From contig LBRL01000001.1 of the NCBI GenBank assembly GCA_000991405.1, forward strand, positions 527,989 through 591,988: a stretch of 64,000 bases of DNA, in the 5' to 3' direction. Source of the stretch: Candidatus Nomurabacteria bacterium GW2011_GWD2_36_14 (GTDB lineage: Bacteria; Patescibacteriota; Minisyncoccia; Phycocordibacterales; UBA9973). Positions 1 through 64,000 of this stretch are shown here, piece after piece (positions within the stretch are counted from its first letter, which is position 1; every line of letters begins with the position of its first letter). Made by a program: the position numbers and the translations under genes. Below the pieces are notes generated by a model, which ran no database searches, was not told where the DNA came from, and was given only the letters and a program-made list of their open reading frames with translations.

Positions 1-122
1 AATAATAAATTAAAACCAAACAAGTTAGAACAAAACTAAAGATATTATACAACTTATCGTCATTTAAGTATATTTGAGAGCTTTTTGACAAAAAGGCTTT
101 TGCCATATAAACTAGGTTCATT

Positions 123-1211
123 ATGGTAAAAACAACAATTAAAAAATTAGAAAAAAGTGAGGTTGAAATTACAGGCGTTTTAGAATGGGTAGAGTTTGAA
201 GCATATGAAGCTAAGGCTCTCGAAAGAATCGGCGAAAGAATGGAACTCCCAGGCTTCCGTAAGGGCAAGGCTCCTGCCACAATCATTAAAGAAAACGTAC
301 AAGAAATGCCTCTTCTAGAAGAAATGGCGGAGGTGGCCTTGCAAGAGAATTATATAAAAATAATTGAAGAGAACAAGATTGATGCTATCGGCCGTCCTCA
401 AATAGCTATTACCAAAATAGCGAAAGGTTCAGACTTAGAATTCAAAATCACAACAGCCGTCTTGCCCGAAATGAAGCTTCCTAATTACAAGAAAATTGCC
501 GGGAAAGAAAATTCAAAAGAAGAAAATAAGAAGGAAGTTGTCGTTGAAGAAGCAGACGTAGAGAAAGTTATAAAAGATCTTCGCAAGATGCGCGCAGAGC
601 AAAATAAGAATAAAGATCACGAAGGTCATGAGAATATGACAGAGGAAGAGCATGCTGCCCTCCACGCTGCGACAGAAGACACTCCTGAAAGTGAATGGCC
701 AGAATGGAACGATGAATTTGCTAAAACATTTGGAGATTTCAAAACTGCCGATGAATTAAAAGAAAAAATCAAATCAAATATTAAAACAGAAAAAACTATT
801 GAGCAGAAAGACAAAGTTCGTCTTTCTATCGTCGAAGAGCTTGTGAAACAAACAGAAGGAGAAATTCCAGAAATATTGATTCAAAGTGAAACAGACAAAA
901 TGCTCTACAAGCTTGAAGCCGATATCACCAATATTGGATTTAAAGTTGAAGATTACTTAAAACAAATCAATAAAACAGAAGCAGACTTAAGAGGAGAATG
1001 GCGTGCTGATGCAGAAAAACGTGCGAAACTCCAAATGATCATCCACACAATTTCAGAAAAAGAAAATCTTAAACCAACAGAAGAAGAAATCGAAGCAGAT
1101 GTTGTAAAAATCACAGAAATGTACAAAGACGCCGACCCATCCCGCGCCCGCGCTTACGTAGAACAAATGCTAGAAAATGAAAAAGTATTTCACTTTTTAG
1201 AACAACAGTAG
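123..1211 (+). CDS. tig: Trigger factor (short form; no obvious PPIase insert)
   Basis: 362-aa ORF whose N-terminus resembles the trigger-factor ribosome-binding region (MVKTTIKKLEKSEVEITGVLEWVEF...GFRKGKAP); the C-terminal chaperone-arm region follows. It lies immediately upstream of clpP, as in the conserved tig-clpP arrangement. Confidence 0.8.
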   Translation: MVKTTIKKLEKSEVEITGVLEWVEFEAYEAKALERIGERMELPGFRKGKAPATIIKENVQEMPLLEEMAEVALQENYIKIIEENKIDAIGRPQIAITKIAKGSDLEFKITTAVLPEMKLPNYKKIAGKENSKEENKKEVVVEEADVEKVIKDLRKMRAEQNKNKDHEGHENMTEEEHAALHAATEDTPESEWPEWNDEFAKTFGDFKTADELKEKIKSNIKTEKTIEQKDKVRLSIVEELVKQTEGEIPEILIQSETDKMLYKLEADITNIGFKVEDYLKQINKTEADLRGEWRADAEKRAKLQMIIHTISEKENLKPTEEEIEADVVKITEMYKDADPSRARAYVEQMLENEKVFHFLEQQ

Positions 1212-1330
1212 AAATAGTTCCACAAGATTATTAAAATTTTCCCCGCTTTACCCAGAGTACTGGGCTCCGACACGGATAAAAATTTCAACAATCTTGCTTC
1301 ACTTAATATTTAATATGTTATAATAAATAT

Positions 1331-1921
1331 ATGTTAATCCCAACCGTAATAGAAAAGTCACAGTTCGGAGAAAGAGCCTACGATATATACTCTCGCCTTT
1401 TGAACGATCGTATTATATTCCTTGGTGGGCCAATAGACGACCACACTGCCAACTTAATCATTGCCCAACTCCTTTACTTGGACAATGCTGATTCCAAGAA
1501 AGATATTAGCCTTTATATCAATTCCCCCGGTGGCTCAGTTACCGCTGGACTTGCAATTATAGATACTATGAACTTTATCAAGAGTGACGTTTCCACTATC
1601 TGTGTCGGTATCGCCGCTTCCATGGGAGCACTTATACTTTCATCTGGTAAGAAAGGCAAGAGATTCTCTCTTCCTAATTCTGAAGTTATGATTCACCAAG
1701 TCATGGGTGGTACAGAAGGCCAAGCCAGTGACATTGCTATCAATGCCAAGCACATCCTCCGCACCAAAGACACTCTCAATAAAATCCTCGCACAAAATAC
1801 CAGCAAGAAGATGGACCAAGTCGAGAAAGATTCTGACCGCGACTACTGGATGACAAGCGATGAAGCCAAGAAGTATGGAATCGTCGACGACATCATTTCA
1901 AAACCAAAAACAGGAAAATAA
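1331..1921 (+). CDS. clpP: ATP-dependent Clp protease proteolytic subunit
   Basis: 196-aa ORF with the ClpP signature regions ([42 protein letters not shown], catalytic Ser context [20 protein letters not shown]). Confidence 0.95.
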
Positions 1922-1940
1922 TAAAATGGTTTTTTAGAAA

Positions 1941-2060
1941 AAGTCGAAAGATAGTTCTTGAAGAGGGGCCGGCGGAGGCTGTCGAGCCGAGCAATGAGCA
2001 AATTTCTAGCAAGAAATTATGCGGACCCTCTGAGAGAAGCTATCTTTCGACTTTTTTATA
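1941..2060 (+). repeat. GC-rich repeat family B, copy 1 (hairpin element / likely intrinsic terminator of clpP)
   Basis: The outer inverted repeat aaagtcgaaagatag...ctatctttcgacttt encloses the GC-rich core gaggggccggcggaggctgtcgagccgagcaatgagcaaatttctagcaagaaattatgcggaccctctga, followed by a T-run. Near-identical cores are at 13969-14066, 32709-32810 and 59727-59825 (reverse complement). Confidence 0.8.
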
Positions 2061-2290
2061 ATTTTACTTCAGGCCTAGACAAAAGTCCCATTTTGGAGTA
2101 TATTGAGGATATCGAAATTTAAAAGTTTTTATTTACATGTTCGCTTTTTTAATGCAGTTACGACATCTATTTTATTTATGAACCAAATGCCTGAATCAAA
2201 ATTCCGTTCTAAACTAATCATACTTGTTCAATTTTAATCCTTTAAATAATAGGGTTTAATCCTGTGTTGTAAAAGCGACAAAAAGTCGCC

Positions 2291-3817
2291 ATGAGTATAA
2301 CATTAATAATCATATCCGCAGCTGCCCTACTTGTAGGAGTTGGTGTCGGGTATTATTTGCGTCTCATTGTCTCACTTGGTCAGAAAGGTTCTATGGAACT
2401 TGAAATCAAGAAGGTAATGCTGTCTGCAAAGGAGGATGCCCAGAAGATTGTAGATGAGGCCAAGAAGAAGGGAGAAGCCCATCTAGCTGAAGTCAACAAA
2501 GAAACAAAGGTCAAAGAAGAAGAATGGAAGCACACAGAGAATCGTCTTATCAAGAAAGATGAACTCCTAGATGCTCGCCAAACTGAAATAGATAAAGAAG
2601 TAGAAAAGATAAAAGTAAAGGTAGAAGAAGTAAAGAAGATTAAGGAGCGTGTCGATGGCATGGAAGCAGAGAAAGAAAAAGAGCTTGAGAAAGTTGCTCG
2701 CCTTTCTGTCGACGAAGCCAAGGAAATTCTTTTCAAAGATATTGAAGAAAAGTATGAGGAGGACTTACTCATCCGTATGCAAAAGATGGAAAGTTCCAAC
2801 GCCGAGAAGCTTGATCGTCGTGCCAAGGATATTCTTTCGGCAAGTATCAACCGTCTAGCATCTTCTACTGCCAGTGAAATGATGACTACATCGGTCAACA
2901 TTCCCAACGATGATATTAAAGGAAAGATTATAGGTAAAGAAGGCCGAAACATCCGTGCGTTTGAGAAGGCTTCGGGCGTAGAGCTTATTATTGACGAGAC
3001 TCCGGGTGCTATCGTCATATCATCCTTTGATCCAGTACGCCGTCAGGTTGCTCGCCTAGCGCTTGAGAACCTTATACTAGACGGACGTATTCAGCCTGCC
3101 AAGATTGAGGAAGTCGTAGCTAAAGCCCAAGAAGATATCAATAAAATTATTAAAGACAAGGGTGACCAAGCTGTATACGAGTGTGGCATCTTTAACCTAG
3201 ACCCTCGTATTAGTGCTATTGTCGGACGTTTATACTTCCGTACATCATATGGGCAGAACGTTCTCCAACACTCTATAGAAATGGCTCACATAGCCGGAAT
3301 GCTTGCTGAGGAACTCGGTGCGGACGTCCAGATAGCCAAGGCTGGAGCACTCGTCCACGATATAGGTAAAGCTCTCGACCACGAAGTACAAGGTACCCAT
3401 ATAGACATAGGTATCCGAATCCTTCAGAAGTTCAAGGCCGACCCTAGGATTATCGTAGCTATGAAGAGTCACCACGACGATACTCCTCATGAATCTATTG
3501 AAGCTGTAATAGTTCAGACTGCCGACCATATCTCAGGAGGTCGCCCAGGAGCAAGACGCGACAGTGTCGAGAACTATATCAAGCGCCTACAAGAGCTAGA
3601 AGCACTCGCAACAAGCTTTGAAGGAGTAGAAAAGTCTTATGCTCTGTCAGCTGGCCGTGAAATCCGCATATTCGTTACCCCAGAGAGAGTTGGCGACGTC
3701 GCTGCTAAAGAAATGGCTCGTGAAATCGCCAAGAAGATAGAGCAAGAGCTCACTTACCCAGGCGAAATCCGCGTCACAGTTATCCGCGAAAACAGAATTA
3801 TCGAATACGCAAGATAA
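2291..3817 (+). CDS. rny: Ribonuclease Y
   Basis: 508 aa with an N-terminal TM helix, a coiled-coil region, a KH domain (GKIIGKEGRNIRAFEKASGVELIID) and an HD domain (LVHDIGKA...HH). Confidence 0.95.
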   Translation: MSITLIIISAAALLVGVGVGYYLRLIVSLGQKGSMELEIKKVMLSAKEDAQKIVDEAKKKGEAHLAEVNKETKVKEEEWKHTENRLIKKDELLDARQTEIDKEVEKIKVKVEEVKKIKERVDGMEAEKEKELEKVARLSVDEAKEILFKDIEEKYEEDLLIRMQKMESSNAEKLDRRAKDILSASINRLASSTASEMMTTSVNIPNDDIKGKIIGKEGRNIRAFEKASGVELIIDETPGAIVISSFDPVRRQVARLALENLILDGRIQPAKIEEVVAKAQEDINKIIKDKGDQAVYECGIFNLDPRISAIVGRLYFRTSYGQNVLQHSIEMAHIAGMLAEELGADVQIAKAGALVHDIGKALDHEVQGTHIDIGIRILQKFKADPRIIVAMKSHHDDTPHESIEAVIVQTADHISGGRPGARRDSVENYIKRLQELEALATSFEGVEKSYALSAGREIRIFVTPERVGDVAAKEMAREIAKKIEQELTYPGEIRVTVIRENRIIEYAR

Positions 3818-3858
3818 ATAAATAGTAAAAAGTAGAAGGTAGAAAGTTAAAAATGCAT

Positions 3859-4016
3859 AAAACGGCTTGCCCGCACACCCATTTTGCTGTAGCTTTTTTG
3901 TTCTGCCGACAGAATATTTACTTATTTTTGTATTTATTACCTAATATATAGAGTATTATTATTCGTTGTATTGAAAAAGCAGAATAACAGCAAAATGGGT
4001 GTGGGGGCTTGTTTTA
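3859..4016. repeat. Long-loop hairpin element family A, copy 1
   Basis: Left arm aaaacggcttgcccgcacacccattttgctgt and right arm acagcaaaatgggtgtgggggcttgtttt are reverse complements (stem about 20-25 bp with one mismatch) around an AT-rich loop of about 100 nt. Related copies are at 13455-13600, 59047-59200 and 61059-61203. Confidence 0.8.
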
Positions 4017-4137
4017 AAATAACCTTGGTATATAATAGTATTACTCCTATTCAATAGGAACCGTTTGCAAACGGTCGAATATTATTCAACTAGCATTCAT
4101 ATTCTTTTAGAAATAAAATTGTATGAAACTAAAATAA

Positions 4138-4410
4138 ATGAATAAACAAGCTTTAGTAGAATTAGTTCACGAAAAAATCGGCGGTACAAAAGTACAAGCA
4201 GAAGAAGTAGTGAATTCAATGTTTGATGCTATCGTTGCAACTTTGAAAAAAGGAGGCGAAGTATCAATTGCAGGAATCGGAATCTTTTCAGTAAAGGCAC
4301 GTGCAGCCCGCATGGCTCGCAATCCTAAGACTGGAGAGCAAGTTAAAGTTGCTGCAACAACCGTTCCAAAGTTTAGAGCAGCAAAAGCTCTTAAGGACGC
4401 TGTTAAGTAA
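4138..4410 (+). CDS. hup: DNA-binding protein HU
   Basis: The 90-aa ORF shows the HU/IHF fold signature (GIGIFSVKARAARMARNPKTGEQVKV...VPKFRAAKALKDAV). Confidence 0.95.
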   Translation: MNKQALVELVHEKIGGTKVQAEEVVNSMFDAIVATLKKGGEVSIAGIGIFSVKARAARMARNPKTGEQVKVAATTVPKFRAAKALKDAVK

Positions 4411-4528
4411 AAGATTAATATCTTTTATCTCAACTTCGCTCAGACGTCATGAATGAGAATACTCATTCATACGATCATCGCTTGTTGTGAAAATATTTAA
4501 ATTGTTTACACAATTTTTTATATAAAAG

Positions 4529-4562
4529 AAAAACCACTCGATTCTATCTAGAGTGGTTTTTC
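4529..4562. terminator. Rho-independent terminator hairpin (bidirectional, between convergent hup and ZIP genes)
   Basis: aaaaaccactcg-attctatcta-gagtggttttt: GC-containing stem flanked by A/T runs. Confidence 0.6.
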
Positions 4563-4684
4563 TATTGTAAAAAAATAGCGTAGTAAGATTGTTAAAATTA
4601 TTTATCTCGTAGGGCCCCTTTGGGGTAAAGAGGAAATAATTTTAATAATCTTGCGAAGCTTTTTTACAAATATATTTAAAAAAA

Positions 4685-5434
4685 TTATTCTATCAACAGC
4701 AATGCAAGCATTGAAAATACTCCGAGCATTATAATACAAAGCTGAATTATAGAATGCTTAATATCTTTCGTTTTGTGTAATTCTGGAATTAAGTCCGCAA
4801 CAGCTATATATATAAACCCTCCTGCAGCAATAGGAATAAAGATTGACGCTACACCATCTACAATATTTCCAAAAATGAAAACAATCATCAAGCCTAATAT
4901 AGAAGCGAGAGCGGAAAGAAAGTTGAGCCAGAGTGCTCTTTTCTTCGTATAACCTGCATGAATAAGAACAGCGAAGTCCCCTATCTCCTGTGGAATCTCG
5001 TGTAAAACAACAGCAATAGTTGTCGCAATTCCTACATGAGGACTGACAAGGAAACTAGCTCCAATAATTGCTCCGTCTATAAGGTTATGAAATCCATCGG
5101 TAAATAAAACTAACTTCCCTACTGGATGTATGTGCTCTTCATCTTTATCTTCTCCGTGATGGTGCCAGTGGATAAATTTTTCAATTACGAAAAATAGTAA
5201 AATACCAGCAATAACTAAAATGCTAGATAAATTTGATCCTAGATTACCATTGAAAGCTTCGGGAATAATATGAATGAATGCATCTCCAAGCAAAGCTCCT
5301 ATGGCCAAGCTTATAAAAAAGTTAATATACTTTCTTAAGACTTCTTCTTTAAGAGAAAGTGAGAAAACTCCTACCAGTGATACGAGACTTACAACGAGAA
5401 CACTTATAAAGGCATACAGATAATTTATTGTCAT
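4685..5434 (-). CDS. zupT: ZIP-family metal (zinc) transporter, ZupT-like
   Basis: 249 aa with multiple TM helices, a His-rich loop (HWHHHGEDKDEEHIH) and the ZIP signature HEIPQEIGDFAVL. Confidence 0.85.
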   Translation of the reverse strand: MTINYLYAFISVLVVSLVSLVGVFSLSLKEEVLRKYINFFISLAIGALLGDAFIHIIPEAFNGNLGSNLSSILVIAGILLFFVIEKFIHWHHHGEDKDEEHIHPVGKLVLFTDGFHNLIDGAIIGASFLVSPHVGIATTIAVVLHEIPQEIGDFAVLIHAGYTKKRALWLNFLSALASILGLMIVFIFGNIVDGVASIFIPIAAGGFIYIAVADLIPELHKTKDIKHSIIQLCIIMLGVFSMLALLLIE

Positions 5435-5503
5435 AGGATGATTATAGCAGAGAATATAAAAATTGTAATTATTACAAAATATGCTAATATAAGATAGTTA
5501 TAT

Positions 5504-5574
5504 CGGGGTGTAGTATATCGGTAGTATCTATGTTTTGGGAACATAAGGGCCGGGTTCGATTCCCGGCACCCCGA
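5504..5574 (+). tRNA. tRNA-Pro (anticodon UGG), no encoded CCA
   Basis: Cloverleaf by hand: acceptor CGGGGTG/CACCCCG, anticodon stem tatgt/acata, loop tttggga giving anticodon UGG, T-arm ccggg-ttcgatt-cccgg. Confidence 0.8.
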
Positions 5575-5597
5575 CACGGTTTTTTAGTTAAATGTTT

Positions 5598-5668
5598 GCG
5601 GGATTAGTTTATCGGTAAAATAACAGTTTTCCAAACTGTGGTGAAGGGTTCGACTCCCTTATCCCGCA
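5598..5668 (+). tRNA. tRNA-Gly (anticodon UCC), no encoded CCA
   Basis: Acceptor GCGGGAT/ATCCCGC, anticodon stem acagt/actgt with loop tttccaa giving UCC, T-loop ttcgact. Confidence 0.8.
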
Positions 5669-5670
5669 CA

Positions 5671-5707
5671 ATATGAAAAAACACCCTCTAAAGGTGTTTT
5701 TTCATAT
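5671..5707. terminator. Rho-independent terminator after the tRNA pair
   Basis: atatgaaaaaacaccctctaaaggtgttttttcatat: perfect stem with flanking A and T runs (bidirectional). Confidence 0.7.
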
Positions 5708-5885
5708 TGTGCGGGATAGCAAGCCAACTGCTTGGCTTGCGTAAGGGAGGCGAAAAGCTTTTCGTTTTTCGGTATTAACCGAAACGAAAAGGTATACTGT
5801 TCTCGTAGAGAAAGACTCCACCAATCACGCGCCGTAGGGCGAGACTTCACTTATATACTGTCCTCGTAGAGGAAGACTTCCCTTT

Positions 5886-6305
5886 TTAAAGTATTATATT
5901 CTCCATCACTTTCACCCTCGCCTTCCTGTGCTCAATATCTAAATACACAACAAGCAGATCAAACTGCCACTCAATATGTCCCATTCTTTTACTTATAAGA
6001 TACGTCTCTACTACCCTTCTTAATCTTTTAAGTTTCCAAGGGTGCATATTCTCTTCGGGTCTATTTGTTACTGTTTCACCTGAAACAGTATCCAAACTTG
6101 AAACACTCTTGGACTTAACTTCTATAAAATATCTCTTCTCTTCTTTCTGAGCGATTATATCTATTTCCCCCCATTTCTTTGTATAATTCCTTTCTAATAT
6201 AGAAAATCCATGTTTCATGAGAAACGTGCAGGCGACTTCTTCCCCCAATTGCCCTATTTTCTGAGAATTTGAAGTAAAATTCTTCATAAGTGTTTCACGT
6301 GGCAC
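5886..6305 (-). CDS. yraN: YraN-family (UPF0102) predicted endonuclease
   Basis: 139 aa; motifs GEIDIIA and FIEVKSK are typical of the YraN / restriction-endonuclease-like fold. Confidence 0.7.
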   Translation of the reverse strand: MPRETLMKNFTSNSQKIGQLGEEVACTFLMKHGFSILERNYTKKWGEIDIIAQKEEKRYFIEVKSKSVSSLDTVSGETVTNRPEENMHPWKLKRLRRVVETYLISKRMGHIEWQFDLLVVYLDIEHRKARVKVMENIIL

Positions 6306-6549
6306 ACTTTTCTGTCCATAACAGACAAATCATGCCCTTAATCTAATGTATTTTATATTACACCCTTATTTAACAACATATAAATGTTAATGCTCACAAC
6401 ATGTCTCTAAAAATAATATATATAATTAATGTCTTTTATGAACAATACACACATGGTTATACACATATATCTTAATTTTCAAGGCTTTTCAGTGTGTATA
6501 AGGGACGCATAAAGGTCATTTTATAAGCACGATGAATTTATTTATTTTG

Positions 6550-6620
6550 TGCGGATACTGGGAATCGGACCCAGATTTCGTCTTTGGCAAAGACGTATTT
6601 TACCACTAAATTATACCCGC
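6550..6620 (-). tRNA. tRNA-Gly (anticodon GCC), no encoded CCA
   Basis: The reverse complement reads GCGGGTATAATTTAGTGGTAAAATACGTCTTTGCCAAAGACGAAATCTGGGTCCGATTCCCAGTATCCGCA; anticodon loop ttgccaa gives GCC. Confidence 0.8.
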
Positions 6621-6624
6621 GAAT

Positions 6625-7302
6625 TTAAAATTCTAGCCGAGAAGACAATTCCAACCATTTTAAAATTTTCTTCTTAACTACAACAATACTCGATATTATA
6701 CTAATTCCAACTCCATATTGCAACTTTTTTGTTTTTTCTTTACCTTTAATAACTTGAGTTTTATGAAAATTAGAAATAGAGATACCCACTTCACCTGACC
6801 ACTTATTCGTGCATTCATTGGGATCTAAGTCTGGATATATAATTAATGCAATCTTTATATTTTCCTTTGTAATATATAGGTATTTCTCTGCAAATTTTAT
6901 AAATATCTTATGTATATAAAATTCAGAATTACTAACTCTACTCATATTGTTACTTCTTTTATCTCCTTCTCCTGCATAAATCATTAATCCTGCTATAAAT
7001 AAAGGGTCTTTTATAAAGATTTGAAACTCTTTCTCTGCTTCTATTTCTACTTGTTTATATTTATCTGCAAGCATTCTACTTCTGCCTATATGCAATAATT
7101 CCAAACGCTCTGTACTTAATTTAATATTTTTAGTTATATTATTTCTTTTAATATGTGTTGACCATTCTTCATTTCTAAACCAGTCACACAAAGTACTTCT
7201 TGATATATTAATCTCATCTTGAATTTCTCTATATGATTTGCCGTCTCTTCTTAATTTGAATACTAAGTCTTTGTCCTGTCTCATACTAGTACAGTATACC
7301 AC
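6625..7302 (-). CDS. HTH-domain protein with a weak LAGLIDADG-like motif; possible homing-endonuclease-like or mobile-element relic between tRNA genes
   Basis: 225 aa. The N-terminus has a transposase/resolvase-type HTH (LRRDGKSYREIQDEINISRSTLCDWF). The central FIAGLMIYAGEGDK loosely resembles the LAGLIDADG motif. It ends 5 nt from tRNA-Gly(GCC) and lies between tRNA genes. Confidence 0.4.
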   Translation of the reverse strand: MVYCTSMRQDKDLVFKLRRDGKSYREIQDEINISRSTLCDWFRNEEWSTHIKRNNITKNIKLSTERLELLHIGRSRMLADKYKQVEIEAEKEFQIFIKDPLFIAGLMIYAGEGDKRSNNMSRVSNSEFYIHKIFIKFAEKYLYITKENIKIALIIYPDLDPNECTNKWSGEVGISISNFHKTQVIKGKEKTKKLQYGVGISIISSIVVVKKKILKWLELSSRLEF

Positions 7303-7347
7303 AGTGGTTCTGCTTTGAAAAGTAATTAAATAGTGTATAATAAATGT

Positions 7348-7370
7348 ATTAATAATTAATAATTAATAAT
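7348..7370. repeat. (TTAATAA)n heptamer array
   Basis: attaataattaataattaataat immediately upstream of tRNA-Arg. The same heptamer arrays recur at 24301-24396, 42970-43009, 43364-43464, 51050-51158 and 54961-54982. Confidence 0.7.
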
Positions 7371-7442
7371 GCACTCATGGTGAAATGGATATCACGACAG
7401 TCTTCGGAACTGTTATTGGGGGTTCGAATCCCTCTGGGTGCA
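7371..7442 (+). tRNA. tRNA-Arg (anticodon UCG), no encoded CCA
   Basis: Acceptor GCACTCA/TGGGTGC (one G-U pair), D-stem gtga/tcac, anticodon stem acagt/actgt with loop cttcgga giving UCG, T-loop ttcgaat. Confidence 0.75.
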
Positions 7443-7455
7443 CAAATAGTTTCAT

Positions 7456-9015
7456 ATGAAACAAAAAAATATACAAATAGATGAGTCAAAAATTCCTGAT
7501 TATGTTACACGTGTAACAAACACACTCGAAAATGCTGGATTCGAGGCTTTTATTGTGGGTGGCTGTGTTCGTGATCTTATTTTGGGCAAAGAGCCGAAAG
7601 ATTGGGATATCACTACAAATGCCAAGCCCGAAGAAATAATCCCTTTATTTGAAAAGACTATATATGAAAACAAATTTGGGACAGTTGGAGTTTGTATGCC
7701 CGTTGCAGATGTTACACCCGCCGACGGATTACCTGTTGCGGACATGCATGAAACAGATAATAACATTACACATGAAACAAAGTACTATATTTTAGAGGTG
7801 ACTCCATATAGAACTGAAGCAAAATATAGCGATTTCCGTCATCCAGACGAAGTACAGTTTAGTGATAACATAGAAGATGATTTAAAAAGACGAGACTTCA
7901 CCATCAACGCTATGGCCTATAATATATCTAAAGGACATATTATTGACCTTTATAAAGGACAAGAAGATATAAAGGACAAAGTTATAAGAGCAGTAGGAAG
8001 CCCGAACGACCGCTTCCAAGAAGATGCCTTGCGCATGCTTCGAGCCATCAGATTCGGAACTACTTTAAATTTTGCCGTTTCATATGAAACAATGCAGGCT
8101 ATATCTGATAATTCCAATCTTATTAAAAACATATCAATGGAAAGAATCCGTGACGAATTCACTAAAATTATAATGTCTGACAATCCCATGACTGGAGTTG
8201 GCTTACTTCAAAAGCTTGGTTTACTAGAGTACATTATTCCTGAATTAGAAGAGGGTATAGGCTGTGAACAAAAAGGTGCACATATATATGACGTATGGGA
8301 ACACTTGCTTCACGCCCTTGAACACGCTGGGAGCAAGAATTGGCCCTTAGAAATAAGACTTTCTGCCTTGTTTCATGACATTGGAAAGCCTCGAACTAGA
8401 CGCTACGATGCTACAAAAAATGGAGGGAAGGGAAAGTATACATTCTTTGGTCATGAGGTAGTAGGATTTAAAATGACAAAAATGATAATGGAGAGATTAA
8501 AATATCCAAAAGATATAACTGAAAAAGTACTGAGTTTCACAAGATATCATATGTTCTTCTCAGACACAGATAAAATAAAACTTTCAGCGGTTAGAAGAAT
8601 AGTCCAAAATGTAGGGAGAGAAAATATTTGGGATCTTATGAAAGTTCGCGAATGTGACAGGGTAGGAATGAAAAAAGCAGAAGCTCCACATAGACTTCGT
8701 AAATATCATGCCATGATAGAGGAAGTTCTCCATGATCCTATCTCTGTAAGCCAACTAGCTATAGACGGTAAATATATGATAGAAACGTTACATGTGAAAC
8801 CAGGGCCAAGAATGGGTTGGATACTAAGTGCCTTACTTGAAGAGGTCCTAGATGATCCAACCAAGAATACAGAAGAACACCTATCAGAACTAGTAAAATC
8901 AATGGAAATACTAGGGAACAATGAGCTAAAGGCTCTTGGTGAAAGAGGCAAAGAAAAACGAGACGAACTAGAACAAGAAGAAATCAAGAAGTTACACATG
9001 AAACACGGGGTATAA
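7456..9015 (+). CDS. cca: tRNA nucleotidyltransferase (CCA-adding enzyme) with C-terminal HD domain
   Basis: 519 aa; class II nucleotidyltransferase head (GGCVRDLILGKEPKDWDITT...RRDFTINAMAY) and HD motif (LFHDIGKP). Consistent with all four nearby tRNA genes lacking an encoded CCA. Confidence 0.85.
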   Translation: MKQKNIQIDESKIPDYVTRVTNTLENAGFEAFIVGGCVRDLILGKEPKDWDITTNAKPEEIIPLFEKTIYENKFGTVGVCMPVADVTPADGLPVADMHETDNNITHETKYYILEVTPYRTEAKYSDFRHPDEVQFSDNIEDDLKRRDFTINAMAYNISKGHIIDLYKGQEDIKDKVIRAVGSPNDRFQEDALRMLRAIRFGTTLNFAVSYETMQAISDNSNLIKNISMERIRDEFTKIIMSDNPMTGVGLLQKLGLLEYIIPELEEGIGCEQKGAHIYDVWEHLLHALEHAGSKNWPLEIRLSALFHDIGKPRTRRYDATKNGGKGKYTFFGHEVVGFKMTKMIMERLKYPKDITEKVLSFTRYHMFFSDTDKIKLSAVRRIVQNVGRENIWDLMKVRECDRVGMKKAEAPHRLRKYHAMIEEVLHDPISVSQLAIDGKYMIETLHVKPGPRMGWILSALLEEVLDDPTKNTEEHLSELVKSMEILGNNELKALGERGKEKRDELEQEEIKKLHMKHGV

Positions 9016-9049
9016 TAAAATAGCTGATAAAATCAGCTATTTTATTAAT

Positions 9050-9664
9050 TTAAATTTTTTGAGCAATAATAAACAATTTAGTGAAATTAATTTCATCACC
9101 CTTTGATTTTCTTTTATATTCTTTTATTATCTTAAAACCATTTTCTTTTAAAAGGTTATTTATTTCACTGGAAGATATTATGTTTAAAAATAAATTTCTC
9201 TTGTGATCAAAGGGTTCATTTATAAAAATTTCATCAGATTGACCTGATTGCAATGCTATATATAATAAACCTTTATCATTGAGAATTTTATTGAAATTCC
9301 TTAAGATTCCTGGTATTTCTTTTTTAATAATGTGAATAAGAGAATATGAAGCAATAATTCCATCAAATTTTCCATGCAATTTAATTTTTCTCATATCTCC
9401 TAAGTGAAAATCTATTAGAGGATAATTATGCTTAGCAATTTTGAGCATTTCTTTCGATAAATCTATGCCCACAGGGAAAAATCCTTTTGATTTAGCAAAC
9501 CCTGAATCTGTTCCAACCCCACAACCGACATCTAAAATTTTCCCTTTCTTCGGAAGAAGTTTCAAAAAAATTTCTATATAACTAGTGGGTTTTAAAAATG
9601 TTTTAGCATAATCTTTTGCTATTACATTGTATATATCTACTACATTTTCTTTTTTTACTAACAT
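9050..9664 (-). CDS. Class I SAM-dependent methyltransferase
   Basis: Motif I ILDVGCGVGTDSGF and a typical Rossmann-fold methyltransferase layout; 204 aa. Confidence 0.75.
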   Translation of the reverse strand: MLVKKENVVDIYNVIAKDYAKTFLKPTSYIEIFLKLLPKKGKILDVGCGVGTDSGFAKSKGFFPVGIDLSKEMLKIAKHNYPLIDFHLGDMRKIKLHGKFDGIIASYSLIHIIKKEIPGILRNFNKILNDKGLLYIALQSGQSDEIFINEPFDHKRNLFLNIISSSEINNLLKENGFKIIKEYKRKSKGDEINFTKLFIIAQKI

Positions 9665-9740
9665 AACTTTATCTTACAATTATATGATAAATAATTCAAT
9701 TATAATCAAAAACTCTGCATAAAATACAGAGTTTGAAGAT

Positions 9741-10352
9741 TTAGTATATACAGCTAATAAGCTGTCCGTCAGATTTTAAATATTTTCCTTTTAATTTCAC
9801 CCTTGAAAAATCAATATATTCTCTAAGTGAATGAAAATAATTTAGAAACGGCTCAAGTTTCGTCTTATAAAGAAAGTTCTTGATTTGGTTTTTGCTCATA
9901 TTAACAGAGTAAAATCCAAATCTAACACCAGATTCGATAGCGTCTTTCGCAAAAAATGCCATTTTACTAAAATCCTCTGCAGTAGGGCCATGTGAAATGT
10001 CAAAACCTATTCTTATAAAGACGTTCACGTGAGAAAGTTTTGTTAGAAGTTCATAATAATTATCTCTACCAATAAAATATCCATTAGTTTCAATAATTAT
10101 TAGTAATTCCTTGTTAATAGCTGGAACAACAAAGCTCTCAAACCAATTATTAATTGTCGTTATTTCTCCTCCTCTCAAGACGACAATCTCACCAGCCACC
10201 AGTTCATATAGATTGTTCAAATAAATATCCAAATTTAATTTTCTTTGTACCCCGTGAAAAGGGCAATTGCCGCAATCTAAGTTACAAAAGAATGTCGTTT
10301 CAACAATAAGATCTGCAGTTTTGTAAACATCAATTTCTGCTAAGTTTTTCAT
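9741..10352 (-). CDS. Small radical-SAM protein (QueE / activase-like)
   Basis: CNLDCGNCPF (a Cx3Cx2C cluster) near the N-terminus and LRGGE (a GGE motif); 203 aa. Confidence 0.55.
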   Translation of the reverse strand: MKNLAEIDVYKTADLIVETTFFCNLDCGNCPFHGVQRKLNLDIYLNNLYELVAGEIVVLRGGEITTINNWFESFVVPAINKELLIIIETNGYFIGRDNYYELLTKLSHVNVFIRIGFDISHGPTAEDFSKMAFFAKDAIESGVRFGFYSVNMSKNQIKNFLYKTKLEPFLNYFHSLREYIDFSRVKLKGKYLKSDGQLISCIY

Positions 10353-10557
10353 TGTTTTTTAATTTAATTGGTTAATCGGGGCTTCTAGAATCGCCCCGTG
10401 TAACCAATCAAATTATTTTTTAGGGAGCTTAATTTAAATGCAGTATAGTAAATTGTAAGCATATTGTCAAGCTTTATCGTCTATTTTATGCTTAATTATA
10501 AGGATATTTTTGTATTACTATAATTTCTGTCGGTCTATATTGACAACAAAAATATGA

Positions 10558-11358
10558 ATGTATATAATGATAAACATGAAAAAAGTATTGCGACCAGAAA
10601 CAGAAAAGGCTCTACTGGAGGCTGGATTTTCTGACAAAGAAATAGCTGTTTATGTAGCCCTTTTGTCGCTAGGGAAGGGTATCGTCACTAAAATTGCTAG
10701 AACTGCATCTATAAGTAGAACAACTACTTATGATGTATTGGATAATTTATCACAAAAAGGATTAGTGAAAATTTCTGGTAAGGAACCAAAGCAGGAATAT
10801 GTGGCTGAATCACCAGAAAGATTGGAAAAGTTTCTAAGTGAAGAAATTGAAATAAAAAACAATAGTTTAAATAAAGTGAAGTACATTATTCCAGAACTTT
10901 TTTCTATTTATAACACCAAAGAAATTCCTCGTGTTCGATATTATGAGGGAATTGATGGATTGAAAAGAGCACTTGAAGATACTTTATCAAAAGGTGACAC
11001 AGAAATCCTGGCATCAGGCGGAGCTGAAGATATGTTTGAAGCTGTTGGGGAAGGATATTCTAGAGAATATTTTCGAAAAAGGGTAGAAAAAAATATTAGT
11101 ATAAGAGGGATTGCCTCTGGTGATTCAGGAACAATGAAAGTCGCTGAAAGAAATATGGAGGAATTGAGAGAAATATTGATAGTGCCCAATGATAAGTTTC
11201 ATTTTTCTGTGGAAACGAATATTTATAATGATAAAGTTTTAAATATCTCTTGGAAAGAAAAGTTTGCCGTAATGATTGAGAGTAAAGAAATCGCCGATGC
11301 TCAGAAGAAAGTATTTGAACTGGCTTGGATAGGGGCAAGGGAAATGGGGAGGAAATAA
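10558..11358 (+). CDS. TrmB-family transcriptional regulator (paralogue 1)
   Basis: N-terminal winged HTH (EIAVYVALLSLGKGIVTKIARTASISRTTTYDVLDNLSQKGLV) followed by a TrmB-type C-terminal domain. It shares the identical stretch GKEPKQEYVAESP with the ORF at 21171-21947. Confidence 0.75.
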   Translation: MYIMINMKKVLRPETEKALLEAGFSDKEIAVYVALLSLGKGIVTKIARTASISRTTTYDVLDNLSQKGLVKISGKEPKQEYVAESPERLEKFLSEEIEIKNNSLNKVKYIIPELFSIYNTKEIPRVRYYEGIDGLKRALEDTLSKGDTEILASGGAEDMFEAVGEGYSREYFRKRVEKNISIRGIASGDSGTMKVAERNMEELREILIVPNDKFHFSVETNIYNDKVLNISWKEKFAVMIESKEIADAQKKVFELAWIGAREMGRK

Positions 11359-11497
11359 AAAAAACAAGCAGGGCATCCGAAGATACACCTGCTGTTTCAC
11401 TAATTACTTCTCCTTTAACCAACAATTAAAAAATGATTTTTTGAGAGGCCCTCAAGCCTACTCGGTATTCAGTATTTCAATTTAATTGTACAGTAAA

Positions 11498-12295
11498 TCA
11501 AAGTATTATGTCAAGCATTATTGGGCAATGATCAGAACCCATATATTCTGTAAGGGTTTTAAAAGATTTTACATTTTTCATGAAAGACTGGTTGGTGAAG
11601 AAGTAGTCTATACGCCAGCCGACGTTTCTATCGCGAGAGCGAGTCTTCTGATCCCAGTATGTATACACATCCTTCTTGTCGGGATTCAAATTCCTGAAAA
11701 TATCTACCCAGCCATTATTTACAAGCTCATCCATCCAAGCTCTTTCTATAGGAAGGAAGCCTGTATTCTCTTCGTTGGCCTTTGGTCGAGCTAAGTCGAT
11801 AGCTTCGTGAGCAGTATTCACATCTCCACAAAAAATAACGTCGTAACTTTTCTTCTTTAATTTATTTATAAACAATAAAAATGCATCATAGAATTCAAGC
11901 TTGTATTTAAGTCTTTCTGGTCCAGTACCTGCATTGGGGAAGTAGCCTGTGATAACAACAAGCTTCTTACCTTGCCCGTCCGAAGGATTAGGGTAATACA
12001 GAACAAGTAAGCGCCCCTCATCGTCAAACTTGGGAATACCTATACCATATTCTACTTTTAATGGCTTTTCTTTTGTATACATAGCCACTCCACTGTAGCC
12101 TTTTCTACCTTTTGAATGTGAAAAATACGAATGATAGCCTTTTAAATTTCTTGTTTTTTCATCAAGCTGGTCTATTTCACATTTAGTCTCTTGAAAACAA
12201 ACAATATCTGGATTATTAAAAGCGAAAAGGGGAGTGAAATTCCCTTGTTTTACCGTTGCTCGCAGTCCATTGGTATTCCATGAAATTATTTTCAT
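11498..12295 (-). CDS. xth: Exodeoxyribonuclease III
   Basis: 265 aa; MKIISWNTNGLRA...CFQETK...GDVNTAHEAIDL...SDHCP are the AP-endonuclease family motifs. Confidence 0.95.
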   Translation of the reverse strand: MKIISWNTNGLRATVKQGNFTPLFAFNNPDIVCFQETKCEIDQLDEKTRNLKGYHSYFSHSKGRKGYSGVAMYTKEKPLKVEYGIGIPKFDDEGRLLVLYYPNPSDGQGKKLVVITGYFPNAGTGPERLKYKLEFYDAFLLFINKLKKKSYDVIFCGDVNTAHEAIDLARPKANEENTGFLPIERAWMDELVNNGWVDIFRNLNPDKKDVYTYWDQKTRSRDRNVGWRIDYFFTNQSFMKNVKSFKTLTEYMGSDHCPIMLDIIL

Positions 12296-12313
12296 AGATG
12301 TATTTTAACACGA

Positions 12314-12410
12314 AATACAAATGTTCTCGAGCGAACCCTTACGGAGGCCGACGGGCCGAGTACGAGCAAAATTTTCAGTAGAAAATTATTGTGTGGTGAG
12401 TCCGAGAATA
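12314..12410. repeat. Repeat family B-prime (variant of B), copy 1
   Basis: gaacccttacggaggccgacgggccgagtacgagcaaaattttcagtagaaaattattgtgtggtgagtccgag; about 90% identical to the reverse complement of 32590-32680. Confidence 0.75.
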
Positions 12411-12427
12411 TTTGTATGGAGTGTTTA

Positions 12428-13420
12428 TTAATTCGAATGAAACTTCTTGTGTACATCTCGAAGTTGCTTGTCTGTAATATGCGTATATATCTGAGTTGTG
12501 GCAATGTTGGCGTGGCCGAGCATCATTTGCACAGAGCGAATGTCGGCTCCATTGGAGAGTAAGTCCGTGGCAAACGAGTGACGAATCACGTGCGGGGTAA
12601 CTTTCTTAGATATTCCAGCTTTTATAGCATAATACTTCACGATTCTCTCTATAGAACGAGGGGTTAATCTGCCATCCTTTCCGGCGGGTGAATTACTTTT
12701 TCCACTATTCCTAGAATACTGTATAAAAAGAGGCTCATCTAAGTCCTTTCTATTCTTTAGATACTCCCGTATTGCATCCTTGGCAGAGTTTGATAAGAAG
12801 ACTACTCGCACCTTTTCACCCTTTCCTCGTATAGAGAATTCATCTTTCGATAAATCCAAGTCTCTATTGAGCGAACAAAGCTCTGAAAGACGAAGGCCTG
12901 TAGAAAAGAATAATTCTAAAATAGCCTTATCTCGCAATACTTTTAAATTCCCATAGGTCAGACCTATGGACTCTATACTTTTACTTTTTGCCCCTAGGTC
13001 CGACCTAGGGGAAGATTCGGGAGCTTTTAAAAGTCTATTCAATTCATCAGTAGAAATAAGGTCGAGCGAACGCTCTTTTATCTTGGCTAAGTCTATCCTG
13101 TCAGGAGCGAGGGAAGTGATAGACCTCTTCATAAGGTATTTAAGGAAAGACCGAAGTGCTATAAGATGATAATTCTGGGTATTTTTCTTAAGCGTTCCTG
13201 ACTGTTGCCCACGAACCTTCACTCCAGGCTGACGATTAAGGAAAAGGCGGAATTCACGAATCTTGTCATCGGTAATATCACTGGGATCACTTATTTTAGC
13301 AAATTCAAAGAATCGACTTATATAGTGATCGTAGTTATTTACAGTCTTCAGACTATTTCCTTTCTCTATTTCTACATGCTCAAGGAATTCTCTTTTTAAT
13401 TGTTCAAGTTGTGTACTCAT
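12428..13420 (-). CDS. xerC: Tyrosine site-specific recombinase XerC/XerD, with an extra linker insertion of about 20 aa
   Basis: 330 aa; the catalytic-domain motifs (GLRLSEL, HVIRHSFATDLLSNGADIRSVQMMLGHANIATTQIYTHI) are present. The linker between LLKAP and RDKAIL is about 18-20 aa longer than usual and is encoded by a palindromic 61-bp element. Confidence 0.9.
   Translation of the reverse strand: MSTQLEQLKREFLEHVEIEKGNSLKTVNNYDHYISRFFEFAKISDPSDITDDKIREFRLFLNRQPGVKVRGQQSGTLKKNTQNYHLIALRSFLKYLMKRSITSLAPDRIDLAKIKERSLDLISTDELNRLLKAPESSPRSDLGAKSKSIESIGLTYGNLKVLRDKAILELFFSTGLRLSELCSLNRDLDLSKDEFSIRGKGEKVRVVFLSNSAKDAIREYLKNRKDLDEPLFIQYSRNSGKSNSPAGKDGRLTPRSIERIVKYYAIKAGISKKVTPHVIRHSFATDLLSNGADIRSVQMMLGHANIATTQIYTHITDKQLRDVHKKFHSN
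12951..13011. repeat. 61-bp nested-palindrome element (family C), in frame inside xerC
   Basis: ccataggtcagacctatgg-actctatacttttactttttg-cccctaggtccgacctagggg. The same architecture and length occur at 54628-54688 (ccataggtcggacctaggg...ccctaggtccgacctatgg). Confidence 0.8.
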
Positions 13421-13454
13421 ATTAATGTCGTAAAATAATTATACCACAAACAGC

Positions 13455-13600
13455 GCCTTGCCCCCACACCTACTTTTTTATAGCTTTTAAATTGTGCCAC
13501 CATTTTATCAAAAATAGTATATTTTTAAGTATAGTCTACATTACTTTTAAGATAAATCCACAAAAAGCACAATAATAAAAAAGTGGGTGTGGGGGCTTGC
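13455..13600. repeat. Long-loop hairpin element family A, copy 2
   Basis: gccttgcccccacacctactttttt ... aaaaaagtgggtgtgggggcttgc; arms complementary with one wobble position; AT-rich loop of about 100 nt. Confidence 0.8.
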
Positions 13601-13634
13601 ATTTCTTCACAACTTGTGCTAATATACGCACACG

Positions 13635-13895
13635 ATGTTAACAACAAAGAAAAAGCAAAATATTATAAAGAAGAATCAGCTTCATGATAAAGACACAGGA
13701 AGTCCTGAGGTTCAGATTGCCGTTTTAAGTAAAAGAATCGACGAATTGGCTGACCATCTTAAAATTCACAAGAAAGACAACCATTCTCGCCGTGGACTTA
13801 TCAAAATGGTAGCAGACCGCCGAACACACCTTAAATATCTAGAAAGAACAGACAAATCTCGTCACGAAAAAGAAGTTAAAAAAATAAAAGCTTAA
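13635..13895 (+). CDS. rpsO: 30S ribosomal protein S15
   Basis: 86 aa; [38 protein letters not shown] is the S15 signature. Confidence 0.95.
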
Positions 13896-13968
13896 CAAAA
13901 TCCTCTGACTTCGGTCAGAGTTTTTTGTTTCAAGATAGAGTATAATAGTGAAGTAAGTAAGCGTAAGT

Positions 13969-14066
13969 AAAAATAGTCTCTGAGAAGGGGCCGGCGGAGG
14001 TCGACGGACCGAGCAATGAGCAAATTTCTAGCAAGAAATTATGCGGACCCTTCGAGGAGAGCTATT
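13969..14066 (+). repeat. GC-rich repeat family B, copy 2
   Basis: aaaatagtctctgagaaggggccggcggaggtcgacggaccgagcaatgagcaaatttctagcaagaaattatgcggacccttcgaggagagctattttt. It follows the short rpsO terminator hairpin ctctgacttcggtcagag (13898-13926). Confidence 0.8.
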
Positions 14067-14130
14067 TTTACTGAAGCAATATACATAGGTCGATTTTTAA
14101 TAAAATAATTTAAATAATAAAAAATAAAAC

Positions 14131-14637
14131 ATGAGTATAATAAAACATAAAGAGCAAAGGGTAGGGGTTTTTATAGACACATCGAACCTATACCACTCTG
14201 CTAAAAATTTATATAAAAGAAAAGTAAACTTTGGTGCAGTTTTGAAAGATGCAGTCGCAGGTCGCAAACTTGTGCGTGCTATCGCATACGTCATTACAAG
14301 TGAAGGCGGTGAAGAGAAGAACTTTTTCGACGCCCTAACAAAACTTGGAATAGAAACTAAAACGAAAGAATTACAAATTTTCTCTGGTGGTGCCAAGAAG
14401 GGGGACTGGGATGTAGGTATCTCTGTCGACGCCATGAAGATGGCTCCCAAGCTTGACGCTGTCGTCCTCGTCGCTGGTGATGGAGACTTCGTACCACTTG
14501 TAGAATACTTACAAAGTACATCTGGAGTCCAAGTCGAAGTAGTATCGTTTGGAAAAAGTTCTTCTATGAAGTTGAAGGACCAAGCCGACGACTTCCTAGA
14601 CCTTTCAGCAAATCCAAGAAAGTATCTAATATATTAA
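14131..14637 (+). CDS. NYN-domain (LabA-like / PIN-like) protein
   Basis: 168 aa; VGVFIDTSNLY...VLVAGDGDFVPLV is typical of NYN/LabA ribonuclease-like domains. Confidence 0.6.
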   Translation: MSIIKHKEQRVGVFIDTSNLYHSAKNLYKRKVNFGAVLKDAVAGRKLVRAIAYVITSEGGEEKNFFDALTKLGIETKTKELQIFSGGAKKGDWDVGISVDAMKMAPKLDAVVLVAGDGDFVPLVEYLQSTSGVQVEVVSFGKSSSMKLKDQADDFLDLSANPRKYLIY

Positions 14638-14645
14638 AATGAGTA

Positions 14646-14677
14646 AAGGCCTGATAACAATTGTTATCAGGCCTTTA
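14646..14677. terminator. Bidirectional intrinsic terminator
   Basis: aaaggcctgataacaattgttatcaggccttt, a perfect 13-bp stem, followed by a T-run. Confidence 0.7.
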
Positions 14678-14700
14678 GGTTTTGATTGATTGTGCACTTT

Positions 14701-15099
14701 TCATTTTTGGGGAAATTTAGGAAAGTAGATTAATCTAATTCCGGGATTCCATTTAAAGAACGGATTTTTTGCGATTTCTTCCGTATATTTATGCCAATCA
14801 TTTAAATTCTCATCGTCATAAAAAAAATAAGTCAGTGCTGGTAATCCATGTTGATTTAGATGATGAGCAAGATAAAATCTGTCTCTATTAAGAGACTCTA
14901 AGAATGACGAGGACATAACATGAGTAAACTCTTCGTTGCTCATTAATGCGGTTGGTACTCGCTCTTCAATTTCACCAAAGTTCATTCTTCCTTCTAGGGA
15001 ATACTCTGATGGTTGAAAAGACATTGTGGTGTTCTCGATCATGGTTACAGGAATACCCCCACCGACTGCTAACACAGAGACATTTTGATTTGTTTTCAT
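14701..15099 (-). CDS. Hypothetical protein
   Basis: 132-aa ORF, convergent with the NYN gene; no recognisable motif. Confidence 0.4.
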   Translation of the reverse strand: MKTNQNVSVLAVGGGIPVTMIENTTMSFQPSEYSLEGRMNFGEIEERVPTALMSNEEFTHVMSSSFLESLNRDRFYLAHHLNQHGLPALTYFFYDDENLNDWHKYTEEIAKNPFFKWNPGIRLIYFPKFPQK

Positions 15100-15328
15100 G
15101 TGGTTAAATTTAAAAGTTTATTTAACTATATAATAGCAAAAACTCATTGTCAATTGGTGATATTTTTGCTAATATGAGCTCATTAATAGAATTAATTTGT
15201 TAGCCTCCGGACAATTAGAGTTGAAGCCATAAGTGAGTTAATTATGGATTTCAAAACTAGAGTCTGGAGACTAGCTTCACCCTAAATATTAAATTTAGTA
15301 AATGATTTAATATCGGGGAAACAACATT

Positions 15329-17455
15329 ATGCAAAGTAAAGAATATGAAGTAGAGATCGGTGGCAAGAAAATTGTCGCAATGTTTTCTGATTTAGCCGAC
15401 CAAGCCAATGGTTCTGTAATATTAAAAAGTGAGGGAACTGTCGTCATGGCGACGGCCGTCATATCCAAAGATGGAAGTAAGAATTTGGGATTCTTCAATC
15501 TAACAGTCGAGTACCTAGAGAAATTCTACGCCACTGGCAAGATTCTCGGAGGTCAGTACAACAAGCGTGAGGGCCGTCCTAGTGACCAAGCCATTCTCGC
15601 CGCTCGTATGATTGACCGAACCATTCGTCCACTCTTCGACCAACATATTAAAAATGCTGTACAAGTTATCATTACAGTCATAGCCGTAGGCAACACTGAT
15701 CCGAAAGCTCTCGGAATAAATGCCGCCTCAATAGCTCTGCACATGTCAGACATTCCATGGAACGGACCCATCGGTGCAGTGCAAATAAGTAAGACAAAAG
15801 AAGATGGAACCCTAAAAGTAAACCACTACATTCCAAGTGGAGATGAAGCTGTATATGAACTCGACTTGCTTGTGTGTGGAAAAGATAAAACTATAAACAT
15901 GATTGAAGCCATGTCTTTTGAATTAAGTGAAGACGAAATGGGAAAGTGCTTTGACCTTGCTTCAACTGAAATTACCAAATGGGAGGACTTCCAAAAGAAA
16001 CTTTATGCTGACTTCGGCAAAGAAAAACTTTCATTCATTAAAACAAAAATTGACGAAGACATTACTGCTATCTTCAATGAGAAAGTGAAGCCACTTCTGG
16101 ATGAGAAACTTTTCAGTCGTGATAGCAAGAAGGTTTCATATGAAGTAGAAGCACTCTGGAAAGATATATTGAAGGAAAAGTATAAAGACAGTGAAGATGA
16201 TAAGAAGATTGATGCAGCAGAAGATTATCTCCATCATTATCTAGACTCCATGTTTCACAAAATGGCATTGGAGAAGGGAGCACGTGCAGACGGAAGAGCT
16301 ATAGATGAAGTTCGCCAACTTTATGCCAAGGCAGGAGGTATCTCGGAGGTGTTGCACGGTTCTGGAATATTCTACCGAGGAGAAACTCACGTACTTTCAG
16401 TGCTTGCACTTGGTGGCCCAGAAGATATGCAAACAGTTCAAGGTATGGAATCAGAGTCTAAGAAGCGTTTCATGCATCACTACAACTTCCCTCCATACTC
16501 AGGTGGAGAGACAGGACGTGTCGGGGGATTGAACAGAAGAGAAATGGGTCATGGGTTCCTAGTGGAGAAAGCTCTCACTCCTGTTATTCCAGAGAAAATA
16601 AATTTCCCTTATACTATTCGCGTAGTCTCAGAATCTACGGCCTCGAACGGTTCTACTTCGCAAGCTTCTATCTGTGCTACAACTCTTGCACTTATGGATG
16701 GAGGAGTGCCTATCAAGACTCCTGTCGCTGGTATCTCAATAGGTCTAATGGCTGATGAAAAAGATGTTAATAAATATGTTCTACTAACTGATATTCAAGG
16801 ACCAGAAGATCACTATGGTGACATGGACTTCAAAGTTGCGGGAACAAAGGACGGTATCACTGCTATCCAGCTCGATGTGAAAGTTGATGGAGTACAAATT
16901 AAAATTCTTAAGGAGGCCTTACTTCGCGCAAAAACTGCTCGTATGCAAATCTTGGAAACTATTACAAAGGAAATAGTAGCTCCTCGTGCAAATATTTCTC
17001 CTAATGCTCCGAAGATTTTAACTGTGAAGATTAAGAAGGATCAGATAGGTATGGTCATCGGCCCTGGAGGTAAGAACATAAATGAAATTCGCGAGAAGAC
17101 AAATACAGAGATCACGATAGAAGAAGATGGAACAGTCTTCGTTACTGGCAAGAATGGCGGAGCAGAAGAAGCTGTCAAAATAATTGAAGAAATGACTCAC
17201 GAATACAAAGTAGGAGACACAGCCGAAGGAGTAGTAGTGAAGCTTATGGACTTTGGGGCTTTCGTACGTATCGGACATGATACAGAAGGTCTAGTCCACG
17301 TATCTGAAGTTGCTCCATTCCGTGTAGAGAAAGTTTCTGATATCATTAAGGAAGGAGACAGAGTACCTGTGAAAATAATCAAGGTAGATGAGAGAGGTAG
17401 ACTCAACTTCTCTATCAAAGAAGCCAACAAAGATTTCTTCAAACCAAAAGCATAA
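15329..17455 (+). CDS. pnp: Polyribonucleotide nucleotidyltransferase (PNPase)
   Basis: 708 aa; two RNase PH domains, a KH domain (GMVIGPGGKNINEIREKT) and a C-terminal S1 domain (GVVVKLMDFGAFVRIGHDTEGLVHVSEV). Confidence 0.95.
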   Translation: MQSKEYEVEIGGKKIVAMFSDLADQANGSVILKSEGTVVMATAVISKDGSKNLGFFNLTVEYLEKFYATGKILGGQYNKREGRPSDQAILAARMIDRTIRPLFDQHIKNAVQVIITVIAVGNTDPKALGINAASIALHMSDIPWNGPIGAVQISKTKEDGTLKVNHYIPSGDEAVYELDLLVCGKDKTINMIEAMSFELSEDEMGKCFDLASTEITKWEDFQKKLYADFGKEKLSFIKTKIDEDITAIFNEKVKPLLDEKLFSRDSKKVSYEVEALWKDILKEKYKDSEDDKKIDAAEDYLHHYLDSMFHKMALEKGARADGRAIDEVRQLYAKAGGISEVLHGSGIFYRGETHVLSVLALGGPEDMQTVQGMESESKKRFMHHYNFPPYSGGETGRVGGLNRREMGHGFLVEKALTPVIPEKINFPYTIRVVSESTASNGSTSQASICATTLALMDGGVPIKTPVAGISIGLMADEKDVNKYVLLTDIQGPEDHYGDMDFKVAGTKDGITAIQLDVKVDGVQIKILKEALLRAKTARMQILETITKEIVAPRANISPNAPKILTVKIKKDQIGMVIGPGGKNINEIREKTNTEITIEEDGTVFVTGKNGGAEEAVKIIEEMTHEYKVGDTAEGVVVKLMDFGAFVRIGHDTEGLVHVSEVAPFRVEKVSDIIKEGDRVPVKIIKVDERGRLNFSIKEANKDFFKPKA

Positions 17456-17469
17456 TAAAAAATAAAAGA

Positions 17470-18363
17470 ATGGATGACAATAAACCAAAAATAAATACCG
17501 GAGGAGAATTGAAAACTCTAAGGACGTACATGACTGATATGGCCGACAGTGTTCGTGCCAATGAAGTCTCGGTCATTAAAGTTGCTCTGGCAGAACAAAA
17601 TAAAAAAGAGACAGAGGAACTGTACAGAAAAGTAGAAGGTACTCCTACAAAGAAAATATTTTGGTTTATTGGTGGGCTCATTCTTATCGGTGTTGCCATC
17701 TACGGTTCATACTACCTCCTACAATTAAAAGCAAAAATCAATACGATTGAGAAGGTAGTAAAGGTGGAGTCACTCATATCGAGCGATGAGATATCTGGCA
17801 TAGTCTTGGCCGACAACGACCAACTAATAGAGAAAATACAAAATGTAGAGCAAGAAAAAAGTTCCTCAAGTGTAAATGGTTCCATCAAGTTCATTCCTAT
17901 TTCAAAAATGGTAAATGGGGTAGAGGAAAGTCTAAGTACGGTTGATATTTTCTCAAGATTAAAATTCACCGCACCTTCATCTTTAGTTCGCTCTCTGTCT
18001 GACTCGTACATGATAGGGACTTACAACAAAGATTCCACGTCGAAACTTTTCTTTATCTTTCAAAGTAAAGACTATGAGTACAGCTACGCAGGAATGCTGG
18101 AGTGGGAGAATACACTAGAAAATGATATGACTGATTTATTTGGACTCAACAATACAGATCTAGGAGAAGTATCTATGGATGGAGATAAATGGAAAGATAT
18201 AATTATAAACAACAAAGACGCTAGAGTCTTGGTGGATGTGAAGGGTAGACCAATACTTTACTATCTATTTGTAGACAAGAGTAGTATCCTCATAGCTGAT
18301 AGTGATATAGTGATTAAAGAATTAATTGGGAGATTATTAACGAAAAACAATAGCCCATTATAG
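17470..18363 (+). CDS. Hypothetical membrane-anchored protein
   Basis: 297 aa with a single TM (IFWFIGGLILIGVAIYGSYYLL) after a charged N-terminus; no known motif. Confidence 0.45.
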   Translation: MDDNKPKINTGGELKTLRTYMTDMADSVRANEVSVIKVALAEQNKKETEELYRKVEGTPTKKIFWFIGGLILIGVAIYGSYYLLQLKAKINTIEKVVKVESLISSDEISGIVLADNDQLIEKIQNVEQEKSSSSVNGSIKFIPISKMVNGVEESLSTVDIFSRLKFTAPSSLVRSLSDSYMIGTYNKDSTSKLFFIFQSKDYEYSYAGMLEWENTLENDMTDLFGLNNTDLGEVSMDGDKWKDIIINNKDARVLVDVKGRPILYYLFVDKSSILIADSDIVIKELIGRLLTKNNSPL

Positions 18364-18398
18364 TTTGCCCTTTAGTAGATTAATGATAAAATAATAAT

Positions 18399-18761
18399 AT
18401 GAATACAGATATATACAAAACAAAATTAGAAGAAGAGAAGAAGCTTCTAGAAGAGGAACTCAAGACTATGGGCAAGGTTGATAAAACGGGCGATTGGGAA
18501 GCAACTCCTGAAAGTGAGATCAAGGCTCAAGACGTCGAAGACGAAGGCGACATGGCCGACCGAGCAGAAGACTATGAAGAACGTTCCAGTACTCTCTCTG
18601 TCTTGGAATCAAGATTGGGCGATGTGAATCGTGCTCTTTCGCTTATCGAAAACGGACAATACGGAATCTGTGAAATTTGCAAGAATAAAATAGAGGAAGT
18701 ACGTTTAGAAGTGAATCCAAGTGCTCGCACATGTGAGACATGTATGAAAAAAGTTATTTAG
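18399..18761 (+). CDS. DksA/TraR-family C4 zinc-finger protein
   Basis: 120 aa; coiled-coil N-terminus and C-terminal CEICKNKI...CETC zinc finger. Confidence 0.7.
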   Translation: MNTDIYKTKLEEEKKLLEEELKTMGKVDKTGDWEATPESEIKAQDVEDEGDMADRAEDYEERSSTLSVLESRLGDVNRALSLIENGQYGICEICKNKIEEVRLEVNPSARTCETCMKKVI

Positions 18762-18788
18762 CTTTTACGCTCCAAATTATAATATAAT

Positions 18789-20378
18789 TTGGAGCGTAAA
18801 TTTTTTATGTCATTTTCAAGGATATACTCAGCACAAACACATCTCCTAAAAGGCAAGATTGTCACAGTTGAAGTAGATATTACAAAGAACACTTTGCATT
18901 CTTTTACTTTAGTTGGTTTGCCCGACAAGGCCGTCGATGAGTCCAAGGACCGCATGAGCTCCGCTCTGAAAAATTCTGGATACAAATCTCCTAAAAATCA
19001 ACAACAAAAAATAGTGATTTCTCTTTCTCCAGCAGATTTAAAAAAAGAGGGTCCGTATTTTGATTTAGCTATTGCTTTGGCTTACTTACTTTCTGCAGAA
19101 GAAATAAATTTTGATGGAGAAGGACGAATATTCTTGGGTGAACTTTCTTTAAATGGAGAGCTCCGACCCATAAAGGGAGCCTTGCCACTTACAGAAGTTG
19201 CCAAAAAGCTTGGATTCAAAGAAATATTCTTACCAATAGAGAATGCAGAGGAATCAGCTCTTGTAGATGGTATTACAATATACGGGGTTAAAAATTTAAA
19301 AGAAGTTATAGACCATATTTATATTCCTAAAAAAGACAGGAAGGGAAATTTGATAGAAAAGGAACGTCCCAAAATATCCCCATTCCCTAAAACCGAAATT
19401 ATTCACAAAGAAAAAGTAAACAACATAGACTTCTCTGATATAAAAGGACAAGAAGGTGCCAAGAGAGGACTTGAGATAGCAGCCAGTGGTGGACACAACA
19501 TCGCAATGTCAGGACCACCCGGAACAGGGAAGACAATGCTGGCCAGAGTCTTCTCACATATACTTCCAGATTTAGATAAGGATGACTGCTTAGAAATTAC
19601 TGGTATACACTCTATAGTAGGGCTACTCGAGGATGCAATAATTACAGATCCACCTTTTCGTGCCCCTCACCATACAGCAAGCTATGTATCGATGATTGGA
19701 GGAGGAGCAAATCCTAAGCCTGGGGAAGTGACCCTTGCTCATAGAGGGGTACTTTTCCTCGATGAATTTCCTGAGTTTGAAAAGAGAGTACTAGAATCTC
19801 TCCGCCAACCACTCGAGGACAATATCGTATCTATCTCACGCGCTCGAGGGTCTGCTATTTTTCCTTCTAACTTTATTCTTGTTGCTGCTATGAATCCTTG
19901 CCCTTGTGGTAATAAGGGTAACAAGCAGAAAGCTTGCATTTGTAAACAAGGCGACCTAGATAGATACAAAAGAAAACTTTCAGGACCTATCATGGATCGT
20001 ATAGATATCTGGGTTAATGTTCAGAATGTCGACTACGAGAAACTTTCATCTGTTGTTCAAGAAGGAGAAAAGACAAACACCATAAAACAAAGGGTGAAAA
20101 ATGCTCGAGACATACAACTAAAAAGATATAAAAGCTCTCCTAGGAAGATAAGTACTAACAGCGAAATGAATGTCAAAGAATTAAATATCTACGCACCACT
20201 CGACGAAGAAACCAAGAAGCTTCTAAACCAAAGTGCTGAACGATTACAACTTTCAGCCAGAGCCTATCATAGAACAATCAAACTAGCTCGAACCATTGCC
20301 GATCTAGAGGGAAGTGAAGAAATCAAACAATCCCACATTCTAGAAGCATTGCAATATCGCCCCAGAGAGATGAGTTAG
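18789..20378 (+). CDS. comM: YifB/ComM-family Mg-chelatase-like AAA+ ATPase
   Basis: 529 aa; Lon-like N-domain, Walker A GPPGTGKTMLA, and the Zn-binding insert CPCGNKGNKQKACICK. Confidence 0.9.
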   Translation: MERKFFMSFSRIYSAQTHLLKGKIVTVEVDITKNTLHSFTLVGLPDKAVDESKDRMSSALKNSGYKSPKNQQQKIVISLSPADLKKEGPYFDLAIALAYLLSAEEINFDGEGRIFLGELSLNGELRPIKGALPLTEVAKKLGFKEIFLPIENAEESALVDGITIYGVKNLKEVIDHIYIPKKDRKGNLIEKERPKISPFPKTEIIHKEKVNNIDFSDIKGQEGAKRGLEIAASGGHNIAMSGPPGTGKTMLARVFSHILPDLDKDDCLEITGIHSIVGLLEDAIITDPPFRAPHHTASYVSMIGGGANPKPGEVTLAHRGVLFLDEFPEFEKRVLESLRQPLEDNIVSISRARGSAIFPSNFILVAAMNPCPCGNKGNKQKACICKQGDLDRYKRKLSGPIMDRIDIWVNVQNVDYEKLSSVVQEGEKTNTIKQRVKNARDIQLKRYKSSPRKISTNSEMNVKELNIYAPLDEETKKLLNQSAERLQLSARAYHRTIKLARTIADLEGSEEIKQSHILEALQYRPREMS

Positions 20379-20421
20379 AAAGTATTTGTCTCATAATAAA
20401 CAATAAAATATTAATAAACCA

Positions 20422-20461
20422 AGTGTAACACTTTGCAACGGCCGTTTGTAAGTGTTACACT
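20422..20461. promoter_or_regulatory. 40-bp near-perfect palindrome P1 (candidate operator / insulator)
   Basis: agtgtaacactttgcaacggccgtttgtaagtgttacact; shares the 30-bp core AACACTT-N3-AACGGCCGTTTGTAAGTGTT with P2 at 21094-21133. Confidence 0.6.
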
Positions 20462-20467
20462 ATAGAA

Positions 20468-21055
20468 ATGAAGAAAAAGGCTCAAAATAATAAAACTACG
20501 TTTAAAAAAGAAAATCTTAAACAAGGAGCTCAAACCTTGGGTAATATACTACTTGCGGGTATAGCTATCGCTGGGATAGTAGGTGTCGCTACTGTCGCTC
20601 CAAATGCAATGCAATTGGTGAAATATTTTATACCAGAAGATGACATCAAGCGTCATTATAAATATAGGGCAAACCATAGTCTAAAAAAATTAATTACAGA
20701 TGGTTATATTCAAGAAAAAATAGTAAACGGAAGAAAAACATTTTCACTAACAAATAAAGGAAAATTAAGATATGAATCTCTTAAAGAAAAGAGGGTAACT
20801 AGATGGGATGGAAAGTGGAGACTTGTATCTTTTGATGTTTATGAAAAGAACAGAAACAAAAGAGACTTACTACGAAAAGAATTACAATCATATGGGTTTC
20901 AAATGATTCATCAAAGCACGTGGGCATATCCATATCCTTGTGATGAATATATTGCTTTACTAAAATCAGATTTATCTTTTGGTAAGAATGTTCAGTACAT
21001 GCTTGTAGAATACTTGGATATGCACATGGAATTAAAAAGACTTTTTGATTTATAA
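20468..21055 (+). CDS. PaaX-C-terminal-domain-like protein with an N-terminal TM segment
   Basis: 195 aa; RWDGKWRLVSFDVYEKNRNKRDLLRKELQSYGFQMIHQSTWAYP matches the PaaX C-terminal (VapD/Cas2-like fold) pattern W-x-L-V-x-F-D-hPE...LR..L...GF..L..S-hW. Confidence 0.5.
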   Translation: MKKKAQNNKTTFKKENLKQGAQTLGNILLAGIAIAGIVGVATVAPNAMQLVKYFIPEDDIKRHYKYRANHSLKKLITDGYIQEKIVNGRKTFSLTNKGKLRYESLKEKRVTRWDGKWRLVSFDVYEKNRNKRDLLRKELQSYGFQMIHQSTWAYPYPCDEYIALLKSDLSFGKNVQYMLVEYLDMHMELKRLFDL

Positions 21056-21093
21056 AAGTCCTAGACTTATATATAATTTATTCAAAATTACTA

Positions 21094-21133
21094 CTTGCAA
21101 CACTTACAAACGGCCGTTTGTAAGTGTTGCAAG
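21094..21133. promoter_or_regulatory. 40-bp perfect palindrome P2
   Basis: cttgcaacacttacaaacggccgtttgtaagtgttgcaag equals its own reverse complement; it lies between the convergent PaaX-like and TrmB-like genes. Confidence 0.6.
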
Positions 21134-21170
21134 TGGGCAAACACAATAAATGGGGTAAATAGTCATTATC

Positions 21171-21947
21171 TTATATTTCTTTATCTAATCTTTTGGCTTC
21201 AGCCCAAGAGAGCTCGTAGATCTTCTTCATAGCGTCGGCGATTTCGGCACTTTCTATAATGATTCCAAGTTTCTCTCTCCAAGAAGCAATCATGACTTTG
21301 TTGTTATAAATATTTATTTCAGGATGAAATCCAAATTCTTTATTTGGAATAATTAAAGACTCACGCATTTCTTCATTATCTAAGCTTGATCTATTTCTTG
21401 CTTCAGGTGATTCAGGGAATATTGCTCTTATCTTTATTCCTTTCTTTGCTCTTCTTTTATAATACTCAGGAAAATATAAAGGAAGTGTTGATTCAACATC
21501 TTCAACACTAGCATATGCTAATATATCTCCTTGAGAAGTTAGTGTATCCTCGTAGACTTTTTGTAATCCATCTTTACCTTCATAAAACAAAACCTTGGGT
21601 CTTTCAATTACATTATGTATTGATTTTAATTCTGGAATTATCTTCCTTGCTTCATTTATGAACTTTTGATCTTCTTCTATTTTATTTTGTAAAAGTTTTT
21701 CTATTTGATTAGGAGATTCGGCAACATATTCTTGCTTGGGTTCTTTCCCTGATACTTTCACTAGCTCTTTTGCTGATAGGGAAGCAAGCACGTGATAGCC
21801 AGTAGGACGATTAATTCCTGCCTTTCTTGAGATCTGTGTAACCGTTCCTTTTCCAAGAGAAAGTAATGCCAAATATACCACAACTTCCTTCTCGGAGAAT
21901 CCTATATATTCGAGACTTTTCTTTATATCTAAATTTTCGTTTTCCAT
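21171..21947 (-). CDS. TrmB-family transcriptional regulator (paralogue 2)
   Basis: 258 aa; wHTH (EVVVYLALLSLGKGTVTQISRKAGINRPTGYHVLASLSAKELV) and the shared block GKEPKQEYVAESP. Confidence 0.75.
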   Translation of the reverse strand: MENENLDIKKSLEYIGFSEKEVVVYLALLSLGKGTVTQISRKAGINRPTGYHVLASLSAKELVKVSGKEPKQEYVAESPNQIEKLLQNKIEEDQKFINEARKIIPELKSIHNVIERPKVLFYEGKDGLQKVYEDTLTSQGDILAYASVEDVESTLPLYFPEYYKRRAKKGIKIRAIFPESPEARNRSSLDNEEMRESLIIPNKEFGFHPEINIYNNKVMIASWREKLGIIIESAEIADAMKKIYELSWAEAKRLDKEI

Positions 21948-22049
21948 ACATTAAGTATATATTAAAGCATAGTAATTTGTCAATACATGCGAACAAAATA
22001 ATATATATTTTAATTTATCTATATTTTATAAATACATATTTTTATTATT

Positions 22050-22559
22050 TTGATAATATTACTTGACAATATATTTCAATTACTCCATACTATAAATAAA
22101 TTAAATCATTCAACCATGAAAAAAATTGTAAAGGGAATTAATGAATTCCGCCAAGAAGCTACAGAAGCTTTTCTTGCTTATCAAGAGTGTAAATACGACT
22201 TGAGTAAAATTACCCCGTTATCAACAGGATACTTCCCATTATCTTTCAGAAATGAAAATTGTTACATCGGAGAGATACAGCTGGAAGAAACATCTTATGT
22301 ATGTGATGCGATTGTCCCAAATTTTGAGATTTCTAATGTTATCTTGGAAGCTGAGAAAATATTAGATGGTAGTCGATTTATATGGAGAGTTATTCTAAAG
22401 GTAAATTTTTTTGGTTTATGTCTGTGTGTTTACCACACAAGTCAAAAACATTCATATTATGTTGGTGTTCCAAATAATTTTAGTCCGGTCTTCAGAATAA
22501 TATCAAAAGAAGATAACCCAAAAATTAAAAGAATGGACAATATGATTTGTGCTTACTAA
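22050..22559 (+). CDS. Hypothetical protein (start more likely at the MKKIVKG codon, about 22113)
   Basis: ORF of 148-169 aa in a very AT-rich context; no motif. Confidence 0.35.
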   Translation: MIILLDNIFQLLHTINKLNHSTMKKIVKGINEFRQEATEAFLAYQECKYDLSKITPLSTGYFPLSFRNENCYIGEIQLEETSYVCDAIVPNFEISNVILEAEKILDGSRFIWRVILKVNFFGLCLCVYHTSQKHSYYVGVPNNFSPVFRIISKEDNPKIKRMDNMICAY

Positions 22560-22644
22560 TTTTTAGACCAGAGGGGTAATTCCTCCTCTGCTTTATAAAG
22601 TTAATAAAAAGTGTATTATTATAAATATAACTAAATACTAATTT

Positions 22645-24300
22645 ATGACAAAAGAAAATTGTAAAACTTGTGAGAAGGAGTTTGTGATAAGGGATGAAGA
22701 TCTTGTTTTTTATGAACAAATGAAAACTGTTCCTCCTTTATATTGCCCAGAGTGTAGAATGGCGAGGCGTTTAATGTTTCGTAATGAAAGAACTTTATAT
22801 AAAAGAACTTGTGATTTATGTAAAAAGGATATGGTTACACTTTACACTCCCGAATCACCATATGTTGTTTACTGTAGTAAATGTTGGTGGAGTGATAATT
22901 GGAACCCAAAAGAGTTTGCGTTAGATTATAATCCCAATAAAAAATTCTTTGATCAATATAAAGAATTGCAACTAAAAGTTCCACGTTTAGGAATAATGGA
23001 AATCCAAAATGTAAGAAGTGAATACACAAATGGTTCAGCAGAAAATAAAGATTGCTATTTGGTTTTTGCTTCTGATTTTAATGAAGATTGTTTATACGGA
23101 AGACTTATGCAAAGAAATAAACAGTCGATGGATTGTGCTTTCCTACACGAATCAGAGCTTTGTTATGAGTGTATAGATTGCCGAAAATGTTTCAAGTGTA
23201 TGTATTCTCTACAATGCCAAGATTCTACTGATTTATTGTTTTGTTATAATCTAAAAAATTCAAACAATTGTATTTTCTGCACAAATGGAAGAAATCTTTC
23301 AAATGCAATATTAAATATAAAATATACAAAAGAAGAATATGAAAAGAAAAAGACAGAAATATTAAAAAATTACGAAAGTATTGAACAGGCTAAAAAAGAA
23401 TTTGAAGAATTAAAAAGTAAAACTATTAAAAAATTCGCGACCCAGACGAAATGTCACAATGTCACTGGAGATTATTTACACAACTGCCAAGAAGGAGTGA
23501 GATTATTTGATACATATGATGCAAAAAATTGTTCCTATATGAAAGATATTGATGGTGCAATAGATAGTATGGATTGTAACAATGCTTATGATAAACCAGA
23601 GTTTATATATAATGTAATGGGGGCATTACAAGGAAGTAAGTTAAAAAATTCTGCTTTTGTCTTCTATTGTAATGAAATTGAATACTGTGATAATTGTCAT
23701 CATCTATCAAATGGTATTGGCTGTATTTCTGTACGAAAGGGGAATTACATGATTTTCAATAAAGAATATTCCAAAGAAGAATATATGGAGTTGAAAGAAA
23801 AAATAGAAGAACAGTTTAAAAAAGAAGGAATATTGGGACAATTCTTTTCACCTGAAGTTGCACCATTCGCTTATAATGAATCCTTAATTCATGATTTCTT
23901 TCCTCTATCTAAAGATGAAGCAATTAAAAGGGGTTACAAATGGCAAGACAAAACTACTGGAACCTTTGGTAAAGAAACGATTAAAAAAGGAGAAATTTCT
24001 AACTCTGTAAACGATGTCAATGAAAATATTTTAGATGAAGTATTGATTTGTGAATCATGTAACAAAAATTATAAAATAGTTGAAGCTGAATTAACTTTTT
24101 ATAAAAAAATGGGGCTTCCTATTCCTCATAAAGATTTTGAATGTAGACATGAAGATAGAATGAGGAAAAGAAACGGAATGAAATTGTATCATAGATCTTG
24201 TATGAAAGAAGGATGTGAAAATGAGTTTGAAACAACTTACAGCCCAGACAAAAAAGATGTCATATATTGTGAGAATTGCTATCAGAAGGAAATATATTGA
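22645..24300 (+). CDS. Cys-rich protein with duplicated terminal zinc-ribbon modules
   Basis: 551 aa with more than 40 Cys. N-terminal module: CKTCEKEF-x-I-x-DEDLVFYEQM-x-PPLYCPECRMARRLMFRNERTLYKRTC-x-C. C-terminal module: CESCNKNY-x-I-x-EAELTFYKKM-x-PIPHKDFECRHEDRMRKRNGMKLYHRSC...YCENC. A central run of CxxC repeats lies between them. Confidence 0.6.
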   Translation: MTKENCKTCEKEFVIRDEDLVFYEQMKTVPPLYCPECRMARRLMFRNERTLYKRTCDLCKKDMVTLYTPESPYVVYCSKCWWSDNWNPKEFALDYNPNKKFFDQYKELQLKVPRLGIMEIQNVRSEYTNGSAENKDCYLVFASDFNEDCLYGRLMQRNKQSMDCAFLHESELCYECIDCRKCFKCMYSLQCQDSTDLLFCYNLKNSNNCIFCTNGRNLSNAILNIKYTKEEYEKKKTEILKNYESIEQAKKEFEELKSKTIKKFATQTKCHNVTGDYLHNCQEGVRLFDTYDAKNCSYMKDIDGAIDSMDCNNAYDKPEFIYNVMGALQGSKLKNSAFVFYCNEIEYCDNCHHLSNGIGCISVRKGNYMIFNKEYSKEEYMELKEKIEEQFKKEGILGQFFSPEVAPFAYNESLIHDFFPLSKDEAIKRGYKWQDKTTGTFGKETIKKGEISNSVNDVNENILDEVLICESCNKNYKIVEAELTFYKKMGLPIPHKDFECRHEDRMRKRNGMKLYHRSCMKEGCENEFETTYSPDKKDVIYCENCYQKEIY

Positions 24301-24396
24301 GTAATTAATAATTAATAATTAATAATGTAATATTAAAATGCCTCGGCGTCGCCGAGACATTTTAATTCGTAATTATTAATTATTAATTATTAATTA
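24301..24396. terminator. Terminator hairpin flanked by inverted (TTAATAA)n arrays
   Basis: (taattaa)x4 - ttaaaatgcctcggcgtcgccgagacattttaa - (ttattaa)x4, between convergent genes. Confidence 0.65.
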
Positions 24397-24399
24397 TAC

Positions 24400-24735
24400 C
24401 TATCTCTTCTTTGCTGAATAAGGAGCGGTAGCGGGAGTGAAGACGGGGGGATTGAGGTTTACTTTTTTCTTCTTTACAACGGGCTTTTTCTTTACTACGG
24501 CTTTTTTCACGGGAGCTTTCTTTACTGTAGTGGCCTGTTTTGTAACTGTAGGCTTTGGTGCCCCTGTATTTTCCTTTGCTAAAACTACAGAAGCAGGAAG
24601 AGCTTGTTGTGCCGTTGCCAAAACCTTACTTTCTTCTTTCTTTTTACTCAAGTAACCATCAGAAGCTAAAACGCCAAAAGAAGAAGCTGTCGCTACAAAA
24701 ATTAAAATTATTAAAACAATTGTTTTTTGTTTCAT
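24400..24735 (-). CDS. Small secreted Lys/Val-rich protein
   Basis: 111 aa; signal peptide (IVLIILIFVATASSFGVLA) and a KKAPVKKAVVKKKPVVKKKK low-complexity tail. Confidence 0.5.
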   Translation of the reverse strand: MKQKTIVLIILIFVATASSFGVLASDGYLSKKKEESKVLATAQQALPASVVLAKENTGAPKPTVTKQATTVKKAPVKKAVVKKKPVVKKKKVNLNPPVFTPATAPYSAKKR

Positions 24736-24751
24736 AAACTATAATTCGATA

Positions 24752-26002
24752 CTATAACCCATTGCTATTTTTAGGTAAATTGCGATATGGATTTGACTTA
24801 CCACCTCGGTATCCTATGTGTACATGGTTACCTGTGGATCTACCTGTCGAACCGACATACCCTATGACGTCTCCCTTCTTCACCACTTCTCCGGCACTTG
24901 CTGCCACTTTACTCATATGACCGAAGATAGCTTGTGCTCCATCATCAAAGTCCACAACTACGTAGAGTCCATATCCTCCATTATAACCAGAACCGTCAGC
25001 AATGAGAACCTTACCATCCTGAATAGCATATATAGGAGTACCCTTTGGAGCAGCAAAGTCGTAAGCATTATCATCGTGAAGCTTCTGTGACACTCTACCG
25101 ACACCCTTGGGGAATGGCCAAATATAATCACCGGTAATGCCATTACCGCTAGATATTTGTTCTGGGCTGGCTTGAGATTTCTCTGTCTTCTCTTCTGTTC
25201 CTATTGATACCTTTACCTCTGTTTGATCCTTCTCTTCTTTGACAATAGGGCGAGGGGTCTCTACCTTCTTCACGACAGTACCACCTGGAACTATGATCTT
25301 GTCGCCAATCTTTAAATTCTTGTCTGTAATATCGTTGTATTCAGAGATATCTTTAGCATCTGCTTTATAAGCTTTAGCAATTGAGGATATAGTATCGCCC
25401 TTTTTAACGGTATAAGGCACGCCATCTACAGGAAGAATTGTGAGTATTTGCCCTACTTTTAAAGCGTTATTTTTAATATCTGTATTGGCATAAAGGATAG
25501 TATTCTTGGATATACCGAATTTACTTGCTACTCCCCCTATGGTGTCTCCCTTCACAACTGTATACGTAGTAATCTTATCAGACGAAGATATGTATGAGTT
25601 AATTTCTCCATCTGTCCCTTGTAAATCATCTGGAACAAGAGCTCCATCTTCAGTCATAGGGACAGTACTGCCCGCCTTCATACTTTTCATATCTGGATTG
25701 ATAGAGGTCTCTAAAAGAGGAACATTTTGAGAATTTGGAACGAAGTCCTTGCTGTTGTTATTTGTCTCTTCTATCGCCTGAGCCTTTGACCCAACTACAC
25801 TTGCCATAAGATCACTAAAAAAGCCAGCATTGGCCACTGTAGGCACGCTAGCTATAAGAGGAATTATGAGGGCTAAAGTATAAGCCTTAATAGTATAAGA
25901 CTTGAGAAACAACGATATTTTCATCTTTTGACTAGTTTGCGGAGGCAAGTCATCAATAGAATCTTTTGAGTTTTGTTTTAATTGCATAATTAGGTGGGAC
26001 AC
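24752..26002 (-). CDS. LysM-domain M23-family peptidoglycan endopeptidase
   Basis: 416 aa; two LysM repeats (YTVVKGDTIGGVASKFGIS..., YTVKKGDTISSIAKAYKAD...) and a C-terminal M23 domain (HxxxD-like DFAAPKGTPIYAIQDGKV...GSTGRSTGNHVHIGY). Confidence 0.85.
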   Translation of the reverse strand: MSHLIMQLKQNSKDSIDDLPPQTSQKMKISLFLKSYTIKAYTLALIIPLIASVPTVANAGFFSDLMASVVGSKAQAIEETNNNSKDFVPNSQNVPLLETSINPDMKSMKAGSTVPMTEDGALVPDDLQGTDGEINSYISSSDKITTYTVVKGDTIGGVASKFGISKNTILYANTDIKNNALKVGQILTILPVDGVPYTVKKGDTISSIAKAYKADAKDISEYNDITDKNLKIGDKIIVPGGTVVKKVETPRPIVKEEKDQTEVKVSIGTEEKTEKSQASPEQISSGNGITGDYIWPFPKGVGRVSQKLHDDNAYDFAAPKGTPIYAIQDGKVLIADGSGYNGGYGLYVVVDFDDGAQAIFGHMSKVAASAGEVVKKGDVIGYVGSTGRSTGNHVHIGYRGGKSNPYRNLPKNSNGL

Positions 26003-26166
26003 TCGGTATGGCCTTATAAATAAAGCATTTCTTCTGTTTCAGGACATAGAGTAAAGTCGATATAAACTCTATACATATAAGGGTAACCCATGTGGGGTAG
26101 ATAGTCAACCTGTTTATACACAGAGATATACAGGGACACAAAGACCCGAATTAGCAAGCATGATGA

Positions 26167-26195
26167 TTGACATATCCGTCTTATTATGATATAAT
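26167..26195 (+). promoter_or_regulatory. Consensus sigma70-type promoter
   Basis: TTGACA - 17 nt - TATAAT exactly (ttgacatatccgtcttattatgatataat), about 125 nt upstream of the ORF at 26323. Confidence 0.6.
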
Positions 26196-26322
26196 ACACG
26201 CAAATGAACGTGAGCAATCCAAGTGCTAAGTATTAATCCAACAATCGACCCTACGGGAGCCGATAAGGAGTTAATCAAGCAACGACAGACCTCGCAATCA
26301 TAAAAATTGAAAATTAAATATT

Positions 26323-27387
26323 ATGAAGCACGTTTTTTTAATGATCGTTTTGACGATTAGTTTCGCCAGCTGTTTTGGTTCAGTAAGAATTAAACCTTAT
26401 GCTCCAGACCCATATTCATGGGAAGAACACCAGGCCGCCAACCTTTGGAAAAGAAGCGAACCCCTCAACCGGGAACTTCTGAAATGGAACAAGGGTTACA
26501 TTTACCCTGGGGATTGGCTTTTACTGGCCTACCCACAAAAGGGTGATAGCCTTTGGGCGCCTGTCCAGCAAGGAGATTATCCCCTGAAAGTTTCAAAAAG
26601 AGTTGTTGTAGAACAACCCCAAAGAGAAAACTATTCAGATGACGATAGTGCCATCTGGACAAATGATGTTAAACCATCGGTCCTTGCCAAATTGTGGCAG
26701 GATTTGAGGCAAGAACTAAAAAAAATGCCTTGGTATTTTTGGATTTTGATCTGGTTTTTGGGTGGAGGTTTGATATACATCATCATTTCTGAAAAGATGA
26801 GAAATTCTGACCCTGTAACTGCCGGACCTCCACAAATTCCTGGAGGAGTTAGAGATGAAGACATTGAAGCAGTCGTTTTGAGCCGCCACCCAGGAGCTCA
26901 AATACTGTCTAAGACAAAAGGTAGACTTTTTGGGAAGGGAACCCCGCACTACAACTTCAGGAGAATTTCTTTAAGAGCTTTTCTTAACAGAATCTTCCGT
27001 AAGACTTTCAATGGAACAGTGGGATACCAGATGGATATTCTTACTCCAACAGGACAAAGAATGCTGGTACAAACTCTTATGGGTTGCGGGAATGAAATTA
27101 GGATGAATGGAAAATTCATGACAGGATTAACTTTTATTCCTGACACAGAACAACCGGAAGCTTTCAGGTCAGTCCCAGAAAAAAAGGTGATAAATCTTTC
27201 CCCAAAAAATGAACTGACCCTAGCAATGAACGAGCAATCGGCGCTGGTTACCAGGTTTATGAAAAGCGAACTGCCCTTTAAAATCACAACAACAGTTGTG
27301 ACCTCAGAAGGTGGTAGCGTCACAACTGTGATTGAGGCGAACCGAAATCAACAAAAAAACGAATCTTCTCAGGAAAAGAAGAATTAA
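26323..27387 (+). CDS. Hypothetical lipoprotein/membrane protein
   Basis: 354 aa; N-terminal signal with a lipobox-like FASC, an internal TM (WYFWILIWFLGGGLIYIIIS); no known domain. Confidence 0.5.
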   Translation: MKHVFLMIVLTISFASCFGSVRIKPYAPDPYSWEEHQAANLWKRSEPLNRELLKWNKGYIYPGDWLLLAYPQKGDSLWAPVQQGDYPLKVSKRVVVEQPQRENYSDDDSAIWTNDVKPSVLAKLWQDLRQELKKMPWYFWILIWFLGGGLIYIIISEKMRNSDPVTAGPPQIPGGVRDEDIEAVVLSRHPGAQILSKTKGRLFGKGTPHYNFRRISLRAFLNRIFRKTFNGTVGYQMDILTPTGQRMLVQTLMGCGNEIRMNGKFMTGLTFIPDTEQPEAFRSVPEKKVINLSPKNELTLAMNEQSALVTRFMKSELPFKITTTVVTSEGGSVTTVIEANRNQQKNESSQEKKN

Positions 27388-27570
27388 AAAATCTTCAATT
27401 TCTAAAACTTTAATCGAAAGATGCCGTTACAACTTGTTTGTAACGGCTCTTTTTAATTATATTTTGAAACTGAACATACTAGCATAGGTATTGACAGATA
27501 GTATTGACTTATTGCATAATAAAAAGACAGGAAACTTAAAGTCTGGTAGAATATTAATATTAATAAAAAA

Positions 27571-30318
27571 GTGAATATTATGGACAATTTTTTTGCAAAA
27601 CATAACACTAATGAAGAAAACCCCTCAGCCAAAAATGGTGGCCAAACAGTGAACCCAACAGAAGAAAACAATCCTATTGAAAAAGAATTACCATTGGGAT
27701 TAGAAACAGAAGTTTCCGCCCCTTTATCCAAAAAGATAGATGAATATGACGAAAAGCTAAAAACAGCACGAAAACACAATCCATCTAGAAGGAAATTAAA
27801 GTCCATACTCAATAACCTGAAATCTATTCAAAAATTAGCAATTTTTGGATTTGAATCTGGTCAAAAGGAAGTAAAAGATAGTCCAGAAAATATAAAAGCA
27901 GAGCTGTTAGAAAAAATAGCTAATTTATCTGAGGCAGAAGATTTGAAGGAACTTTCTGAAATTCTGAAAAAGAAGCTGGGGATAAATGAACTAGAAAAAA
28001 TAGATCAAGAAGATAAAAAATTATCAAATAACAACGATACAATATTATTAAATGTTTCAACGTCAAAAAATATGGAAGATAAAAAAATAAGAGCTACAGA
28101 AAAAACAAAAGCAACCAATGCCGAGAACAAAAAGTCTAAAATTTTAACATCTATTGAATCGGCTAGAGAGGAATTGATTGAAAAATTATACGACACTTCT
28201 TTACTTAATTATAAAAAAATTAACTCAATAAAGAATGTATTATGGCAACTAGAAAAAGTTAGGGATGAATTAATTGAGAATAATCTATCAAACATAACTT
28301 CAATTAATATAGACGAATTGCCAGATGATATTAATAAACAAGATATATCAAATATTAATAATCTACTTGTCGGACGTAAGACAAAAACAGAGAATAAAAC
28401 TACAAATAAGATATTGGTTGATTCTGCAAGGGAAGAAGTTTTGAGTGCATTTCCTTCTGTTGAAACACCAGCTACAGTAGAAGAAACTCCAACTGCGACA
28501 AATAAAATTAAATCTTTCGGTAGTATAACAGGGGGTCGCCCTGTATTCTATACAGAAGAGGAATTAAAAGAATTAAATGAAAAAAATACAGAAACATCAC
28601 AGGGGACTATACCTAAAAAGGAAAGTTGGTGGGGGAAAATAGGGCATAAAACTTTCGAGTTCTTTACAAAGAAGCCTACAGTAAATCCAGAAAACCCAAT
28701 TAACTTCATGGCTCCAACTGGAAGCCTTCCTGCTTCTCCTGACCAAAAGATAAATACACCTCCAGAAAAGAAGAAAGTTGCCACAGAAATAGAGGAAGAG
28801 AAAGAAACTGAAAACCCAATTAACTTCATGGCTCCAACTGGAAGTCAGCCATTCTTTCCTAGTGAGAAAGAAGGAATAACCTTGCCACCAGAAAATAAGA
28901 ATACTTCGAAAGTAAATGAGGGAACTGAAAACCCAATTAATTTTCTGGCTCCAACTGGAAGTCATCCATTCTTTTATAATGATCAAGAGGGAATAACTTT
29001 ACCACCAGAAAATAAAGGTAGTGAAAATGAAGCGGGTAATAAAGAAACTGAAAACCCAATTAACTTCATGGCTCCAACTGGAAGTCAGCCGTTTCTATAC
29101 AACAAAGAAGCACCCGTCCAAACTGATGAAACTGAAACAATAAAAGACCAAAAAATACCTTGGAGTGCTAAATCCATAATGTCTAGCTTATACAAAGGTA
29201 TTGATAGTATTCCAGTAGTAAATAGGCTTGTTGCAAAAACAGGTATTGCTTATAATCAATTTTTTATAGATAGGAAAGAAGAAAAATCTGTAAATCTTAA
29301 AGACAAAATGGATACTTTAGATTTAGACCTAAAAAATCTAAGTGGAGCAAAATCAAAGATACAAACTGTTATAGGAAATCTAAAAGATCATGGTGAAGTT
29401 GGATATAACTCATTCCTATTAGAAATAAAAAGAATTGAAGAGCAAGAAAGGAAAATTGCAAACAAGAAAGATACACTTCAGACTAGGATTGAGACAAGGG
29501 AAAATTCAATAAAACTTTATGTAAACAAAAGAGACTCTATTGCAGATAAGATGATAAATAAATATAATGAGAAACTTTCTCCAATAGAAGAAAATCTCAA
29601 AAATTTAGAAACAGAAAAAGATATATTGGATATTTACAGACTTGGCAAAGAAGCAGAAATAGAAGAGATACAGGAAAAAACAAACTTCTTGATAAAACAA
29701 AAAGAATTAGTAATGGAAAGTCTCTTGTTGCGGGGGATTCCGGCTGAAAGAGCAAATGGCCACAAATCTATGAAAAAATTCAATAAAGAATTATCTTCTA
29801 TGAAGAATACAATATCGGATATAAAACACAATCTTGCAAGGAGAGAAACTGCAATAAATGACAAAATTGAAAAAGCTGATAAAAAAGCAAACCCTTATAG
29901 AGACCGCAGAAATGAATTCATACGTGTCACAAATAGAAAACCTATAAAAATAGAACTAAATGAGAGAGTTAATTTGAATGAAAACACCAACAGAGAAGAA
30001 ATGGTAGTACACACAAGAAAAGACGAAGAGGAAATCGAGTCTAAAGAAAACACATCTTCTAAGATCGATATGGGAAGTGATTATTCAGGATATGAAAATA
30101 ATCCTAAAATGTTTGAAGCAATTACAGAATTCAATAAGTATGTGAAATCAATAAGCTCTGATACTTCGTTATTAATAGATGAAGAAAAAATATTTAAGAT
30201 AATAAATCAAGAAACGAGAGTTACTACAAATAAATTAAAAGAAATTATCTTGGCTTACTACAAATTTACAAAGGTCCCAGAAAGTAAGTATAAAAACTTA
30301 GTAGATAATATTAAATAA
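27571..30318 (+). CDS. Large coiled-coil repeat protein with 4x ENPINFMAPTGS repeats
   Basis: 915 aa, Lys/Glu-rich; four tandem copies (units of about 114-126 bp at 28690-29090) encode ENPINF(M/L)APTGS(L/Q/H)P; the C-terminal half is coiled-coil. Confidence 0.6.
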   Translation: MNIMDNFFAKHNTNEENPSAKNGGQTVNPTEENNPIEKELPLGLETEVSAPLSKKIDEYDEKLKTARKHNPSRRKLKSILNNLKSIQKLAIFGFESGQKEVKDSPENIKAELLEKIANLSEAEDLKELSEILKKKLGINELEKIDQEDKKLSNNNDTILLNVSTSKNMEDKKIRATEKTKATNAENKKSKILTSIESAREELIEKLYDTSLLNYKKINSIKNVLWQLEKVRDELIENNLSNITSINIDELPDDINKQDISNINNLLVGRKTKTENKTTNKILVDSAREEVLSAFPSVETPATVEETPTATNKIKSFGSITGGRPVFYTEEELKELNEKNTETSQGTIPKKESWWGKIGHKTFEFFTKKPTVNPENPINFMAPTGSLPASPDQKINTPPEKKKVATEIEEEKETENPINFMAPTGSQPFFPSEKEGITLPPENKNTSKVNEGTENPINFLAPTGSHPFFYNDQEGITLPPENKGSENEAGNKETENPINFMAPTGSQPFLYNKEAPVQTDETETIKDQKIPWSAKSIMSSLYKGIDSIPVVNRLVAKTGIAYNQFFIDRKEEKSVNLKDKMDTLDLDLKNLSGAKSKIQTVIGNLKDHGEVGYNSFLLEIKRIEEQERKIANKKDTLQTRIETRENSIKLYVNKRDSIADKMINKYNEKLSPIEENLKNLETEKDILDIYRLGKEAEIEEIQEKTNFLIKQKELVMESLLLRGIPAERANGHKSMKKFNKELSSMKNTISDIKHNLARRETAINDKIEKADKKANPYRDRRNEFIRVTNRKPIKIELNERVNLNENTNREEMVVHTRKDEEEIESKENTSSKIDMGSDYSGYENNPKMFEAITEFNKYVKSISSDTSLLIDEEKIFKIINQETRVTTNKLKEIILAYYKFTKVPESKYKNLVDNIK

Positions 30319-30325
30319 TTATTTT

Positions 30326-30607
30326 ATGACAACAAATAAAAATGACGATGAGATAATAGAAGAGGAGATGAAAGATTTACTTGAGAAGTTAGATCAGACT
30401 GGGAGTGATGTCCAGAATCTATCGAGGGAAACATCTAAGGGTTTTGATGAAATTGAAAATAGAGTTGATCAGAATGTAAAAGAAATTGATGCAGGTTTAT
30501 CTGATCTAGATAAGTCAGAAAAGGAAACAGAAGAGGAAATGGAAAAACTTGTATTAGAACGGGCAAAAGAAGTAGAAAAGGAAGAGGCAGAGGATAAAGA
30601 AGAATAA
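30326..30607 (+). CDS. Small acidic coiled-coil protein
   Basis: 93 aa, highly Glu/Asp-rich. Confidence 0.4.
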   Translation: MTTNKNDDEIIEEEMKDLLEKLDQTGSDVQNLSRETSKGFDEIENRVDQNVKEIDAGLSDLDKSEKETEEEMEKLVLERAKEVEKEEAEDKEE

Positions 30608-30625
30608 AAATGTTACAATGAATGA

Positions 30626-32563
30626 ATGCAATATATTGATTCATTAAATGACAAGCAAAAAGAGGCAGTCCTGTATACGGATGGGCCTCTTTTGATAGTG
30701 GCGGGGGCGGGGGCGGGGAGGACGAAAACTATAACTCACAGGATAATACACGTGATACATGAGGGGGTGAATCCTTCTTCGATATTGGCAGTCACTTTCA
30801 CGAACAAAGCGGCAAAAGAAATGCGGGATAGAGTCATGACACTACTAGAAGATAAAGTTCATGGGGTTAGTCAGCCATTTAACCATGCAGGGGTACCATT
30901 CGTATCTACCTTTCACTCTCTAGGAGTCCACATTATAAAAGAGAATGCCCACCTAATAGGATTGACGAAGCATTTCGCAATTATCGACGAGAGTGATGCT
31001 GTATCTATTATTAAAGATGTGATGAAAGAGCACGATATAGATCCAAAGCAACATGAACCAAGGAAGATTAAAAGTATAATATCGAAAGCAAAAGGCGACT
31101 TCGTAACTCTCGAAAGCTACAGGGCCAACGTCAAAAGTAGTATTCAAAGCATTGTTGCTTTAATCTGGGGAGGATATGAAGCGAGACTTAAAAAGGAAAA
31201 GGGTCTAGACTTCGATGATCTACTTTTGGAATCCGTTTTGATTTTGAGAAAGTTTCCAGAGGTTAAAAATAAATATCAAGAAAGATGGCAGTACGTGCAC
31301 ATAGACGAGTACCAAGATACCAACGAAGTTCAATACGAGATGACAAAGCTTCTGGTCGGGAAAGAAGAAAATATTTGTGTAGTAGGGGATACAGATCAAA
31401 ATATTTATAGTTGGAGAGGAGCCAATATAAAGAACATGCTTCACTTTGAGAAAGATTATCCGAACGCAAAGATAGTCATGCTTGAGCAGAATTATCGTTC
31501 AACGGGGAAAATAATTGAAGCAGCAAATAATGTGATAGAGAAGAATCAATACCGAGTACCTAAAACTTTATTTACTAAAAATGTGGATGGCGAGCAGATA
31601 GTGGTCTGCGAAGCATACGACGAAGTCAGCGAAGCAGACTTCGTTGCTAGAGAGATAGATGAACTCCTAAAGAAAAATAAACCTGAGGATATAGCTATAC
31701 TTTATAGGGCGAATTTTCAATCGCGTGTGCTAGAAGAAGCTCTTCTTTCTAGACAAATACCCTACCAAGTACTGGGGGTGAAATTCTTTGAAAGAAAAGA
31801 AATCAAAGACATTCTCTCTTATGTTAAAGCCAGTTTAAATAAAGAAAGCCTAAGTGATATCAAAAGAATTATAAATACACCAGCGAGGGGGATAGGGAAA
31901 GTAACACTAACGAAAATATTTGCAGGACTCTCTGCAGAACTTCCAGCTGGAATGCAAATTAAAATAAATAAATTCTATGCATTACTCGAAGATATTCACG
32001 AGTATATAGATACACACAAGCCATCGGAAATAGTAAAATACATAATTGAGAAAAGTGGATTAGAAGAGGAACTTTCGCATGGCACAAATGAAGAAATGGA
32101 GAGGCTTGAAAACATGAAAGAGCTGGTGACACTCGCAATAAAATATGATGCACAAGACGATGGAATAGAGAAACTACTTGAAGATGCATCGCTCTCTAGC
32201 GACCAAGATAGTCTGATACCAAGCGAGAAAAATAAAAAGAACGGAGTGAGACTTATGACTGTGCATGCATCGAAAGGACTTGAGTTCAAATACGTGTTCG
32301 TGACAGGATTGGAGCAAGATCTCTTTCCACATGCTCGTACTGGTACTGGTACAAAAGAAGATAAAGAGGAAGAGCGCCGTCTCTTCTATGTGGCTCTCAC
32401 TCGTGCCGAGAAAAAATTGTATTTAACTTATGCATCACTTCGTACAATCTTCGGTATGAAGCAAGTAAACACTCCAAGTGAATTCATTTACGACATCCCC
32501 GCACACCTTACAGACTTCACACAAAGTTACTCGAGGGGAGGGGAGAAAATTGTTTATCTTTAA
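30626..32563 (+). CDS. pcrA: UvrD/PcrA/Rep-family ATP-dependent DNA helicase
   Basis: 645 aa; Walker A AGAGRTKT (a GxGKT variant), TFTNKAAKEM, DEYQDTN, VGDTDQNIYSWRGA, YRS, TVHASKGLEF, VALTRA helicase motifs. Confidence 0.9.
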   Translation: MQYIDSLNDKQKEAVLYTDGPLLIVAGAGAGRTKTITHRIIHVIHEGVNPSSILAVTFTNKAAKEMRDRVMTLLEDKVHGVSQPFNHAGVPFVSTFHSLGVHIIKENAHLIGLTKHFAIIDESDAVSIIKDVMKEHDIDPKQHEPRKIKSIISKAKGDFVTLESYRANVKSSIQSIVALIWGGYEARLKKEKGLDFDDLLLESVLILRKFPEVKNKYQERWQYVHIDEYQDTNEVQYEMTKLLVGKEENICVVGDTDQNIYSWRGANIKNMLHFEKDYPNAKIVMLEQNYRSTGKIIEAANNVIEKNQYRVPKTLFTKNVDGEQIVVCEAYDEVSEADFVAREIDELLKKNKPEDIAILYRANFQSRVLEEALLSRQIPYQVLGVKFFERKEIKDILSYVKASLNKESLSDIKRIINTPARGIGKVTLTKIFAGLSAELPAGMQIKINKFYALLEDIHEYIDTHKPSEIVKYIIEKSGLEEELSHGTNEEMERLENMKELVTLAIKYDAQDDGIEKLLEDASLSSDQDSLIPSEKNKKNGVRLMTVHASKGLEFKYVFVTGLEQDLFPHARTGTGTKEDKEEERRLFYVALTRAEKKLYLTYASLRTIFGMKQVNTPSEFIYDIPAHLTDFTQSYSRGGEKIVYL

Positions 32564-32589
32564 AATAAAAAAAACATTACGCAAAAATT

Positions 32590-32810
32590 ATTCTCGGACT
32601 CACCACACAATAAAATTCTGCTGAATTTTTTGCTCGCACTCGGTCCGTCGACCTGCGTGAGGGTTCGCTCGAGAACATTTTTTACTACATGTTTTTAGAA
32701 AACGTAAACAAATAGTCTTATCAGAGGGGCCGGCGGAGGTCGACGGACCGAGCAATGAGCAAATTTCTAGCAAGAAATTATGCGGACCCTCTGAGAAGAG
32801 CTATTTGTTG
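32590..32810. repeat. Composite of B-prime (reverse) followed by B (forward), a large inverted pair
   Basis: 32590-32680 is the reverse complement of the 12314-12410 type; 32709-32810 is a canonical B copy. The two halves are mutually complementary over more than 25 nt (gctcgcactcggtccgtcgacc / ggtcgacggaccgagcaatgagc). Confidence 0.75.
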
Positions 32811-32837
32811 GAGTTTTTAGTATACTAATACAATAAT

Positions 32838-33776
32838 ATGATTCACAAAGCGAAAAAATCTTTAGGTCTAAATAAATTTTCAGTAGAAAATTTATCGCCC
32901 GATTTTTCTTCCCATAGGGCCAAGAAAAATTTAGGGCAGAATTTCTTGAAGTCTAAAGAGGCACTTTTCAAGATGTGTGAGGCTGGGGGAGTGAGTGATA
33001 AGGACGTGATAGTGGAAATAGGCCCCGGGAAGGGAGCCCTGACTGAGAAACTACTAGAAAAGGCTTATAAAGTAATAGCTATAGAGAAAGACCGTGATTT
33101 AATCGATATTTTAAAGGATAAGTTCGCAAATGAGATAAAAAATGGCCCTAATTTGTCCAACAAGACAAACGGGCAATGTAAATTAACCCTTTTAAATGAA
33201 GATATATTGGGCTTTGACCCTGCAAAACATGGACTAAAAGAAGGTGGATACAAAATAATTGCCAATATCCCTTATAATATAACGGGCTCTATTATAAGAA
33301 GATTCCTATCTGAAGTAAATAAGCCTATAACTATGACCCTTTTGGTACAAAAGGAGGTGGCTGAACGAATTGTAGCTAGAGATGGCAAAGAAAGCATCCT
33401 TTCCTTGAGTGTGAAAGCGTATGGAATGCCTTCATATATAATGAAAGTTCATAAGAGATTCTTCTCCCCCTCGCCCAAGGTGGACTCAGCGATAGTCTCT
33501 ATAAATGATATTTCCGGCAAACTTTTCAAAGACAAATCGACAGAAGAGTCATTCTTCACTCTCATAAAGGCAGGATTTGCTCATAAAAGAAAAGTCCTCA
33601 GGAAAAATTTAGAAGACATTAACATTAAGGAAGTCGAACCCTCCTCTTCGGCAGGTAAACTTCCTAAGATAGATGAAATATTTAAAAAATTAGGAATAAA
33701 TCCCAAAGCTAGAGCAGAAGACGTGCCGTTCTCAAAATGGGTAGAAATGAATGACTATTTTAGAGAATTAATCTAA
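32838..33776 (+). CDS. rsmA: 16S rRNA (adenine1518/1519-N6)-dimethyltransferase
   Basis: 312 aa; LGQNFL, IEIGPGKGALT, ANIPYNIT motifs of KsgA/RsmA. Confidence 0.9.
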   Translation: MIHKAKKSLGLNKFSVENLSPDFSSHRAKKNLGQNFLKSKEALFKMCEAGGVSDKDVIVEIGPGKGALTEKLLEKAYKVIAIEKDRDLIDILKDKFANEIKNGPNLSNKTNGQCKLTLLNEDILGFDPAKHGLKEGGYKIIANIPYNITGSIIRRFLSEVNKPITMTLLVQKEVAERIVARDGKESILSLSVKAYGMPSYIMKVHKRFFSPSPKVDSAIVSINDISGKLFKDKSTEESFFTLIKAGFAHKRKVLRKNLEDINIKEVEPSSSAGKLPKIDEIFKKLGINPKARAEDVPFSKWVEMNDYFRELI

Positions 33777-33822
33777 AATAATCTAGGATATTTTGTATTT
33801 AAATAGTATAATAAAAGTGTAA

Positions 33823-34692
33823 ATGGATAGTAAATATTTACCAAGTAGAATTTTCGTGATTCGTATAGTAGTTATTCTCTTAATAATAGGAGTTGTTTTC
33901 GGTGTGATTAAAATAGTGAAATATTTTAAGAATAAACCAAATAGCAAAACTCCTGTGAAAGTCTTAGTAAAAGATATTGTTCAAAAAGACAGTAATAGTA
34001 ATGGCATTGCCGACTGGGAAGAGTACCTTTGGGGACTTAACCCAAGTAAAAATGGCCCAGAGAATAAGGAGTTTATTATGGCTAAAAGGAAAACACTAGC
34101 CGAAAATAACAACACTTTATCTCCTCAAAATAATGAGGCAAAAGAAAATGAACAGTTGTCTAAGGAACTTTTCTCTGTAGTTATGTCCCTCATGCAGTCA
34201 GGAAATCTATCTGAAGAATCTATTTCTGAAGTTTCGAAAACTATAGGCTCAAAAATTGAAGTGGAGCAAATACCAGACATATACACAAAAAATATGTTAA
34301 TAATAAACAATAAAGAAGATGGAGATATTGCCTATTTCCAAGCATTTAAAGACTTAAATGAAAAGTATAAAGATGCCGACTTGGGGGGAGAGCTGACTAT
34401 AATTGCCCAAGGAATAGAAAAAAATGATCCACAAGCCTTATACATAGCAACAACCATTGCTTCATCTTATAGATCTTTTGGAAAAGAGTTAATTAAAATT
34501 CCTGTACCAGAATATCTATCAGAAGGAAACTTAAATTTGGCTAACGATTACGAAAAAGTGTCCCAATCCTTGGAAGGGATGCTAAAGATTCTAGATAATC
34601 CACTGATAGGGATGAGGGCTCTCCTTAGTTATAAAAAGTATACAGACAAGATAATGACAGATCTTGAAAATATTTCTAGCAATTTAGATTAA
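33823..34692 (+). CDS. Hypothetical membrane-anchored protein (possible first gene of the secretion locus)
   Basis: 289 aa; N-terminal TM (IFVIRIVVILLIIGVVFGVI) then a hydrophilic domain. Confidence 0.45.
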   Translation: MDSKYLPSRIFVIRIVVILLIIGVVFGVIKIVKYFKNKPNSKTPVKVLVKDIVQKDSNSNGIADWEEYLWGLNPSKNGPENKEFIMAKRKTLAENNNTLSPQNNEAKENEQLSKELFSVVMSLMQSGNLSEESISEVSKTIGSKIEVEQIPDIYTKNMLIINNKEDGDIAYFQAFKDLNEKYKDADLGGELTIIAQGIEKNDPQALYIATTIASSYRSFGKELIKIPVPEYLSEGNLNLANDYEKVSQSLEGMLKILDNPLIGMRALLSYKKYTDKIMTDLENISSNLD

Positions 34693-34727
34693 ACATTGTT
34701 ATACTATAAAGAGTAATTATTATATCC

Positions 34728-37553
34728 ATGAAAAAACAAGTAGTACAAAAAATAATACTATCGCTAATAATTTTCACACTAGTTACTCCGTACATATATC
34801 AGTCTTCTAAAGCAGAAGCTGCTAAAATAGAGTGGGATAATCCAAGTAAAAATGGTAATCCTTATAAAATACAATTGACTGATACTTTAAATGGTAAATT
34901 ACTTACCGACGTTGTTTCTTGTACAGGGTTGGTGGATTCAGGTGTAAAGGCTGTAACAACTTTTTCTTCTGATTTATTAAAAAAAGCCGTTATAAATAAA
35001 TTAAAAAAACAAAAAACAAAAACTTGTGAGCTTGCTAAAAAGGGAGCAATTTCTGCAGTGGCTGGTGCTGTAAACCTAAGTTTAACCGATATAATAAAAC
35101 AGGTTAAATGTGAGGTTGATCCTACAACGGGGATTACAAATGTAAGTGACACTGCTTCTCAAGCAAAACAGCAAGAAATATTAAACCAATCATTAAAAGA
35201 ACAAAAGAGAAAAGAATGTTTAAATGGTATTGCCATAACACTTGCTAAAAACCAACTAGCTGCTATGACTAAGTATACAATGAACTGGGTAAACTCTGGA
35301 TTTGAAGGAGACCCTATGTATGTCCGTAATATTGATACATTCATGGGAAGAATGACAGACGACATTCTTATGAAAGAACTTAATATGTTCAAGGGTCAGC
35401 CACAATACTACCCATATGGTAACAGCTTCTACCGTAGTACAATCCTTGGTAATATTGCTAGAGGTAATTTTAAAGAATCAATGAAGCAAAACTTGTCCAA
35501 TTATTTGGGATCAGGTGGACTTGGTAATGATGCGGCAAACGTAGTTGATAGATATACAAATAATTTCGGGGAAGGTGGGTGGAATGCATGGCTTGCCTTT
35601 ACTCAATACCCTCAGAATAATTATTTAGGATATACACTAAAGACAACAGAGTATATAGCTGACAAACAAAATACCCAAGTTCAAAATACCAAAGAAGAAT
35701 TGCAACAGAACAACGGTTTCCTGTCACAGAAAAAATGTGTTGTTTATGGAACTACAGAAAAAGCTGCTCAGAGAAATTCGGAAAAGGAACAAGCCCAAGC
35801 ATCACTAGCGAGAAAATTGGAGGTTAGAAATAGTCTACAGAGTGCTATGTATACAGCATGCAAAATTGTGACGAATCCTGAGTGTAAAGGAGCAAATACC
35901 AACTTTCAGATAGCAGACAATGATTATGGTGAGGAGTTCGCTCTATATGCTAAAAAGTATAGCGAGACAGATGGAGCCACACAAGGGCAAGATAGTAAGA
36001 ATTGTACTAAATGGGAAACAGTTACTCCGGGAAGTGTCATAGCAGGGAAAATAAACACATACTTGAACTCAGAAGTAACACAACTAGAACTCGTAAATGG
36101 AGTAAATGATTTCTTGTCAGGAATATTTGACTCGTTGATATCAACACTCCGAAACGAAGGTCTTTCAAGTATATCTTCTATCAATAATTCTAAGGGGGGT
36201 ACTGGTTATAATAGTCCTATATATACCGATCCTAAAACAGGAGAAACATTGACTTCAAGTAATTATACAAATGAGTCTGTGGATTTAACAAAGGATCTAG
36301 GAAATACTTACATACATGATAAGTTGGCTTATAAAGGACTTTGGAATGCTAAAACAAATACACCAAAACTATTCATGGATACGGGTATTACAAACTCATA
36401 TTATACTGTGTCTGTTGCTGGAAATACAGAAATAATTAAAAATGGATACAATGGCTGGGAAGAAGGAGACAGAGCCTTCTTTGATGGAACAAATTGGCAA
36501 AATTGGAAAAAGGGAGAATTAAACCCTATAAAGACTCGTGGGACTGTTCAAACTCAACAAGACTATTTGATTGCAGCTAGAGAAGTATTAACCATATTAC
36601 CAGGAATTATGCCGAAGCTAGGGGAGCTTGACTATTGTATTCCTGGACCAAACCCTGGCTGGCAATTGAACACAAGCGAGACATCTGACGCATTTATGGC
36701 TTATGTGGACGGGCTTGATACTGACTATACTCCTTCAGGAGGATTCCTTGGTGCCAGAGATTATACAGAAATAAAATCTCCAGACCAAAACTCAGAAATA
36801 GTTAAAACATATCAAAAAATGTTTGAAAGCCCAATAGATAAAACATTTAGTATTGCAAACATCTGGAGTAAGGTATTAAATACTTACCCTTATTCTTCAA
36901 TCATGTATACAGATACACTAAGAGAGACAGGTCTGGGATGGAAGGGGACATATCGTGAGGGAGGAGCTAAATACTCAAGATCAGAAGAAGCTATAGGGGT
37001 GGTAACAGACTTAAAAGATAAAATCTTAAACGATTTAAATTTATTCCAGACAAAATACAATACTGAAATAAACAAAATATATGGACCAAATAGTTTAATG
37101 CAAAAAGAATTTTTAGAAAATGAAAGTACCAATGAATTAACCCTAAATCCTGCCTTTTTAGAAGTGTCTAAACCGGGGTTAAACATAACAAAAGATATAA
37201 CTTCTTATAATGATACAATTAAAGAAGCAACCGATACATACACAGAAGACATAGTTACCGCAAATATAAATATCAAAAAGTTGAACCTAATAAAGGATCG
37301 TGTAAGTCAGATAATTGTAGATGCTCAGAAAAGACGAGACGTAAATCGCGAAAGAATAATTAAAGAATACAACGAAACAAATAACACAAATATTACCCGT
37401 GCAGAATATGATAAATGTGCAAAAGAAGAAAATGTTTCATTCTATGAAGACACAGAGGTCCTAAAAAGCGGCACGACTGGAACAGAAAGATGTAGTGATG
37501 GAATAGACAATGATTTGGATGGATTAGTAGATGCACAAGATCCAGATTGTTGA
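34728..37553 (+). CDS. Large secreted or surface protein with a C-terminal Cys-flanked Asp-rich (TSP3/Excalibur-like) loop
   Basis: 941 aa; signal peptide; ends in CSDGIDNDLDGLVDAQDPDC. Confidence 0.6.
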   Translation: MKKQVVQKIILSLIIFTLVTPYIYQSSKAEAAKIEWDNPSKNGNPYKIQLTDTLNGKLLTDVVSCTGLVDSGVKAVTTFSSDLLKKAVINKLKKQKTKTCELAKKGAISAVAGAVNLSLTDIIKQVKCEVDPTTGITNVSDTASQAKQQEILNQSLKEQKRKECLNGIAITLAKNQLAAMTKYTMNWVNSGFEGDPMYVRNIDTFMGRMTDDILMKELNMFKGQPQYYPYGNSFYRSTILGNIARGNFKESMKQNLSNYLGSGGLGNDAANVVDRYTNNFGEGGWNAWLAFTQYPQNNYLGYTLKTTEYIADKQNTQVQNTKEELQQNNGFLSQKKCVVYGTTEKAAQRNSEKEQAQASLARKLEVRNSLQSAMYTACKIVTNPECKGANTNFQIADNDYGEEFALYAKKYSETDGATQGQDSKNCTKWETVTPGSVIAGKINTYLNSEVTQLELVNGVNDFLSGIFDSLISTLRNEGLSSISSINNSKGGTGYNSPIYTDPKTGETLTSSNYTNESVDLTKDLGNTYIHDKLAYKGLWNAKTNTPKLFMDTGITNSYYTVSVAGNTEIIKNGYNGWEEGDRAFFDGTNWQNWKKGELNPIKTRGTVQTQQDYLIAAREVLTILPGIMPKLGELDYCIPGPNPGWQLNTSETSDAFMAYVDGLDTDYTPSGGFLGARDYTEIKSPDQNSEIVKTYQKMFESPIDKTFSIANIWSKVLNTYPYSSIMYTDTLRETGLGWKGTYREGGAKYSRSEEAIGVVTDLKDKILNDLNLFQTKYNTEINKIYGPNSLMQKEFLENESTNELTLNPAFLEVSKPGLNITKDITSYNDTIKEATDTYTEDIVTANINIKKLNLIKDRVSQIIVDAQKRRDVNRERIIKEYNETNNTNITRAEYDKCAKEENVSFYEDTEVLKSGTTGTERCSDGIDNDLDGLVDAQDPDC

Positions 37554-37624
37554 GCCACAACAACCGTAACAGCCTAAAGAGGGAAGAGTAAAAATAAGTT
37601 ATCTGATTAAATTATTAAATTAAA

Positions 37625-39223
37625 TTGTATTTTATGGAAAATAACCCTAAAAAAAGTAAAGCATTCATAATAACATTCATACTGATATTGATACTTTTGA
37701 TAGCAGGTTATTATATATACAAGAATAGAACTCAAATGTTTGATGCGAAGGGGTCTACTTCTATGAGCAAAATATTCTCGCCACTTCTAGGCACTTCTAA
37801 GACTAAAGAAGTAAAGGTTATAGAAGATCCAAATACAAAAATAACTACAACTCCAATAGTTCCTAAGAAGACTGGAGTAGTGATCACAGATGTAAACGGC
37901 AATAAGATGGTCCTATCCGAAGCAGGTGAAATACTCAAGAAAGGCGACGTACTATATATAGCAGGCTTCAACAAGAACGACCAACCAATAGTCATGAAGG
38001 CCATAGCCAATGACAAGAACAAGTCTCTGGTCTTCGGAGTGGCAGGCGAAGACATGAATAAAGGAGCCCTAGGCAACGTAATTATAGAAGGAATACTTAC
38101 TGGAGTCCCTACCAATAGGAAGGAGGGTACCCTCTGGGTAGCCAAGAATACTCTCTTCCTAAGTGACAAGGTATATGGAGGGATGACGAAGAACTCGCCA
38201 AAGGCTCCTTCGTATATAGTACCTGTCGGAAGTGTTATAAAGGTAGATCCAAAGAATGGGTCTATAAGAATAGGAGGCTTGAATGATACTCTAACTGCCA
38301 ACCTAGAGAAATTAAATCTACTACTTTTAAGTAATTCAAACATGCAACTTATAAATGCTGTTATTAGTGATCTTCGTGACTACTGGAGTTCTATATTTGG
38401 TAACGGACTCTTTGGAAATATTGACTATACAAGTGGTGGAAACATAACCCCCGGTACACCCCCTATAAATCCTATCAATATTCCAGCTGGTAATAATATA
38501 GGCGGTACTAATGTAGGTGGTGCTAACTATACTACAACTGGTAGTAATACAGAATGTTCAGATAAGATTGATAATGATGGGGATGGTCTGATAGATGAGG
38601 CTGATTCAAATTGTCATATCAGTGGAGACCTCGCTAAGGCTTATGTACCACTTCATAATTCGGAGTCAACTTCACCTGTAGACCCAAATGCTGATAAAAT
38701 AACTGATGACAATTCTTGTAAAATAATAGAACAGAATCCTTTAACCTTCACCTCTGCAGAAAAAAAAGAGCTCGATGATCTATTGCGTAAATATTATTTA
38801 ATTGCTTCTACTCTAAAAACAAAAAATGATATAAATCTTGTGTATGCTGAGATAGCACAATATAGAGCATTTATTGAACAAATAACTGATCTTACAAATC
38901 AATGTTATACTGAATTAAAATCCCCAAATTATACTGGACCAAAGACACAGTACGGAAATCCTTGGTATAAATATGATAGCAGAGGGTCTTATCTTGCAAA
39001 TAGTTTGAATTCAACTTGTAAGTACGAGAGCTCAACTACGAGTGGAAGTGGGTCCAGAAGAGGTGGAACTACCACTTCCGGATCAGCAAATGATCCTTAT
39101 TGTGAGCCAACAGTTGGAGCCAATGGTGATACCCGCCCAGAAAGATATAATTTCTGGAATATTCCAGCATTTAATTCACCAGTTGACTTGAGAGATTTCG
39201 AAATACTTTTGAATGTGTGGTAA
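37625..39223 (+). CDS. Membrane-anchored surface protein with the same Cys/Asp loop
   Basis: 532 aa; N-terminal TM; a Gly/Asn/Thr-rich linker then CSDKIDNDGDGLIDEADSNC. Confidence 0.55.
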   Translation: MYFMENNPKKSKAFIITFILILILLIAGYYIYKNRTQMFDAKGSTSMSKIFSPLLGTSKTKEVKVIEDPNTKITTTPIVPKKTGVVITDVNGNKMVLSEAGEILKKGDVLYIAGFNKNDQPIVMKAIANDKNKSLVFGVAGEDMNKGALGNVIIEGILTGVPTNRKEGTLWVAKNTLFLSDKVYGGMTKNSPKAPSYIVPVGSVIKVDPKNGSIRIGGLNDTLTANLEKLNLLLLSNSNMQLINAVISDLRDYWSSIFGNGLFGNIDYTSGGNITPGTPPINPINIPAGNNIGGTNVGGANYTTTGSNTECSDKIDNDGDGLIDEADSNCHISGDLAKAYVPLHNSESTSPVDPNADKITDDNSCKIIEQNPLTFTSAEKKELDDLLRKYYLIASTLKTKNDINLVYAEIAQYRAFIEQITDLTNQCYTELKSPNYTGPKTQYGNPWYKYDSRGSYLANSLNSTCKYESSTTSGSGSRRGGTTTSGSANDPYCEPTVGANGDTRPERYNFWNIPAFNSPVDLRDFEILLNVW

Positions 39224-39253
39224 GTAGTGAGTAGTAATAGAAAAAAATAGTAA

Positions 39254-41785
39254 GTGGTATGTAAAATAATAATGAAAAGAATTTTATCTTCTATTTTAAT
39301 ATCGTTCGTTATCCTCGCAAACTTCCTTGCGCCTTTTAGTGTAGGATGGAGTGACAAAAATAAACTCCCAAACATAGAAATAAAACAACAAAAGGCTGAG
39401 GCTGAATATAATTATGGATTAAAAGTAACTCCAACATTAGGAAACACATATATTAATCTTGGAATAGAATTAATTGAGGGAACAGCAACTGGTGATTATG
39501 CTACTATTGTTACAACATCTAGTACTGCCAAACTTGAGCTTAGAGCAACAGTATTACTAAATGATGAAAAGATAACTGATGATACTGCTAGTAATTTGGG
39601 TTCAGATAACAAAAAAACAGCCCTTAATTTAGATGGGCTAGAATCTGGAAAACCATATAAAACAAAAATTGAATTAGTAGAAGTTTTGAATAGTTTTTCT
39701 GCAAGTGGAATGCCGGGTTATGCTGGTAAAACTTCTAAAACATTATATGAAAAAATAATTGACACCCCCACAATAGAAGAAGGGGAACAAGCTGTAGTAA
39801 AAGAAGGAATAGACATAAGTGGAAAGAGTGATACACTAAAAACTCCTGTAGATAATCCCGACAACATGCCAGATTGTTCAATAGTACCAGCAAAAATAAT
39901 GGGGTGTATTGCACAAGGTTTCTATTATGTACTTTTCATGCCAACTTCATATCTTTTTGCATTGGCTGGAACCTTCTTTGATAGTACTTTTGCATATTCA
40001 GTCCAAGATACTTCCTATAGATCTGCTTTCGTAGTGCAAGGATGGGGACTTGTAAGAGACTTTTGTAATCTATTCTTCATATTTATACTTTTATATGTTG
40101 CATTTTCTACAATATTAAATGTTCACAATTTTAATACAAAACAAATAATAATAAATGTAGTAGTTATAGGATTATTCATAAACTTCAGTCTCTTTGCTAC
40201 TCAACTTATAATAGACGCATCAAATATAACTGCGAGGGTATTCTACAATTCAGATGCAATAAAAATTACAGAAAATGGGGCAAACGGAGTTACAGAAGCT
40301 ACCCCCGGCTTGGTGGTAGGTGAAGGTGGAGTTATACCTCTTTCTGCTGCCTTAGTAAACAAAGTTAATCCACAAAATTTAATTCTTCACTCTAAAGAAG
40401 TAAATAATATTCCAGACAAAGAAGGAAGAGCTAAATCCAATGCAGATGCAGCTGAAAATCTAGGGGCTGGATCATTTATACTAATAGTAATAATAGCTTC
40501 AGCTGTAAATATAGTAGGAATCATTGTTTTCCTGTCTGTAGGGCTTATGTTCATAGCTCGAGTCATAGGACTCTGGCTAGCTATGATAATGGCCCCACTG
40601 GCATTCTTCACTTATATACTTCCTGAACAAATGGCAGGAATCAAAATGATTGGATGGAAGAACTGGTGGCCAGAAACTTTCAAGCTGGCATTCCTAGCTC
40701 CAGTCTTCATGTTCTTCATGTATATAATACTCAAATTCTTGAGCTTGGACTTGATAGCAGATGTATCAAATAAAACTATTTCAAAAGACGGATTAGGATT
40801 CTTTGTGGCCACTCTTATTCCTTTCGCATTCATAATGATACTCATGTTAAAAGCAAAAGGAATTGCAAAAGATATGTCTGGAGAACTCGGACAGCAAATT
40901 ACCGGAGGTGTAGCAGCCGCAGGCGGAATGCTTCTAGGTGGCGCAGCTTTGAGTACTGCTTTCTTAGGAAGAAAGATAGTTGGTCAAGGTTTAGCTAAGG
41001 CCTCAAAAGGAGATACTGCTTCTCAACAATATATGGATCCAGCCAAAAGAGCCAATATGAATATACTTAGAAAAAGTCTTGGTTTTGTTGGTTCTGGTTT
41101 TGGTACTGGATATGGAATAAATAAGGTTCATGATTATACTGGTGGACAATTAAACAAAAAACAAAAAACAATCGAAGAAATTGACCATGCAAGACATACT
41201 GTTGATTCTGTTAAAGACAAAAGGTATAAAGATATTGAGTGGTCAAGACTTTCTAATACACAGCAACAAAATGTAAGGGGTGATTTCGTGAAAGAAAATA
41301 AGAGTAAGTGGGCACAAGATGAAGAAGACGCATATCGAAAATCAAAGAAATATAATGATAAAAAGGCACTAACGCCTACTGAGATAGCAGAACTAAGAGA
41401 TCGTGTAACAGCTAGAGCAAATAAAGAATTTGATCATGAAATAAAACTGTCTACAACAAAAGTTAAGGGGCTTAACAGGGCAATTTCACAAATTAATACA
41501 GGAAGTATGGATATAAGAAAGCTATCTGAAATAAAATCTGATAAAAGGGAAGGATTCTTTACTAAAATGCCAGTTGCTCTTACTGCCGCTATTGCTATGG
41601 GGATGCGAACAGGAATAAAAAGTAGTGGTTTAAGTGGGGGATCAATAAAGGTGGAGGGAAATTTTATGAAAGATTTAACAAACACAATCAGCGATTCATT
41701 AAAGCAAGCAAAAGTTAATGTTGATATTAGCCATGTTGGAGAAACAAAAAGTAGTGCAGACCCACACGCAGGAGGACATCATTAG
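39254..41785 (+). CDS. VirB6/TrbL-like polytopic membrane protein with a large periplasmic N-domain and a coiled-coil C-tail
   Basis: 843 aa; signal peptide, an extracytoplasmic domain of about 200 aa, then 6-7 TM helices (for example FIFILLYVAFSTI, VVVIGLFINFSLFATQLII, FILIVIIASAVNIVGIIVFLSVGLMFIARVIGLWLAMIMAPLAFF, LAFLAPVFMFFMYIIL, FFVATLIPFAFIMILML), then a charged C-terminus. Confidence 0.5.
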   Translation: MVCKIIMKRILSSILISFVILANFLAPFSVGWSDKNKLPNIEIKQQKAEAEYNYGLKVTPTLGNTYINLGIELIEGTATGDYATIVTTSSTAKLELRATVLLNDEKITDDTASNLGSDNKKTALNLDGLESGKPYKTKIELVEVLNSFSASGMPGYAGKTSKTLYEKIIDTPTIEEGEQAVVKEGIDISGKSDTLKTPVDNPDNMPDCSIVPAKIMGCIAQGFYYVLFMPTSYLFALAGTFFDSTFAYSVQDTSYRSAFVVQGWGLVRDFCNLFFIFILLYVAFSTILNVHNFNTKQIIINVVVIGLFINFSLFATQLIIDASNITARVFYNSDAIKITENGANGVTEATPGLVVGEGGVIPLSAALVNKVNPQNLILHSKEVNNIPDKEGRAKSNADAAENLGAGSFILIVIIASAVNIVGIIVFLSVGLMFIARVIGLWLAMIMAPLAFFTYILPEQMAGIKMIGWKNWWPETFKLAFLAPVFMFFMYIILKFLSLDLIADVSNKTISKDGLGFFVATLIPFAFIMILMLKAKGIAKDMSGELGQQITGGVAAAGGMLLGGAALSTAFLGRKIVGQGLAKASKGDTASQQYMDPAKRANMNILRKSLGFVGSGFGTGYGINKVHDYTGGQLNKKQKTIEEIDHARHTVDSVKDKRYKDIEWSRLSNTQQQNVRGDFVKENKSKWAQDEEDAYRKSKKYNDKKALTPTEIAELRDRVTARANKEFDHEIKLSTTKVKGLNRAISQINTGSMDIRKLSEIKSDKREGFFTKMPVALTAAIAMGMRTGIKSSGLSGGSIKVEGNFMKDLTNTISDSLKQAKVNVDISHVGETKSSADPHAGGHH

Positions 41786-41833
41786 TTTTAAGTAATAAGT
41801 AGAGTATAGTAAGAAAATTAGAATATAAAAAAT

Positions 41834-42565
41834 ATGGACCAAACAGAATTACAAGAAAAAATAGTGTTATACTACCAAAAGCTTCCAGAGGAAACTAAGG
41901 TACTTTTTGCTGGAATGTCTTGGCTTGAAACTCTTAAGGAAATAGATACAAAGTACTCTCTAAACGATGCTCAAATAGAAACCCTAGGGACAGAGACAAC
42001 AATACTCCTCCTTGGAATAATAAGTCTAGAAGATTACGTGCAAACTATAAAGGATGAAATAAAACTTGAAGGCACAGGAACAGATAATATGCTAGATGAA
42101 ATAGGAGATAAAATATTGAAAGACATAGCGCCTCTTCTGTATGAATCTTATGAAAAGAATGTGATGGAACTAGAAAAAGAGAATGTAAGTACTGATACTG
42201 TTCCTCTTCCACCTTATGCAGAAAAGAAACAAGCAGTAGAACCAAAAGTAAATCCTATCATTAATTCTGCATATTCTCACAATAATGAGACAGATATGTA
42301 CAGGGAGCATGGAATAGATGTGATATCCAACGACTATCCACAGACTACAAAAATGGACATACTTAAAAAGCAGGAAGAATTACAAGAAGAAAAGCATAAT
42401 GATAATTCAAACATAATAGCCAATAAGCTTTTCAATAATACTGCGAGTCAAAAGGTTGTGACAGATTATTCTATTCCAAAGGTTAATCCTCTTCTCAACA
42501 ACAATTCCTTGCCACAAGGTGGAATATCTACAAAGCCTCATGATCCATATCATGAGGAAATATAA
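41834..42565 (+). CDS. Acidic hypothetical protein (T4SS-locus component)
   Basis: 243 aa, Glu/Asp-rich, no TM. Confidence 0.4.
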   Translation: MDQTELQEKIVLYYQKLPEETKVLFAGMSWLETLKEIDTKYSLNDAQIETLGTETTILLLGIISLEDYVQTIKDEIKLEGTGTDNMLDEIGDKILKDIAPLLYESYEKNVMELEKENVSTDTVPLPPYAEKKQAVEPKVNPIINSAYSHNNETDMYREHGIDVISNDYPQTTKMDILKKQEELQEEKHNDNSNIIANKLFNNTASQKVVTDYSIPKVNPLLNNNSLPQGGISTKPHDPYHEEI

Positions 42566-42567
42566 AA

Positions 42568-42990
42568 ATGCAATTTAAAGTACCACAATTTATAGATATA
42601 GAAGATAAGATATTTGGTCCTTTCACCTTTCGCCAATTCGCGTACCTTATAGGTGGAGGGGGGATAGTATACGTCTTGTACAGACTACTGCCATTCTGGA
42701 TCAGTATCTTCCTCATACTTCCCATCATAGGCCTGACTATATGCCTAGTCTTTGTAAAGATAAATACTAAACCTTTCGAATACTACCTAGAAGCGGCATT
42801 TACTTACTTCATATCTAGTAAGCTTTATATCTGGAAGCAAAGATTGGTCAAAAAGAGTGACAAGCTAGAAGAGGTAAGTGCCCTTACAACAATGTCCAAC
42901 GTACCCATGCTGACAGAGAATAAACTCAAGGATTTATCGTGGAGCTTAGATATTCAAGACAAGAAAGATAATAAAATAATTAATAGTTAA
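42568..42990 (+). CDS. Small two-TM protein, VirB3-like (ConD/TcpE/PrgI-type) by position and topology
   Basis: 140 aa; two hydrophobic helices (FAYLIGGGGIVYVLYRLL; ISIFLILPIIGLTICLVFV). Its start overlaps the stop of the preceding gene. This is the typical position upstream of VirB4 in Gram-positive T4SS operons. Confidence 0.4.
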   Translation: MQFKVPQFIDIEDKIFGPFTFRQFAYLIGGGGIVYVLYRLLPFWISIFLILPIIGLTICLVFVKINTKPFEYYLEAAFTYFISSKLYIWKQRLVKKSDKLEEVSALTTMSNVPMLTENKLKDLSWSLDIQDKKDNKIINS

Positions 42991-43006
42991 GAATTAATAA
43001 TTAATA

Positions 43007-43357
43007 ATGAAGGGGAATAATATTATAAGGGAAAAAAGTTATAGTTTTAGTCTTAAAATTATTAAGATATATCAAGAATTAACTCAAGAAAAGAAGGAAT
43101 TCATACTATCAAAACAATTAATTCGTTCTGGTACATCTATAGGTGCAAATATCGAAGAATCAACAGGTGCCCAGTCTAAAAATGACTTCATCGCTAAATT
43201 GAGTATCTCGTACAAAGAAACATGGGAAACTCTTTATTGGTTAAGACTTTTGACCGATAGTGGTTTCCTTAATAAGAAACAGTCTGATATTCTTATTTTT
43301 GACTGCGAAGAGTTACTTAAAATACTAGGAGCCATACTAAAAACCTCCAAATCCTAG
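43007..43357 (+). CDS. Four-helix-bundle protein (23S rRNA intervening-sequence protein / Avd-like family)
   Basis: 116 aa; SYSFSLKIIKIY...LIRSGTSIGANIEES...FIAKLSISYKETWETLYWLRL matches the TIGR02436/PF05635-type family. It is flanked by (TTAATAA)n arrays at 42970-43009 and 43364-43464. Confidence 0.7.
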   Translation: MKGNNIIREKSYSFSLKIIKIYQELTQEKKEFILSKQLIRSGTSIGANIEESTGAQSKNDFIAKLSISYKETWETLYWLRLLTDSGFLNKKQSDILIFDCEELLKILGAILKTSKS

Positions 43358-43468
43358 GGTTTCATTATTAATTATTCAATGTGTGATATAATAAAAAGGT
43401 AATTAAAGTGTTTTGATTTATGTTTCTAAATTATTAATTATTAATTCTTAATTATTAATTACTTACCT

Positions 43469-44122
43469 ATGGCAATAGACGCAAAAGCGGCACAAAGTTT
43501 CGTACCAATAAAAGAAGTTCGCAATGGAGTCATCGTACTGAAGGATGGGGGGCTTCGAGCCGTCCTTATCGCTTCATCTATCAACCTTTCACTTAAGGCC
43601 TCCGATGAGCAAGTCGCTATTATCAACCAATTCCAAAACTTCCTAAACGGGCTAGATTTCCCCACACAGATAGTCATACAATCTAGACGTCTCGATATAC
43701 GACCATACCTACTCATGCTTGATGGTCGCCTCAAAGAACAAACAGAACCACTTCTAAAAATTCAAACCAAGGAGTACATAGACTTCATTAAATCTTTCAC
43801 CGATGAAGTAAATATTATGACCAAGACCTTCTTTGTTGTCGTACCTTATAGTTCAAGTGTCATTAATGCTAAGAGTGGATTAATGGATAGTATTCTAAGT
43901 GGTGGCACTCAAAAGAAGCCAGTGGACGACAGCAAGAAGGCTGTGGACTTGGCAACCTTTGAAGAGAAGCGTAGCCAGCTCGAACAGAGAACCAACGTCA
44001 TTATAAGTGGACTAAGTGGCATAGGAATACGAAGTAGTGTACTGAAGACAGACGAAGTTGTAGAACTTTTCTATAAAACATTCAACCCAGGAGATATTAG
44101 TCAGGGAATAAAATTACAATAA
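43469..44122 (+). pseudogene. virB4: VirB4-family ATPase, N-terminal 217-aa fragment (separated from the rest by one in-frame TAA)
   Basis: VPIKEVRNGVIVLKDGGLRAVLIASSINLSLKASDEQVAIINQFQNFLNGLDFPTQIV matches the N-terminus of Gram-positive VirB4 homologues (TcpF/TraE/PrgJ type). The stop at 44120-44122 is followed 6 nt later, in the same frame, by the ATG of the next ORF. Confidence 0.55.
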
Positions 44123-44128
44123 AACAAA

Positions 44129-45958
44129 ATGTCATTATTTTCATCAATATTTAAAAAAGGGGATGATAAAAAGCCACAGGGTCAAGTGATGCCTGTCTTG
44201 CCTACGGAAATATACAAGGCGGCAAATCTGGAACTCCAAGACGTCATTGCTCCTTCGGCTCTACAAATAACTCCAAAAGGTATTAACCTTGGGGACAAGA
44301 TAGCACGAACCTTCTTCGTTATTTCCTATCCTCGATACTTAACCGACAACTGGTTCTCACCGATTGTGAACCTCGACAAAGTCTTCGATGTATCTATATT
44401 CATCCACCCTATTGAAACTGCAGATATATTGAGATCATTCCAAAAGAAGGTAGCTGAGGTTCAAAGTCAGATATCTGTACGAGAGGCGAAGGGTCTAGTA
44501 CGTGACCCAATGCTCGATACTGCCTATCAAGACTTAGAAGGACTTCGCGATAACTTGATGCAGGCTCAGGAGAAAATGTTTGACGTAGGACTATATATTA
44601 CAGTCTATGCCGACAACGAGAACGACATGTTCAAAATAGAAAGTGAGATCAAGTCCCTTCTTGACTCCAAGCTTGTATATATAAAGCCCGCTCTCTTCCA
44701 GCAAGACGAAGGGTTCAAGAGCGTCATACCACTTGGTATGGACGTGCTGGGTATACACCAGAAGCTCAACACTGAGCCACTTTCTAGTCTCTTCCCATTT
44801 GTGTCTTTCGACCTTACTTCTGATAAGGGAATTCTATATGGGGTAAACAGACACAATAGTAGTCTTATCATCTTTGATAGATTCTCTCTACCAAACTACA
44901 ACTCCATTACTTTCGCAACAGCTGGAGCTGGTAAGTCGTATGCAACCAAGCTTGAGATTATTCGTACACTCATGTTCGATGCAGAAGTCATAGTCATAGA
45001 CCCCGAAAGAGAGTATGAATACCTAGCAGAAGCAATAGGGGGTAGATACTTCAATATTTCACTTTCTTCCGATCACCACATCAACCCTTTCGACCTTCCT
45101 ATCCCTAGACCAGATGAAACTGCGGCTGATGTACTTCGTGCCAATACTATTAATCTTGTAGGACTCTTCCGCATAATGCTAGGAGGACTGACTCCTGAAG
45201 AAGATTCTATAATCGACAGAGCTATTACCGAGACTTATGCCTTGAAAGATATAACAGCCGAATCCAACTTTGCCAACATTGAGCCACCACTACTTTCAGA
45301 CTTTGAAGTCGTACTGGCAGGAATGGATGGAAGTAACTCCCTTATACAACGTCTTACCAAGTATACTCACGGTTCTTGGGCTTCGTTTATAAACAAACCT
45401 TCCAATGTAGATATCAATCGCAAATTCGTCGTCTTCTCTGTTCGAGATATGGAGGACGAGCTTAAACCTGTGGCTATGTATATAGTTACTCACTTCATAT
45501 GGAATGCTGTCCGCAAGACTCTTAAGAAGAGACTCTTAGTCGTTGACGAGGCTTGGTGGATGATGAAGTCAGAAGACACAGCTTCGTTCCTATACTCTAT
45601 TGCCAAGAGAGGGCGTAAATACTATCTAGGACTTGCCACTATTACTCAGGACGTAGGAGACTTCATGAAGAGTCCTTATGGAGTGCCTATTGTGACCAAC
45701 TCTTCTATTCAACTTCTACTTAAACAGTCGCCGGCCACTATCGACGTCCTTCAGAAGACTTTCAACCTGACAGATGAGGAGAAGTACTTGCTTCTGGAAG
45801 CCAATGTGGGAGAGGGTATCTTCTTCGCAGGACTAAAGCACGTCGCAGTGAAGACTATTGCCTCGTATACAGAAGACCAGATCATTACCTCTGATCCTTC
45901 GCAAATCTTGGCCATTAGAAAAGCCAAGGATGATCTTGAAATGGCGGGAGGAAAGTAA
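44129..45958 (+). CDS. virB4: VirB4/TrbE/ConE-like T4SS ATPase (C-terminal 609 aa)
   Basis: The VirB4 mid-domain pattern (VIAPSALQITPKGINLGDKIARTFFVISYPRYLTDNWF) fits the IAP...G...R-hh-V-x-YPR...W pattern. Walker A is FATAGAGKS. Walker B is LLVVDEAWWMM, and the DEAW motif is typical of VirB4/TraC. Confidence 0.7.
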   Translation: MSLFSSIFKKGDDKKPQGQVMPVLPTEIYKAANLELQDVIAPSALQITPKGINLGDKIARTFFVISYPRYLTDNWFSPIVNLDKVFDVSIFIHPIETADILRSFQKKVAEVQSQISVREAKGLVRDPMLDTAYQDLEGLRDNLMQAQEKMFDVGLYITVYADNENDMFKIESEIKSLLDSKLVYIKPALFQQDEGFKSVIPLGMDVLGIHQKLNTEPLSSLFPFVSFDLTSDKGILYGVNRHNSSLIIFDRFSLPNYNSITFATAGAGKSYATKLEIIRTLMFDAEVIVIDPEREYEYLAEAIGGRYFNISLSSDHHINPFDLPIPRPDETAADVLRANTINLVGLFRIMLGGLTPEEDSIIDRAITETYALKDITAESNFANIEPPLLSDFEVVLAGMDGSNSLIQRLTKYTHGSWASFINKPSNVDINRKFVVFSVRDMEDELKPVAMYIVTHFIWNAVRKTLKKRLLVVDEAWWMMKSEDTASFLYSIAKRGRKYYLGLATITQDVGDFMKSPYGVPIVTNSSIQLLLKQSPATIDVLQKTFNLTDEEKYLLLEANVGEGIFFAGLKHVAVKTIASYTEDQIITSDPSQILAIRKAKDDLEMAGGK

Positions 45959-45999
45959 GTTGTGGATATAGTATCTCTATCGTATAATATAAAGAGATA

Positions 46000-46995
46000 A
46001 TGATGAATAATAAATTCATAAAAATTTTAGGAATAATTATGGTAATAAGCATACTTTCTATGCCATCTTTTTCTTTGGCTGAATCTGAAATATCTATACG
46101 TGAAAGTGACATAGATGTACAAATGTGGCCAGAAATTCCAGAGCCTTATCAAGATGTAAACATAAAGCTAGTAAGTTATGCTACAGACTTAAACAAGGCA
46201 ATCATTGAATGGAGAGTGGGCTCAAATATAGTACTTTCTGGATATGGAAAAATAAACTATTCAATGAAAGCTCCGGGCCCAAATATAACTACAAATATTA
46301 TATTATCTATAACTCCAGTAAATTCTATTAGTAAAATAATAAAACAAATTGTAGTACAACCCTCAGATATAGAGGTACTATGGGAAGCAGTTGATGGGTA
46401 TACGCCACCTTTCTATAAGGGTAAGTCTTTAATATCAAAGGAGGGAACTATAAAATTGGTAGCAATACCAAACTCTTCAACTATTAAAAGCGGTAGGGGA
46501 AATATTTCATACAAATGGATGAGGGACGACGCAACAGTAGAAGAGGTATCGGGATATAACAAAGATTCATATATATTTGAAAATAATGTCCTCAAATCAA
46601 ATGAGACTATAAACTTAACTGCTTCTTCTGTAGACGGATCATATAATGCAAATAAAAATTTAGATATACCTATATACTCTCCTAAGGTATTATTCTACAA
46701 AAAGTCTCCTACAGAGGGAGTGCAGTATAATAAAGTACTAGATAGTAATACAATCTTTACAGGAGACGAAATGACTATAGTGGCAGAGCCCTACTTCTTG
46801 GCAATAAAAGGGAATGAAAATTTGTTTAATTATACTTGGAATATAAATGGCGATCCTATAAAAACTCCCTCAAAGAAAACAGAGCTTACTATTCGCCCAA
46901 CAGCAAGAGGAGGGTATGCCAATATTGACGTGACTTTGGAAAATGTTAACAAGATTTTCCAAAAAGTTTCTGGGGCATTAAAATTAACACTATAA
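46000..46995 (+). CDS. Secreted beta-rich hypothetical protein
   Basis: 331 aa; signal peptide (ILGIIMVISILSMPSFSLA). Confidence 0.45.
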   Translation: MMNNKFIKILGIIMVISILSMPSFSLAESEISIRESDIDVQMWPEIPEPYQDVNIKLVSYATDLNKAIIEWRVGSNIVLSGYGKINYSMKAPGPNITTNIILSITPVNSISKIIKQIVVQPSDIEVLWEAVDGYTPPFYKGKSLISKEGTIKLVAIPNSSTIKSGRGNISYKWMRDDATVEEVSGYNKDSYIFENNVLKSNETINLTASSVDGSYNANKNLDIPIYSPKVLFYKKSPTEGVQYNKVLDSNTIFTGDEMTIVAEPYFLAIKGNENLFNYTWNINGDPIKTPSKKTELTIRPTARGGYANIDVTLENVNKIFQKVSGALKLTL

Positions 46996-47015
46996 TACTT
47001 GTCCCGTTAGAAGTC

Positions 47016-48617
47016 TTGATTATTATGAGAACAAACATAAACATGAAAGAATACAAAAAAACAACAAAAAAATTATTAAATACCTCTTCTAATGGGATGA
47101 AAAAAATCTTTTCTAAAATAATAATATCCTTTGTTTTGTTTAGTTTTATTATTCCTTTGTCAATAAATTTAAATAGGAGTGAAGTTTTGGCGGCTGAAAC
47201 TTGGTATTATACAAGGTTAGGTGATATAGGATACACTGAAAGGGTAAATTCCATAGATTATGCAATGGAATCTGATTGTCTAAAAGATCTTAAAAGCGTT
47301 CATTCAAGTCGAGAACCTAGTACTGTTTGTTATAAAAAAAATGTCGTTGTTCAAACAGAGAATAATACAGAAGGAACATATTGGTTTAGGGACATGGATA
47401 ATGCCTTCAGGGGAACATTAGGCCCGCTTAAACTTCCCGGTTTTACAACATCACAAGAATGTGAGAATGCAAAAAATACATATTGGGGTCCAAATTCTAA
47501 TAATGCCGCCAGTAAATTACCTTGTTATTTAATATCTAGTGAACAGGTACTTTTAAATTTTGAGCTCGAAAAACAAAAAAACGCAAAAATGCCAGGTGAT
47601 GATTCTGTGCCAATCACTCCCAAAATCGGAGCAACGGAAAATAATAATATTTACAAAATGCTAGTACCTCTGCCGGGGATTACTTGTATGGATAATACGG
47701 GTAAAGATCCAAGCTGTATCGGAAACAATGTAGGGACGTATTTAAATTTTATCTTCAAATTTGGTATTGGACTATGTGCAGCGCTTGCAGTAGTCATGCT
47801 TATAATCTACGGTATTACATATATGGGGGATGAATCAATCTTTGGTAAGACTGAGGCAAAGAAGAAAATGTTTGGAGCTATCATAGGGCTTATAATTGCA
47901 ATAGGTGGCTGGGCACTTCTAAACACAATCAACCCAGACCTGACGGGGAAGAATGGATTGGTAATCGATTCGGTAGAGGTTAAAGCTCGTACAGATGATC
48001 CTGATTTTATTCAAAACATTTCTTCTCTTGATACAAAAAATGTAACTGCATTAAGTTTTAGTGATCCATTATTTAAAGGATATTTAGCTCATCAACAAGG
48101 ACCTGCAGGTGCTGCTGCTATTATTTGGGCTACAAGCAAGGGATTGAATGAGGTTCCAAGTGATAATCCTTTCACAAACTCACCTGTAAATACAAATATG
48201 AAGAGTAATTTCCCTGCAACAGATGCAACTAAAGTAATAGGTACTTCTGTTTTAACCCCAGCAAACTTCTTAAGATACTGGTCGTTAAAAACAGCCGCAG
48301 CAAAAGCAAAAACTGGTCCAATTTTCCCCGCTATTGAGGCTGCATTAAAAAAAGTTTCTTCTGAGACAGGGGTACCTCTGGAGACTCTGGTGGCAATCTG
48401 TCGAATAGAATCTGCTGCTGGCTGTACAAACGAAAGCTCTATAACAAAATCAAATGGTAGCTTTCAGGGATTATTTCAAATAGGTAGTGCGGCGTGGAAT
48501 GATTATGGAAATAAAAATGGAAATATACTTGACCCATATGAAAACGCACTTGCCGCAGCTAAATACTACAAATCTAATCTTCAATCTATACAAAATTTAT
48601 TATCAAAAAATAGCTAA
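47016..48617 (+). CDS. VirB1-like lytic transglycosylase (SLT domain) fused to a pilin-like TM hairpin and a Cys-containing N-domain
   Basis: 533 aa; signal/TM; central two-helix hairpin FIFKFGIGLCAALAVVMLIIYGITYMGDESIFGKTEAKKKMFGAIIGLIIAIGGWALL; C-terminal SLT-like motifs (VAICRIESAAG, GLFQIGSAAW, AAAKYY). Confidence 0.55.
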   Translation: MIIMRTNINMKEYKKTTKKLLNTSSNGMKKIFSKIIISFVLFSFIIPLSINLNRSEVLAAETWYYTRLGDIGYTERVNSIDYAMESDCLKDLKSVHSSREPSTVCYKKNVVVQTENNTEGTYWFRDMDNAFRGTLGPLKLPGFTTSQECENAKNTYWGPNSNNAASKLPCYLISSEQVLLNFELEKQKNAKMPGDDSVPITPKIGATENNNIYKMLVPLPGITCMDNTGKDPSCIGNNVGTYLNFIFKFGIGLCAALAVVMLIIYGITYMGDESIFGKTEAKKKMFGAIIGLIIAIGGWALLNTINPDLTGKNGLVIDSVEVKARTDDPDFIQNISSLDTKNVTALSFSDPLFKGYLAHQQGPAGAAAIIWATSKGLNEVPSDNPFTNSPVNTNMKSNFPATDATKVIGTSVLTPANFLRYWSLKTAAAKAKTGPIFPAIEAALKKVSSETGVPLETLVAICRIESAAGCTNESSITKSNGSFQGLFQIGSAAWNDYGNKNGNILDPYENALAAAKYYKSNLQSIQNLLSKNS

Positions 48618-48624
48618 TTAATAA

Positions 48625-49824
48625 ATGCCCAGAAAAACAAAAATTATTTTAATATCAGTGTTCATATTTGTTATAGCAGTTTTGCTTGGTGTTTATTTCT
48701 ATAACAAAAGTAAAACTCCAAATACTGTGGATCCAAATGCAGGCTTCTACCAAAAGTTCAATCCATTTGGAACAAGCACCAAGGTAGATAATGGGGGAGA
48801 TACTACAAATACAACTACTGATAATGTAGACACAACCCTAAAAGTGAATTCAAGATTTCACAAACTCACAGACTTCGCAGTAGCTGGAGCAACATCATTC
48901 GAAGACACAAGGGATGAGGCTACAGTACCATCTCTACGCTACGTAGAGCGTGCTACAGGCCATGTATACCAAATGTACCTCGATACAAAAGTTACTGGCA
49001 AGATATCAAACTCTACAATCCCTGGAGTATATGAAACTATATTCGACGGTAAGGCCAACTCGGTCATCTATAGATATGCATCAGAAGACAACAAGTCTAT
49101 TACGAGCTTCCTTGCCACTCTCGGAGGGAAGAGTAGCTTCCTGAATTCAAACATACTAGAAGTTGCTTTGTCTCCTGACAAAAGTAAGTTCTTCTCTGTT
49201 ATAGAAACCACAAATGGAGTCATAGGGGTCACAAAGTCTTTCGAAGAGACTAAGACTAGCCAAGTCTTCACCTCAGCTTTCTCTGAGTGGCTACCACAGT
49301 GGGCGACAACTGGTAATATATATCTGACAACCAAACCTTCATACTTGGTAGAGGGAAGTGTGTTCAACTTAAATATTGCAAATGGAACACTTTCAAAGAT
49401 TCTAGGTAGAGTGCAAGGACTTACAACTCTAGCCAACAAAGATGGTACATCATTGCTTTATGGAGCATCGCTAGACAATGGCCCAAGGCTCAATATTTTC
49501 AATATTAAGAATCATACGTCAGAAGACCTAGGTAAATATGGGCTTCCTGAGAAGTGTGTCTGGAGTAGCGACAATATAAATGTCTACTGTGCTGTACCCA
49601 ATACAATAGTAGGGAACCAGTACCCCGACTCTTGGTACCAAGGAGTTATATCTTTCGATGACTTCTTCGTTAAAATAAATACAGTTACTAAAGAATCTGC
49701 AACTCTAGCTAATTCGAAGGATGAAGTACCTGTAGATGGTACAAATCTATTCTTGAACAAAGATGAGAGTAAATTATTCTTTATAAATAAGAAAGACTCC
49801 ACTTTATGGAGTCTTGACCTCTAA
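48625..49824 (+). CDS. Membrane-anchored beta-propeller-like (TolB-like) hypothetical protein
   Basis: 399 aa; N-terminal TM (IILISVFIFVIAVLLGVYF) then a repetitive beta-rich domain. Confidence 0.4.
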   Translation: MPRKTKIILISVFIFVIAVLLGVYFYNKSKTPNTVDPNAGFYQKFNPFGTSTKVDNGGDTTNTTTDNVDTTLKVNSRFHKLTDFAVAGATSFEDTRDEATVPSLRYVERATGHVYQMYLDTKVTGKISNSTIPGVYETIFDGKANSVIYRYASEDNKSITSFLATLGGKSSFLNSNILEVALSPDKSKFFSVIETTNGVIGVTKSFEETKTSQVFTSAFSEWLPQWATTGNIYLTTKPSYLVEGSVFNLNIANGTLSKILGRVQGLTTLANKDGTSLLYGASLDNGPRLNIFNIKNHTSEDLGKYGLPEKCVWSSDNINVYCAVPNTIVGNQYPDSWYQGVISFDDFFVKINTVTKESATLANSKDEVPVDGTNLFLNKDESKLFFINKKDSTLWSLDL

Positions 49825-50291
49825 TTGTTTATATCTCCTACATATTTTATTACTACTCTTCTGCTTGGGCCGTATCCTTCGGACTCAGTTTTAATATCGG
49901 GAATACCTTCTAAAAACATATGTATAATGCGACGTTCGTTGGCAGGCATGGGGTCTACTTCTATGTTACTCTTGAAATACTTGGCACGTTCAGCCATCAT
50001 GTGTGCAATATTCTTCAATCCATCAAATCTTTTCTTTTGATAACCATTCACGTCAACAAAAATATTGGATAGCTCGGTCTCTTGTCCTACCGCTTTCTCT
50101 ACAATTTTTCTAACAAGATGATTGAGGGATCTTAGTGTTTCTCCTTCGCGTCCAATCATGAATCTGGAGTCGGGGGTCTCTATCATACACCAGAGCATAT
50201 TACCCTCAAGAGCTATCTCAAGCTTGGAGATAGTACAAGCTGTGTGCTTGAAAATATCTTCTATTGTGGATTTAATTATTGCTTCATTCAT
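49821..50291 (-). CDS. jag: Jag/KhpB RNA-binding protein (KH + R3H)
   Basis: 156 aa; KH-like (FMIGREGETLRSLNHLV) and R3H (PMPANERRIIHMFLEG) motifs; immediately downstream of yidC. Confidence 0.85.
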   Translation of the reverse strand: MNEAIIKSTIEDIFKHTACTISKLEIALEGNMLWCMIETPDSRFMIGREGETLRSLNHLVRKIVEKAVGQETELSNIFVDVNGYQKKRFDGLKNIAHMMAERAKYFKSNIEVDPMPANERRIIHMFLEGIPDIKTESEGYGPSRRVVIKYVGDINN

Positions 50292-50299
50292 ATATTTAA

Positions 50300-51034
50300 T
50301 TAATTATTCTCTAATGATCTTCGAATGTACCATTCTTGAATTATAGTGAATATATTACTTATAACAAAATATAATGCAACTGCAGCAGAAATTTGCCATG
50401 AAATGAAAACAATAAATATAGGCAATATGTACTTGATGTTGGTCTGCATGCTTCCCGAAAGTTCATCTTGAAAGCTTTTGACTTCTGGTGTTGCCCCAGC
50501 AGGAATAACTTCAACCTTTGGTTGAACAGGGGAGGCAAGGTAGCCTTGGATAAATTGAGTAATACCGGCTAGAATGGCTAGCACAAGGCTCTTGCCACCA
50601 AGCTCAATAAGTCCCAAGAAGTTGGTATTCATAGCTGTAGGCTTGGCTATGAAGGTATATATGGCACCTGTATCAAGAGATAGCCCCTTAAGAAATACAT
50701 AATACAATGCAAAGATAACTGGAAGCTGTATAAGTACGACAATACATCCTGAAAAGGGATTGGTGCCGTATTTCTTGTATAATTCAAAGGTTTTCTTGGC
50801 TTGTTCCTCTTTGTTTGGGAAGTCTTTCTTTATCTGCTTGATCTCGGGTTCCATCTTCTTCATAAGTATCTGGCTCTTTATAGACTTCTTGGTCAAGGGA
50901 GCAAGGGCAAGCTTTATAAGGATAGTAACTAGTATAATAGCAAAACCAACATCACCAAAAGTGACATTGTTTATAATAAAAATAAGGATATTATAAATTG
51001 GCTGATAAAAAATAGAATTCCATATTGCTGACAT
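50300..51034 (-). CDS. yidC: Membrane protein insertase YidC (short form)
   Basis: 244 aa; conserved YidC/Oxa1 core with multiple TMs; gene order yidD-yidC-jag. Confidence 0.85.
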   Translation of the reverse strand: MSAIWNSIFYQPIYNILIFIINNVTFGDVGFAIILVTILIKLALAPLTKKSIKSQILMKKMEPEIKQIKKDFPNKEEQAKKTFELYKKYGTNPFSGCIVVLIQLPVIFALYYVFLKGLSLDTGAIYTFIAKPTAMNTNFLGLIELGGKSLVLAILAGITQFIQGYLASPVQPKVEVIPAGATPEVKSFQDELSGSMQTNIKYILPIFIVFISWQISAAVALYFVISNIFTIIQEWYIRRSLENN

Positions 51035-51049
51035 TCACCTATTGTAGCA

Positions 51050-51158
51050 TAATAATTAATAATTAAAAATTAATAATTAATAATGTAAAAAACCTAAGCA
51101 AAGCTTAGGTTTTTAGTGTATTGTGTTTAAATTATTAATTATTAATTATTAATTAATT
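51050..51158. terminator. Hairpin flanked by inverted (TTAATAA)n arrays
   Basis: (taataat)n - gtaaaaaacctaagcaaagcttaggttttt - (attatta)n; the same architecture as 24301-24396. Confidence 0.6.
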
Positions 51159-51359
51159 TAGTGGATCATAGTGCTTCTTCTGCCAAGGGTGACACCTGAG
51201 AATTCTTCTGAAACCCTTATAAATGCCTATAATTGAGCCGTATTTAATAATTGCTTCCTTTGTATATTCTGAACATGTAGGAAGAAAAACACATGAACTA
51301 TGTGACCTGAGGGGAATCTTCTGATAGAGATTTATAAGCTTAATAAATACTTTTTTCAT
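51153..51359 (-). CDS. yidD: Membrane protein insertion efficiency factor YidD
   Basis: 68 aa; CVFLPTCSEYTKEAIIKYG and RILRCHPW are YidD signatures. Confidence 0.85.
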   Translation of the reverse strand: MKKVFIKLINLYQKIPLRSHSSCVFLPTCSEYTKEAIIKYGSIIGIYKGFRRILRCHPWQKKHYDPLN

Positions 51360-51365
51360 GTATAT

Positions 51366-51686
51366 TTATATAATCTTGGCTTTCTTGAGTATTAAGTCTA
51401 TATCCTTCTTGATATCAATAGAGCTTGCTATTAGAGCTTCTTTCTTGTAGAAAAGTATGCCGGCACATGACTTCAAGTCATATGAACGAAGGATATTATA
51501 GCCTTTTCTACGTAGGGAGTTCCTTTTTACGGCTGTTTTCGCGATCTTTTTAGGAGCAACCACAGCGTACTGGGGGGTATCTTGCTTAAGATAGCGCAAA
51601 ATAAAAAACGAGCCAGAAACGACACTTCCTTTATCCATGATATTCTGGAAGACACTTCTAGTAACTCGCTTTTTCTTTGGGAGCAT
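51366..51686 (-). CDS. rnpA: Ribonuclease P protein component (probable start at the internal Met; the called ORF extends to 51773 and overlaps rpmH)
   Basis: MLPKKKRVTRSVFQNIMDKG... is a typical RnpA N-terminus; it sits between rpmH and yidD. Confidence 0.75.
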   Translation of the reverse strand: MLPKKKRVTRSVFQNIMDKGSVVSGSFFILRYLKQDTPQYAVVAPKKIAKTAVKRNSLRRKGYNILRSYDLKSCAGILFYKKEALIASSIDIKKDIDLILKKAKII

Positions 51687-51693
51687 AGTAGTG

Positions 51694-51834
51694 TTACTTT
51701 GCAATAGAAACCTTGGCACGACCCTTCTGGCGACGTGCTTTAGTGACCTTTTTACCGCCGGGAGTTTTCGCACGAACTAAGAATCCATGAGTTTTAGCTC
51801 TTTTTCTTTTATTTGGTTGATATGTTTGAGACAT
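51694..51834 (-). CDS. rpmH: 50S ribosomal protein L34
   Basis: Hand translation of the minus strand gives [46 protein letters not shown] (46 aa); not in the ORF track because it is under 60 aa. Confidence 0.9.
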
Positions 51835-51950
51835 ATGCAAAATATATACTATATTTGACAAAAATGCAATATAGACTCAAAACATATCCACATGTTATTA
51901 ACAGCTTAATTAAGACTTTCAATTATTGTGTTTTTTAAAACACAGGTATA

Positions 51951-53309
51951 ATGGGAAACATGAACACAAAAGAACTCTGGGAAAAGTGCCTTTCTGAGGT
52001 AGAACTAAGCATATCAAAAGCCAACTTTACAACTTGGTTTAAAAATACATCTATCGTTAGAGAAGAGGCGGGAACACTTTATGTGGGAGTTCCAAACGAA
52101 TTTGTAAAAGACTGGCTATACAACAAGTTCCATAAGTTAATATTGAAAACAATAATAGGCCACGAAGAGGGAGTAAGAAGTATAGAATATATAATCCACA
52201 AGAATGATAGCTCTCCTAAAAATATTGAAAATACTATCCTAAAACAAGTTAATATTAATAAAGAACTTCCTTTAAGTGATCTATATTTAAACAAAGACGA
52301 TAACCTAAATCCAAAATACAACTTCAACTCATTTGTCGTTGGTCCTTTCAATGAACTTGCGTATGCTGTGGCCCAAGCGATCATAACAAACCCCGGACAG
52401 AATTACAATCCATTCTTCGTTTATGGTGGTACAGGACTCGGCAAGACACATATGATCCAAGCAATAGGTAATACTATTAAAATAAAACACCCACACAAGA
52501 AGATCTACTACGTCTCTCTAGAACGTTTTGCTATCGACTATATAAATTCAATTGCCAATAAAAACCCAAACTCTTTCAAAGAAAAGTATAGGAAGTATGA
52601 TGTCATCATTATGGACGATATACAATTTATATCTGGTAAAGACAAAACACAAGAAGAACTCTTCCATCTTTTCAATACCTTATACGAAAACAACAAGCAA
52701 ATAATCTTCTCCTCTGATAAACACCCTAACTTCATTCAGGGATTAGAAGATAGACTTCAATCTAGGTTCGCTTCTGGTATGACTGTCCAGATAGTAGAGC
52801 CAGACTATGAATCCAGAGTTGCAATTATAAAGGCCAAATTTGAATCTACTAATTGTATTATAGAAAACGACATAGTTTCCTATTTGGCAGAGATACTGGA
52901 AGGGAATATTCGTGAATTGGAAGGGAGTTTAAACACTATTATCTGCCAGTCTCAACTTAAAAATAAGTCTTTATCTTTAAGTGAAATAAAGCTTCTTATT
53001 AAGAACAATATCAAACCTAAAAAGACTGTAGCTATCAAGGATGTGGTGTCTGTAATAGCCAACCATTATGGAATATCTGACGAAATAATATATGAGAAGA
53101 CTCGCAGGAAAGAAATAGTGAAAGCAAGACAAGTAGCAATGTATATACTTCGTGAGGATTTCAACATCTCATATCCACTCATAGGTAGTAAACTGGGGGG
53201 AAGAGACCATACAACAGCCATACACTCGCACTTAAAAATTAAAGAAGAATTAAAAACAGACCCCGCCCTCTTACAAGAAATAGAAAAGATAAGAATAATG
53301 TTCAAGTAA
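51951..53309 (+). CDS. dnaA: Chromosomal replication initiator DnaA
   Basis: 452 aa; AAA+ Walker A GGTGLGKTHMIQAIGN, sensor motifs, and the C-terminal DnaA-box-binding HTH (RQVAMYILRE...GGRDHTTAIHS). Confidence 0.95.
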   Translation: MGNMNTKELWEKCLSEVELSISKANFTTWFKNTSIVREEAGTLYVGVPNEFVKDWLYNKFHKLILKTIIGHEEGVRSIEYIIHKNDSSPKNIENTILKQVNINKELPLSDLYLNKDDNLNPKYNFNSFVVGPFNELAYAVAQAIITNPGQNYNPFFVYGGTGLGKTHMIQAIGNTIKIKHPHKKIYYVSLERFAIDYINSIANKNPNSFKEKYRKYDVIIMDDIQFISGKDKTQEELFHLFNTLYENNKQIIFSSDKHPNFIQGLEDRLQSRFASGMTVQIVEPDYESRVAIIKAKFESTNCIIENDIVSYLAEILEGNIRELEGSLNTIICQSQLKNKSLSLSEIKLLIKNNIKPKKTVAIKDVVSVIANHYGISDEIIYEKTRRKEIVKARQVAMYILREDFNISYPLIGSKLGGRDHTTAIHSHLKIKEELKTDPALLQEIEKIRIMFK

Positions 53310-53525
53310 ATAATAAGGGTGTGGAAAAGATGTGTTTAAAGAAATTAAAAATGTGGACAACTTGATGGATAAATATAAAAGTAATTTTTATTAGAAAATA
53401 ACAAAAATAAAGAAATAAGAAAATTAAAAACAAGATATATAAAATAAAGACATAAAAGTAATCCACATATTCACATATATAATAGTAATAATAGATTATA
53501 TTAATAGATTAATAACAAATACACT
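53310..53525. promoter_or_regulatory. Candidate oriC (dnaA-dnaN spacer with DnaA-box-like 9-mers)
   Basis: Very AT-rich 216 bp containing tgtggaaaa (53320), tgtggacaa (53352), gatggataa (53364) and taatccaca (53459), each 1-2 mismatches from TTATCCACA or its reverse complement. An additional aTATCCACA lies at 51884 upstream of dnaA. Confidence 0.6.
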
Positions 53526-54623
53526 ATGAAGTTAGAATGCTCAATAGAAAAAATTAAAAATGCACTCATGATAGTAGATAGAATAACTGGTAAGAATCTT
53601 ACCCTTCCTGTACTGGGATCAGTTCTATGGGTAGCAACAGGTAAGACTCTTAAACTCCGTGCCACAAATCTAAATATAGGTATAGAAATGGAAGTGCCAG
53701 CTAAAATAGAAAAAGAAGGGGTTGTAGCTATAAGAAGTGATATACTCTCGTCTCTATTCTCAGTTCTTTCTGGAGATTCCTTTGTAACTTTTGAACTAGT
53801 AAATGACAACTTGTCTGTAAAAACAAAATCAAATACTATAATCTTGAAAAGTATTCCAAACGATGATTTCCCTACAATTCCACTCATAGAAGGTGAAGTT
53901 CTAAACATACCAGCTAAAAAATTCATAGAAGGAGTTAAGTCTGTATATTATAGTGCTTCTATATCAGATATAAAGCCTGAGATAGGAAGCGTCTATATAT
54001 ATCCAGAAGACGACATGCTTGTGTTTGTGGCGACTGACTCTTTCCGACTTGCAGAAAAGAAGGTGAAAATAAAACAAAAACTTTCTTTTAATGGGATACT
54101 TATACCATTTAAAAACACAGTTGAGATTATTAAGGTCTTGGATGGAGTAGATGGAGATATAAAGATAACATTACAAAAGAATCAAATTTCTTTCTCTTCA
54201 GACAATATATATCTAACATCTAGAATTATAGATGGAGCATTCCCTGACTATAAACAAATAGTGCCCAAAGGAGGAACTACAGAAGTGACACTCTTGAAGC
54301 AAGACTTTCTTTCATCTTTAAAAGTATCAAACATATTCTCTGATAAATTCAATCAAATTACTTTCAATATTAAACCTTCCGAAAAAGTTTTTGAAATAGA
54401 AGCAAAGAATACAGATATAGGAGAAAATATAACATTCCTAGCGTCAGCACTCTCGGGGGAGAATGTAACTCTTAACTTCAACTACAAATATATAGTAGAC
54501 TGCTTCCCATCTATATCTACTGATTCACTTGTACTTGAGTTTAATGGTAGTAATAGGCCTATGATACTGAGACCTATTGGAGATTCCTCGTTTATGTATT
54601 TGGTAATGCCAATGAATAGATAA
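53526..54623 (+). CDS. dnaN: DNA polymerase III beta sliding clamp
   Basis: 365 aa; three-domain clamp; it follows dnaA directly. Confidence 0.9.
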   Translation: MKLECSIEKIKNALMIVDRITGKNLTLPVLGSVLWVATGKTLKLRATNLNIGIEMEVPAKIEKEGVVAIRSDILSSLFSVLSGDSFVTFELVNDNLSVKTKSNTIILKSIPNDDFPTIPLIEGEVLNIPAKKFIEGVKSVYYSASISDIKPEIGSVYIYPEDDMLVFVATDSFRLAEKKVKIKQKLSFNGILIPFKNTVEIIKVLDGVDGDIKITLQKNQISFSSDNIYLTSRIIDGAFPDYKQIVPKGGTTEVTLLKQDFLSSLKVSNIFSDKFNQITFNIKPSEKVFEIEAKNTDIGENITFLASALSGENVTLNFNYKYIVDCFPSISTDSLVLEFNGSNRPMILRPIGDSSFMYLVMPMNR

Positions 54624-54627
54624 TGTT

Positions 54628-54688
54628 CCATAGGTCGGACCTAGGGACAAAAATTTAAAACACAAAAGACCCTAGGTCCGACCTATGG
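54628..54688. repeat. 61-bp nested-palindrome element (family C), copy 2
   Basis: ccataggtcggacctaggg-acaaaaatttaaaacacaaaag-accctaggtccgacctatgg, starting 5 nt after the dnaN stop. Confidence 0.8.
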
Positions 54689-54963
54689 CCCTTAATATTA
54701 TGGATTACAATCATATAAAAAATTATTTAGAAAAGTTTAAAAACCTCCTTTTTACCAAAGAAGAAATATATCAAATAGTTTCTAGGGCAATAGAAGACAA
54801 TATACATCTTAAAATTGAAACCAAAAATATACAAATAAAACCACCTTTTTTATACATAAAAGCCTCTCCATTAGTTCGTAATGAGATAATGATAAATAAA
54901 GAAAAAATCCTGAAAGATATATTACTCTTATCTCCTCAAAGTAATTTAAAAGATATAAGATAA
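54685..54963 (+). CDS. Small hypothetical protein, possibly DUF721/YaaB-like
   Basis: 92 aa immediately downstream of dnaN, where DUF721-family genes commonly sit; the similarity is weak and judged by eye only. Confidence 0.3.
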   Translation: MALNIMDYNHIKNYLEKFKNLLFTKEEIYQIVSRAIEDNIHLKIETKNIQIKPPFLYIKASPLVRNEIMINKEKILKDILLLSPQSNLKDIR

Positions 54964-54988
54964 TTAATAATTAATAATTATAAATACC

Positions 54989-57460
54989 TTAATTAATTGC
55001 CAAATTAGTTGTTGTTTCTCCGGAATTGCCATTTATATCATATCCAACTACACGAATAGTATTGCTATTTGTAATATCGGGAATATCTCTCGGGATAAAA
55101 GAAACAAAATAGGGGGCATTTTTTAATGTTTTTAAATATGTACTATTTATAAACACATCAATTTTTTTAATCTGGGTTTGCCCTGTTGAGCTGACGACAA
55201 AATTAATATCACTATCTTTAGTATAAGAGATCCCAGAAATACCATTGATTGATAATACTGGCTTACTTTGAATAGTAGTATTTGTATAATTTATAATTGG
55301 ATTATTTTGCGCTGAGATGATACCATACTTGGCGTAATTATTAGCCCACCACTTTTGTACTCCATACTCCCAGTTGGTGTATTGTGAGTCGCTCGTTCTA
55401 CCACCAGAAGTGCCACTATTTAATGGATGCTCCTTGTCTAGCCAATACAAAATAGTATGAACATTGGTGACAGAAACTTCTTGTCCACCACTTGGCATAA
55501 ATGTAGCTCCTCCTTGCCAAAAACCACGAAGGACAGGAGGAATGGAAGTATCTATAGGGTCTGGCTTTTCAAAATATTCTACTGGCTTGTCTTTCAAACC
55601 TTCTGACATTACAGCGTTCCATATAGGCCCAGCAAGGGCTGCACCACCCTTTCCCATCGGTTCGTTATTATTGTTACCAACCCAAACCCCAACAGCAAGG
55701 GAGGGTGTGTATCCAATTGTCCATGCATCCTTGTTATCATTTGTCGTTCCTGTCTTCACTGCCACTTCTCTTCCTGGGATATTTAAAATAGAGTTAGCTC
55801 TAAAAGTAGGAGCACGAGCTGCATCATCTGAGAGAATGTCTGATAGGATGTTTGTAGTGTTTGGATTTAGAACTTGGTACTGTCTGTCTTCATACTTTTC
55901 TAAAACATTTCCATTTGAATCTTCAATACTTAGAATCTCGTTGTATGGGTGACGAATACCACCTGTGGCGAAGACACCATAAGCAGAAGTCATATCAAGT
56001 AGAGTCGTTTCCCCACCCCCGATAACAAGAGAAAGTCCATATCGAGTAGGGTCTGTAAGTGTAGTAATACCAAGGTCGTTTGCCATTTTTAAAGAATCTT
56101 TAATACCAACTAAATAAAGGAGCTTAACAGCAACTACGTTTATTGATTGTGCCAGAGCCTGCTTTAGTGTTAATGGGCCCCTGTTGTCGTTATCATAATT
56201 GCTTGGAGTATAACAAGTTGCACTTTTGTGCCCTGCCAAAGGCTTGCCTGTAGGATCACAAGAAGCATTGAATTCAGTTTTAACATCAAACAGGGTTGTA
56301 TCGGCTGTATAACCCTTCTCAAAAGCTGCAGCGTAGACGATAGGCTTAAATGAAGATCCTGGCTGACGTGAAGCTGTCGTGACATTGAAGTTGCCATCGA
56401 CGGTCTTGTCGAAATAATTCCTTGAGCCTACCATGGCCAATATCTGGCCAGTCTTGGGGTCTATCACTACAATAGCAGCATTTTTACCTTTCCAATTCTT
56501 TTCATTTTCTTTTGATTTTTCTAAAGCTATTTCCTCGGATTTTTTTTGAAGATTATAATCAAGAGTTGTAATAACTTTCAACCCACCATCTTCAAGTGCA
56601 TTTATACCATACTTATTTTCTAAATAATCTTTTACAAAGAAGACAAAGTGAGGGGCAGCGATATTCATAGGTCGTTCAGGCTGGAAGACGACAACTTCAT
56701 TTTTTGCTTTTGTATAAGTATTCTCATCTATGAACTTGAGGTCTAGCATTCTTTTCAAGACTAGATTCTTTCTCTCGTCCAACCTATCCTTGTTCTTTCT
56801 ATATGGAGAATAATAAGTTGGACCATTGGGAATCGCCGCCATATAAGCCGACTCAGCTAAAGTTAATTCCAAAGGCTTCTTATCGAAGAAGGCTTTAGAT
56901 GCTTCTTCGACACCATAAATATTTCCACCATAAGGAGCTTCGTTCAAATATAGGGTGAGGATGTCATTTTTACTCATAATCTTCTCAAGCTTGATAGCCA
57001 AGATCCACTCCTTCATCTTTCTTTTGATAGTTACTTCAGAAGTGAGTAAAGTATTCTTGATAAGTTGCTGGGTTATAGTTGAACCTCCTGTAACCCTTTT
57101 ACCTGTAAGTTTTGCCCAAATAGTTCCACGAATAATTGAACTTATGCGGATTCCTTTGTGTTGGTAGAATTCTCCGTCTTCTATGGCAACTGTGGCGTTC
57201 TTGATATTGGTGCCTATCTCTTCGTAAGGTATAACGGTTCTCTTGATATTGTCGTGGACATTGTATAAGAGGATCTCGCCAGTACGGTCGTATATCTTCG
57301 TTGAACTCTGTATCTTTCTTTCAGTAAAGAGCTTAAAGTCTGGTAATTCCAAGGTACTAACCCACACAACAACAAGCCCAGTCAATATTATTCCAACCCC
57401 AATTAATAAAAATAATGCGTTTTTAAGTATTTTTAATGACATAAATGAATGTTTCTTCAT
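54989..57460 (-). CDS. Class A penicillin-binding protein (bifunctional glycosyltransferase/transpeptidase) with a C-terminal extension
   Basis: 823 aa; N-terminal TM; GT51 motifs (EDGEFYQHKGI, GGSTITQQL); transpeptidase SxxK (SSFKP), SxN and KTG (KTGTT) motifs. Confidence 0.9.
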   Translation of the reverse strand: MKKHSFMSLKILKNALFLLIGVGIILTGLVVVWVSTLELPDFKLFTERKIQSSTKIYDRTGEILLYNVHDNIKRTVIPYEEIGTNIKNATVAIEDGEFYQHKGIRISSIIRGTIWAKLTGKRVTGGSTITQQLIKNTLLTSEVTIKRKMKEWILAIKLEKIMSKNDILTLYLNEAPYGGNIYGVEEASKAFFDKKPLELTLAESAYMAAIPNGPTYYSPYRKNKDRLDERKNLVLKRMLDLKFIDENTYTKAKNEVVVFQPERPMNIAAPHFVFFVKDYLENKYGINALEDGGLKVITTLDYNLQKKSEEIALEKSKENEKNWKGKNAAIVVIDPKTGQILAMVGSRNYFDKTVDGNFNVTTASRQPGSSFKPIVYAAAFEKGYTADTTLFDVKTEFNASCDPTGKPLAGHKSATCYTPSNYDNDNRGPLTLKQALAQSINVVAVKLLYLVGIKDSLKMANDLGITTLTDPTRYGLSLVIGGGETTLLDMTSAYGVFATGGIRHPYNEILSIEDSNGNVLEKYEDRQYQVLNPNTTNILSDILSDDAARAPTFRANSILNIPGREVAVKTGTTNDNKDAWTIGYTPSLAVGVWVGNNNNEPMGKGGAALAGPIWNAVMSEGLKDKPVEYFEKPDPIDTSIPPVLRGFWQGGATFMPSGGQEVSVTNVHTILYWLDKEHPLNSGTSGGRTSDSQYTNWEYGVQKWWANNYAKYGIISAQNNPIINYTNTTIQSKPVLSINGISGISYTKDSDINFVVSSTGQTQIKKIDVFINSTYLKTLKNAPYFVSFIPRDIPDITNSNTIRVVGYDINGNSGETTTNLAIN

Positions 57461-57518
57461 ATCTCAATATCATATCATAAATACGGACAAAGAGATTAAG
57501 ATGTGATAATATAAGGAT

Positions 57519-58730
57519 ATGAACAAAGTAATAGTAGATGAAAAGAAAATAGATGAATTGCTAACTAGGGGGATTTCTTTTATTTATCCAACCAAAGAAT
57601 TCTTAGAGAATAAAATTAAAAAAGGAGAAAAACTTACAATATACTTAGGCATAGATCCGACTGGACCAACTCTTCACTTGGGGCACGCTATTCCTATTAA
57701 AAAATTAAGTGAATTTCAAAAAGCTGGACACCAGATAATACTTCTCATGGGTGACTTCACAGCCATGATAGGAGACCCTACTGATAAAGGTGCTGCCCGT
57801 AAACAACTTACTCACAAAGAAGTAACGTCTAATTTAAAAAATTATAAAAAACAAGCCAGTAGTCTGATATCTTTTACGGGCAAGAATCCTGCTAAAATTA
57901 CATTTAATTCTACATGGTTAGGAAAAATGAATTTTGAAAAAGTTATATCACTTGCTTCTAATATGACCGTTCAACAAATGCTTGAGCGTGATATGTTTGA
58001 GAAAAGAATGAAAGAAGGTAAACCAATATATCTTCATGAATTTCTGTACCCACTTATGCAGGGGTATGATTCTGTCGCTATGGATGTAGACGGGGAGATT
58101 GGTGGCAACGACCAGACCTTCAATATGCTTTGTGGACGTGATCTTATGAAAACAATGAAGAATAAAGAGAAGTTTGTAATAACAATGAAGCTTCTTGAAG
58201 ATAACTCTGGTAAAAAAATGGGTAAAACAGAGGGTAATATGATAGCTCTTTCTGATTCACCAGAGGAAATGTATGGAAAAGTTATGAGTTGGACTGATGG
58301 GATGATAATTCCGGGGTTTGAACTTTGTACAAATATACCAACTTTTGAAATAGAAAAAATGTCTAAGGACATACATTCAAATCTAGTTAACCCTAAAGAT
58401 TTAAAAATACGTCTTGCTCGAGAAATAGTTACAACTTTTCATAATGAAAAAAAAGCTAAAGAAGCACAAGAGAAATGGGAAAACACTTTTTCTAAAAAAG
58501 AAATTCCAGAAGACGTACAAGAAATAAATGCAAAGAAAGGTGAACCCTTGATAGACGTATTGCTAAATAATAAGATTGTAACTTCTAAGAGTGACTTTCG
58601 TAGGCTAGTGGACGAAAAAGCAATTACAAACTTAGATACAGATGAAAAAGTTTCATCGCATACAGAAGTTGCTATAGAGGGGGTCTATAGAATAGGGAAG
58701 AAAAGATTTTGTAAAATAGTAATTAGTTAA
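57519..58730 (+). CDS. tyrS: Tyrosine--tRNA ligase
   Basis: 403 aa; HIGH-type motif (HLGH in PTGPTLHLGHAIP) and KMSKS-type motif (KMGKT); C-terminal S4-like domain. Confidence 0.9.
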   Translation: MNKVIVDEKKIDELLTRGISFIYPTKEFLENKIKKGEKLTIYLGIDPTGPTLHLGHAIPIKKLSEFQKAGHQIILLMGDFTAMIGDPTDKGAARKQLTHKEVTSNLKNYKKQASSLISFTGKNPAKITFNSTWLGKMNFEKVISLASNMTVQQMLERDMFEKRMKEGKPIYLHEFLYPLMQGYDSVAMDVDGEIGGNDQTFNMLCGRDLMKTMKNKEKFVITMKLLEDNSGKKMGKTEGNMIALSDSPEEMYGKVMSWTDGMIIPGFELCTNIPTFEIEKMSKDIHSNLVNPKDLKIRLAREIVTTFHNEKKAKEAQEKWENTFSKKEIPEDVQEINAKKGEPLIDVLLNNKIVTSKSDFRRLVDEKAITNLDTDEKVSSHTEVAIEGVYRIGKKRFCKIVIS

Positions 58731-58732
58731 AT

Positions 58733-58763
58733 TAAAATGTGCGAGGCCTTGCCTCGCACATTT
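58733..58763. terminator. Bidirectional intrinsic terminator
   Basis: aaaatgtgcgagg-ccttg-cctcgcacatttt between convergent tyrS and the acidic small ORF. Confidence 0.7.
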
Positions 58764-58769
58764 TAATTA

Positions 58770-58967
58770 TTAGTATTCAGAGCCATCGAGTCCTGCGAAT
58801 TCCTCGAGTTCTTCATCGTCTTCACCTCCAAGAATATCATCATCACCTAGAAGGTCGTCATCTGCTAAAATAGGGTCATCTAAGTCATCGTCAGTTGCCA
58901 GTAGGTCAACTTCATCTTCGTTTATATCTACATCACCTACTATTTCTTCGTCATCTTTATAACTCAT
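58770..58967 (-). CDS. Extremely acidic 65-aa protein
   Basis: MSYKDDEEIVGDVDINEDEVDLLATDDDLDDPILADDDLLGDDDILGGEDDEELEEFAGLDGSEY, about 50% Asp/Glu; a clean ORF with a terminator downstream. Confidence 0.4.
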   Translation of the reverse strand: MSYKDDEEIVGDVDINEDEVDLLATDDDLDDPILADDDLLGDDDILGGEDDEELEEFAGLDGSEY

Positions 58968-59046
58968 AATTTAATTAAAATTTAAAAACATATTATAATA
59001 ATTATTTGTATCAAAATATAAATTTCTTTGCAATAGGCAAAGGGCT

Positions 59047-59200
59047 GTGGAAAACCCCCACACCCACTTTTTTATTGCTTATATATTGTGCCATTCTTTA
59101 TAAGATGTAAAATAGTCTTATTAATATAGTTAATATTGTTTTTTTACTTAAAATTACAATAAGCACAATTATAAAAAAGTAGGTGTGGGGGAAAACCCCC
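59047..59200. repeat. Long-loop hairpin element family A, copy 3
   Basis: ggaaaacccccacacccactttttt ... aaaaaagtaggtgtgggggaaaaccccc; immediately downstream of ruvC on the minus strand. Confidence 0.8.
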
Positions 59201-59209
59201 TACCAAGAC

Positions 59210-59701
59210 CTATTTATATTTTAAGTCGAATTTCTCACAAGCTAGGCAGGTCAAGCCTATAGCAATAGCATCAAGTTCATCATCTGACTTTGTAACCTTC
59301 TCCATTTCTATAAGCTTAGGAACCATGGACATAACTCCTTCCTTGGAAGATTTGCCATAACCTGTGACCGCTATCTTGATTTGGGGAGGAGTGTATTCAA
59401 AAATTTTAAGTCCATTCTTGGATGCGGTGTATATCATAACCCCACGAGCTTCTGATACCCCCATAACAGTCTTCTGGTTGGTTGTGAAGTAAAGCTTCTC
59501 AATAGCCAAGGCTTCGGGCTTCCACTTTTTTATAATTCTTTCAAGTTCAACTCCTATGAGAGTGAGTCTTTCGTGGAAAGGAATCTTTGTAGAGGTTTTA
59601 AAACACTCCGAATATACCAGAAGGTGTTTTGGCTTTAGTGTTTTGTCGAGGATGGCTACCCCGACTCTTTCAAATCCTGGATCAATTGCAAGTATTCTCA
59701 T
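59210..59701 (-). CDS. ruvC: Holliday junction resolvase RuvC
   Basis: 163 aa; MRILAIDPGFERVGVAIL with the catalytic Asp and an RNase H-like fold. Confidence 0.9.
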   Translation of the reverse strand: MRILAIDPGFERVGVAILDKTLKPKHLLVYSECFKTSTKIPFHERLTLIGVELERIIKKWKPEALAIEKLYFTTNQKTVMGVSEARGVMIYTASKNGLKIFEYTPPQIKIAVTGYGKSSKEGVMSMVPKLIEMEKVTKSDDELDAIAIGLTCLACEKFDLKYK

Positions 59702-59726
59702 TAGTGTATAAATTTTTTTTCATTAA

Positions 59727-59825
59727 AATAGCTCTTCTCAGAGGGTCCGCATAATTTCTTGCTAAAAATTTGCTCATTGCTCGGTCCGTCGACCTCCGCC
59801 GGCCCCTCTGATAAGACTATTTTAA
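59727..59825 (-). repeat. GC-rich repeat family B, copy 4 (reverse orientation, downstream of ruvB on the minus strand)
   Basis: aaaatagctcttctcagagggtccgcataatttcttgctaaaaatttgctcattgctcggtccgtcgacctccgccggcccctctgataagactatttt is the reverse complement of the B consensus. Confidence 0.8.
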
Positions 59826-59840
59826 CTACAAAAATTGAAT

Positions 59841-60833
59841 CTAATTATTTATAAAATCAAACCCCAAGTGCTCGTAACCCTTCTTGGTGACTGTTCTGCC
59901 ACGGCTTGTACGTTCGAGGAGGCCTAGTTGTATAAGATATGGCTCGATAACTTCCTCGATGGTGGCTTCTTCTTCGCTCGTGGCGGCGGAAATAGTTTTG
60001 AGTCCTACTGGGCCACCATTGAACTTGTTGATGATTACCTCTAGCACTCTTCTGTCGGAAGAGTTGAGACCAATCTCATCTATTTCGAGCAAGGCCAGGG
60101 CCTTCTTCACTGCGTCTTTTGAGAGGGGAAGCTTGTGGACTTGAGCATAGTCACGACAACGTTTCAGAAAGTAGTTGGCAGTACGAGGGGTAAAGCGAGC
60201 ACGCTTTGCGACTTCGTCCAAAGCTTCATCTTCAAGTTCTACTCCGAGAATTTTCGCTGAGCGTGCCAGAATCTTTTTGATTTCATCATGAGTATAAAAC
60301 TCTAAACGGAAAACTCCACCAGAAAAACGAGAGCGAAGAGGTGAAGAGAGGAGGGCGATACGAGTAGTAGCAGCGATGAGGGTGAAGGGAGGAAGCTCGA
60401 GCTGGATAGTACGAGCAGAAGGTCCCTTGCCAATGATGATATCAAGCACGCCTGACTCCATGGCAGGGTAGAGAACTTCCTCAACCATTTTATTGAGTCT
60501 GTGAATCTCATCAATAAAGACAATATCACCAGGGGCCAAGTTCGTAAGTATAGAAGCGAGGTCGCCAACTTTCTCAATAGCGGGCCCTGAAGTAATCTTG
60601 ATCTGTCGGCGTGTTTCTTTGGCTATAAGGTGAGCTAAAGTAGTCTTGCCAAGGCCAGGAGGGCCATAGAAAAGGATATGCTCGGCAGGATGAGACCTCT
60701 CTTCGGCAGCAGTTAGGAGAATCTTCAGATTGGCCTTGATATTTTCTTGGCCAATGTAGTCTTCCCACACACTTGGACGCAGTGTTTGGTCTAAAAAGCC
60801 CTCATCTTTGGTTGTTGTTTCTTTACTTGACAT
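59841..60833 (-). CDS. ruvB: Holliday junction branch-migration helicase RuvB
   Basis: 330 aa; AAA+ Walker A GPPGLGKTTLA, Walker B IVFIDEIHRL, and the RuvB C-terminal winged helix. Confidence 0.95.
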   Translation of the reverse strand: MSSKETTTKDEGFLDQTLRPSVWEDYIGQENIKANLKILLTAAEERSHPAEHILFYGPPGLGKTTLAHLIAKETRRQIKITSGPAIEKVGDLASILTNLAPGDIVFIDEIHRLNKMVEEVLYPAMESGVLDIIIGKGPSARTIQLELPPFTLIAATTRIALLSSPLRSRFSGGVFRLEFYTHDEIKKILARSAKILGVELEDEALDEVAKRARFTPRTANYFLKRCRDYAQVHKLPLSKDAVKKALALLEIDEIGLNSSDRRVLEVIINKFNGGPVGLKTISAATSEEEATIEEVIEPYLIQLGLLERTSRGRTVTKKGYEHLGFDFINN

Positions 60834-61058
60834 TATTTTCTTAGTATGCTATACTCTCCACAGAAATTTGATACGTTTAATTATAGCATTTTCGCGAAGA
60901 GAACATAAATCTCTAAGCAATCGGCCCCGTGCTCTATATATGTGCATAGGACGTCTTGGTTTATATTTATATTTACTGTGGCTATCCTGTAATCATATGT
61001 TACTTTGCTAGCGCATGCTTCCAAAGGATTGTTTAGAGATTTATGTTTTTTTAATTTT

Positions 61059-61203
61059 ACCCGCACACTCAACATGCCGTAGCTTTTTTGTTCTGCCTAC
61101 AGAATTTTTATTTAAAATTTATATTTTTTACTTAATATAATAAGAGTATTATTATATTTTATTTTGAAAAAGCAGAATAACGGCATATTGAGTGTGCGGG
61201 TTT
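61059..61203. repeat. Long-loop hairpin element family A, copy 4
   Basis: acccgcacactcaacatgccgtagcttttttgttctgcc ... ggcagaataacggcatattgagtgtgcgggttt; its internal sequence is highly similar to copy 1; its right arm abuts the pilB stop codon. Confidence 0.8.
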
Positions 61204-62902
61204 ATTCCTCACTCATATCTACCACTCCTGCGACTTCGTCGTAGTCTGTGATACCTTTCAATATTTTCACTAGGCCATCTTCGGCCATGGTGAGAGAGAC
61301 TTGATTGCGAGCGACTGCCTTGATCTCTCTTTCGCTTGGATTCTTGGTAATTATTTCTTCTATTTTCTCATCATTATAAATAGCTTCAAAGATACCTATT
61401 TGTCCTTTGTATCCAGTATTGTTGCATTCTAGGCATCCGACGGGAGTATAAATTTTAAATGGACTACCTGTATCAATATCATAGTCTGCCCAATTTTTGC
61501 CATGCGTTTCTGCATCTTTTATTATTTTATTTATTATAATTGATTCTTCATTACTGATTTCTTTTTCTTTTTTACAATGAACACAAAGTCTGCGTACTAG
61601 TCGCTGAGCTATAGATAAAGACAAAGCAGAGACTAGAATCTTGGGATTCACATCAAGATCAATAAGACGAGGAATAACTCCAGCGGCGTTGTTCGTATGT
61701 AAGGTGGAGAAGACTAGGTGACCCGTAAGAGCAGACTCGACGGCAATCTTGGCAGTCTCGCTATCGCGGATTTCTCCCACCATGATAACGTCGGGGTCCT
61801 GACGAAGAGAAGAACGCAAACCTTCGAGGAAGGTATAACCCTTCTCATCATCTGTCTGGGTCTGAGTAATGCCGGGGAGGTGATACTCGATAGGGTCTTC
61901 GATAGTTATAATCTTGATTTCTGTGGAGTAAATCTTTTGCAAGAAAGAGTAGAGGGTTGTCGTCTTACCGGATCCTGTAGGACCAGTTAGAAGGATCATA
62001 CCGTTGGGCTTCTTGATCTCTCGCATAAATACTTCATAGAGCTTAGGCTCAATACCCATGTCTTCGAGTTTAACCCTTATAGACTTTGGATTAAGAATTC
62101 TCATAACGATAGACTCGCCATAAGCTCCAGGAATAAGAGAAACACGAAGAGAGATTTCATCTTCGCCAAGATAAATACTGAAACGCCCGTCTTGAGCTAT
62201 AGAATTGGAAGTAATCTTCAGTCCAGAAATAAGCTTGATACGAGAATTTATAAATTTATGTGCAGCAGGAGGGATTTCCATAACTTCATGGAGGATACCA
62301 TCGAGACGGAAACGAAGACGGACAGTATTCTCCTCGGGTTCGAAGTGAAGGTCAGAAGCATTGATAGCAATAGCTCCAGCAAGAGCAACTTCGAGGATGT
62401 GGGAAGTGGTATGGATGTTGTCCTTCTCTATGGCAAGAATTGCTTGCTTGATATCTTCGATATTCTTAATACCTGCCATTATCTTTTTCAAAGATTCTCC
62501 AGAGATGGCGATGGTACCTGACTTAGACTCTTCAGCGAAAGATATTTCCTTGTATCTATCCCAAGCTTTCTCTAGGCTTGCAAGGGATGCCATGTAGAAA
62601 TGGGGGATATACTGACGATCCTCAAAATACTTTTTAAGATTTTCTAACTTGTCTGGCTGAGGAGAGCGAACAGCGACGTGAACGTCCTTGCCTAGAAGTT
62701 TAAAAGATGCGACTTCTAATTCTCTGGCCTCTTTCTCAACTATAAGACGAAGAGCATCGTTCTCTATAGGCATACCAGAGAGGTGAATAGGAGGCACACC
62801 ATAGCGAACTTCTGCGAGTGCATCTACCAAGTCTTCCTCTTCTTGCTTTCTTAGGTCTGTAAGATTTTTCTTTTGCTTATCATCATCAAATATTAGTGAC
62901 AT
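61202..62902 (-). CDS. pilB: Type IV pilus assembly ATPase PilB (GspE-family secretion ATPase)
   Basis: 566 aa; N-terminal GSPII-type domain, Walker A LLTGPTGSGKTTTLY, Asp/His boxes, and the tetra-Cys CxxC...CxxC zinc motif (CVHC...CLEC). Confidence 0.9.
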   Translation of the reverse strand: MSLIFDDDKQKKNLTDLRKQEEEDLVDALAEVRYGVPPIHLSGMPIENDALRLIVEKEARELEVASFKLLGKDVHVAVRSPQPDKLENLKKYFEDRQYIPHFYMASLASLEKAWDRYKEISFAEESKSGTIAISGESLKKIMAGIKNIEDIKQAILAIEKDNIHTTSHILEVALAGAIAINASDLHFEPEENTVRLRFRLDGILHEVMEIPPAAHKFINSRIKLISGLKITSNSIAQDGRFSIYLGEDEISLRVSLIPGAYGESIVMRILNPKSIRVKLEDMGIEPKLYEVFMREIKKPNGMILLTGPTGSGKTTTLYSFLQKIYSTEIKIITIEDPIEYHLPGITQTQTDDEKGYTFLEGLRSSLRQDPDVIMVGEIRDSETAKIAVESALTGHLVFSTLHTNNAAGVIPRLIDLDVNPKILVSALSLSIAQRLVRRLCVHCKKEKEISNEESIIINKIIKDAETHGKNWADYDIDTGSPFKIYTPVGCLECNNTGYKGQIGIFEAIYNDEKIEEIITKNPSEREIKAVARNQVSLTMAEDGLVKILKGITDYDEVAGVVDMSEE

Positions 62903-62984
62903 ATGGATATATTATAGCTTATAAATCCTTTAATACCAATATCAATTTCCCCAAACGAGCTATAATAGAGGCCTTCTAGTGGGG

Positions 62985-63095
62985 TTGACAATTAGCCTTG
63001 TATATGCTATCATATAGACAAATGTTGAGATTAGTATTGTTTTATTTATTTCTCAGATTCTAGTGTCTGTGAGACAAATAAAACAATACTAAAGC
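62985..63095 (+). promoter_or_regulatory. Promoter-like element plus a 5-prime leader hairpin upstream of the terminal ORF
   Basis: TTGACA-17-TATCAT at 62985-63013; then the inverted repeat agtattgttttatttatttctc / gagacaaataaaacaatact (63030-63090) just before the ATG at 63104. Confidence 0.45.
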
Positions 63096-63103
63096 TCAAA
63101 ACA

Positions 63104-64000
63104 ATGAAAAAAGTTATAGCATTTTTCGTAATCATTATGCTTGTAGCCAGTTTTGGCTCGCAGATGGTGTTTTCTCAACCGAAGAAAGAAAAAGTTTATG
63201 GGACCATCAATTATGATGGTTTCCACGCAGTACAAACTGGTGCTTTATGGTCAAAAAGACCAGAAGCTAAGGAAATTTTTGAAGGAAGAATTCCGAAAGG
63301 AATTCAAGAGATCAAAACATTTGAAGCGGATTATATACTTACCTTTGTTAAGGGTGAGCATAATTCACTAGATGGTAATTTTCTTATTTTTCCTGAAGGA
63401 GAAGTAATATACAAAAAAGAGGGTAGATGGTATTCCTCTCGTTGTGCAAACGAGCTCGCCTATTGGAGAAAACTAGATGAAGTTGAATTCGTAGAAAAGA
63501 CAGTTGAAGTTGAAAAACCTCAACCTGCTCCTGCACCAGCCCCTGTTCCTCCTGTTGAAATCAGAGATACTGTCGTTAGCACGACATATATCGAAGAAAA
63601 CAACATTGTAAGAAGTAATTACTACGAAGACGATATTTACTATCGTCCACCCATGCTAAGCTATTGGATAACACCAATTTTAGCAGGGGGCTATTACGGT
63701 CAATCACAAATGGTTGACCAACGGACTTATAATAACTATAGTTCACAGACAAATAATTATATTTGTGAACGTAGTAAAACAAGACCGGAACACCCCCAAC
63801 CAAAACCAGAAGCACCTCATGCCTCTGGGCCAGGAGGAAGAGGTGATGAAGGCAATCATTCTTCAGGACCAGGTGGTCGTGGAGATGGTGCAACAGATGA
63901 TGGAAATCACGCTGGAGGTCCTGGTGGAAATGGAAATGGCAATAACACCACTGGTCCTGGAGGCAGAAGTTCTATGAGTAGGAACTCCGGGAGAATTTCC
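63104..64000 (+). CDS. Secreted Pro/Gly-rich protein (3-prime partial; runs off the window end)
   Basis: Hand translation from the ATG at 63104 stays open to the window end (about 299 codons): signal peptide MKKVIAFFVIIMLVASFGS, a PQPAPAPAPVPP linker, then GPGGRGD(E/G) repeats. It is absent from the ORF track, presumably because no stop falls within the window. Confidence 0.6.
   Translation, partial: MKKVIAFFVIIMLVASFGSQMVFSQPKKEKVYGTINYDGFHAVQTGALWSKRPEAKEIFEGRIPKGIQEIKTFEADYILTFVKGEHNSLDGNFLIFPEGEVIYKKEGRWYSSRCANELAYWRKLDEVEFVEKTVEVEKPQPAPAPAPVPPVEIRDTVVSTTYIEENNIVRSNYYEDDIYYRPPMLSYWITPILAGGYYGQSQMVDQRTYNNYSSQTNNYICERSKTRPEHPQPKPEAPHASGPGGRGDEGNHSSGPGGRGDGATDDGNHAGGPGGNGNGNNTTGPGGRSSMSRNSGRIS

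Follow-up and report, generated by a model that had tools for sequence, protein, structure and literature searches.

A chromosomal, conjugation-derived type IV secretion cluster of the Patescibacteria type beside the replication origin of a Paceibacteria bacterium

The type IV secretion systems (T4SS) of Patescibacteria were described at phylum level in 2025 by Quinonero-Coronel et al. (PMC12102498), whose conclusions, including a use other than conjugation, are the same as those drawn here: the type of locus we analyse is already known. In that survey the group to which our organism belongs is considered monoderm, VirB8 is rarely found outside class ABY1, and in most Patescibacteria VirD4 homologues lie far from virB4. 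The Saccharibacteria homologue of the locus, SEML1_0006-0019 of S. epibionticum, is essential, and its T4SS genes are so independently of ComEC (Wang et al. 2023). The systems of this clade have a VirB4 nested in MPF-FATA with a TrsD homologue adjacent, a PrgI/VirB3 protein, a VirB2-like pilin beside virB4, no relaxase nearby, and a chromosomal site beside dnaA, dnaN, rnpA, ksgA and rpmH; in the Paceibacteria of PMC12102498 a VirB1-type hydrolase is also linked to virB4. All these characters recur in the locus presented here, and the comparison with Saccharibacteria proposed in an initial annotation of the sequence found the same gene neighbourhood, TrsD and PrgI/VirB3 common to both.

Among plasmid systems, the TrsC-TrsD-TrsE arrangement of the pGO1 type (pGO1/pSK41 of Staphylococcus, trsA-trsM) is the closest by gene order. 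Its genes run TrsB-TrsC-TrsD-TrsE, and it shares with our locus a pilin-like protein (TrsB, CagC family), a VirB3 (TrsC), a split TrsD/VirB4 pair (VirB4 being TrsE), a TrbL-family VirB6 (TrsL in pGO1) and, after VirB4, a membrane protein followed by a peptidoglycan hydrolase (TrsG in pGO1); unlike the locus, pGO1 is a plasmid with a coupling protein (TrsK), relaxase, topoisomerase and SSB, and its pilin-like protein and hydrolase are products of separate genes. The Prg/Pcf system of Enterococcus plasmid pCF10 resembles the locus in that PrgJ belongs to the NCBIfam VirB4 CD1110 family, PrgI to the same Pfam family as its counterpart, and PrgK, a multidomain wall hydrolase, is encoded beside VirB4. 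It differs in having a single-gene VirB4 and a short VirB6 (PrgH), and it includes a relaxase, the coupling protein PcfC, a VirB8-like protein (PrgL) and the LPXTG adhesins PrgB and PrgC; the pCF10 record shows no annotation of a pilin-like gene. As for the diderm Trw system of R388, solved by cryo-EM, no equivalents of its VirB5, VirB7-10 or VirB11 were found in the locus.

The sequence analysed, here called the window, is a stretch of 64,000 nucleotides from a Paceibacteria ("Candidatus Nomurabacteria") bacterium, in which a chromosomal T4SS cluster of the Patescibacteria type, derived from conjugation machinery, lies beside the replication origin. The initial annotation had delimited eleven consecutive + strand genes at 34728-49824; these are present as described, but a conserved twelfth at 33823-34692 also belongs to the block, which thus comprises 12 co-directional + strand genes at 33823-49824. 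T4SS parts are TrsD and VirB4, PrgI/VirB3, a VirB6-like protein and, joined to an SLT domain, a pilin hairpin of VirB2 type; the remaining genes encode lineage-specific surface proteins. The features are as follows.

33823-34692, + strand: p289, with which the block begins, conserved (hydrophobic segment, residues 3-37)
34728-37553, + strand: p941, large Sec-type secreted/surface protein (signal-like segment at residues 5-24)
37625-39223, + strand: p532, membrane-anchored surface protein (NF033662, 1.7e-9; hydrophobic segment 8-34)
39254-41785, + strand: p843, "extended" VirB6-like polytopic membrane protein of 843 aa (structure and profile comparison)
41834-42565, + strand: p243, acidic cytoplasmic protein without hydrophobic segment
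42568-42990, + strand: PrgI-family VirB3 equivalent (PF12666, 1.8e-10, 41.6 bits for a cut-off of 27)
42974-43464, + strand: inserted cassette, an inverted repeat around a PF05635 gene
43469-44122, + strand: TrsD-type protein of 217 aa, split-off VirB4 N-terminal domain (NCBIfam)
44129-45958, + strand: VirB4 ATPase, C-terminal two thirds (Pfam, NCBIfam and PDB matches)
46000-46995, + strand: p331, three tandem Ig/FnIII-like domains preceded by a membrane helix or signal sequence at the N terminus (AF2)
47016-48617, + strand: tripartite pilin-hydrolase protein (SLT and pilin hairpin matches)
48625-49824, + strand: p399, N-terminal membrane anchor and probable TolB-like beta-propeller (family profile)

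The DEAW and IAP...YPR motifs from which a VirB4-type ATPase had been proposed can be read in the translated sequence (Walker A ATAGAGKS, Walker B VVDEAW), and the profiles agree: PF19044 at 1.6e-24, along with AAA_10 (Pfam), and NCBIfam NF045971, "VirB4-like, CD1110 family", at 364.9 bits for a cut-off of 325. In the PDB it matches VirB4 4ag5 at 3.6e-37 and TrwK at 3e-5. The ATPase is thus VirB4 and not of the FtsK/HerA family, against which it had also to be checked. VirB4 is the motor of the system. Its best matches group it with Patescibacteria VirB4s: the top 120 are 87-100% identical, and those that are named belong to Nomurabacteria, Paceibacterota or Patescibacteria, the group from which all 80 genome loci of our comparison come. 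TrsD is matched by NF045975 VirB4_plasma (positions 104-233, 1e-9), NF041427 TrsD (5e-6) and the CD1110 profile (positions 2-133); it was detected in 80/80 loci, with a median identity of 59%, and is an ORF separate from VirB4 in 76/76, the gap and frame varying. The small protein placed at the VirB3 position is of the PrgI family, with a weak TcpE match as well (Pfam), and is present in 76 of the 80 loci. In other systems, a small membrane protein of this PrgI/VirB3 type tethers VirB4 to the membrane.

The VirB6-like protein, said to have 6-7 transmembrane segments, has about seven hydrophobic segments; no sequence-HMM support for VirB6 was found, and p843 is VirB6-like by comparison of structures and profiles. 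It consists of an FnIII/C2-like beta-sandwich ectodomain (~28-190), a helical transmembrane core (~205-550) and a C-terminal helical cytoplasmic region. The structure matches R388 VirB6 (TrwI), with additional domains at both ends of p843, and the best profile match is TrsL, the TrbL-family VirB6 of pGO1. The PDB entry concerned comes from the R388 cryo-EM work, which reportedly established a role for VirB2/3/4/6 in pilus biogenesis. The four kept parts, namely the pilin hairpin, PrgI/VirB3, TrsD with VirB4 and the VirB6-like platform, are the pilus-biogenesis and inner-membrane core of solved T4SSs.

A core of this composition brings to mind ComB of H. pylori, which is built from VirB2/3/4/6-type parts, is not known to use a relaxase or coupling protein, and is a precedent for a T4SS that imports. 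It differs in its outer-membrane parts B7-B10 and in working with ComEC. Our locus might similarly, or like archaeal Ced, serve uptake of DNA, nucleotides or host molecules that the reduced genome cannot make; the window likewise holds neither relaxase nor coupling protein, it includes a ComM-like gene at 18789-20378, VirB4 has a weak similarity to CedB (8.8e-7, 27.9 bits for a cut-off of 700) that is generic to the ATPase clade, and T4SS-mediated uptake has been proposed by specialists for Saccharibacteria. We nevertheless think uptake unlikely: the locus has no DNA-binding or channel component of the ComEC/ComEA kind; competence of S. epibionticum needs ComEC and type IV pili, while the essentiality of its T4SS is independent of ComEC; and nothing in the sequence indicates a direction of transport.

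One gene of the block is an insertion and not a part of the T4SS. The cassette ORF (43007-43357, 116 aa) is a PF05635 "23S rRNA intervening-sequence protein" (2e-27), enclosed by a 35-nt AU-rich inverted repeat of heptad units that is 94% complementary; the RNA folds with a z-score of -4.1, its outer stem closing the ORF. PF05635 cassettes were found in only 4/80 related loci, at differing positions.

The tripartite protein, whose true start is probably ATG 47097, has a signal sequence and a variable, Cys-containing ectodomain in its N-terminal part, followed by a conserved VirB2-like two-helix pilin hairpin at aa ~205-315 (nt 47628-47960); aa 446-527 (nt 48351-48596), towards the C terminus, form an SLT lytic transglycosylase domain. 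The SLT-pilin-like fusion of the initial annotation is thereby upheld, through PF01464 (2.1e-5, 24.5 bits for a cut-off of 21.3) and NCBIfam NF045849, Mbov_0395 pilin-like (8.8e-6); PF18895/PF04956 are weak in the window copy, and PF18895 is found in 24/25 orthologues (best 1.8e-8). A single pilin module is usual in the lineage (68/80 loci), whereas Saccharibacteria have arrays of several small pilin genes, with separate peptidase and lysozyme genes. Within the pilin gene of related loci, conservation is limited to the hairpin, flanked by invariant motifs (YxLLAP upstream, LNTINPxL downstream), and the peptidoglycan hydrolase in the VirB1 role, SLT in our cluster, is replaced in orthologues: the C-terminal domain swaps among SLT, VanY/M15, NlpC/P60, YkuD and amidase. 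The tails, 72 in number, form 22 clusters, and a census of 100 representative proteins gave VanY 30, SLT 9 (+2 SLT_2), YkuD 9, NlpC/P60 6 and Amidase_2 4. Swaps have occurred between close relatives, at least five tail classes being present among loci whose VirB4 is at least 85% identical to that of the window. An interchangeable wall-cutting domain on a pilin finds no mention in the literature surveyed on Patescibacteria T4SS.

Such swapping could reflect only a loose need for any activity that cuts the cell's own wall. A bolder proposal, which we regard as doubtful, is that the VirB2-like pilin of Paceibacteria is a three-part precursor, the swapped enzymes acting as host-directed "drill heads" on the T4SS filament or released at it, with YxLLAP and LNTINPxL as processing sites; tail swaps between sister species would then track host wall chemistry, and therefore host range. 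The RP4 pilin TrbC, which matures at two ends, offers an analogue for the putative processing. A difficulty for any pilin role of the protein, also in the mechanism favoured below, is that large domains at its N and C termini would get in the way of canonical VirB2 packing if they were not cleaved off.

The surface proteins are less readily compared with known families. p289, which most loci of sufficient extent carry between ksgA and p941, has an N-terminal membrane anchor and an ectodomain that is largely helical and includes an acidic loop of DxDxDG type (DSNSNGIADWEE); it had no Pfam, NCBIfam or PDB match. In p941, a putative lineage-specific accessory of the T4SS, a conserved core (~150-500) with motifs GGW and TPGS and an invariant Cys is kept in 44 loci; the protein has 12 Cys and a C-terminal acidic double-disulfide repeat (NF033662, 1.1e-8, residues 918-941), and no Pfam or PDB homologue was found. 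The same repeat is carried by p532, a variable accessory with tblastn matches in only 10/80 loci. In the p243 family a helical module occurs in duplicate and a C-terminal DPY (D237 P238 Y239) is invariant; the N-terminal 125 aa are conserved in 29 loci, and there was no PDB or Pfam match. Structure prediction for p331, as for p843 advised in the initial annotation, gave three Ig-like domains (AF2, pLDDT 87) that in Foldseek match multi-Ig proteins (Sidekick, Hoc; best E 8.6e-9); present in 77/80 loci, it is retained more widely than any other extracellular accessory. With structure predictions for p331 and p843, the locus yielded no part resembling VirB8 or VirB5; p331 is the best-placed VirB8 candidate, yet its domains are Ig-like, not NTF2, and a VirB8-like identity was rejected for it. 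The protein noted as a transmembrane segment plus beta-propeller is p399 (67/80 loci), whose family profile matches PDB TolB 7mx5 at E 0.023; PD40 repeats are seen in 4/31 members and PG_binding_1 in 3/31, so that some orthologues add a peptidoglycan-binding domain. Neither Quinonero-Coronel et al. 2025 (PMC12102498) nor Wang et al. 2023 describes p289, p941, p331 or p399.

Several of the locus proteins have N-terminal signal-like segments, and the polymorphic C-terminal enzyme domains resemble the logic of polymorphic toxins. The machine might accordingly be an effector exporter without a coupling protein, which would push Sec-exported proteins (p941, p532 and the hydrolase domains may be among them) out of the cell or into its host. 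Bordetella Ptl exports Sec-exported proteins in just this way, with no coupling protein. T4SSs that lack one, Ptl and Brucella VirB, are recognised (PMC12102498). We judge effector export quite unlikely here: the hydrolase is followed by the conserved p399 and not by a variable, immunity-like gene, and the surface proteins are conserved in position as structural parts are.

The position of the locus next to the origin region (jag-yidC-rnpA-rpmH / dnaA), pointed out in the initial annotation, is one it shares with its relatives: from ksgA through the locus and jag-yidC-rnpA-rpmH to dnaA, gene order hardly varies (80 related species; about 43 full-length loci). yidD and rpmH are present in the window as small ORFs. 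VirB4 identity is 76-93% across the 80 species; its median of 80% compares with 64% for DnaA, 58% for DnaN and 47.5% for YidC, and it is more conserved than DnaA in 54/54 paired loci and than DnaN in 52/52, a relative conservation that may be inflated by the choice of the 80 loci by VirB4 similarity. The extracellular parts in the same loci are only 28-35% identical. No relaxase, VirD4/TcpA or replication-initiator family was found by Pfam in the other window ORFs of at least 100 aa except one of 566 aa (61202-62902), which lay outside the scan and is PilB by PDB match, nor did reading by eye find a Walker A motif in the six unannotated ORFs (93-915 aa). The reported absence of relaxase, VirD4 and replication genes thus holds for the window; that of integrases does not, for an Xer-like tyrosine recombinase is encoded at 12428-13420, 21 kb from the locus among housekeeping genes, beyond pnp, ksgA and uvrD. 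Outside the 64-kb window, the genome may encode a coupling protein.

VirB4, PrgI and TrsD belong to families that originate in conjugative plasmids and ICEs, and with the recombinase and the sporadic, selfish-looking insertion inside the locus they raise the question of an integrated conjugative element, or a decaying remnant of which the T4SS genes would be relics, near the origin. This we find extremely improbable, since dozens of species have the locus in one position with its genes in one order, the conservation of VirB4 exceeds that of DnaA, all ORFs are intact, composition is uniform (the GC content being like that of the flanks), and relaxase, coupling protein and adjoining integrase are missing. 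Occupation of the same site between ksgA and jag-yidC-rnpA-rpmH/dnaA in nearly all the related species examined therefore excludes an ordinary integrated conjugative element, as the initial annotation had surmised; the locus is a vertically inherited core machine.

The explanation we favour, and consider fairly probable, is that of an origin-proximal, vertically inherited Patescibacteria T4SS, derived from monoderm (MPF-FATA) conjugation machinery, non-conjugative, and operating by a pilin-hydrolase mechanism. PrgI would hold TrsD/VirB4 at the membrane, from which TrsD/VirB4 would extract the pilin hairpin; assembled on the VirB6 platform, the hairpins would form a short filament or a conduit that crosses the cell's own wall. 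Peptidoglycan would be cut where assembly takes place, and probably in the wall of an attached host cell too, by the hydrolase domain, which is made in one polypeptide with the pilin; the Ig-like, propeller and large secreted proteins would scaffold or target host contact. No DNA would be mobilised by conjugation.

The locus adds no new kind of system. New here are the match of p843 to R388 VirB6 (TrwI), the Ig-like domains of p331 and the swappable C-terminal domain of the pilin. Few machines have been shown to be essential to cultivated Patescibacteria in their epibiotic life, and the T4SS is among them; the locus provides a clean Paceibacteria example of it, with full synteny, a motor constrained more than DnaA and exposed parts that evolve fast. 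The pilin-hydrolase fusion, with its polymorphic enzyme domain, offers a concrete handle for testing: in a class with largely unidentified hosts, action of the enzyme on the wall of the host would tie the T4SS to host breaching and host specificity.

The co-directional run of type IV secretion (T4SS)-like genes reported in the initial annotation is real: ORF calls and HMM scans place twelve plus-strand genes at 33823-49824, tightly packed at spacings of 2-111 nt. On its 5' side lie ksgA and a UvrD/PcrA helicase gene, and on its 3' side jag, yidC, yidD, rnpA and rpmH (minus strand), then dnaA and dnaN. Proteins lacking an established name are designated by length in residues.

Genes of the T4SS block
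33823-34692 (+), p289
34728-37553 (+), p941
37625-39223 (+), p532
39254-41785 (+), p843, VirB6-like
41834-42565 (+), p243
42568-42990 (+), PrgI-family equivalent of VirB3
43007-43357 (+), 116-aa PF05635 protein
43469-44122 (+), 217-aa protein, TrsD
44129-45958 (+), VirB4 ATPase
46000-46995 (+), p331
47016-48617 (+), 533-aa pilin-hydrolase protein
48625-49824 (+), p399

The ATPase is of the VirB4 type, as had been proposed: PF19044 matches at 1.6e-24, the NCBIfam model "VirB4-like conjugal transfer ATPase, CD1110 family" scores 364.9 bits (cut-off 325), and the closest solved relatives in the PDB are the Gram-positive VirB4 4ag5 (3.6e-37) and R388 TrwK. The small protein at the VirB3 position proved to belong to the PrgI family (PF12666, above cut-off). 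Models of whole-length VirB4 match the 217-aa protein over their N-terminal ~130 residues, and it also aligns to TrsD; the VirB4 ORF covers positions 182-732 of the same whole-length model. The two ORFs jointly constitute a split VirB4. A single in-frame TAA (44120-44122) parts them in the window. Readthrough at this codon, or a pseudogene, is ruled out because the gap and frame between the two vary freely among 76 relatives, all 76 of which have separate ORFs; the split is thus a stable two-gene state, not readthrough or decay, and TrsD and TrsE of pGO1 are likewise two genes. An alternative genetic code is also ruled out, long ORFs ending at TGA, TAA and TAG alike. Negative results from hhalign comparison of the locus families with single pCF10, Tn916 and pGO1 proteins weigh little, since even PrgI against PrgI gave 6.5%.

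The predicted SLT lytic transglycosylase was found as the C-terminal domain of the 47016-48617 product, which in HMM scans also carries a VirB2-like hairpin. Alignment of orthologues at this position shows only ~110 residues to be conserved, a two-helix hairpin between the motifs YxLLAP and LNTINPxL. All but one of 25 members give a Pfam T4SS_pilin match to this hairpin, at 1.8e-8 for the best. The C-terminal domain varies: it is SLT in the window and in two numbered loci of related species, L003 and L004, and VanY/M15, NlpC/P60, YkuD, amidase or CHAP in other orthologues. The 72 tails of at least 60 aa form 22 BLAST clusters, and at least five tail classes occur among loci whose VirB4 is at least 85% identical to that of the window. 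Searched alone against 1.84 billion representative proteins, the hairpin matched 10,337 at E ≤1e-3; Pfam scans of 100 of the best 150 of these found T4SS_pilin in 77, VanY in 30, SLT in 9 (plus 2 with SLT_2), YkuD in 9, NlpC/P60 in 6 and Amidase_2 in 4. Pilin modules number one in 68 loci and two in 4; L015, L061, L062 and L073 have two pilin-module ORFs in or beside the locus, possibly the onset of the pilin arrays known in other classes. Quinonero-Coronel et al. 2025 (PMC12102498) report pilins and VirB1 homologues near virB4 and do not mention a fusion, and our literature searches found no description of one.

The VirB6-like assignment stands on structure and not on sequence HMMs: p843 has no match in Pfam, NCBIfam or PDB sequences, either singly or as a family, and a precomputed tag on a few of its homologues for PF19590, a TrbL-like family, was not reproduced on re-scanning and counts here as no more than a lead. 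The structure predicted from an alignment of 89 homologues has a mean pLDDT of 76, rising above 90 over the membrane core (residues 205-550), with an FnIII/C2-like sandwich in the N-terminal ~160 residues and a helical C-terminus. This modelled architecture fits the "extended VirB6" category named in a recent review.

Among the other accessory proteins, p331 is modelled (pLDDT 87) as a membrane helix followed by what fold searching identifies as three Ig-like domains, and so is not the missing VirB8. The membrane-anchored beta-propeller protein of the initial annotation, p399, does give TolB/PD40 propeller signals, albeit weak, and some orthologues have a peptidoglycan-binding domain. Both p941 and p532 carry the NCBIfam acidic double-disulfide repeat (aa 918-941 and 306-331, respectively; 1e-8 to 1e-9), outside which they have no detectable relatives beyond this lineage; Pfam found sporadic adhesin-type add-ons in p941 orthologues and nothing else, and PDB profile searches with p941, p289, p243 and p331 gave no significant match. 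A DxDxDG-like loop occurs at aa 56-71 of p289. The acidic loops of these three proteins are probable Ca2+-binding or docking motifs common to the extracellular parts. The cytoplasmic p243 family has a duplicated helical module (LPxxxQ...) and an invariant C-terminal Asp-Pro-Tyr, which may serve as a tail on which the ATPase docks, or else signal a substrate.

The T4SS locus is a core machine, inherited vertically, and not an integrated conjugative element. VirB4 and p331 are 100% identical to "Candidatus Nomurabacteria" MAG proteins. A scan in which a single genome stood for each species found 587 relatives, of which the best 80, all Paceibacteria-type MAGs with VirB4 identities of 76-93%, were used. 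Comparison of every window protein with these 80 loci by tblastn revealed a single gene order, shared by nearly every one of the 43 that are full-length: uvrD, ksgA, p289, p941, (p532), p843, (p243), prgI, trsD, virB4, then p331, pilin-hydrolase, p399, jag, yidC, rnpA, dnaA, dnaN, pbp. The GC content of the locus is that of its flanks. VirB4 identity exceeds that of DnaA in 54/54 paired loci and of DnaN in 52/52, in loci that were themselves picked by VirB4 similarity.

Median identity to window proteins in related loci (tblastn)
VirB4, 80%
DnaA, 64%
TrsD, 59%
DnaN, 58%
PrgI, 49%
KsgA, 49%
YidC, 47.5%
p399, 35%
p331, 32%
p843, 32%
p941, 28%

Many of these loci (L003, L007, L008, L011, L012, L014 and others) come from TPA assemblies titled "uncultured Candidatus Saccharibacteria bacterium" in GenBank; their VirB4 is 80-90% identical to the Nomurabacteria one and they have full Paceibacteria-type synteny, and the titles look like taxonomic mislabels.

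Pfam scans of the window's other ORFs of at least 100 aa, a 566-aa ORF at 61202-62902 apart, detected neither a relaxase nor a coupling protein of the VirD4/TcpA type, nor any protein for plasmid replication, in keeping with the initial annotation. That annotation also names no integrase; the window does have one tyrosine recombinase (12428-13420), which is Xer-like and lies 21 kb off amid housekeeping genes. No Walker A motif was seen by eye in the translations of six unannotated window ORFs (93-915 aa), and promoter and terminator scanning gave counts equal to chance. The 566-aa ORF (minus strand), 11 kb from the T4SS, encodes PilB, the type IV pilus assembly ATPase (PDB PilB match, 2.8e-99), so the window holds parts of both envelope machines essential in Saccharibacteria. 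Elsewhere, 18399-20378 (+), 14 kb upstream of the T4SS, encodes a DksA/TraR-type zinc-finger protein and then a ComM/YifB-like Mg-chelatase-family ATPase, of a competence-associated family; 22645-24300 (+) a 551-aa cysteine-rich protein with many CxxC pairs throughout, whose sole match, a weak one, is to a treble-clef zinc finger; and 27571-30318 (+), just upstream of uvrD, a protein of 915 aa that matches no family, in which four repeats of ENPINF(M/L)APTGS(Q/H/L)P precede a long charged, probably coiled-coil region.

The PF05635 gene is an insertion in the block and lies between the arms of an AU-rich inverted repeat, 35 nt long and built from heptad units (element 42974-43464); the predicted RNA stem closes the entire ORF (fold z-score -4.1). 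The arms are tandem heptads, (TTAATTA)n, a motif present 24 times in the window against 1.3 expected, and the same arms flank GC-rich terminator-like hairpins at 24296-24402 (z -10.6) and 51046-51162 (z -6.4). Further AU-rich palindromic elements lie at 7347-7366 and 54962-54981. The elements look like stem cassettes with the architecture of 23S rRNA intervening sequences (IVS), placed in mRNA or operon spacers rather than in rRNA; they may act as substrates of RNase III or be palindromes that move. IVS-protein genes occur elsewhere in relatives' T4SS loci (L053, ~8376; L064, between trsD and virB4, ~9360-9800), where they are intergenic and flanked by differing, species-specific inverted repeats. 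Short tandem units of a similar kind, inverted in orientation, make up several ORF-free spacers (trsD-virB4 spacers of L024, L049, L048, L038 and L041), which may be footprints or empty cassettes.

Much of this agrees with published work. In Quinonero-Coronel et al. 2025 (PMC12102498) the VirB4 proteins of Patescibacteria form a monophyletic clade inside MPF-FATA, with TrsD, PrgI and VirB2-like pilins abundant beside virB4, relaxases almost absent, VirD4 homologues mostly distant from virB4, and a Paceibacteria neighbourhood of dnaA, dnaN, rnpA, ksgA and rpmH. Epibiotic growth depends on the homologous cluster SEML1_0006-0019, which is essential for it (Wang et al. 2023). That essentiality is independent of ComEC, and the function of the homologous T4SS has been termed "completely unknown". 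The initial observation of a chromosomal T4SS-like locus put to non-conjugative use thus matches what is known: the finding is real, rightly interpreted and not new, and our additions, the polymorphism of the pilin-hydrolase protein and the structural assignment of VirB6, are modest.

The analysis shows which parts are present, how conserved they are, and that the window lacks genes for DNA processing. An uptake machine, ComB-like, is possible, as is Sec-dependent export, Ptl-like. VirB2, VirB3, VirB4 and VirB6 are the pilus-building parts of the solved R388 machine, which makes assembly of a filament or conduit the most economical reading. In such assembly TrsD/VirB4 would pull out the pilin hairpin and, with VirB6 as the platform, build a filament or conduit from it across the wall. 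The tethered hydrolase would open the peptidoglycan. That hydrolase types are exchanged rapidly and that every exposed part evolves fast suggests that the structure faces the host.

What the first reader, a model, noticed from the sequence alone, without database searches (positions are those of the whole stretch)
42970..43464. Avd / 23S-IVS-type four-helix-bundle gene inserted in the T4SS operon between inverted TTAATAA arrays
The 116-aa four-helix-bundle protein (the family that includes DGR accessory Avd proteins and 23S rRNA intervening-sequence ORFs) sits between the VirB3-like gene and VirB4. Elsewhere in this window the same TTAATAA array pair flanks only a terminator hairpin (24301-24396, 51050-51158), so here the array pair encloses a gene instead. 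This looks like a cargo gene occupying a repeat-defined site. No reverse transcriptase or template/variable repeats are visible, so it is not a complete DGR in this window.
Basis: partly seen in the sequence, partly recalled or inferred. Interest (0 to 1): 0.55.

Follow-up and report, generated by a model that had tools for sequence, protein, structure and literature searches.

The report
Four-helix-bundle gene cassette with heptad repeats

Summary
ORF 43007-43357 (116 aa) matches PF05635 (E 2e-27) and TIGR02436 (E 1e-30), and it folds as a four-helix bundle closest to BT_0352 (PDB 2RLD). It lies between prgI (VirB3-like) and a split virB4. It is bracketed by inverted arrays of a 7-nt unit (AATTNNN, here TTAATAA) that can pair into a 32-bp stem.

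Comparative data show an insertion:
- None of 80 species-level orthologous operons has the gene in this slot.
- Eight carry it upstream of prgI, one carries it inside virB4, and 71 lack it.
- Only one sister species shares this layout.

At the alternative slot, 67 of 68 empty sites lack arrays, so the arrays travel with the gene.

The pattern is family-wide. Of 77 relatives, 66 have phased heptad arrays on at least one flank. None of 80 metagenome copies lies in rRNA. Left and right units covary. Cyanobacterial, Bacteroidota, Spirochaete and Chloroflexota homologs have the same architecture with other heptamers.

Best reading: an IVS-type cassette (ORF in the loop of a heptad-repeat stem, as in the Coxiella 23S IVS) living in mRNA spacers, probably processed by RNase III. 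It is not a DGR. The protein is under strong purifying selection, and its function is unknown.

The parts
42568..42990 (+). prgI (VirB3-like) gene. Its stop codon (42988-42990) lies inside the left heptad array.
   Evidence: PF12666 at E 1.8e-10. Sequence.
42974..43008 (.). Left heptad array and left arm of the inverted repeat (AATTAAT/AATTAAG-type units). It ends in the first two bases (A, T; 43007-43008) of the 4HB ORF start codon.
   Evidence: Inverted repeat I1, 35 nt, 94% complementary. Phased AATT array at 42978-43002. Paired in the RNA minimum-free-energy fold.
43007..43357 (+). Four-helix-bundle protein gene (116 aa), PF05635 / TIGR02436.
   Evidence: Family matches. AF2 model pLDDT 92.5 with four helices. 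Foldseek match to 2RLD at TM 0.91. dN/dS 0.04-0.06 against relatives.
43361..43378 (.). Proximal right arm: a short inverse heptad array, perfect 16-nt complement of 42996-43011. It is the cassette's own right end.
   Evidence: Inverted repeat I7. Same geometry (0-20 nt after the stop codon) as in most relatives. One-unit (7-nt) length difference from sister locus L171.
43382..43392 (+). Extended -10 promoter TGTGATATAAT of the virB4 transcription unit.
   Evidence: TGnTAnAAT is found within 120 nt upstream of the TraC-like start in 50 of 79 orthologous loci, against 3.7% of random pieces. Visible in empty sites and in L171.
43427..43464 (.). Distal right heptad array (AATTATT/AATTCTT units) in the virB4 5' UTR. 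It is the right arm of the 32-35 bp stem.
   Evidence: A comparable array sits between the promoter and the ATG in empty relatives L008 and L010.
43469..45958 (+). virB4 as two ORFs: the TraC-like N-terminal part (43469-44122) and the ATPase (44129-45958).
   Evidence: PF26593 / PF19044 matches. The split is conserved in relatives.
24301..24396 (.). Gene-less heptad array pair around a GC-rich hairpin, between convergent genes.
   Evidence: Sequence. Folds at -42 to -44 kcal/mol, z -9 to -11, on both strands.
51050..51158 (.). Gene-less heptad array pair around a hairpin, between yidD and yidC in the rpmH-rnpA-yidD-yidC operon.
7349..7369 (.). Solo heptad array that ends one base (T 7370) before the 5' end of tRNA-Arg (7371).
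54962..54979 (.). Solo heptad array between convergent genes (a 92-aa ORF and a PBP1-type gene).

Best explanation
The element at 42974-43378 is an IVS-type gene cassette. It consists of a protein-coding four-helix-bundle gene (PF05635/TIGR02436) bracketed by inverted tandem arrays of a 7-nt unit: AATTA-NN upstream and NN-TAATT downstream.

Shown by the analysis:
- The cassette has no mobility gene of its own.
- It was inserted, arrays included, at the 3' end of prgI, just upstream of the conserved virB4 promoter. This happened in the common ancestor of this species and one sister species.

Inferred:
- The cassette is transcribed by read-through from the upstream gene.
- In that RNA the arrays pair into a long A/U-rich stem with the ORF in the loop. 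Here the stem is 32 bp, using the distal array in the virB4 leader. An alternative 16-bp stem uses the proximal arm.
- By analogy with the 23S rRNA intervening sequences of Coxiella and Leptospira, the stem is cut by RNase III. The insert would then be released from the host transcript and the flanking genes would stay functional. virB4 is additionally protected by its own promoter.

The protein itself is under strong purifying selection, so it is made and used. Its biochemical role is unknown. It is most likely nucleic-acid binding, like its structural relative Avd.

Spread between sites and genomes is inferred to occur by recombination or DNA uptake involving the arrays, not by an element-encoded enzyme.
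For: Family and fold:
- PF05635 E 2e-27 and TIGR02436 E 1e-30.
- AF2 model of four helices, pLDDT 92.5.
- Foldseek match to 2RLD, TM 0.91.

Insertion:
- Among 80 species-level orthologous T4SS loci, none has the gene between prgI and the TraC-like gene. Eight have it upstream of prgI and one has it between the two virB4 parts.
- The closest relatives by TraC-like identity (85-88%) are empty.
- Sister locus L171 (4HB protein 89% identical) has the same layout.

The arrays belong to the cassette:
- Empty upstream-of-prgI spacers have a median of 20 nt, and arrays occur in 1 of 68.
- Filled spacers are 370-526 nt and, apart from L016 and L058 (1 and 3 arrays detected), carry 2 arrays.

Family-wide signature:
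- 48 of 77 homologs have arrays of at least 3 units on both sides, and 18 more have them on one side.
- Array density is 6.25 per kb near the gene against 0.147 per kb elsewhere in the same loci.
- A motif-free test found strong periodicity in 100 of 154 flanks, with lag 7 in 100 of 101 periodic flanks. Controls gave 10 of 146 with mixed lags.
- The best inverted-repeat score has a median of 16 against 8 for shuffled flanks.
- Left and right unit types covary: 0.56 against 0.19 when permuted, 0 of 5000 permutations as high.
- Polarity is conserved: 49:9 upstream and 65:7 downstream.
- Cultured Cyanobacteria, Bacteroidota, Spirochaetota and Chloroflexota homologs have the same architecture with other heptamers.
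- Bacteroidales, Nitrospiraceae and Bacteroidota homologs at 61-65% identity keep AATTACG-type units.

Read-through transcription:
- The upstream neighbour is on the same strand in 61 of 67 cases, at a median gap of 42 nt.

Stem:
- The RNA minimum-free-energy fold has a 32-bp stem enclosing the ORF, z -4.5.

Precedent:
- The Coxiella IVS has a 28-bp stem from terminal inverted repeats, is cut by RNase III, carries the S23p ORF in the loop, and has tandem heptameric repeats before the ATG (PMC4990558).

Selection:
- dN/dS is 0.04-0.06 with dS above 1.
- The non-coding flanks are still about 85-90% identical to L171.

No mobility or DGR enzymes:
- The 131 neighbouring ORFs hit 147 Pfam families, with at most 4 per family. 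No reverse transcriptase or transposase is among the recurrent ones.
Against: - RNase III cleavage, and even transcription, are untested here, and the presence of rnc in this genome was not checked.
- Mismatches in the arms show no excess of sense-strand G:U over A:C (22 against 39). There is therefore no positive signature that the pairing is selected at the sense-RNA level. A DNA-level or protein-binding constraint fits as well.
- The heptad motif itself (AATTA) is conserved across phyla and its polarity relative to the ORF is fixed. A mere stem would not require either.
- Period 7 is kept even when the unit sequence changes, which also asks for more than a stem.
- Gene-less pairs in the window enclose unrelated hairpins, so they are not simple deletion derivatives of the cassette.
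- No target-site duplication or other transposition footprint was seen.
Confidence: 0.55

Rival explanations
1. Two-part protein-repeat system. The four-helix-bundle protein, probably a pentamer, specifically binds or helps generate the heptad arrays on DNA or RNA. The gene sits within its own sites. The gene-less arrays elsewhere (terminator flanks, the tRNA 5' flank, the virB4 leader) are its dispersed targets.
For: - The heptad motif tracks the protein subfamily across phyla. AATTA-NN units occur in CPR, Bacteroidota and a Nitrospiraceae contig with 47% GC, while more distant homologs have different heptamers.
- Period 7 and array polarity are conserved.
- Arrays with the same unit occur gene-less at four other sites in this window.
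- In T4SS spacers, gene-less arrays occur only in the clade where 4HB cassettes occur.
- The structural relative Avd is a nucleic-acid-binding pentamer within the DGR RNP (8UB7 hit).
Against: - There is no binding data.
- Co-transfer of the gene and arrays as one unit explains the same correlation.
- Array lengths vary from 3 to more than 12 units, so there is no fixed stoichiometry.
- Whether array-bearing genomes always encode a 4HB gene could not be tested.
Confidence: 0.2
2. Domesticated accessory or regulator of the Nomurabacteria T4SS. The gene is kept in the operon because it serves secretion or DNA uptake.
For: - All of the closest homologs whose contexts were looked up (78-89% identity) sit in this same operon, on one side of prgI or the other.
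- Purifying selection is strong.
- The layout is conserved with the sister species.
Against: - The gene is absent from 71 of 80 orthologous operons, including the nearest relatives.
- Its position is not fixed; three slots are used.
- Family members sit next to 147 different Pfam families in other genomes, inside RND efflux, topoisomerase, type I RM and cas operons (PMC3936711).
Confidence: 0.1
3. The arrays are ordinary simple-sequence repeats or terminator extensions, acting as expression rheostats through unit gain and loss or as all-frame stop signals. They accumulate in spacers of these genomes independently of the gene, and the association arises because both prefer the same spacers.
For: - A one-unit (7-nt) indel separates the window from L171.
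- Heptamer SSRs are known to be over-represented in the intergenic DNA of some bacteria, often as inverted pairs (PMC4692102; PMC4679880).
- TTAATAA arrays put stop codons in all frames on both strands, which is visible directly in the sequence.
Against: - Arrays are enriched 42-fold next to the gene relative to the rest of the same loci.
- Empty orthologous spacers lack arrays.
- Left and right unit types covary, and polarity relative to the ORF is fixed.
Confidence: 0.1
4. Remnant or distant accessory gene (Avd) of a diversity-generating retroelement.
For: - Fold similarity to Bordetella phage Avd (4DWL, TM 0.78) and to Avd within the DGR RNP (8UB7).
- PF05635 is the commonest DGR-neighbour family (PMC10053308).
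Against: - No TR/VR-like direct repeat is present in 30000-56000.
- The neighbours are T4SS genes, and none of the 10 mid-size window ORFs scanned is a reverse transcriptase.
- The family profile does not reach Avd at E up to 10.
- There is no PHROG hit, and only 2 relatives occur in 2.9 million viral contigs.
- No reverse transcriptase family recurs among the 131 neighbours of homologs.
Confidence: 0.03

Closest known systems
23S rRNA intervening sequence (IVS) with S23p ORF, as in Coxiella burnetii and Leptospira (PMC4990558)
   Same: - The ORF belongs to the same protein family.
- The element is about 430-500 nt long.
- Terminal inverted repeats form a stem of about 28-35 bp with the ORF in the loop.
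- Tandem heptameric repeats lie directly before the start codon.
- Distribution is sporadic, suggesting horizontal spread.
- There is no element-encoded mobility enzyme.
   Different: - The element here sits between protein-coding genes of a T4SS operon, not in helix 25 or 45 of 23S rRNA. None of 80 metagenome homolog loci lies in rRNA.
- The protein is under strong purifying selection, whereas the Coxiella ORF is reported as decaying and untranslated.
- RNase III processing has not been shown here.
BT_0352 (PDB 2RLD) and XCC0516 (PDB 2GSC), 'S23 ribosomal protein family' four-helix bundles of unknown function
   Same: - 45% identity and TM 0.91 to 2RLD; TM about 0.75 to 2GSC.
- Both entries hold five chains each, consistent with the pentamer reported for XCC0516 (PMC4990558, citing Lin 2006).
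   Different: No function is known for either protein. Their genomic flanks were not examined here.
Avd, accessory variability determinant of diversity-generating retroelements
   Same: Same four-helix-bundle fold (TM 0.78 to 4DWL) and the same Pfam clan-level family usage.
   Different: - Identity is only 14%, and the family profile does not reach Avd.
- No reverse transcriptase or TR/VR repeats are present.
- Avd genes are not described as being flanked by inverted heptad arrays.
Intergenic heptamer repeat arrays: cyanobacterial STRR-type heptanucleotides, Xanthomonas GGGAATC (about 70 inverted pairs per genome) and Nostoc GGGGA(C/T)T (PMC4692102), and TAACTGA repeats of Beggiatoaceae, Cyanobacteria and Bacteroidetes (PMC4679880)
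   Same: - Tandem 7-nt units in intergenic DNA, often abutting start codons.
- In Xanthomonas they often form convergent (inverted) pairs.
- Patchy phylogenetic distribution, function unknown.
   Different: Those papers do not mention PF05635, S23p or four-helix-bundle genes (0 occurrences). Here the arrays are tied to that gene family, and the unit is AATTNNN.
RNase III-processed miniature inverted-repeat elements in operon transcripts (Neisseria Correia elements, enterobacterial ERIC), cited from own knowledge
   Same: Small inserts with inverted ends, co-transcribed with host genes and forming stems in mRNA.
   Different: - Those elements have conserved interiors, target duplications and no ORF.
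- Here the ends are tandem heptads, the interior is a conserved protein gene, and no target duplication was seen.

Membership tests
PF05635 / TIGR02436 four-helix-bundle (23S rRNA IVS protein) family | Profile HMM score above the curated cutoff | tested here: met
   PF05635 scores 95.9 bits against a cutoff of 33.8. TIGR02436 scores 106.2 bits against a cutoff of 24.
PF05635 / TIGR02436 four-helix-bundle (23S rRNA IVS protein) family | Up-down four-helix-bundle fold like 2RLD and 2GSC | tested here: met
   The AF2 model has helices 6-27, 33-53, 58-84 and 90-115, pLDDT 92.5. TM is 0.91 to 2RLD and 0.75 to 2GSC.
PF05635 / TIGR02436 four-helix-bundle (23S rRNA IVS protein) family | Homopentameric toroid | not tested
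   Only a monomer was modelled. 2RLD and 2GSC each hold five chains.
23S rRNA intervening sequence (IVS) element | Located inside a 23S rRNA gene (helix 25 or 45) | tested here: not met
   There is no rRNA in the window. The element lies between prgI and virB4. None of 80 homolog loci lies in rRNA.
23S rRNA intervening sequence (IVS) element | Terminal inverted repeats forming a stem of at least about 20 bp that encloses the ORF | tested here: met
   The arms are 35 nt and 94% complementary. A 32-bp stem appears in the RNA minimum-free-energy fold, z -4.5.
23S rRNA intervening sequence (IVS) element | Tandem heptameric repeats adjoining the ORF start (Coxiella type) | tested here: met
   compared with PMC4990558.
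23S rRNA intervening sequence (IVS) element | Excision from the precursor RNA by RNase III | not testable with these tools
   This needs RNA end mapping or an in vitro cleavage assay.
Diversity-generating retroelement (Avd component) | Adjacent reverse transcriptase | tested here: not met
   The neighbours are T4SS genes. None of the 10 mid-size window ORFs scanned is a reverse transcriptase. The rest of the genome was not searched.
Diversity-generating retroelement (Avd component) | Template/variable repeat pair | tested here: not met
   No such direct repeat of at least 45 nt occurs in 30000-56000.
Diversity-generating retroelement (Avd component) | Sequence-level relationship to characterised Avd | tested here: not met
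   The family profile finds 2RLD and 2GSC but not 4DWL at E up to 10. Similarity is at fold level only, TM 0.78 at E 0.04.
MITE / transposon-type mobile element | Transposase gene, or multiple copies with a conserved interior, plus a target-site duplication | tested here: not met
   - No transposase family recurs among 131 neighbours.
- The interiors of the gene-less pairs are unrelated hairpins.
- No duplication is visible at the arm boundaries.
Core or accessory T4SS gene | Conserved presence and position in orthologous operons | tested here: not met
   The gene is present in 9 of 80 species-level loci, at other positions than here, and is absent from the closest relatives.

The most novel reading that the evidence does not exclude
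PF05635 four-helix-bundle proteins and inverted heptamer arrays form one widespread two-part system. The protein recognises, maintains or generates arrays of its cognate 7-nt unit on RNA or DNA. The gene-less array pairs and solo arrays scattered in the same genomes are its products or targets. This would include the STRR-type heptamers of cyanobacteria and the paired heptamers of Xanthomonas. It would give a function to the IVS proteins and an origin to bacterial heptamer repeats.
Probability: 0.2. Interest if true: 0.85.

Novelty: new variant of a known kind. Interest (0 to 1): 0.62.

Why it matters
The proteins encoded in 23S rRNA intervening sequences have had no function since the 1990s. 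Intergenic heptamer repeats (cyanobacterial STRRs, Xanthomonas GGGAATC pairs, TAACTGA arrays) have had no explanation either.

This window, together with about 100 related loci, shows that the two belong together. The gene is nearly always wrapped in mirror-image heptad arrays. It moves with them into operon spacers in many phyla. rRNA is only one of its homes.

This has three practical consequences:
- The question becomes testable, through RNase III mapping, protein-repeat binding assays and per-genome censuses.
- Reported 'associations' of this family with CRISPR, restriction-modification and DGR loci may simply reflect promiscuous insertion.
- Annotators gain a simple signature for recognising these cassettes.

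Tried and rejected
1. Sense-RNA wobble test. Mismatches in 52 inverted-repeat pairs gave 22 G:U-compatible against 39 A:C. This gives no support for sense-strand RNA selection, so the RNA-level claim rests on analogy.
2. Defence and phage libraries. PADLOC and PHROGs gave no hit. A viral contig scan found only 2 relatives.
3. rRNA context. Rfam on all 80 metagenome loci found no rRNA. It found only tRNAs (two of them directly downstream of the gene) and one RNase P RNA.
4. DGR. A direct-repeat search and a Pfam scan of mid-size ORFs were both negative.
5. MITE idea. The three array pairs in the window have unrelated interiors. Only the roughly 20 nt before the right arrays at 43408 and 51109 resemble each other. 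No target duplications were seen.
6. Literature. Searches for the heptad strings, for PF05635/TIGR02436, and for heptamer plus IVS found only the Coxiella heptamer note.
7. The non-coding interior of about 100 nt in the equivalent array pair of L173 does not look like a decayed 4HB gene. There was no tblastn hit.
8. Whole-genome questions could not be addressed, because only ±10 kb around genes can be fetched. These are other 4HB copies, rnc, a reverse transcriptase, and the array count on the 800-kb scaffold.
Full report
**What is there.**
- The window is identical over 33007-53357 to Candidatus Nomurabacteria (CPR/Paceibacteria) assemblies GCA_000991845.1 and ERZ28564079 scaffold_3, which is 800,830 bp.
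- It lies near dnaA.
- ORF 43007-43357 (116 aa) matches PF05635 at E 2e-27 and TIGR02436 at E 1e-30.
- Its only clear sequence match in the PDB is BT_0352, entry 2RLD.
- An AlphaFold model (pLDDT 92.5) is a four-helix bundle with TM 0.91 to 2RLD, about 0.75 to XCC0516 (2GSC) and 0.78 to phage Avd at 14% identity.
- Upstream is a PrgI-family (VirB3-like) gene. Downstream is virB4, split into a TraC-like 217-aa part and a 609-aa ATPase.

**The repeats.**
- A 35-nt inverted repeat, 42974-43008 paired with 43430-43464, is 94% complementary and brackets the ORF.
- A second, perfect 16-nt arm at 43361-43376 sits 3 nt after the stop codon.
- The arms are tandem arrays of a heptad, AATT plus three bases (here mostly TTAATAA).
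- The 14-mer occurs 19 times in the window against 0.36 expected.
- The other sites are two inverted pairs around GC-rich hairpins, at 24301-24396 between convergent genes and at 51050-51158 between yidD and yidC. There are also two solo arrays, and one of them ends one base before the 5' end of tRNA-Arg.
- As RNA, 42960-43475 folds with a 32-bp stem enclosing the whole ORF (z -4.5).
- The gene-less pairs fold into hairpins of about 40 bp on either strand (z -6 to -11).

**It is an insertion.** A scan of one genome per species with a TraC-like alignment returned 80 orthologous operons.
- None has a four-helix-bundle (4HB) gene between prgI and the TraC-like gene.
- Eight have one upstream of prgI.
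- One has it between the two virB4 parts.
- Seventy-one have none.
- The nearest relatives by TraC-like identity (85-88%) are empty.
- One metagenomic sister (L171; 4HB protein 89% and TraC-like 87% identical) shares the window's exact layout: left array, ORF, short right arm, promoter and distal array.
- The other close homologs whose contexts were looked up (78-84%) sit upstream of prgI in the same operon.

**The virB4 promoter.**
- Empty prgI-to-virB4 spacers contain a conserved extended -10 promoter, TGnTAnAAT. It occurs in 50 of 79 loci against 3.7% of random pieces, at a median of 9 nt from the ATG.
- In the window this promoter (43382-43392) lies after the cassette's proximal arm.
- The cassette therefore sits at the 3' end of the prgI transcription unit, and virB4 keeps its own promoter.
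- The distal array lies in a lengthened virB4 leader. A similar array is present in some empty relatives.

**The arrays travel with the gene.**
- At the upstream-of-prgI slot, 68 empty loci have a median spacer of 20 nt, and 67 of them have no array.
- Filled loci have spacers of 370-526 nt with arrays on both sides of the gene; L016 and L058 had 1 and 3 arrays detected.
- Gene-less arrays in the prgI-to-virB4 spacer occur in 5 of the 68 empty loci, all in the clade where 4HB cassettes occur.

**The signature is family-wide.** A metagenome scan gave 80 more loci with 50-78% identical proteins.
- Of 77 genes with full flanks, 48 have phased AATT heptad arrays of at least 3 units on both sides and 18 on one side.
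- Array density is 6.25 per kb next to the gene against 0.147 per kb elsewhere in the same loci.
- A motif-free autocorrelation test found periodicity in 100 of 154 flanks, and the lag was 7 in 100 of 101 periodic flanks. Controls gave 10 of 146 with mixed lags.
- The best up/down inverted-repeat score has a median of 16 against 8 for shuffled flanks.
- Left and right unit types match within loci far more than between loci: 0.56 against 0.19, 0 of 5000 permutations as high.
- Polarity is fixed, with AATTA-NN upstream and NN-TAATT downstream.
- Homologs named Bacteroidales, Nitrospiraceae (47% GC) and Bacteroidota keep AATTACG-type units.
- More distant homologs on plasmids of cultured Cyanobacteria, Bacteroidota, Spirochaetota and Chloroflexota have the same architecture with other heptamers, such as CCAGTGA, GTCGGAG, AATCCCC and AGTGATT.

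**Where the cassettes sit.**
- None of the 80 metagenome copies is in rRNA.
- The upstream neighbour is co-oriented in 61 of 67 cases, at a median gap of 42 nt.
- The 131 neighbouring ORFs hit 147 Pfam families, with at most 4 per family and no recurrent reverse transcriptase or transposase.
- Examples are RND adaptor|4HB|RND pump, OEP|4HB|MFP, a gyrB/parE-type topoisomerase subunit|4HB|a parC-type (DNA_topoisoIV) subunit, RhuM-Fic|4HB|HsdM, drmD|4HB|MmeI, and between cas2 and cas1.

**Selection.**
- dN/dS against relatives is 0.04-0.06, with synonymous sites near or at saturation. The protein is therefore functional.
- The non-coding flanks of the window and L171 are still about 85-90% identical. 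They differ by one 7-nt unit in the proximal arm.
- This indicates constraint on the flanks plus slippage-type change in unit number.

**How it most likely works.**
- The anatomy is that of the Coxiella 23S rRNA IVS. That element is 428 nt long, has a 28-bp stem from terminal inverted repeats, is cut by RNase III, carries the S23p ORF in the loop, and has tandem heptamers before the ATG (PMC4990558).
- CPR rRNA insertions are also known to carry this ORF family (PMC11270868).
- I therefore read the window element as an IVS-type cassette living in an mRNA spacer.
- Shown: the insertion, the architecture, its generality, the co-orientation with the upstream gene, and the purifying selection.
- Inferred: read-through transcription, stem formation in RNA, RNase III processing, and spread by recombination or DNA uptake.
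- The sense-strand wobble test gave no support for RNA-level selection.
- The conserved motif, fixed polarity and strict period of 7 suggest that something reads the sequence itself. The obvious candidate is the encoded protein, which is the main rival and the most novel reading.

**What it is not.**
- It is not a DGR.
- It matches no model of a known or candidate anti-phage defence system in PADLOC.
- It is not typically phage-borne.
- It is not a conserved T4SS component.
- It is not a chance product of AT-rich sequence.

**Literature.** In the searchable library, three observations exist separately:
- heptamers in the Coxiella IVS;
- inverted heptamer pairs in Xanthomonas and heptamers in Nostoc, and TAACTGA arrays;
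- 23S_rRNA_IVP genes inside cas operons.

None of these papers connects the protein family with flanking heptad arrays outside rRNA. The library is incomplete, so prior description elsewhere cannot be excluded.

**Verdict.** I rate it a new variant of a known kind (an IVS-type cassette outside rRNA), with a family-wide heptad signature that appears undescribed.

Noticed in passing
L069:3595-3879 and the same spacer in L078 (about 3580-3865): A different small selfish-looking insert occupies the prgI-to-virB4 spacer in two species. It is a 94-aa GIY-YIG nuclease ORF (PF01541, E 2.4e-15) flanked by GC-rich inverted repeats. The spacer is therefore a recurrent landing place for small genes.
   Followed up: partly
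window 43469-45958 and all related loci: virB4 is split into a TraC-like 217-aa ORF and a 609-aa ATPase ORF, separated by a few bases. The split is conserved across Nomurabacteria/Paceibacteria, so it is a stable two-gene arrangement and not a pseudogene.
   Followed up: partly
L003-L082, the 120 nt upstream of the TraC-like start; window 43382-43392: In most relatives the extended -10 box TGnTAnAAT ends only about 9 nt before the ATG, which implies leaderless or near-leaderless virB4 mRNA. In the window, and likewise in L171 (the similar L010 layout was only read off the sequence), a heptad array has been interposed, giving a gap of about 76 nt (-10 to ATG).
   Followed up: partly
window 7349-7443; L093:1069-1518; L097:3001-3508: Heptad arrays and 4HB cassettes lie right next to tRNA genes. 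A solo array ends one base before the 5' end of tRNA-Arg in the window, and tRNAs lie 43-95 nt downstream of the 4HB gene in two metagenome loci.
   Followed up: no
L058:2581-2615: A heptad array (AATTACT GATTACC AATTACC AATCACC) appears to lie inside the coding region of the gene upstream of the cassette, readable in one frame without stop codons.
   Followed up: no
L181:2380-3000 (IMG/VR contig): One of the two viral-contig homologs is flanked by inverted arrays with an 8-nt unit (AATTTGTA / TACAAATT) mixed with 7-nt units. It is a rare exception to the heptad rule.
   Followed up: no
L165:1365-1990 (Treponema saccharophilum plasmid pTS1): The flanks hold two different heptamer arrays (GGAAAGT-type and CCGCTCT-type). 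The CCGCTCT-type array is in direct orientation on both sides of the gene, which is more complex than a single inverted pair.
   Followed up: no
window 43408-43454 and 51109-51155: The roughly 20 nt preceding the right-hand arrays at the two sites are similar (81% over 47 nt including the array). This hints that the right array plus its leader is itself a repeated module.
   Followed up: no
window 50300-54623: The window spans the replication-origin neighbourhood: rpmH-rnpA-yidD-yidC-jag on the minus strand, then dnaA and dnaN. One gene-less heptad pair with a terminator-like hairpin sits inside that essential operon, between yidD and yidC.
   Followed up: partly
window 12428-13420 (-): A tyrosine recombinase (Phage_integrase, E 7.8e-40) is present. 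It is probably a housekeeping Xer-type enzyme. It is not adjacent to any heptad array.
   Followed up: no

Follow-up and report, generated by a model that had tools for sequence, protein, structure and literature searches.

In the 64,000-nt stretch of Candidatus Nomurabacteria bacterium GW2011_GWD2_36_14 that was analyzed here (hereafter, the window), the parts of a VirB4-type ATPase are encoded by two adjacent ORFs in the same reading frame. This raises the question of whether a stop codon has interrupted a single virB4 gene, whether the stop is an artifact or is read through, or whether there are simply two genes. Our analysis supports, with high confidence, the last possibility: two genes, both intact and each translated on its own, in a chromosomal T4SS cluster of Patescibacteria, the first for a TrsD-like protein and the second for the remainder of VirB4. 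The features of the pair are as follows.

43469..44122, + strand: TrsD-like gene (ORF1), 217 aa, a free-standing homologue of the VirB4 N-terminal subdomain
44120..44122, + strand: TAA, the genuine stop codon of the TrsD-like gene
44123..44128, + strand: 6-nt intergenic spacer, aacaaa
44129..45958, + strand: VirB4-type ATPase gene (ORF2), 609 aa, without the TrsD-like N-terminal subdomain
44915..44938, + strand: Walker A motif ATAGAGKS (ORF2 residues 263-270), intact
45533..45556, + strand: Walker B region LLVVDEAW (ORF2 residues 469-476), intact

The first-pass annotation had reported a common frame, an intervening TAA plus 6 nt and a combined length of about 826 aa, and both the coordinates and the translation agree with this. 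ORF2 begins with an ATG at 44129, so that the starts of the two ORFs are 660 nt, or exactly 220 codons, apart; the products add up to 826 aa and jointly span a full VirB4. The spacer would be short enough for translational coupling.

The two proteins

ORF2 passes the curated cutoff of the NCBIfam family conju_CD1110 (NF045971; 364.9 bits against a cutoff of 325, E = 8.3e-109), its residues 31-572 aligning to profile positions 182-732, which confirms the assignment of this ORF to the VirB4 remainder plus ATPase. It also matches the Pfam families P-loop_TraG, AAA_10 and DUF87 and, among known structures, the VirB4 C-terminal domain (PDB 4AG5, E = 3.6e-37) and TrwK (E = 3e-5). Residues G266, G268, K269 and S270 of Walker A and D473, E474, A475 and W476 of Walker B are invariant in our alignment of the ATPases (A2). 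The start at 44129 is backed by a conserved N-terminus of the form M-[GS]-[IL]-F, and the best 120 homologues are all of similar length (589-627 aa, 87-100% identity). The N-terminal subdomain of the CD1110 family (profile positions ~1-180) is absent from the ORF2 polypeptide; ORF1, a separate protein, matches positions 2-133.

In addition to this CD1110 match, ORF1 matches the NCBIfam profile VirB4_plasma (E = 1e-9) and, at a low score, the TrsD/TraD profile (NF041427; 26.4 bits, E = 5.2e-6), and these three matches bear out its earlier description as the N-terminal part of VirB4. Since the TrsD/TraD score is far below the curated cutoff of 200 bits, and since the alignment of the staphylococcal protein TrsD of pSK41 with the ORF1 family profile, while running end to end over 167 columns (17% identity, E = 2.3e-4), reaches an hhalign probability of 44%, we regard ORF1 as a remote, TrsD-like relative outside the NCBIfam subfamily. 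It shares with proteins of the TrsD/TraD type the free-standing state, a size of about 200 aa and the homology to the N-terminal portion of VirB4, as well as the position directly 5' of a VirB4-type ATPase gene and 3' of a VirB3-like gene.

A local Pfam scan of ORF1 yielded no family, while a precomputed assignment to PF26593 is listed for all ORF1 homologues in the protein database. A sequence search of PDB with ORF1, as a single sequence or as a 30-sequence profile (A1), gave no match even at E = 10. The AF2 model of ORF1 has a mean pLDDT of 63, and its best PDB matches found by Foldseek are TrwK/VirB4 chains, matched weakly (E = 0.045, TM 0.38); the structural tie to the VirB4 N-terminal domain suggested by this model is thus weak on its own.

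We identified 7,890 homologues of ORF1, the best 120 of which all have 211-219 aa (75-100% identity). Neither ORF1 nor ORF2 has a continuous protein of about 826 aa among its best 120 homologues. When the homologues of ORF1 are clustered at 50% identity, 148 of the best 150 representatives lack an ATPase part and the other two are fused. Many ORF1 homologues carry long low-complexity tails rich in P, Q, A and T.

The pattern of selection was assessed by dN/dS. For ORF1, dN is 0.08-0.27 and dS is at least 2 or saturated, giving dN/dS ratios of ~0.03-0.06 where computable; because dS is saturated for ORF2 and for most ORF1 pairs, the ratios for these are to be read as upper bounds only. ORF1 is under strong purifying selection.

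Conservation of the two-gene layout

Related loci were collected with the ATPase alignment A2, which yielded 80 loci from species-level genomes, 78 of them informative. The proteins of these 78 species are 51-87% (ORF1) and 77-93% (ORF2) identical to those studied here. In all 78 loci ORF1 ends in a stop codon: TAA in 64, TAG in 11 and TGA in three. Thus, of the statement that a VirB4 gene is split by a single in-frame TAA, the stop and the shared frame are real, but there is no split gene, all 78 relatives having two genes.

The spacer varies from -4 to 445 nt among the relatives (median 13) and is at most 10 nt in 38 of the 78 loci; it sometimes contains a whole inserted gene, and at one locus the genes overlap in an ATGA. 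The frame of the ATPase gene relative to ORF1 is 0, +1 and +2 in 22, 30 and 26 loci, respectively, so the shared frame in this genome, expected in one case of three by chance, is a coincidence. Several of the in-frame relatives have two to six stops between the genes. The junction sequences are not conserved among the related loci, and an Rfam scan of positions 42500-46100 of the window produced only two sub-threshold chance matches, neither of them at the junction.

The exact products recur in other records. The identical 217-aa product is found on 37 contigs from NCBI, JGI, ENA and Logan, including at least four NCBI accessions, and the identical 609-aa product is recorded on 31 contigs.

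Two fused relatives were examined, P0351 from Ca. Colwellbacteria (797 aa) and P0326 (898 aa). P0351 is 40% identical to the pair in its N-terminal part and 55% in its C-terminal part. The break between ORF1 and ORF2 maps to a linker of variable length, which is continuous in both fused proteins and is flanked by the conserved motifs ELFYxxFNP and DVIAPS. In the fused forms the linker comprises 30 to ~130 aa and is poorly conserved. It is probably disordered: its pLDDT is ~24 in the AF2 model of P0351, although that model is poor overall (pLDDT 54, pTM 0.33).

Genomic neighborhood

The surroundings of the pair in the window include the following features.

32838-33776: KsgA
42568..42990, + strand: PrgI-family (VirB3-like) small membrane protein (Pfam PrgI, E = 1.8e-10, 41.6 bits, cutoff 27)
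42974..43464, + strand: inserted cassette bounded by 35-nt inverted repeats
43007-43357: gene of a four-helix-bundle "23S rRNA intervening-sequence protein" within the cassette (Pfam 23S_rRNA_IVP, E = 2e-27)
47016..48617, + strand: downstream gene of the cluster, with a T4SS pilin-like domain and an SLT lytic transglycosylase domain in one protein
49821-50291: R3H/Jag-like gene
50300-51034: YidC
51951..53309, + strand: dnaA (Pfam Bac_DnaA, E = 1.1e-63)

The PrgI gene opens a conserved trio of VirB3-like, TrsD-like and VirB4 genes, and the T4SS genes adjoining the pair are intact ORFs. The product of 47016..48617 matches Pfam SLT (E = 2.1e-5) and T4SS_pilin (E = 0.007) and the NCBIfam Mbov_0395 pilin-like family (E = 8.8e-6). 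The nearby dnaA gene places the T4SS cluster on the chromosome, in the vicinity of the replication origin. No relaxase and no coupling protein of the VirD4 type was found by Pfam among the 21 proteins of the window that were scanned.

The PrgI gene and ORF1 are kept apart by the cassette, which does not belong to the T4SS proper. Its inverted repeats (42974-43008 and 43430-43464) are 94% complementary, and the predicted RNA fold is closed by a stem of ~32 bp (z = -4.3). An IVP-type gene was detected by TBLASTN in five of the 80 related loci and by eye in one more, at differing positions.

Comparison with known systems

TrsD next to VirB4 is the commonest T4SS component in Patescibacteria, with 2,272 TrsD homologues, of which 1,664 adjoin virB4 (PMC12102498; Quinonero-Coronel et al. 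2025, Microb Genom). The same source, citing Wang et al. (2023, Cell), gives the TrsD homologue of Ca. Southlakia epibionticum as essential. The published pairs resemble ours in encoding, next to virB4, a free-standing remote homologue of the VirB4 N-terminal portion, in having PrgI/VirB3 and a VirB2-like pilin as companions and in their chromosomal position near dnaA and ksgA (PMC12102498). Nothing substantive differs: peculiar to this locus are the in-frame 6-nt spacer, which is without functional meaning, and the four-helix-bundle cassette between prgI and the TrsD-like gene. The gene pair is therefore real, ordinary and already known as a published pattern (PMC12102498). In Gracilibacteria, however, TrsD homologues are unlinked to virB4 (PMC12102498), so TrsD may not always act as a VirB4 subunit.

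Outside this group, the staphylococcal conjugative plasmids pSK41 and pGO1 (MPF_FATA) encode the pairs TrsD/TraD and TrsE/TraE. As here, the order in S. aureus pSK41 is a VirB3-like gene, trsD (227 aa), a gap of 14 nt and the ATPase gene (672 aa). Residue 8 of pSK41 TrsE aligns with residue 14 of ORF2; the alignment of the two ATPases thus starts at their extreme N-termini, which puts the split at one and the same point in both systems. The locus studied here is chromosomal, whereas pSK41 is conjugative and carries a relaxase and a coupling protein. Two more plasmids, C. perfringens pJFP838A and one from Pontibacillus, have the order VirB3-like gene, TrsD-like gene, ATPase gene, with an 11-nt overlap of the genes in the latter. 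The suggestion of a genuine two-polypeptide VirB4 is upheld by these comparisons, homologues being split at the same point in the 78 informative genomes, on Firmicutes plasmids and in pSK41.

In the single-chain Gram-positive VirB4 proteins of the CD1110 family (for example, in CTn2 of C. difficile), one polypeptide takes the place of the two found here, and the profile of this family is covered from position 2 to 732 by ORF1 plus ORF2. TrwK/VirB4 of R388 (PDB 7O41, 7O43 and 8RTB), whose residues 447-735 are matched by the ATPase domain of ORF2, is likewise a single chain, of 823 aa, and belongs to a diderm system.

Alternative explanations

The arrangement in this genome, with one frame, one stop and 6 nt between the ORFs, is what a recent nonsense mutation in a continuous virB4 would leave behind in a decaying apparatus, and the fused relatives of 797 and 898 aa demonstrate that continuous forms exist. 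We nevertheless consider this explanation highly improbable. It is refuted by the stop present in every one of the informative relatives, none with a sense codon and with frame and spacing varying, together with the low dN/dS of ORF1, which reveals no relaxed selection; moreover, a conserved ATG and N-terminal peptide of its own mark the start of ORF2, and the Walker motifs and neighboring T4SS ORFs are intact. A false stop introduced by sequencing or assembly would be conceivable, as the source is evidently a metagenome-assembled genome and such errors occur in these, but the identical products in independent records refute it, as does the two-gene layout in all relatives, and its probability is close to nil. 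The matching frames with only one intervening stop could also suggest programmed readthrough or recoding of the TAA, which would yield an 828-aa VirB4 beside the short product. The random frame relation among the 78 loci and their variable spacers (50-445 nt in many loci, with two to six in-frame stops or a whole gene) refute this, and we give it hardly any credence; the ATGA overlap, the use of all three stop codons at the end of ORF1 and the lack of both an Rfam family and sequence conservation at the junction are further points against it. Recoding of TAA is not known to occur in bacteria. UGA is recoded in some Patescibacteria; an alternative genetic code was ruled out here, the stop being TAA and all three stops being used by the relatives.

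A different possibility is that ORF1 is an independent T4SS accessory protein which shares ancestry with the VirB4 N-terminus and is not a detached domain bound to the ATPase. The P/Q/A/T-rich tails of many homologues, needed by no VirB4, would fit this. Against it stand the tight, conserved adjacency to the ATPase gene, with half of the spacers not exceeding 10 nt, the natural fusions with the ATPase in Ca. Colwellbacteria and the fact that the segment missing from ORF2 relative to the CD1110 profile is exactly the one supplied by ORF1. We consider this possibility improbable.

Functional implications

Both genes are conserved, under purifying selection, adjacent and independent of frame, and the gene division is old and fixed, coinciding with the TrsD/TrsE boundary of pSK41/pGO1. 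For the two-gene reading favored here, the following mechanism can be proposed. ORF1 would provide the detached N-terminal subdomain of VirB4, and ORF2 the rest of the N-terminal domain and the RecA-like ATPase. Both products would be made from one transcript, and translation of ORF2 may often be coupled to that of ORF1, as suggested by the spacers of at most 10 nt in half of the lineages. They would then reassemble non-covalently into a VirB4-like motor, an association suggested by the rare fused relatives (the Rosetta-stone argument), and the PrgI/VirB3-like protein would anchor this motor at the membrane.

More tentatively, the identical position of the boundary in Patescibacteria, pSK41 and Firmicutes megaplasmids makes it possible, though on balance unlikely, that the split was the original state in a large branch of the monoderm T4SSs, that fusions of the Colwellbacteria type are secondary and that the N-domain is a separately dosed or regulated adaptor. 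In such an adaptor reading, the detached N-domain, often with long disordered P/Q/A/T-rich tails, would not be a passive piece of VirB4.

The practical consequence is mainly one of annotation: the two ORFs are to be kept as separate CDSs, and neither a pseudogene flag nor mention as a recoding candidate is warranted. We recommend the names TrsD-like T4SS protein for ORF1 and VirB4-type ATPase for ORF2, the latter with its start at 44129; some NCBI records instead start it at an internal Met. The locus adds one example to the Patescibacteria that carry a monoderm-type T4SS near the replication origin with a two-polypeptide VirB4 motor; in the single cultivated member for which this was tested, the system is essential.

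Two adjacent ORFs and their homologues

The VirB4-like region is organized as follows:
43469-44122, + strand, ORF1, 217 aa, TAA stop at 44120-44122
44123-44128, + strand, spacer between ORF1 and ORF2, aacaaa, 6 nt
44129-45958, + strand, ORF2, 609 aa, opening with ATG at 44129

The start codons lie 660 nt from each other, hence the ORFs share a frame, and the products sum to 826 aa. Coordinates and translation thus confirm the first-pass annotation in its description of two same-frame ORFs, separated by a TAA and 6 nt, with a combined length of about 826 aa. Some NCBI records begin the ATPase at the internal Met21, at 44189, giving 589 aa (P0122, P0153). Across species, ORF2-type proteins begin with the conserved peptide M-[GS]-[IL]-F-S-S-[IL]-F, and the first ATG directly follows the ORF1 stop, which supports a predicted start at 44129 (609 aa) rather than 44189.

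By its sequence ORF2 is a VirB4-type ATPase. It reaches 364.9 bits with the CD1110 VirB4 model of NCBIfam (cutoff 325), covering only profile positions 182-732; contains the Pfam domains P-loop_TraG, AAA_10 and DUF87; matches the solved VirB4 C-terminal domain (PDB 4AG5, E 3.6e-37) and TrwK (E 3e-5); and retains intact nucleotide-binding motifs (Walker A ATAGAGKS, Walker B LLVVDEAW). The matches of ORF1 are all remote yet mutually consistent: the N-terminal region of VirB4_plasma (NCBIfam, E 1e-9), CD1110 model positions 2-133 (E 2.7e-4) and TrsD/TraD, a family of free-standing proteins (E 5e-6, far under the family cutoff). The earlier assignment of ORF1 to the VirB4 N-terminus and of ORF2 to the mid-domain and ATPase is therefore right. 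A Foldseek comparison of the ORF1 AF2 model (pLDDT 63) with PDB, in which TrwK chains are eight of the ten best matches (top one E 0.045, TM 0.38), weakly supports ORF1 as a VirB4 N-domain.

A database search with ORF1 gave 7,890 homologues, the best 120 of which (identity down to 75%) are all 211-219 aa long, while the best 120 ORF2 homologues (87-100% identity) have 589-627 aa; a length of about 826 aa is absent among the latter. ORF1 was also searched exhaustively against representatives of 50%-identity clusters, with 2,204 matches. The best 150 were classified: 148 are without the ATPase part, including 37 proteins of 261-450 aa whose extra length is mostly a low-complexity tail, and two are fused (797 and 898 aa). 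The 797-aa protein (P0351) comes from Ca. Colwellbacteria, another lineage of Patescibacteria, and was found in three MAGs. In alignments with the fused proteins, the ORF1/ORF2 break lies after one conserved motif, 'ELFYxxFNP', and ahead of another, 'DVIAPS', at an unconserved linker of about 30 aa in P0351 and about 130 aa in the 898-aa protein (P0326); in the AF2 model of the 797-aa protein the linker has a pLDDT of about 24 (low-confidence model). The ATPase lacks exactly the segment supplied by the upstream gene.

Among the distant TrsD-like proteins that are free-standing (P0259-P0389), about one in four has a C-terminal tail of 50-230 aa (for example, P0300, P0307 and P0345). These tails are mostly of low complexity and commonly P/A/Q/T-rich, and the P0326 linker is a similar stretch.

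Nature of the stop codon

Four readings of the gap had been offered: a recent nonsense mutation, a sequencing or assembly error, programmed readthrough or a genuine two-polypeptide VirB4. Using the ATPase alignment, we retrieved 80 species-representative loci (Paceibacteria/Nomurabacteria), measured their ORF1-ORF2 junctions and restricted the statistics to the 78 loci having both genes intact. The equivalent stop is present in all 78 (TAA in 64, TAG in 11, TGA in 3), and ORF1 of the window compared with its closest relatives has dN 0.08-0.09 and dS >2 (dN/dS about 0.03-0.06), which excludes a lesion. An assembly artefact is excluded because the exact 217-aa product is present on 37 contigs from several repositories, under at least four NCBI accessions.

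Recoding or readthrough is refuted by the junctions themselves: the ATPase is in frame 0, +1 or +2 relative to ORF1 in 22, 30 and 26 loci, respectively; the stop-to-ATG distance lies between -4 (ATGA overlap) and 445 nt (median 13) and is at most 10 nt in 38 of the 78; and many of the in-frame loci have 2-6 stops between the genes. The frame relation across loci is random, and the same frame in the window is a one-in-three coincidence. With free-standing homologues and a stop in every locus, the last-listed alternative, two polypeptides, is the correct one: ORF1 and ORF2 are conserved adjacent genes, independent of frame, in a two-gene arrangement under purifying selection.

In one Nomurabacteria MAG (MFD05512.bin.2.35; L065, ~2853-3500) the TrsD-like ORF seems broken past about residue 131 and resumes in another frame. 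Either a sequencing error in a homopolymer or a true disruption could account for this.

Genomic neighbourhood and precedents

Among the T4SS components detected in Patescibacteria, TrsD is the most abundant: it has 2,272 homologues, 1,664 of which adjoin virB4; the homologue of Ca. Southlakia epibionticum is essential, and the T4SS clusters are often near dnaA, ksgA and related genes (PMC12102498). In the window, a gene for the VirB3-like PrgI protein lies upstream of ORF1/ORF2 and a pilin-like/SLT gene downstream, and the surroundings are the same as those reported:
32838-33776, KsgA/RsmA, upstream of the T4SS cluster
49821-50291, R3H/Jag-like gene, downstream
50300-51034, YidC, downstream
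51951-53309, DnaA, downstream

The cluster sits on the chromosome, near the presumed replication origin. As the window fits the published description, the finding is already known; the two-gene arrangement is ordinary for Patescibacteria.

The 533-aa protein at 47016-48617 has a T4SS pilin-like (VirB2/Mbov_0395-like) hydrophobic segment at residues ~235-305 and an SLT lytic transglycosylase domain at its C-terminus (446-527), that is, a pilin-like and a VirB1-like module in a single chain. Upstream of the T4SS genes, the large proteins at 34728-37553 (941 aa) and 37625-39223 (532 aa) have no Pfam match and one 'acidic double-disulfide repeat' (NF033662) apiece, which scores under its cutoff. 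No Pfam or NCBIfam family matched the protein at 39254-41785 (843 aa).

TBLASTN of ORF1 against plasmids found homologues in Firmicutes. In C. perfringens pJFP838A a PrgI-family gene is followed by a 312-aa hypothetical protein (the ORF1 match), a 130-nt gap and a DUF87 ATPase; a Pontibacillus plasmid has a 274-aa ORF1 homologue overlapping a CD1110-family VirB4 gene by 11 nt; and in S. aureus pSK41 trsD (227 aa) follows a 135-aa gene and precedes, by 14 nt, a 672-aa DUF87 ATPase. ORF2 from residue 14 aligns with the pSK41 ATPase from residue 8 (E 6e-32), and the alignment of the ORF1 profile with pSK41 TrsD spans 167 columns (E 2.3e-4, probability 44%); the split point is therefore that of the classical TrsD/TrsE pair. 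Plasmids of haloarchaea (Halobellus, Halorientalis, Haloplanus, Haloglomus) gave weak ORF1 matches (H15-H17, H20; E 0.03-0.1, identity about 23%, covering 66-72% of ORF1). These could be chance, or TrsD-like proteins that belong to conjugation systems of archaea.

Inserted elements

Between the PrgI gene (42568-42990) and ORF1 lies a four-helix-bundle '23S rRNA intervening-sequence protein' (IVP) gene (43007-43357; PF05635, E 2e-27), flanked by 35-nt inverted repeats, 94% complementary (42974-43008 and 43430-43464). When the cassette (42974-43464) is folded as RNA, the repeats pair to close it with a stem of about 32 bp (z = -4.3), as in an rRNA intervening sequence, from which the cassette differs in that the operon around it is protein-coding. 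The element may be mobile, may serve as a processing site for RNase III, or both. IVP-like genes were found by TBLASTN in five of the 80 loci, four upstream of ORF1 and one (L046) between ORF1 and ORF2; the copy in L070 was recognised by eye only. The TrsD-VirB4 spacer in relatives is a landing site for small inserted elements with flanking inverted repeats.

Spacer inserts in related loci (locus, position, content)
L046, 2972-3420, four-helix-bundle (IVP-like) gene
L070, 3064-3500, four-helix-bundle (IVP-like) gene
L005, 3210-3500, small ORF, GIY-YIG-like by eye, arms 'tcccgttagag...ctctaacggga'
L007, 3376-3500, ~120 nt without ORF, arms as in L005, MITE-like look
L021, 3377-3500, ~120 nt without ORF, arms as in L005, MITE-like look

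Palindromic motifs, for example 'aagttataaagt/actttataactt' or 'ggcaactaggc...gcctagagcc', occur in many of the longer spacers (L017, L020, L024, L026, L052, L054, L068, L073). They could be terminator- or processing-type stems, or else hairpins that such cassettes have left behind or may yet enter.

ORF1 and ORF2 are probably co-transcribed, and the short spacers suggest frequent translational coupling, which is not obligatory because 17 of the 78 loci have long spacers and inserted genes. With the fused relatives as a Rosetta-stone argument, the two products would rejoin non-covalently into a VirB4-like motor, and the VirB3-like PrgI protein would anchor it.
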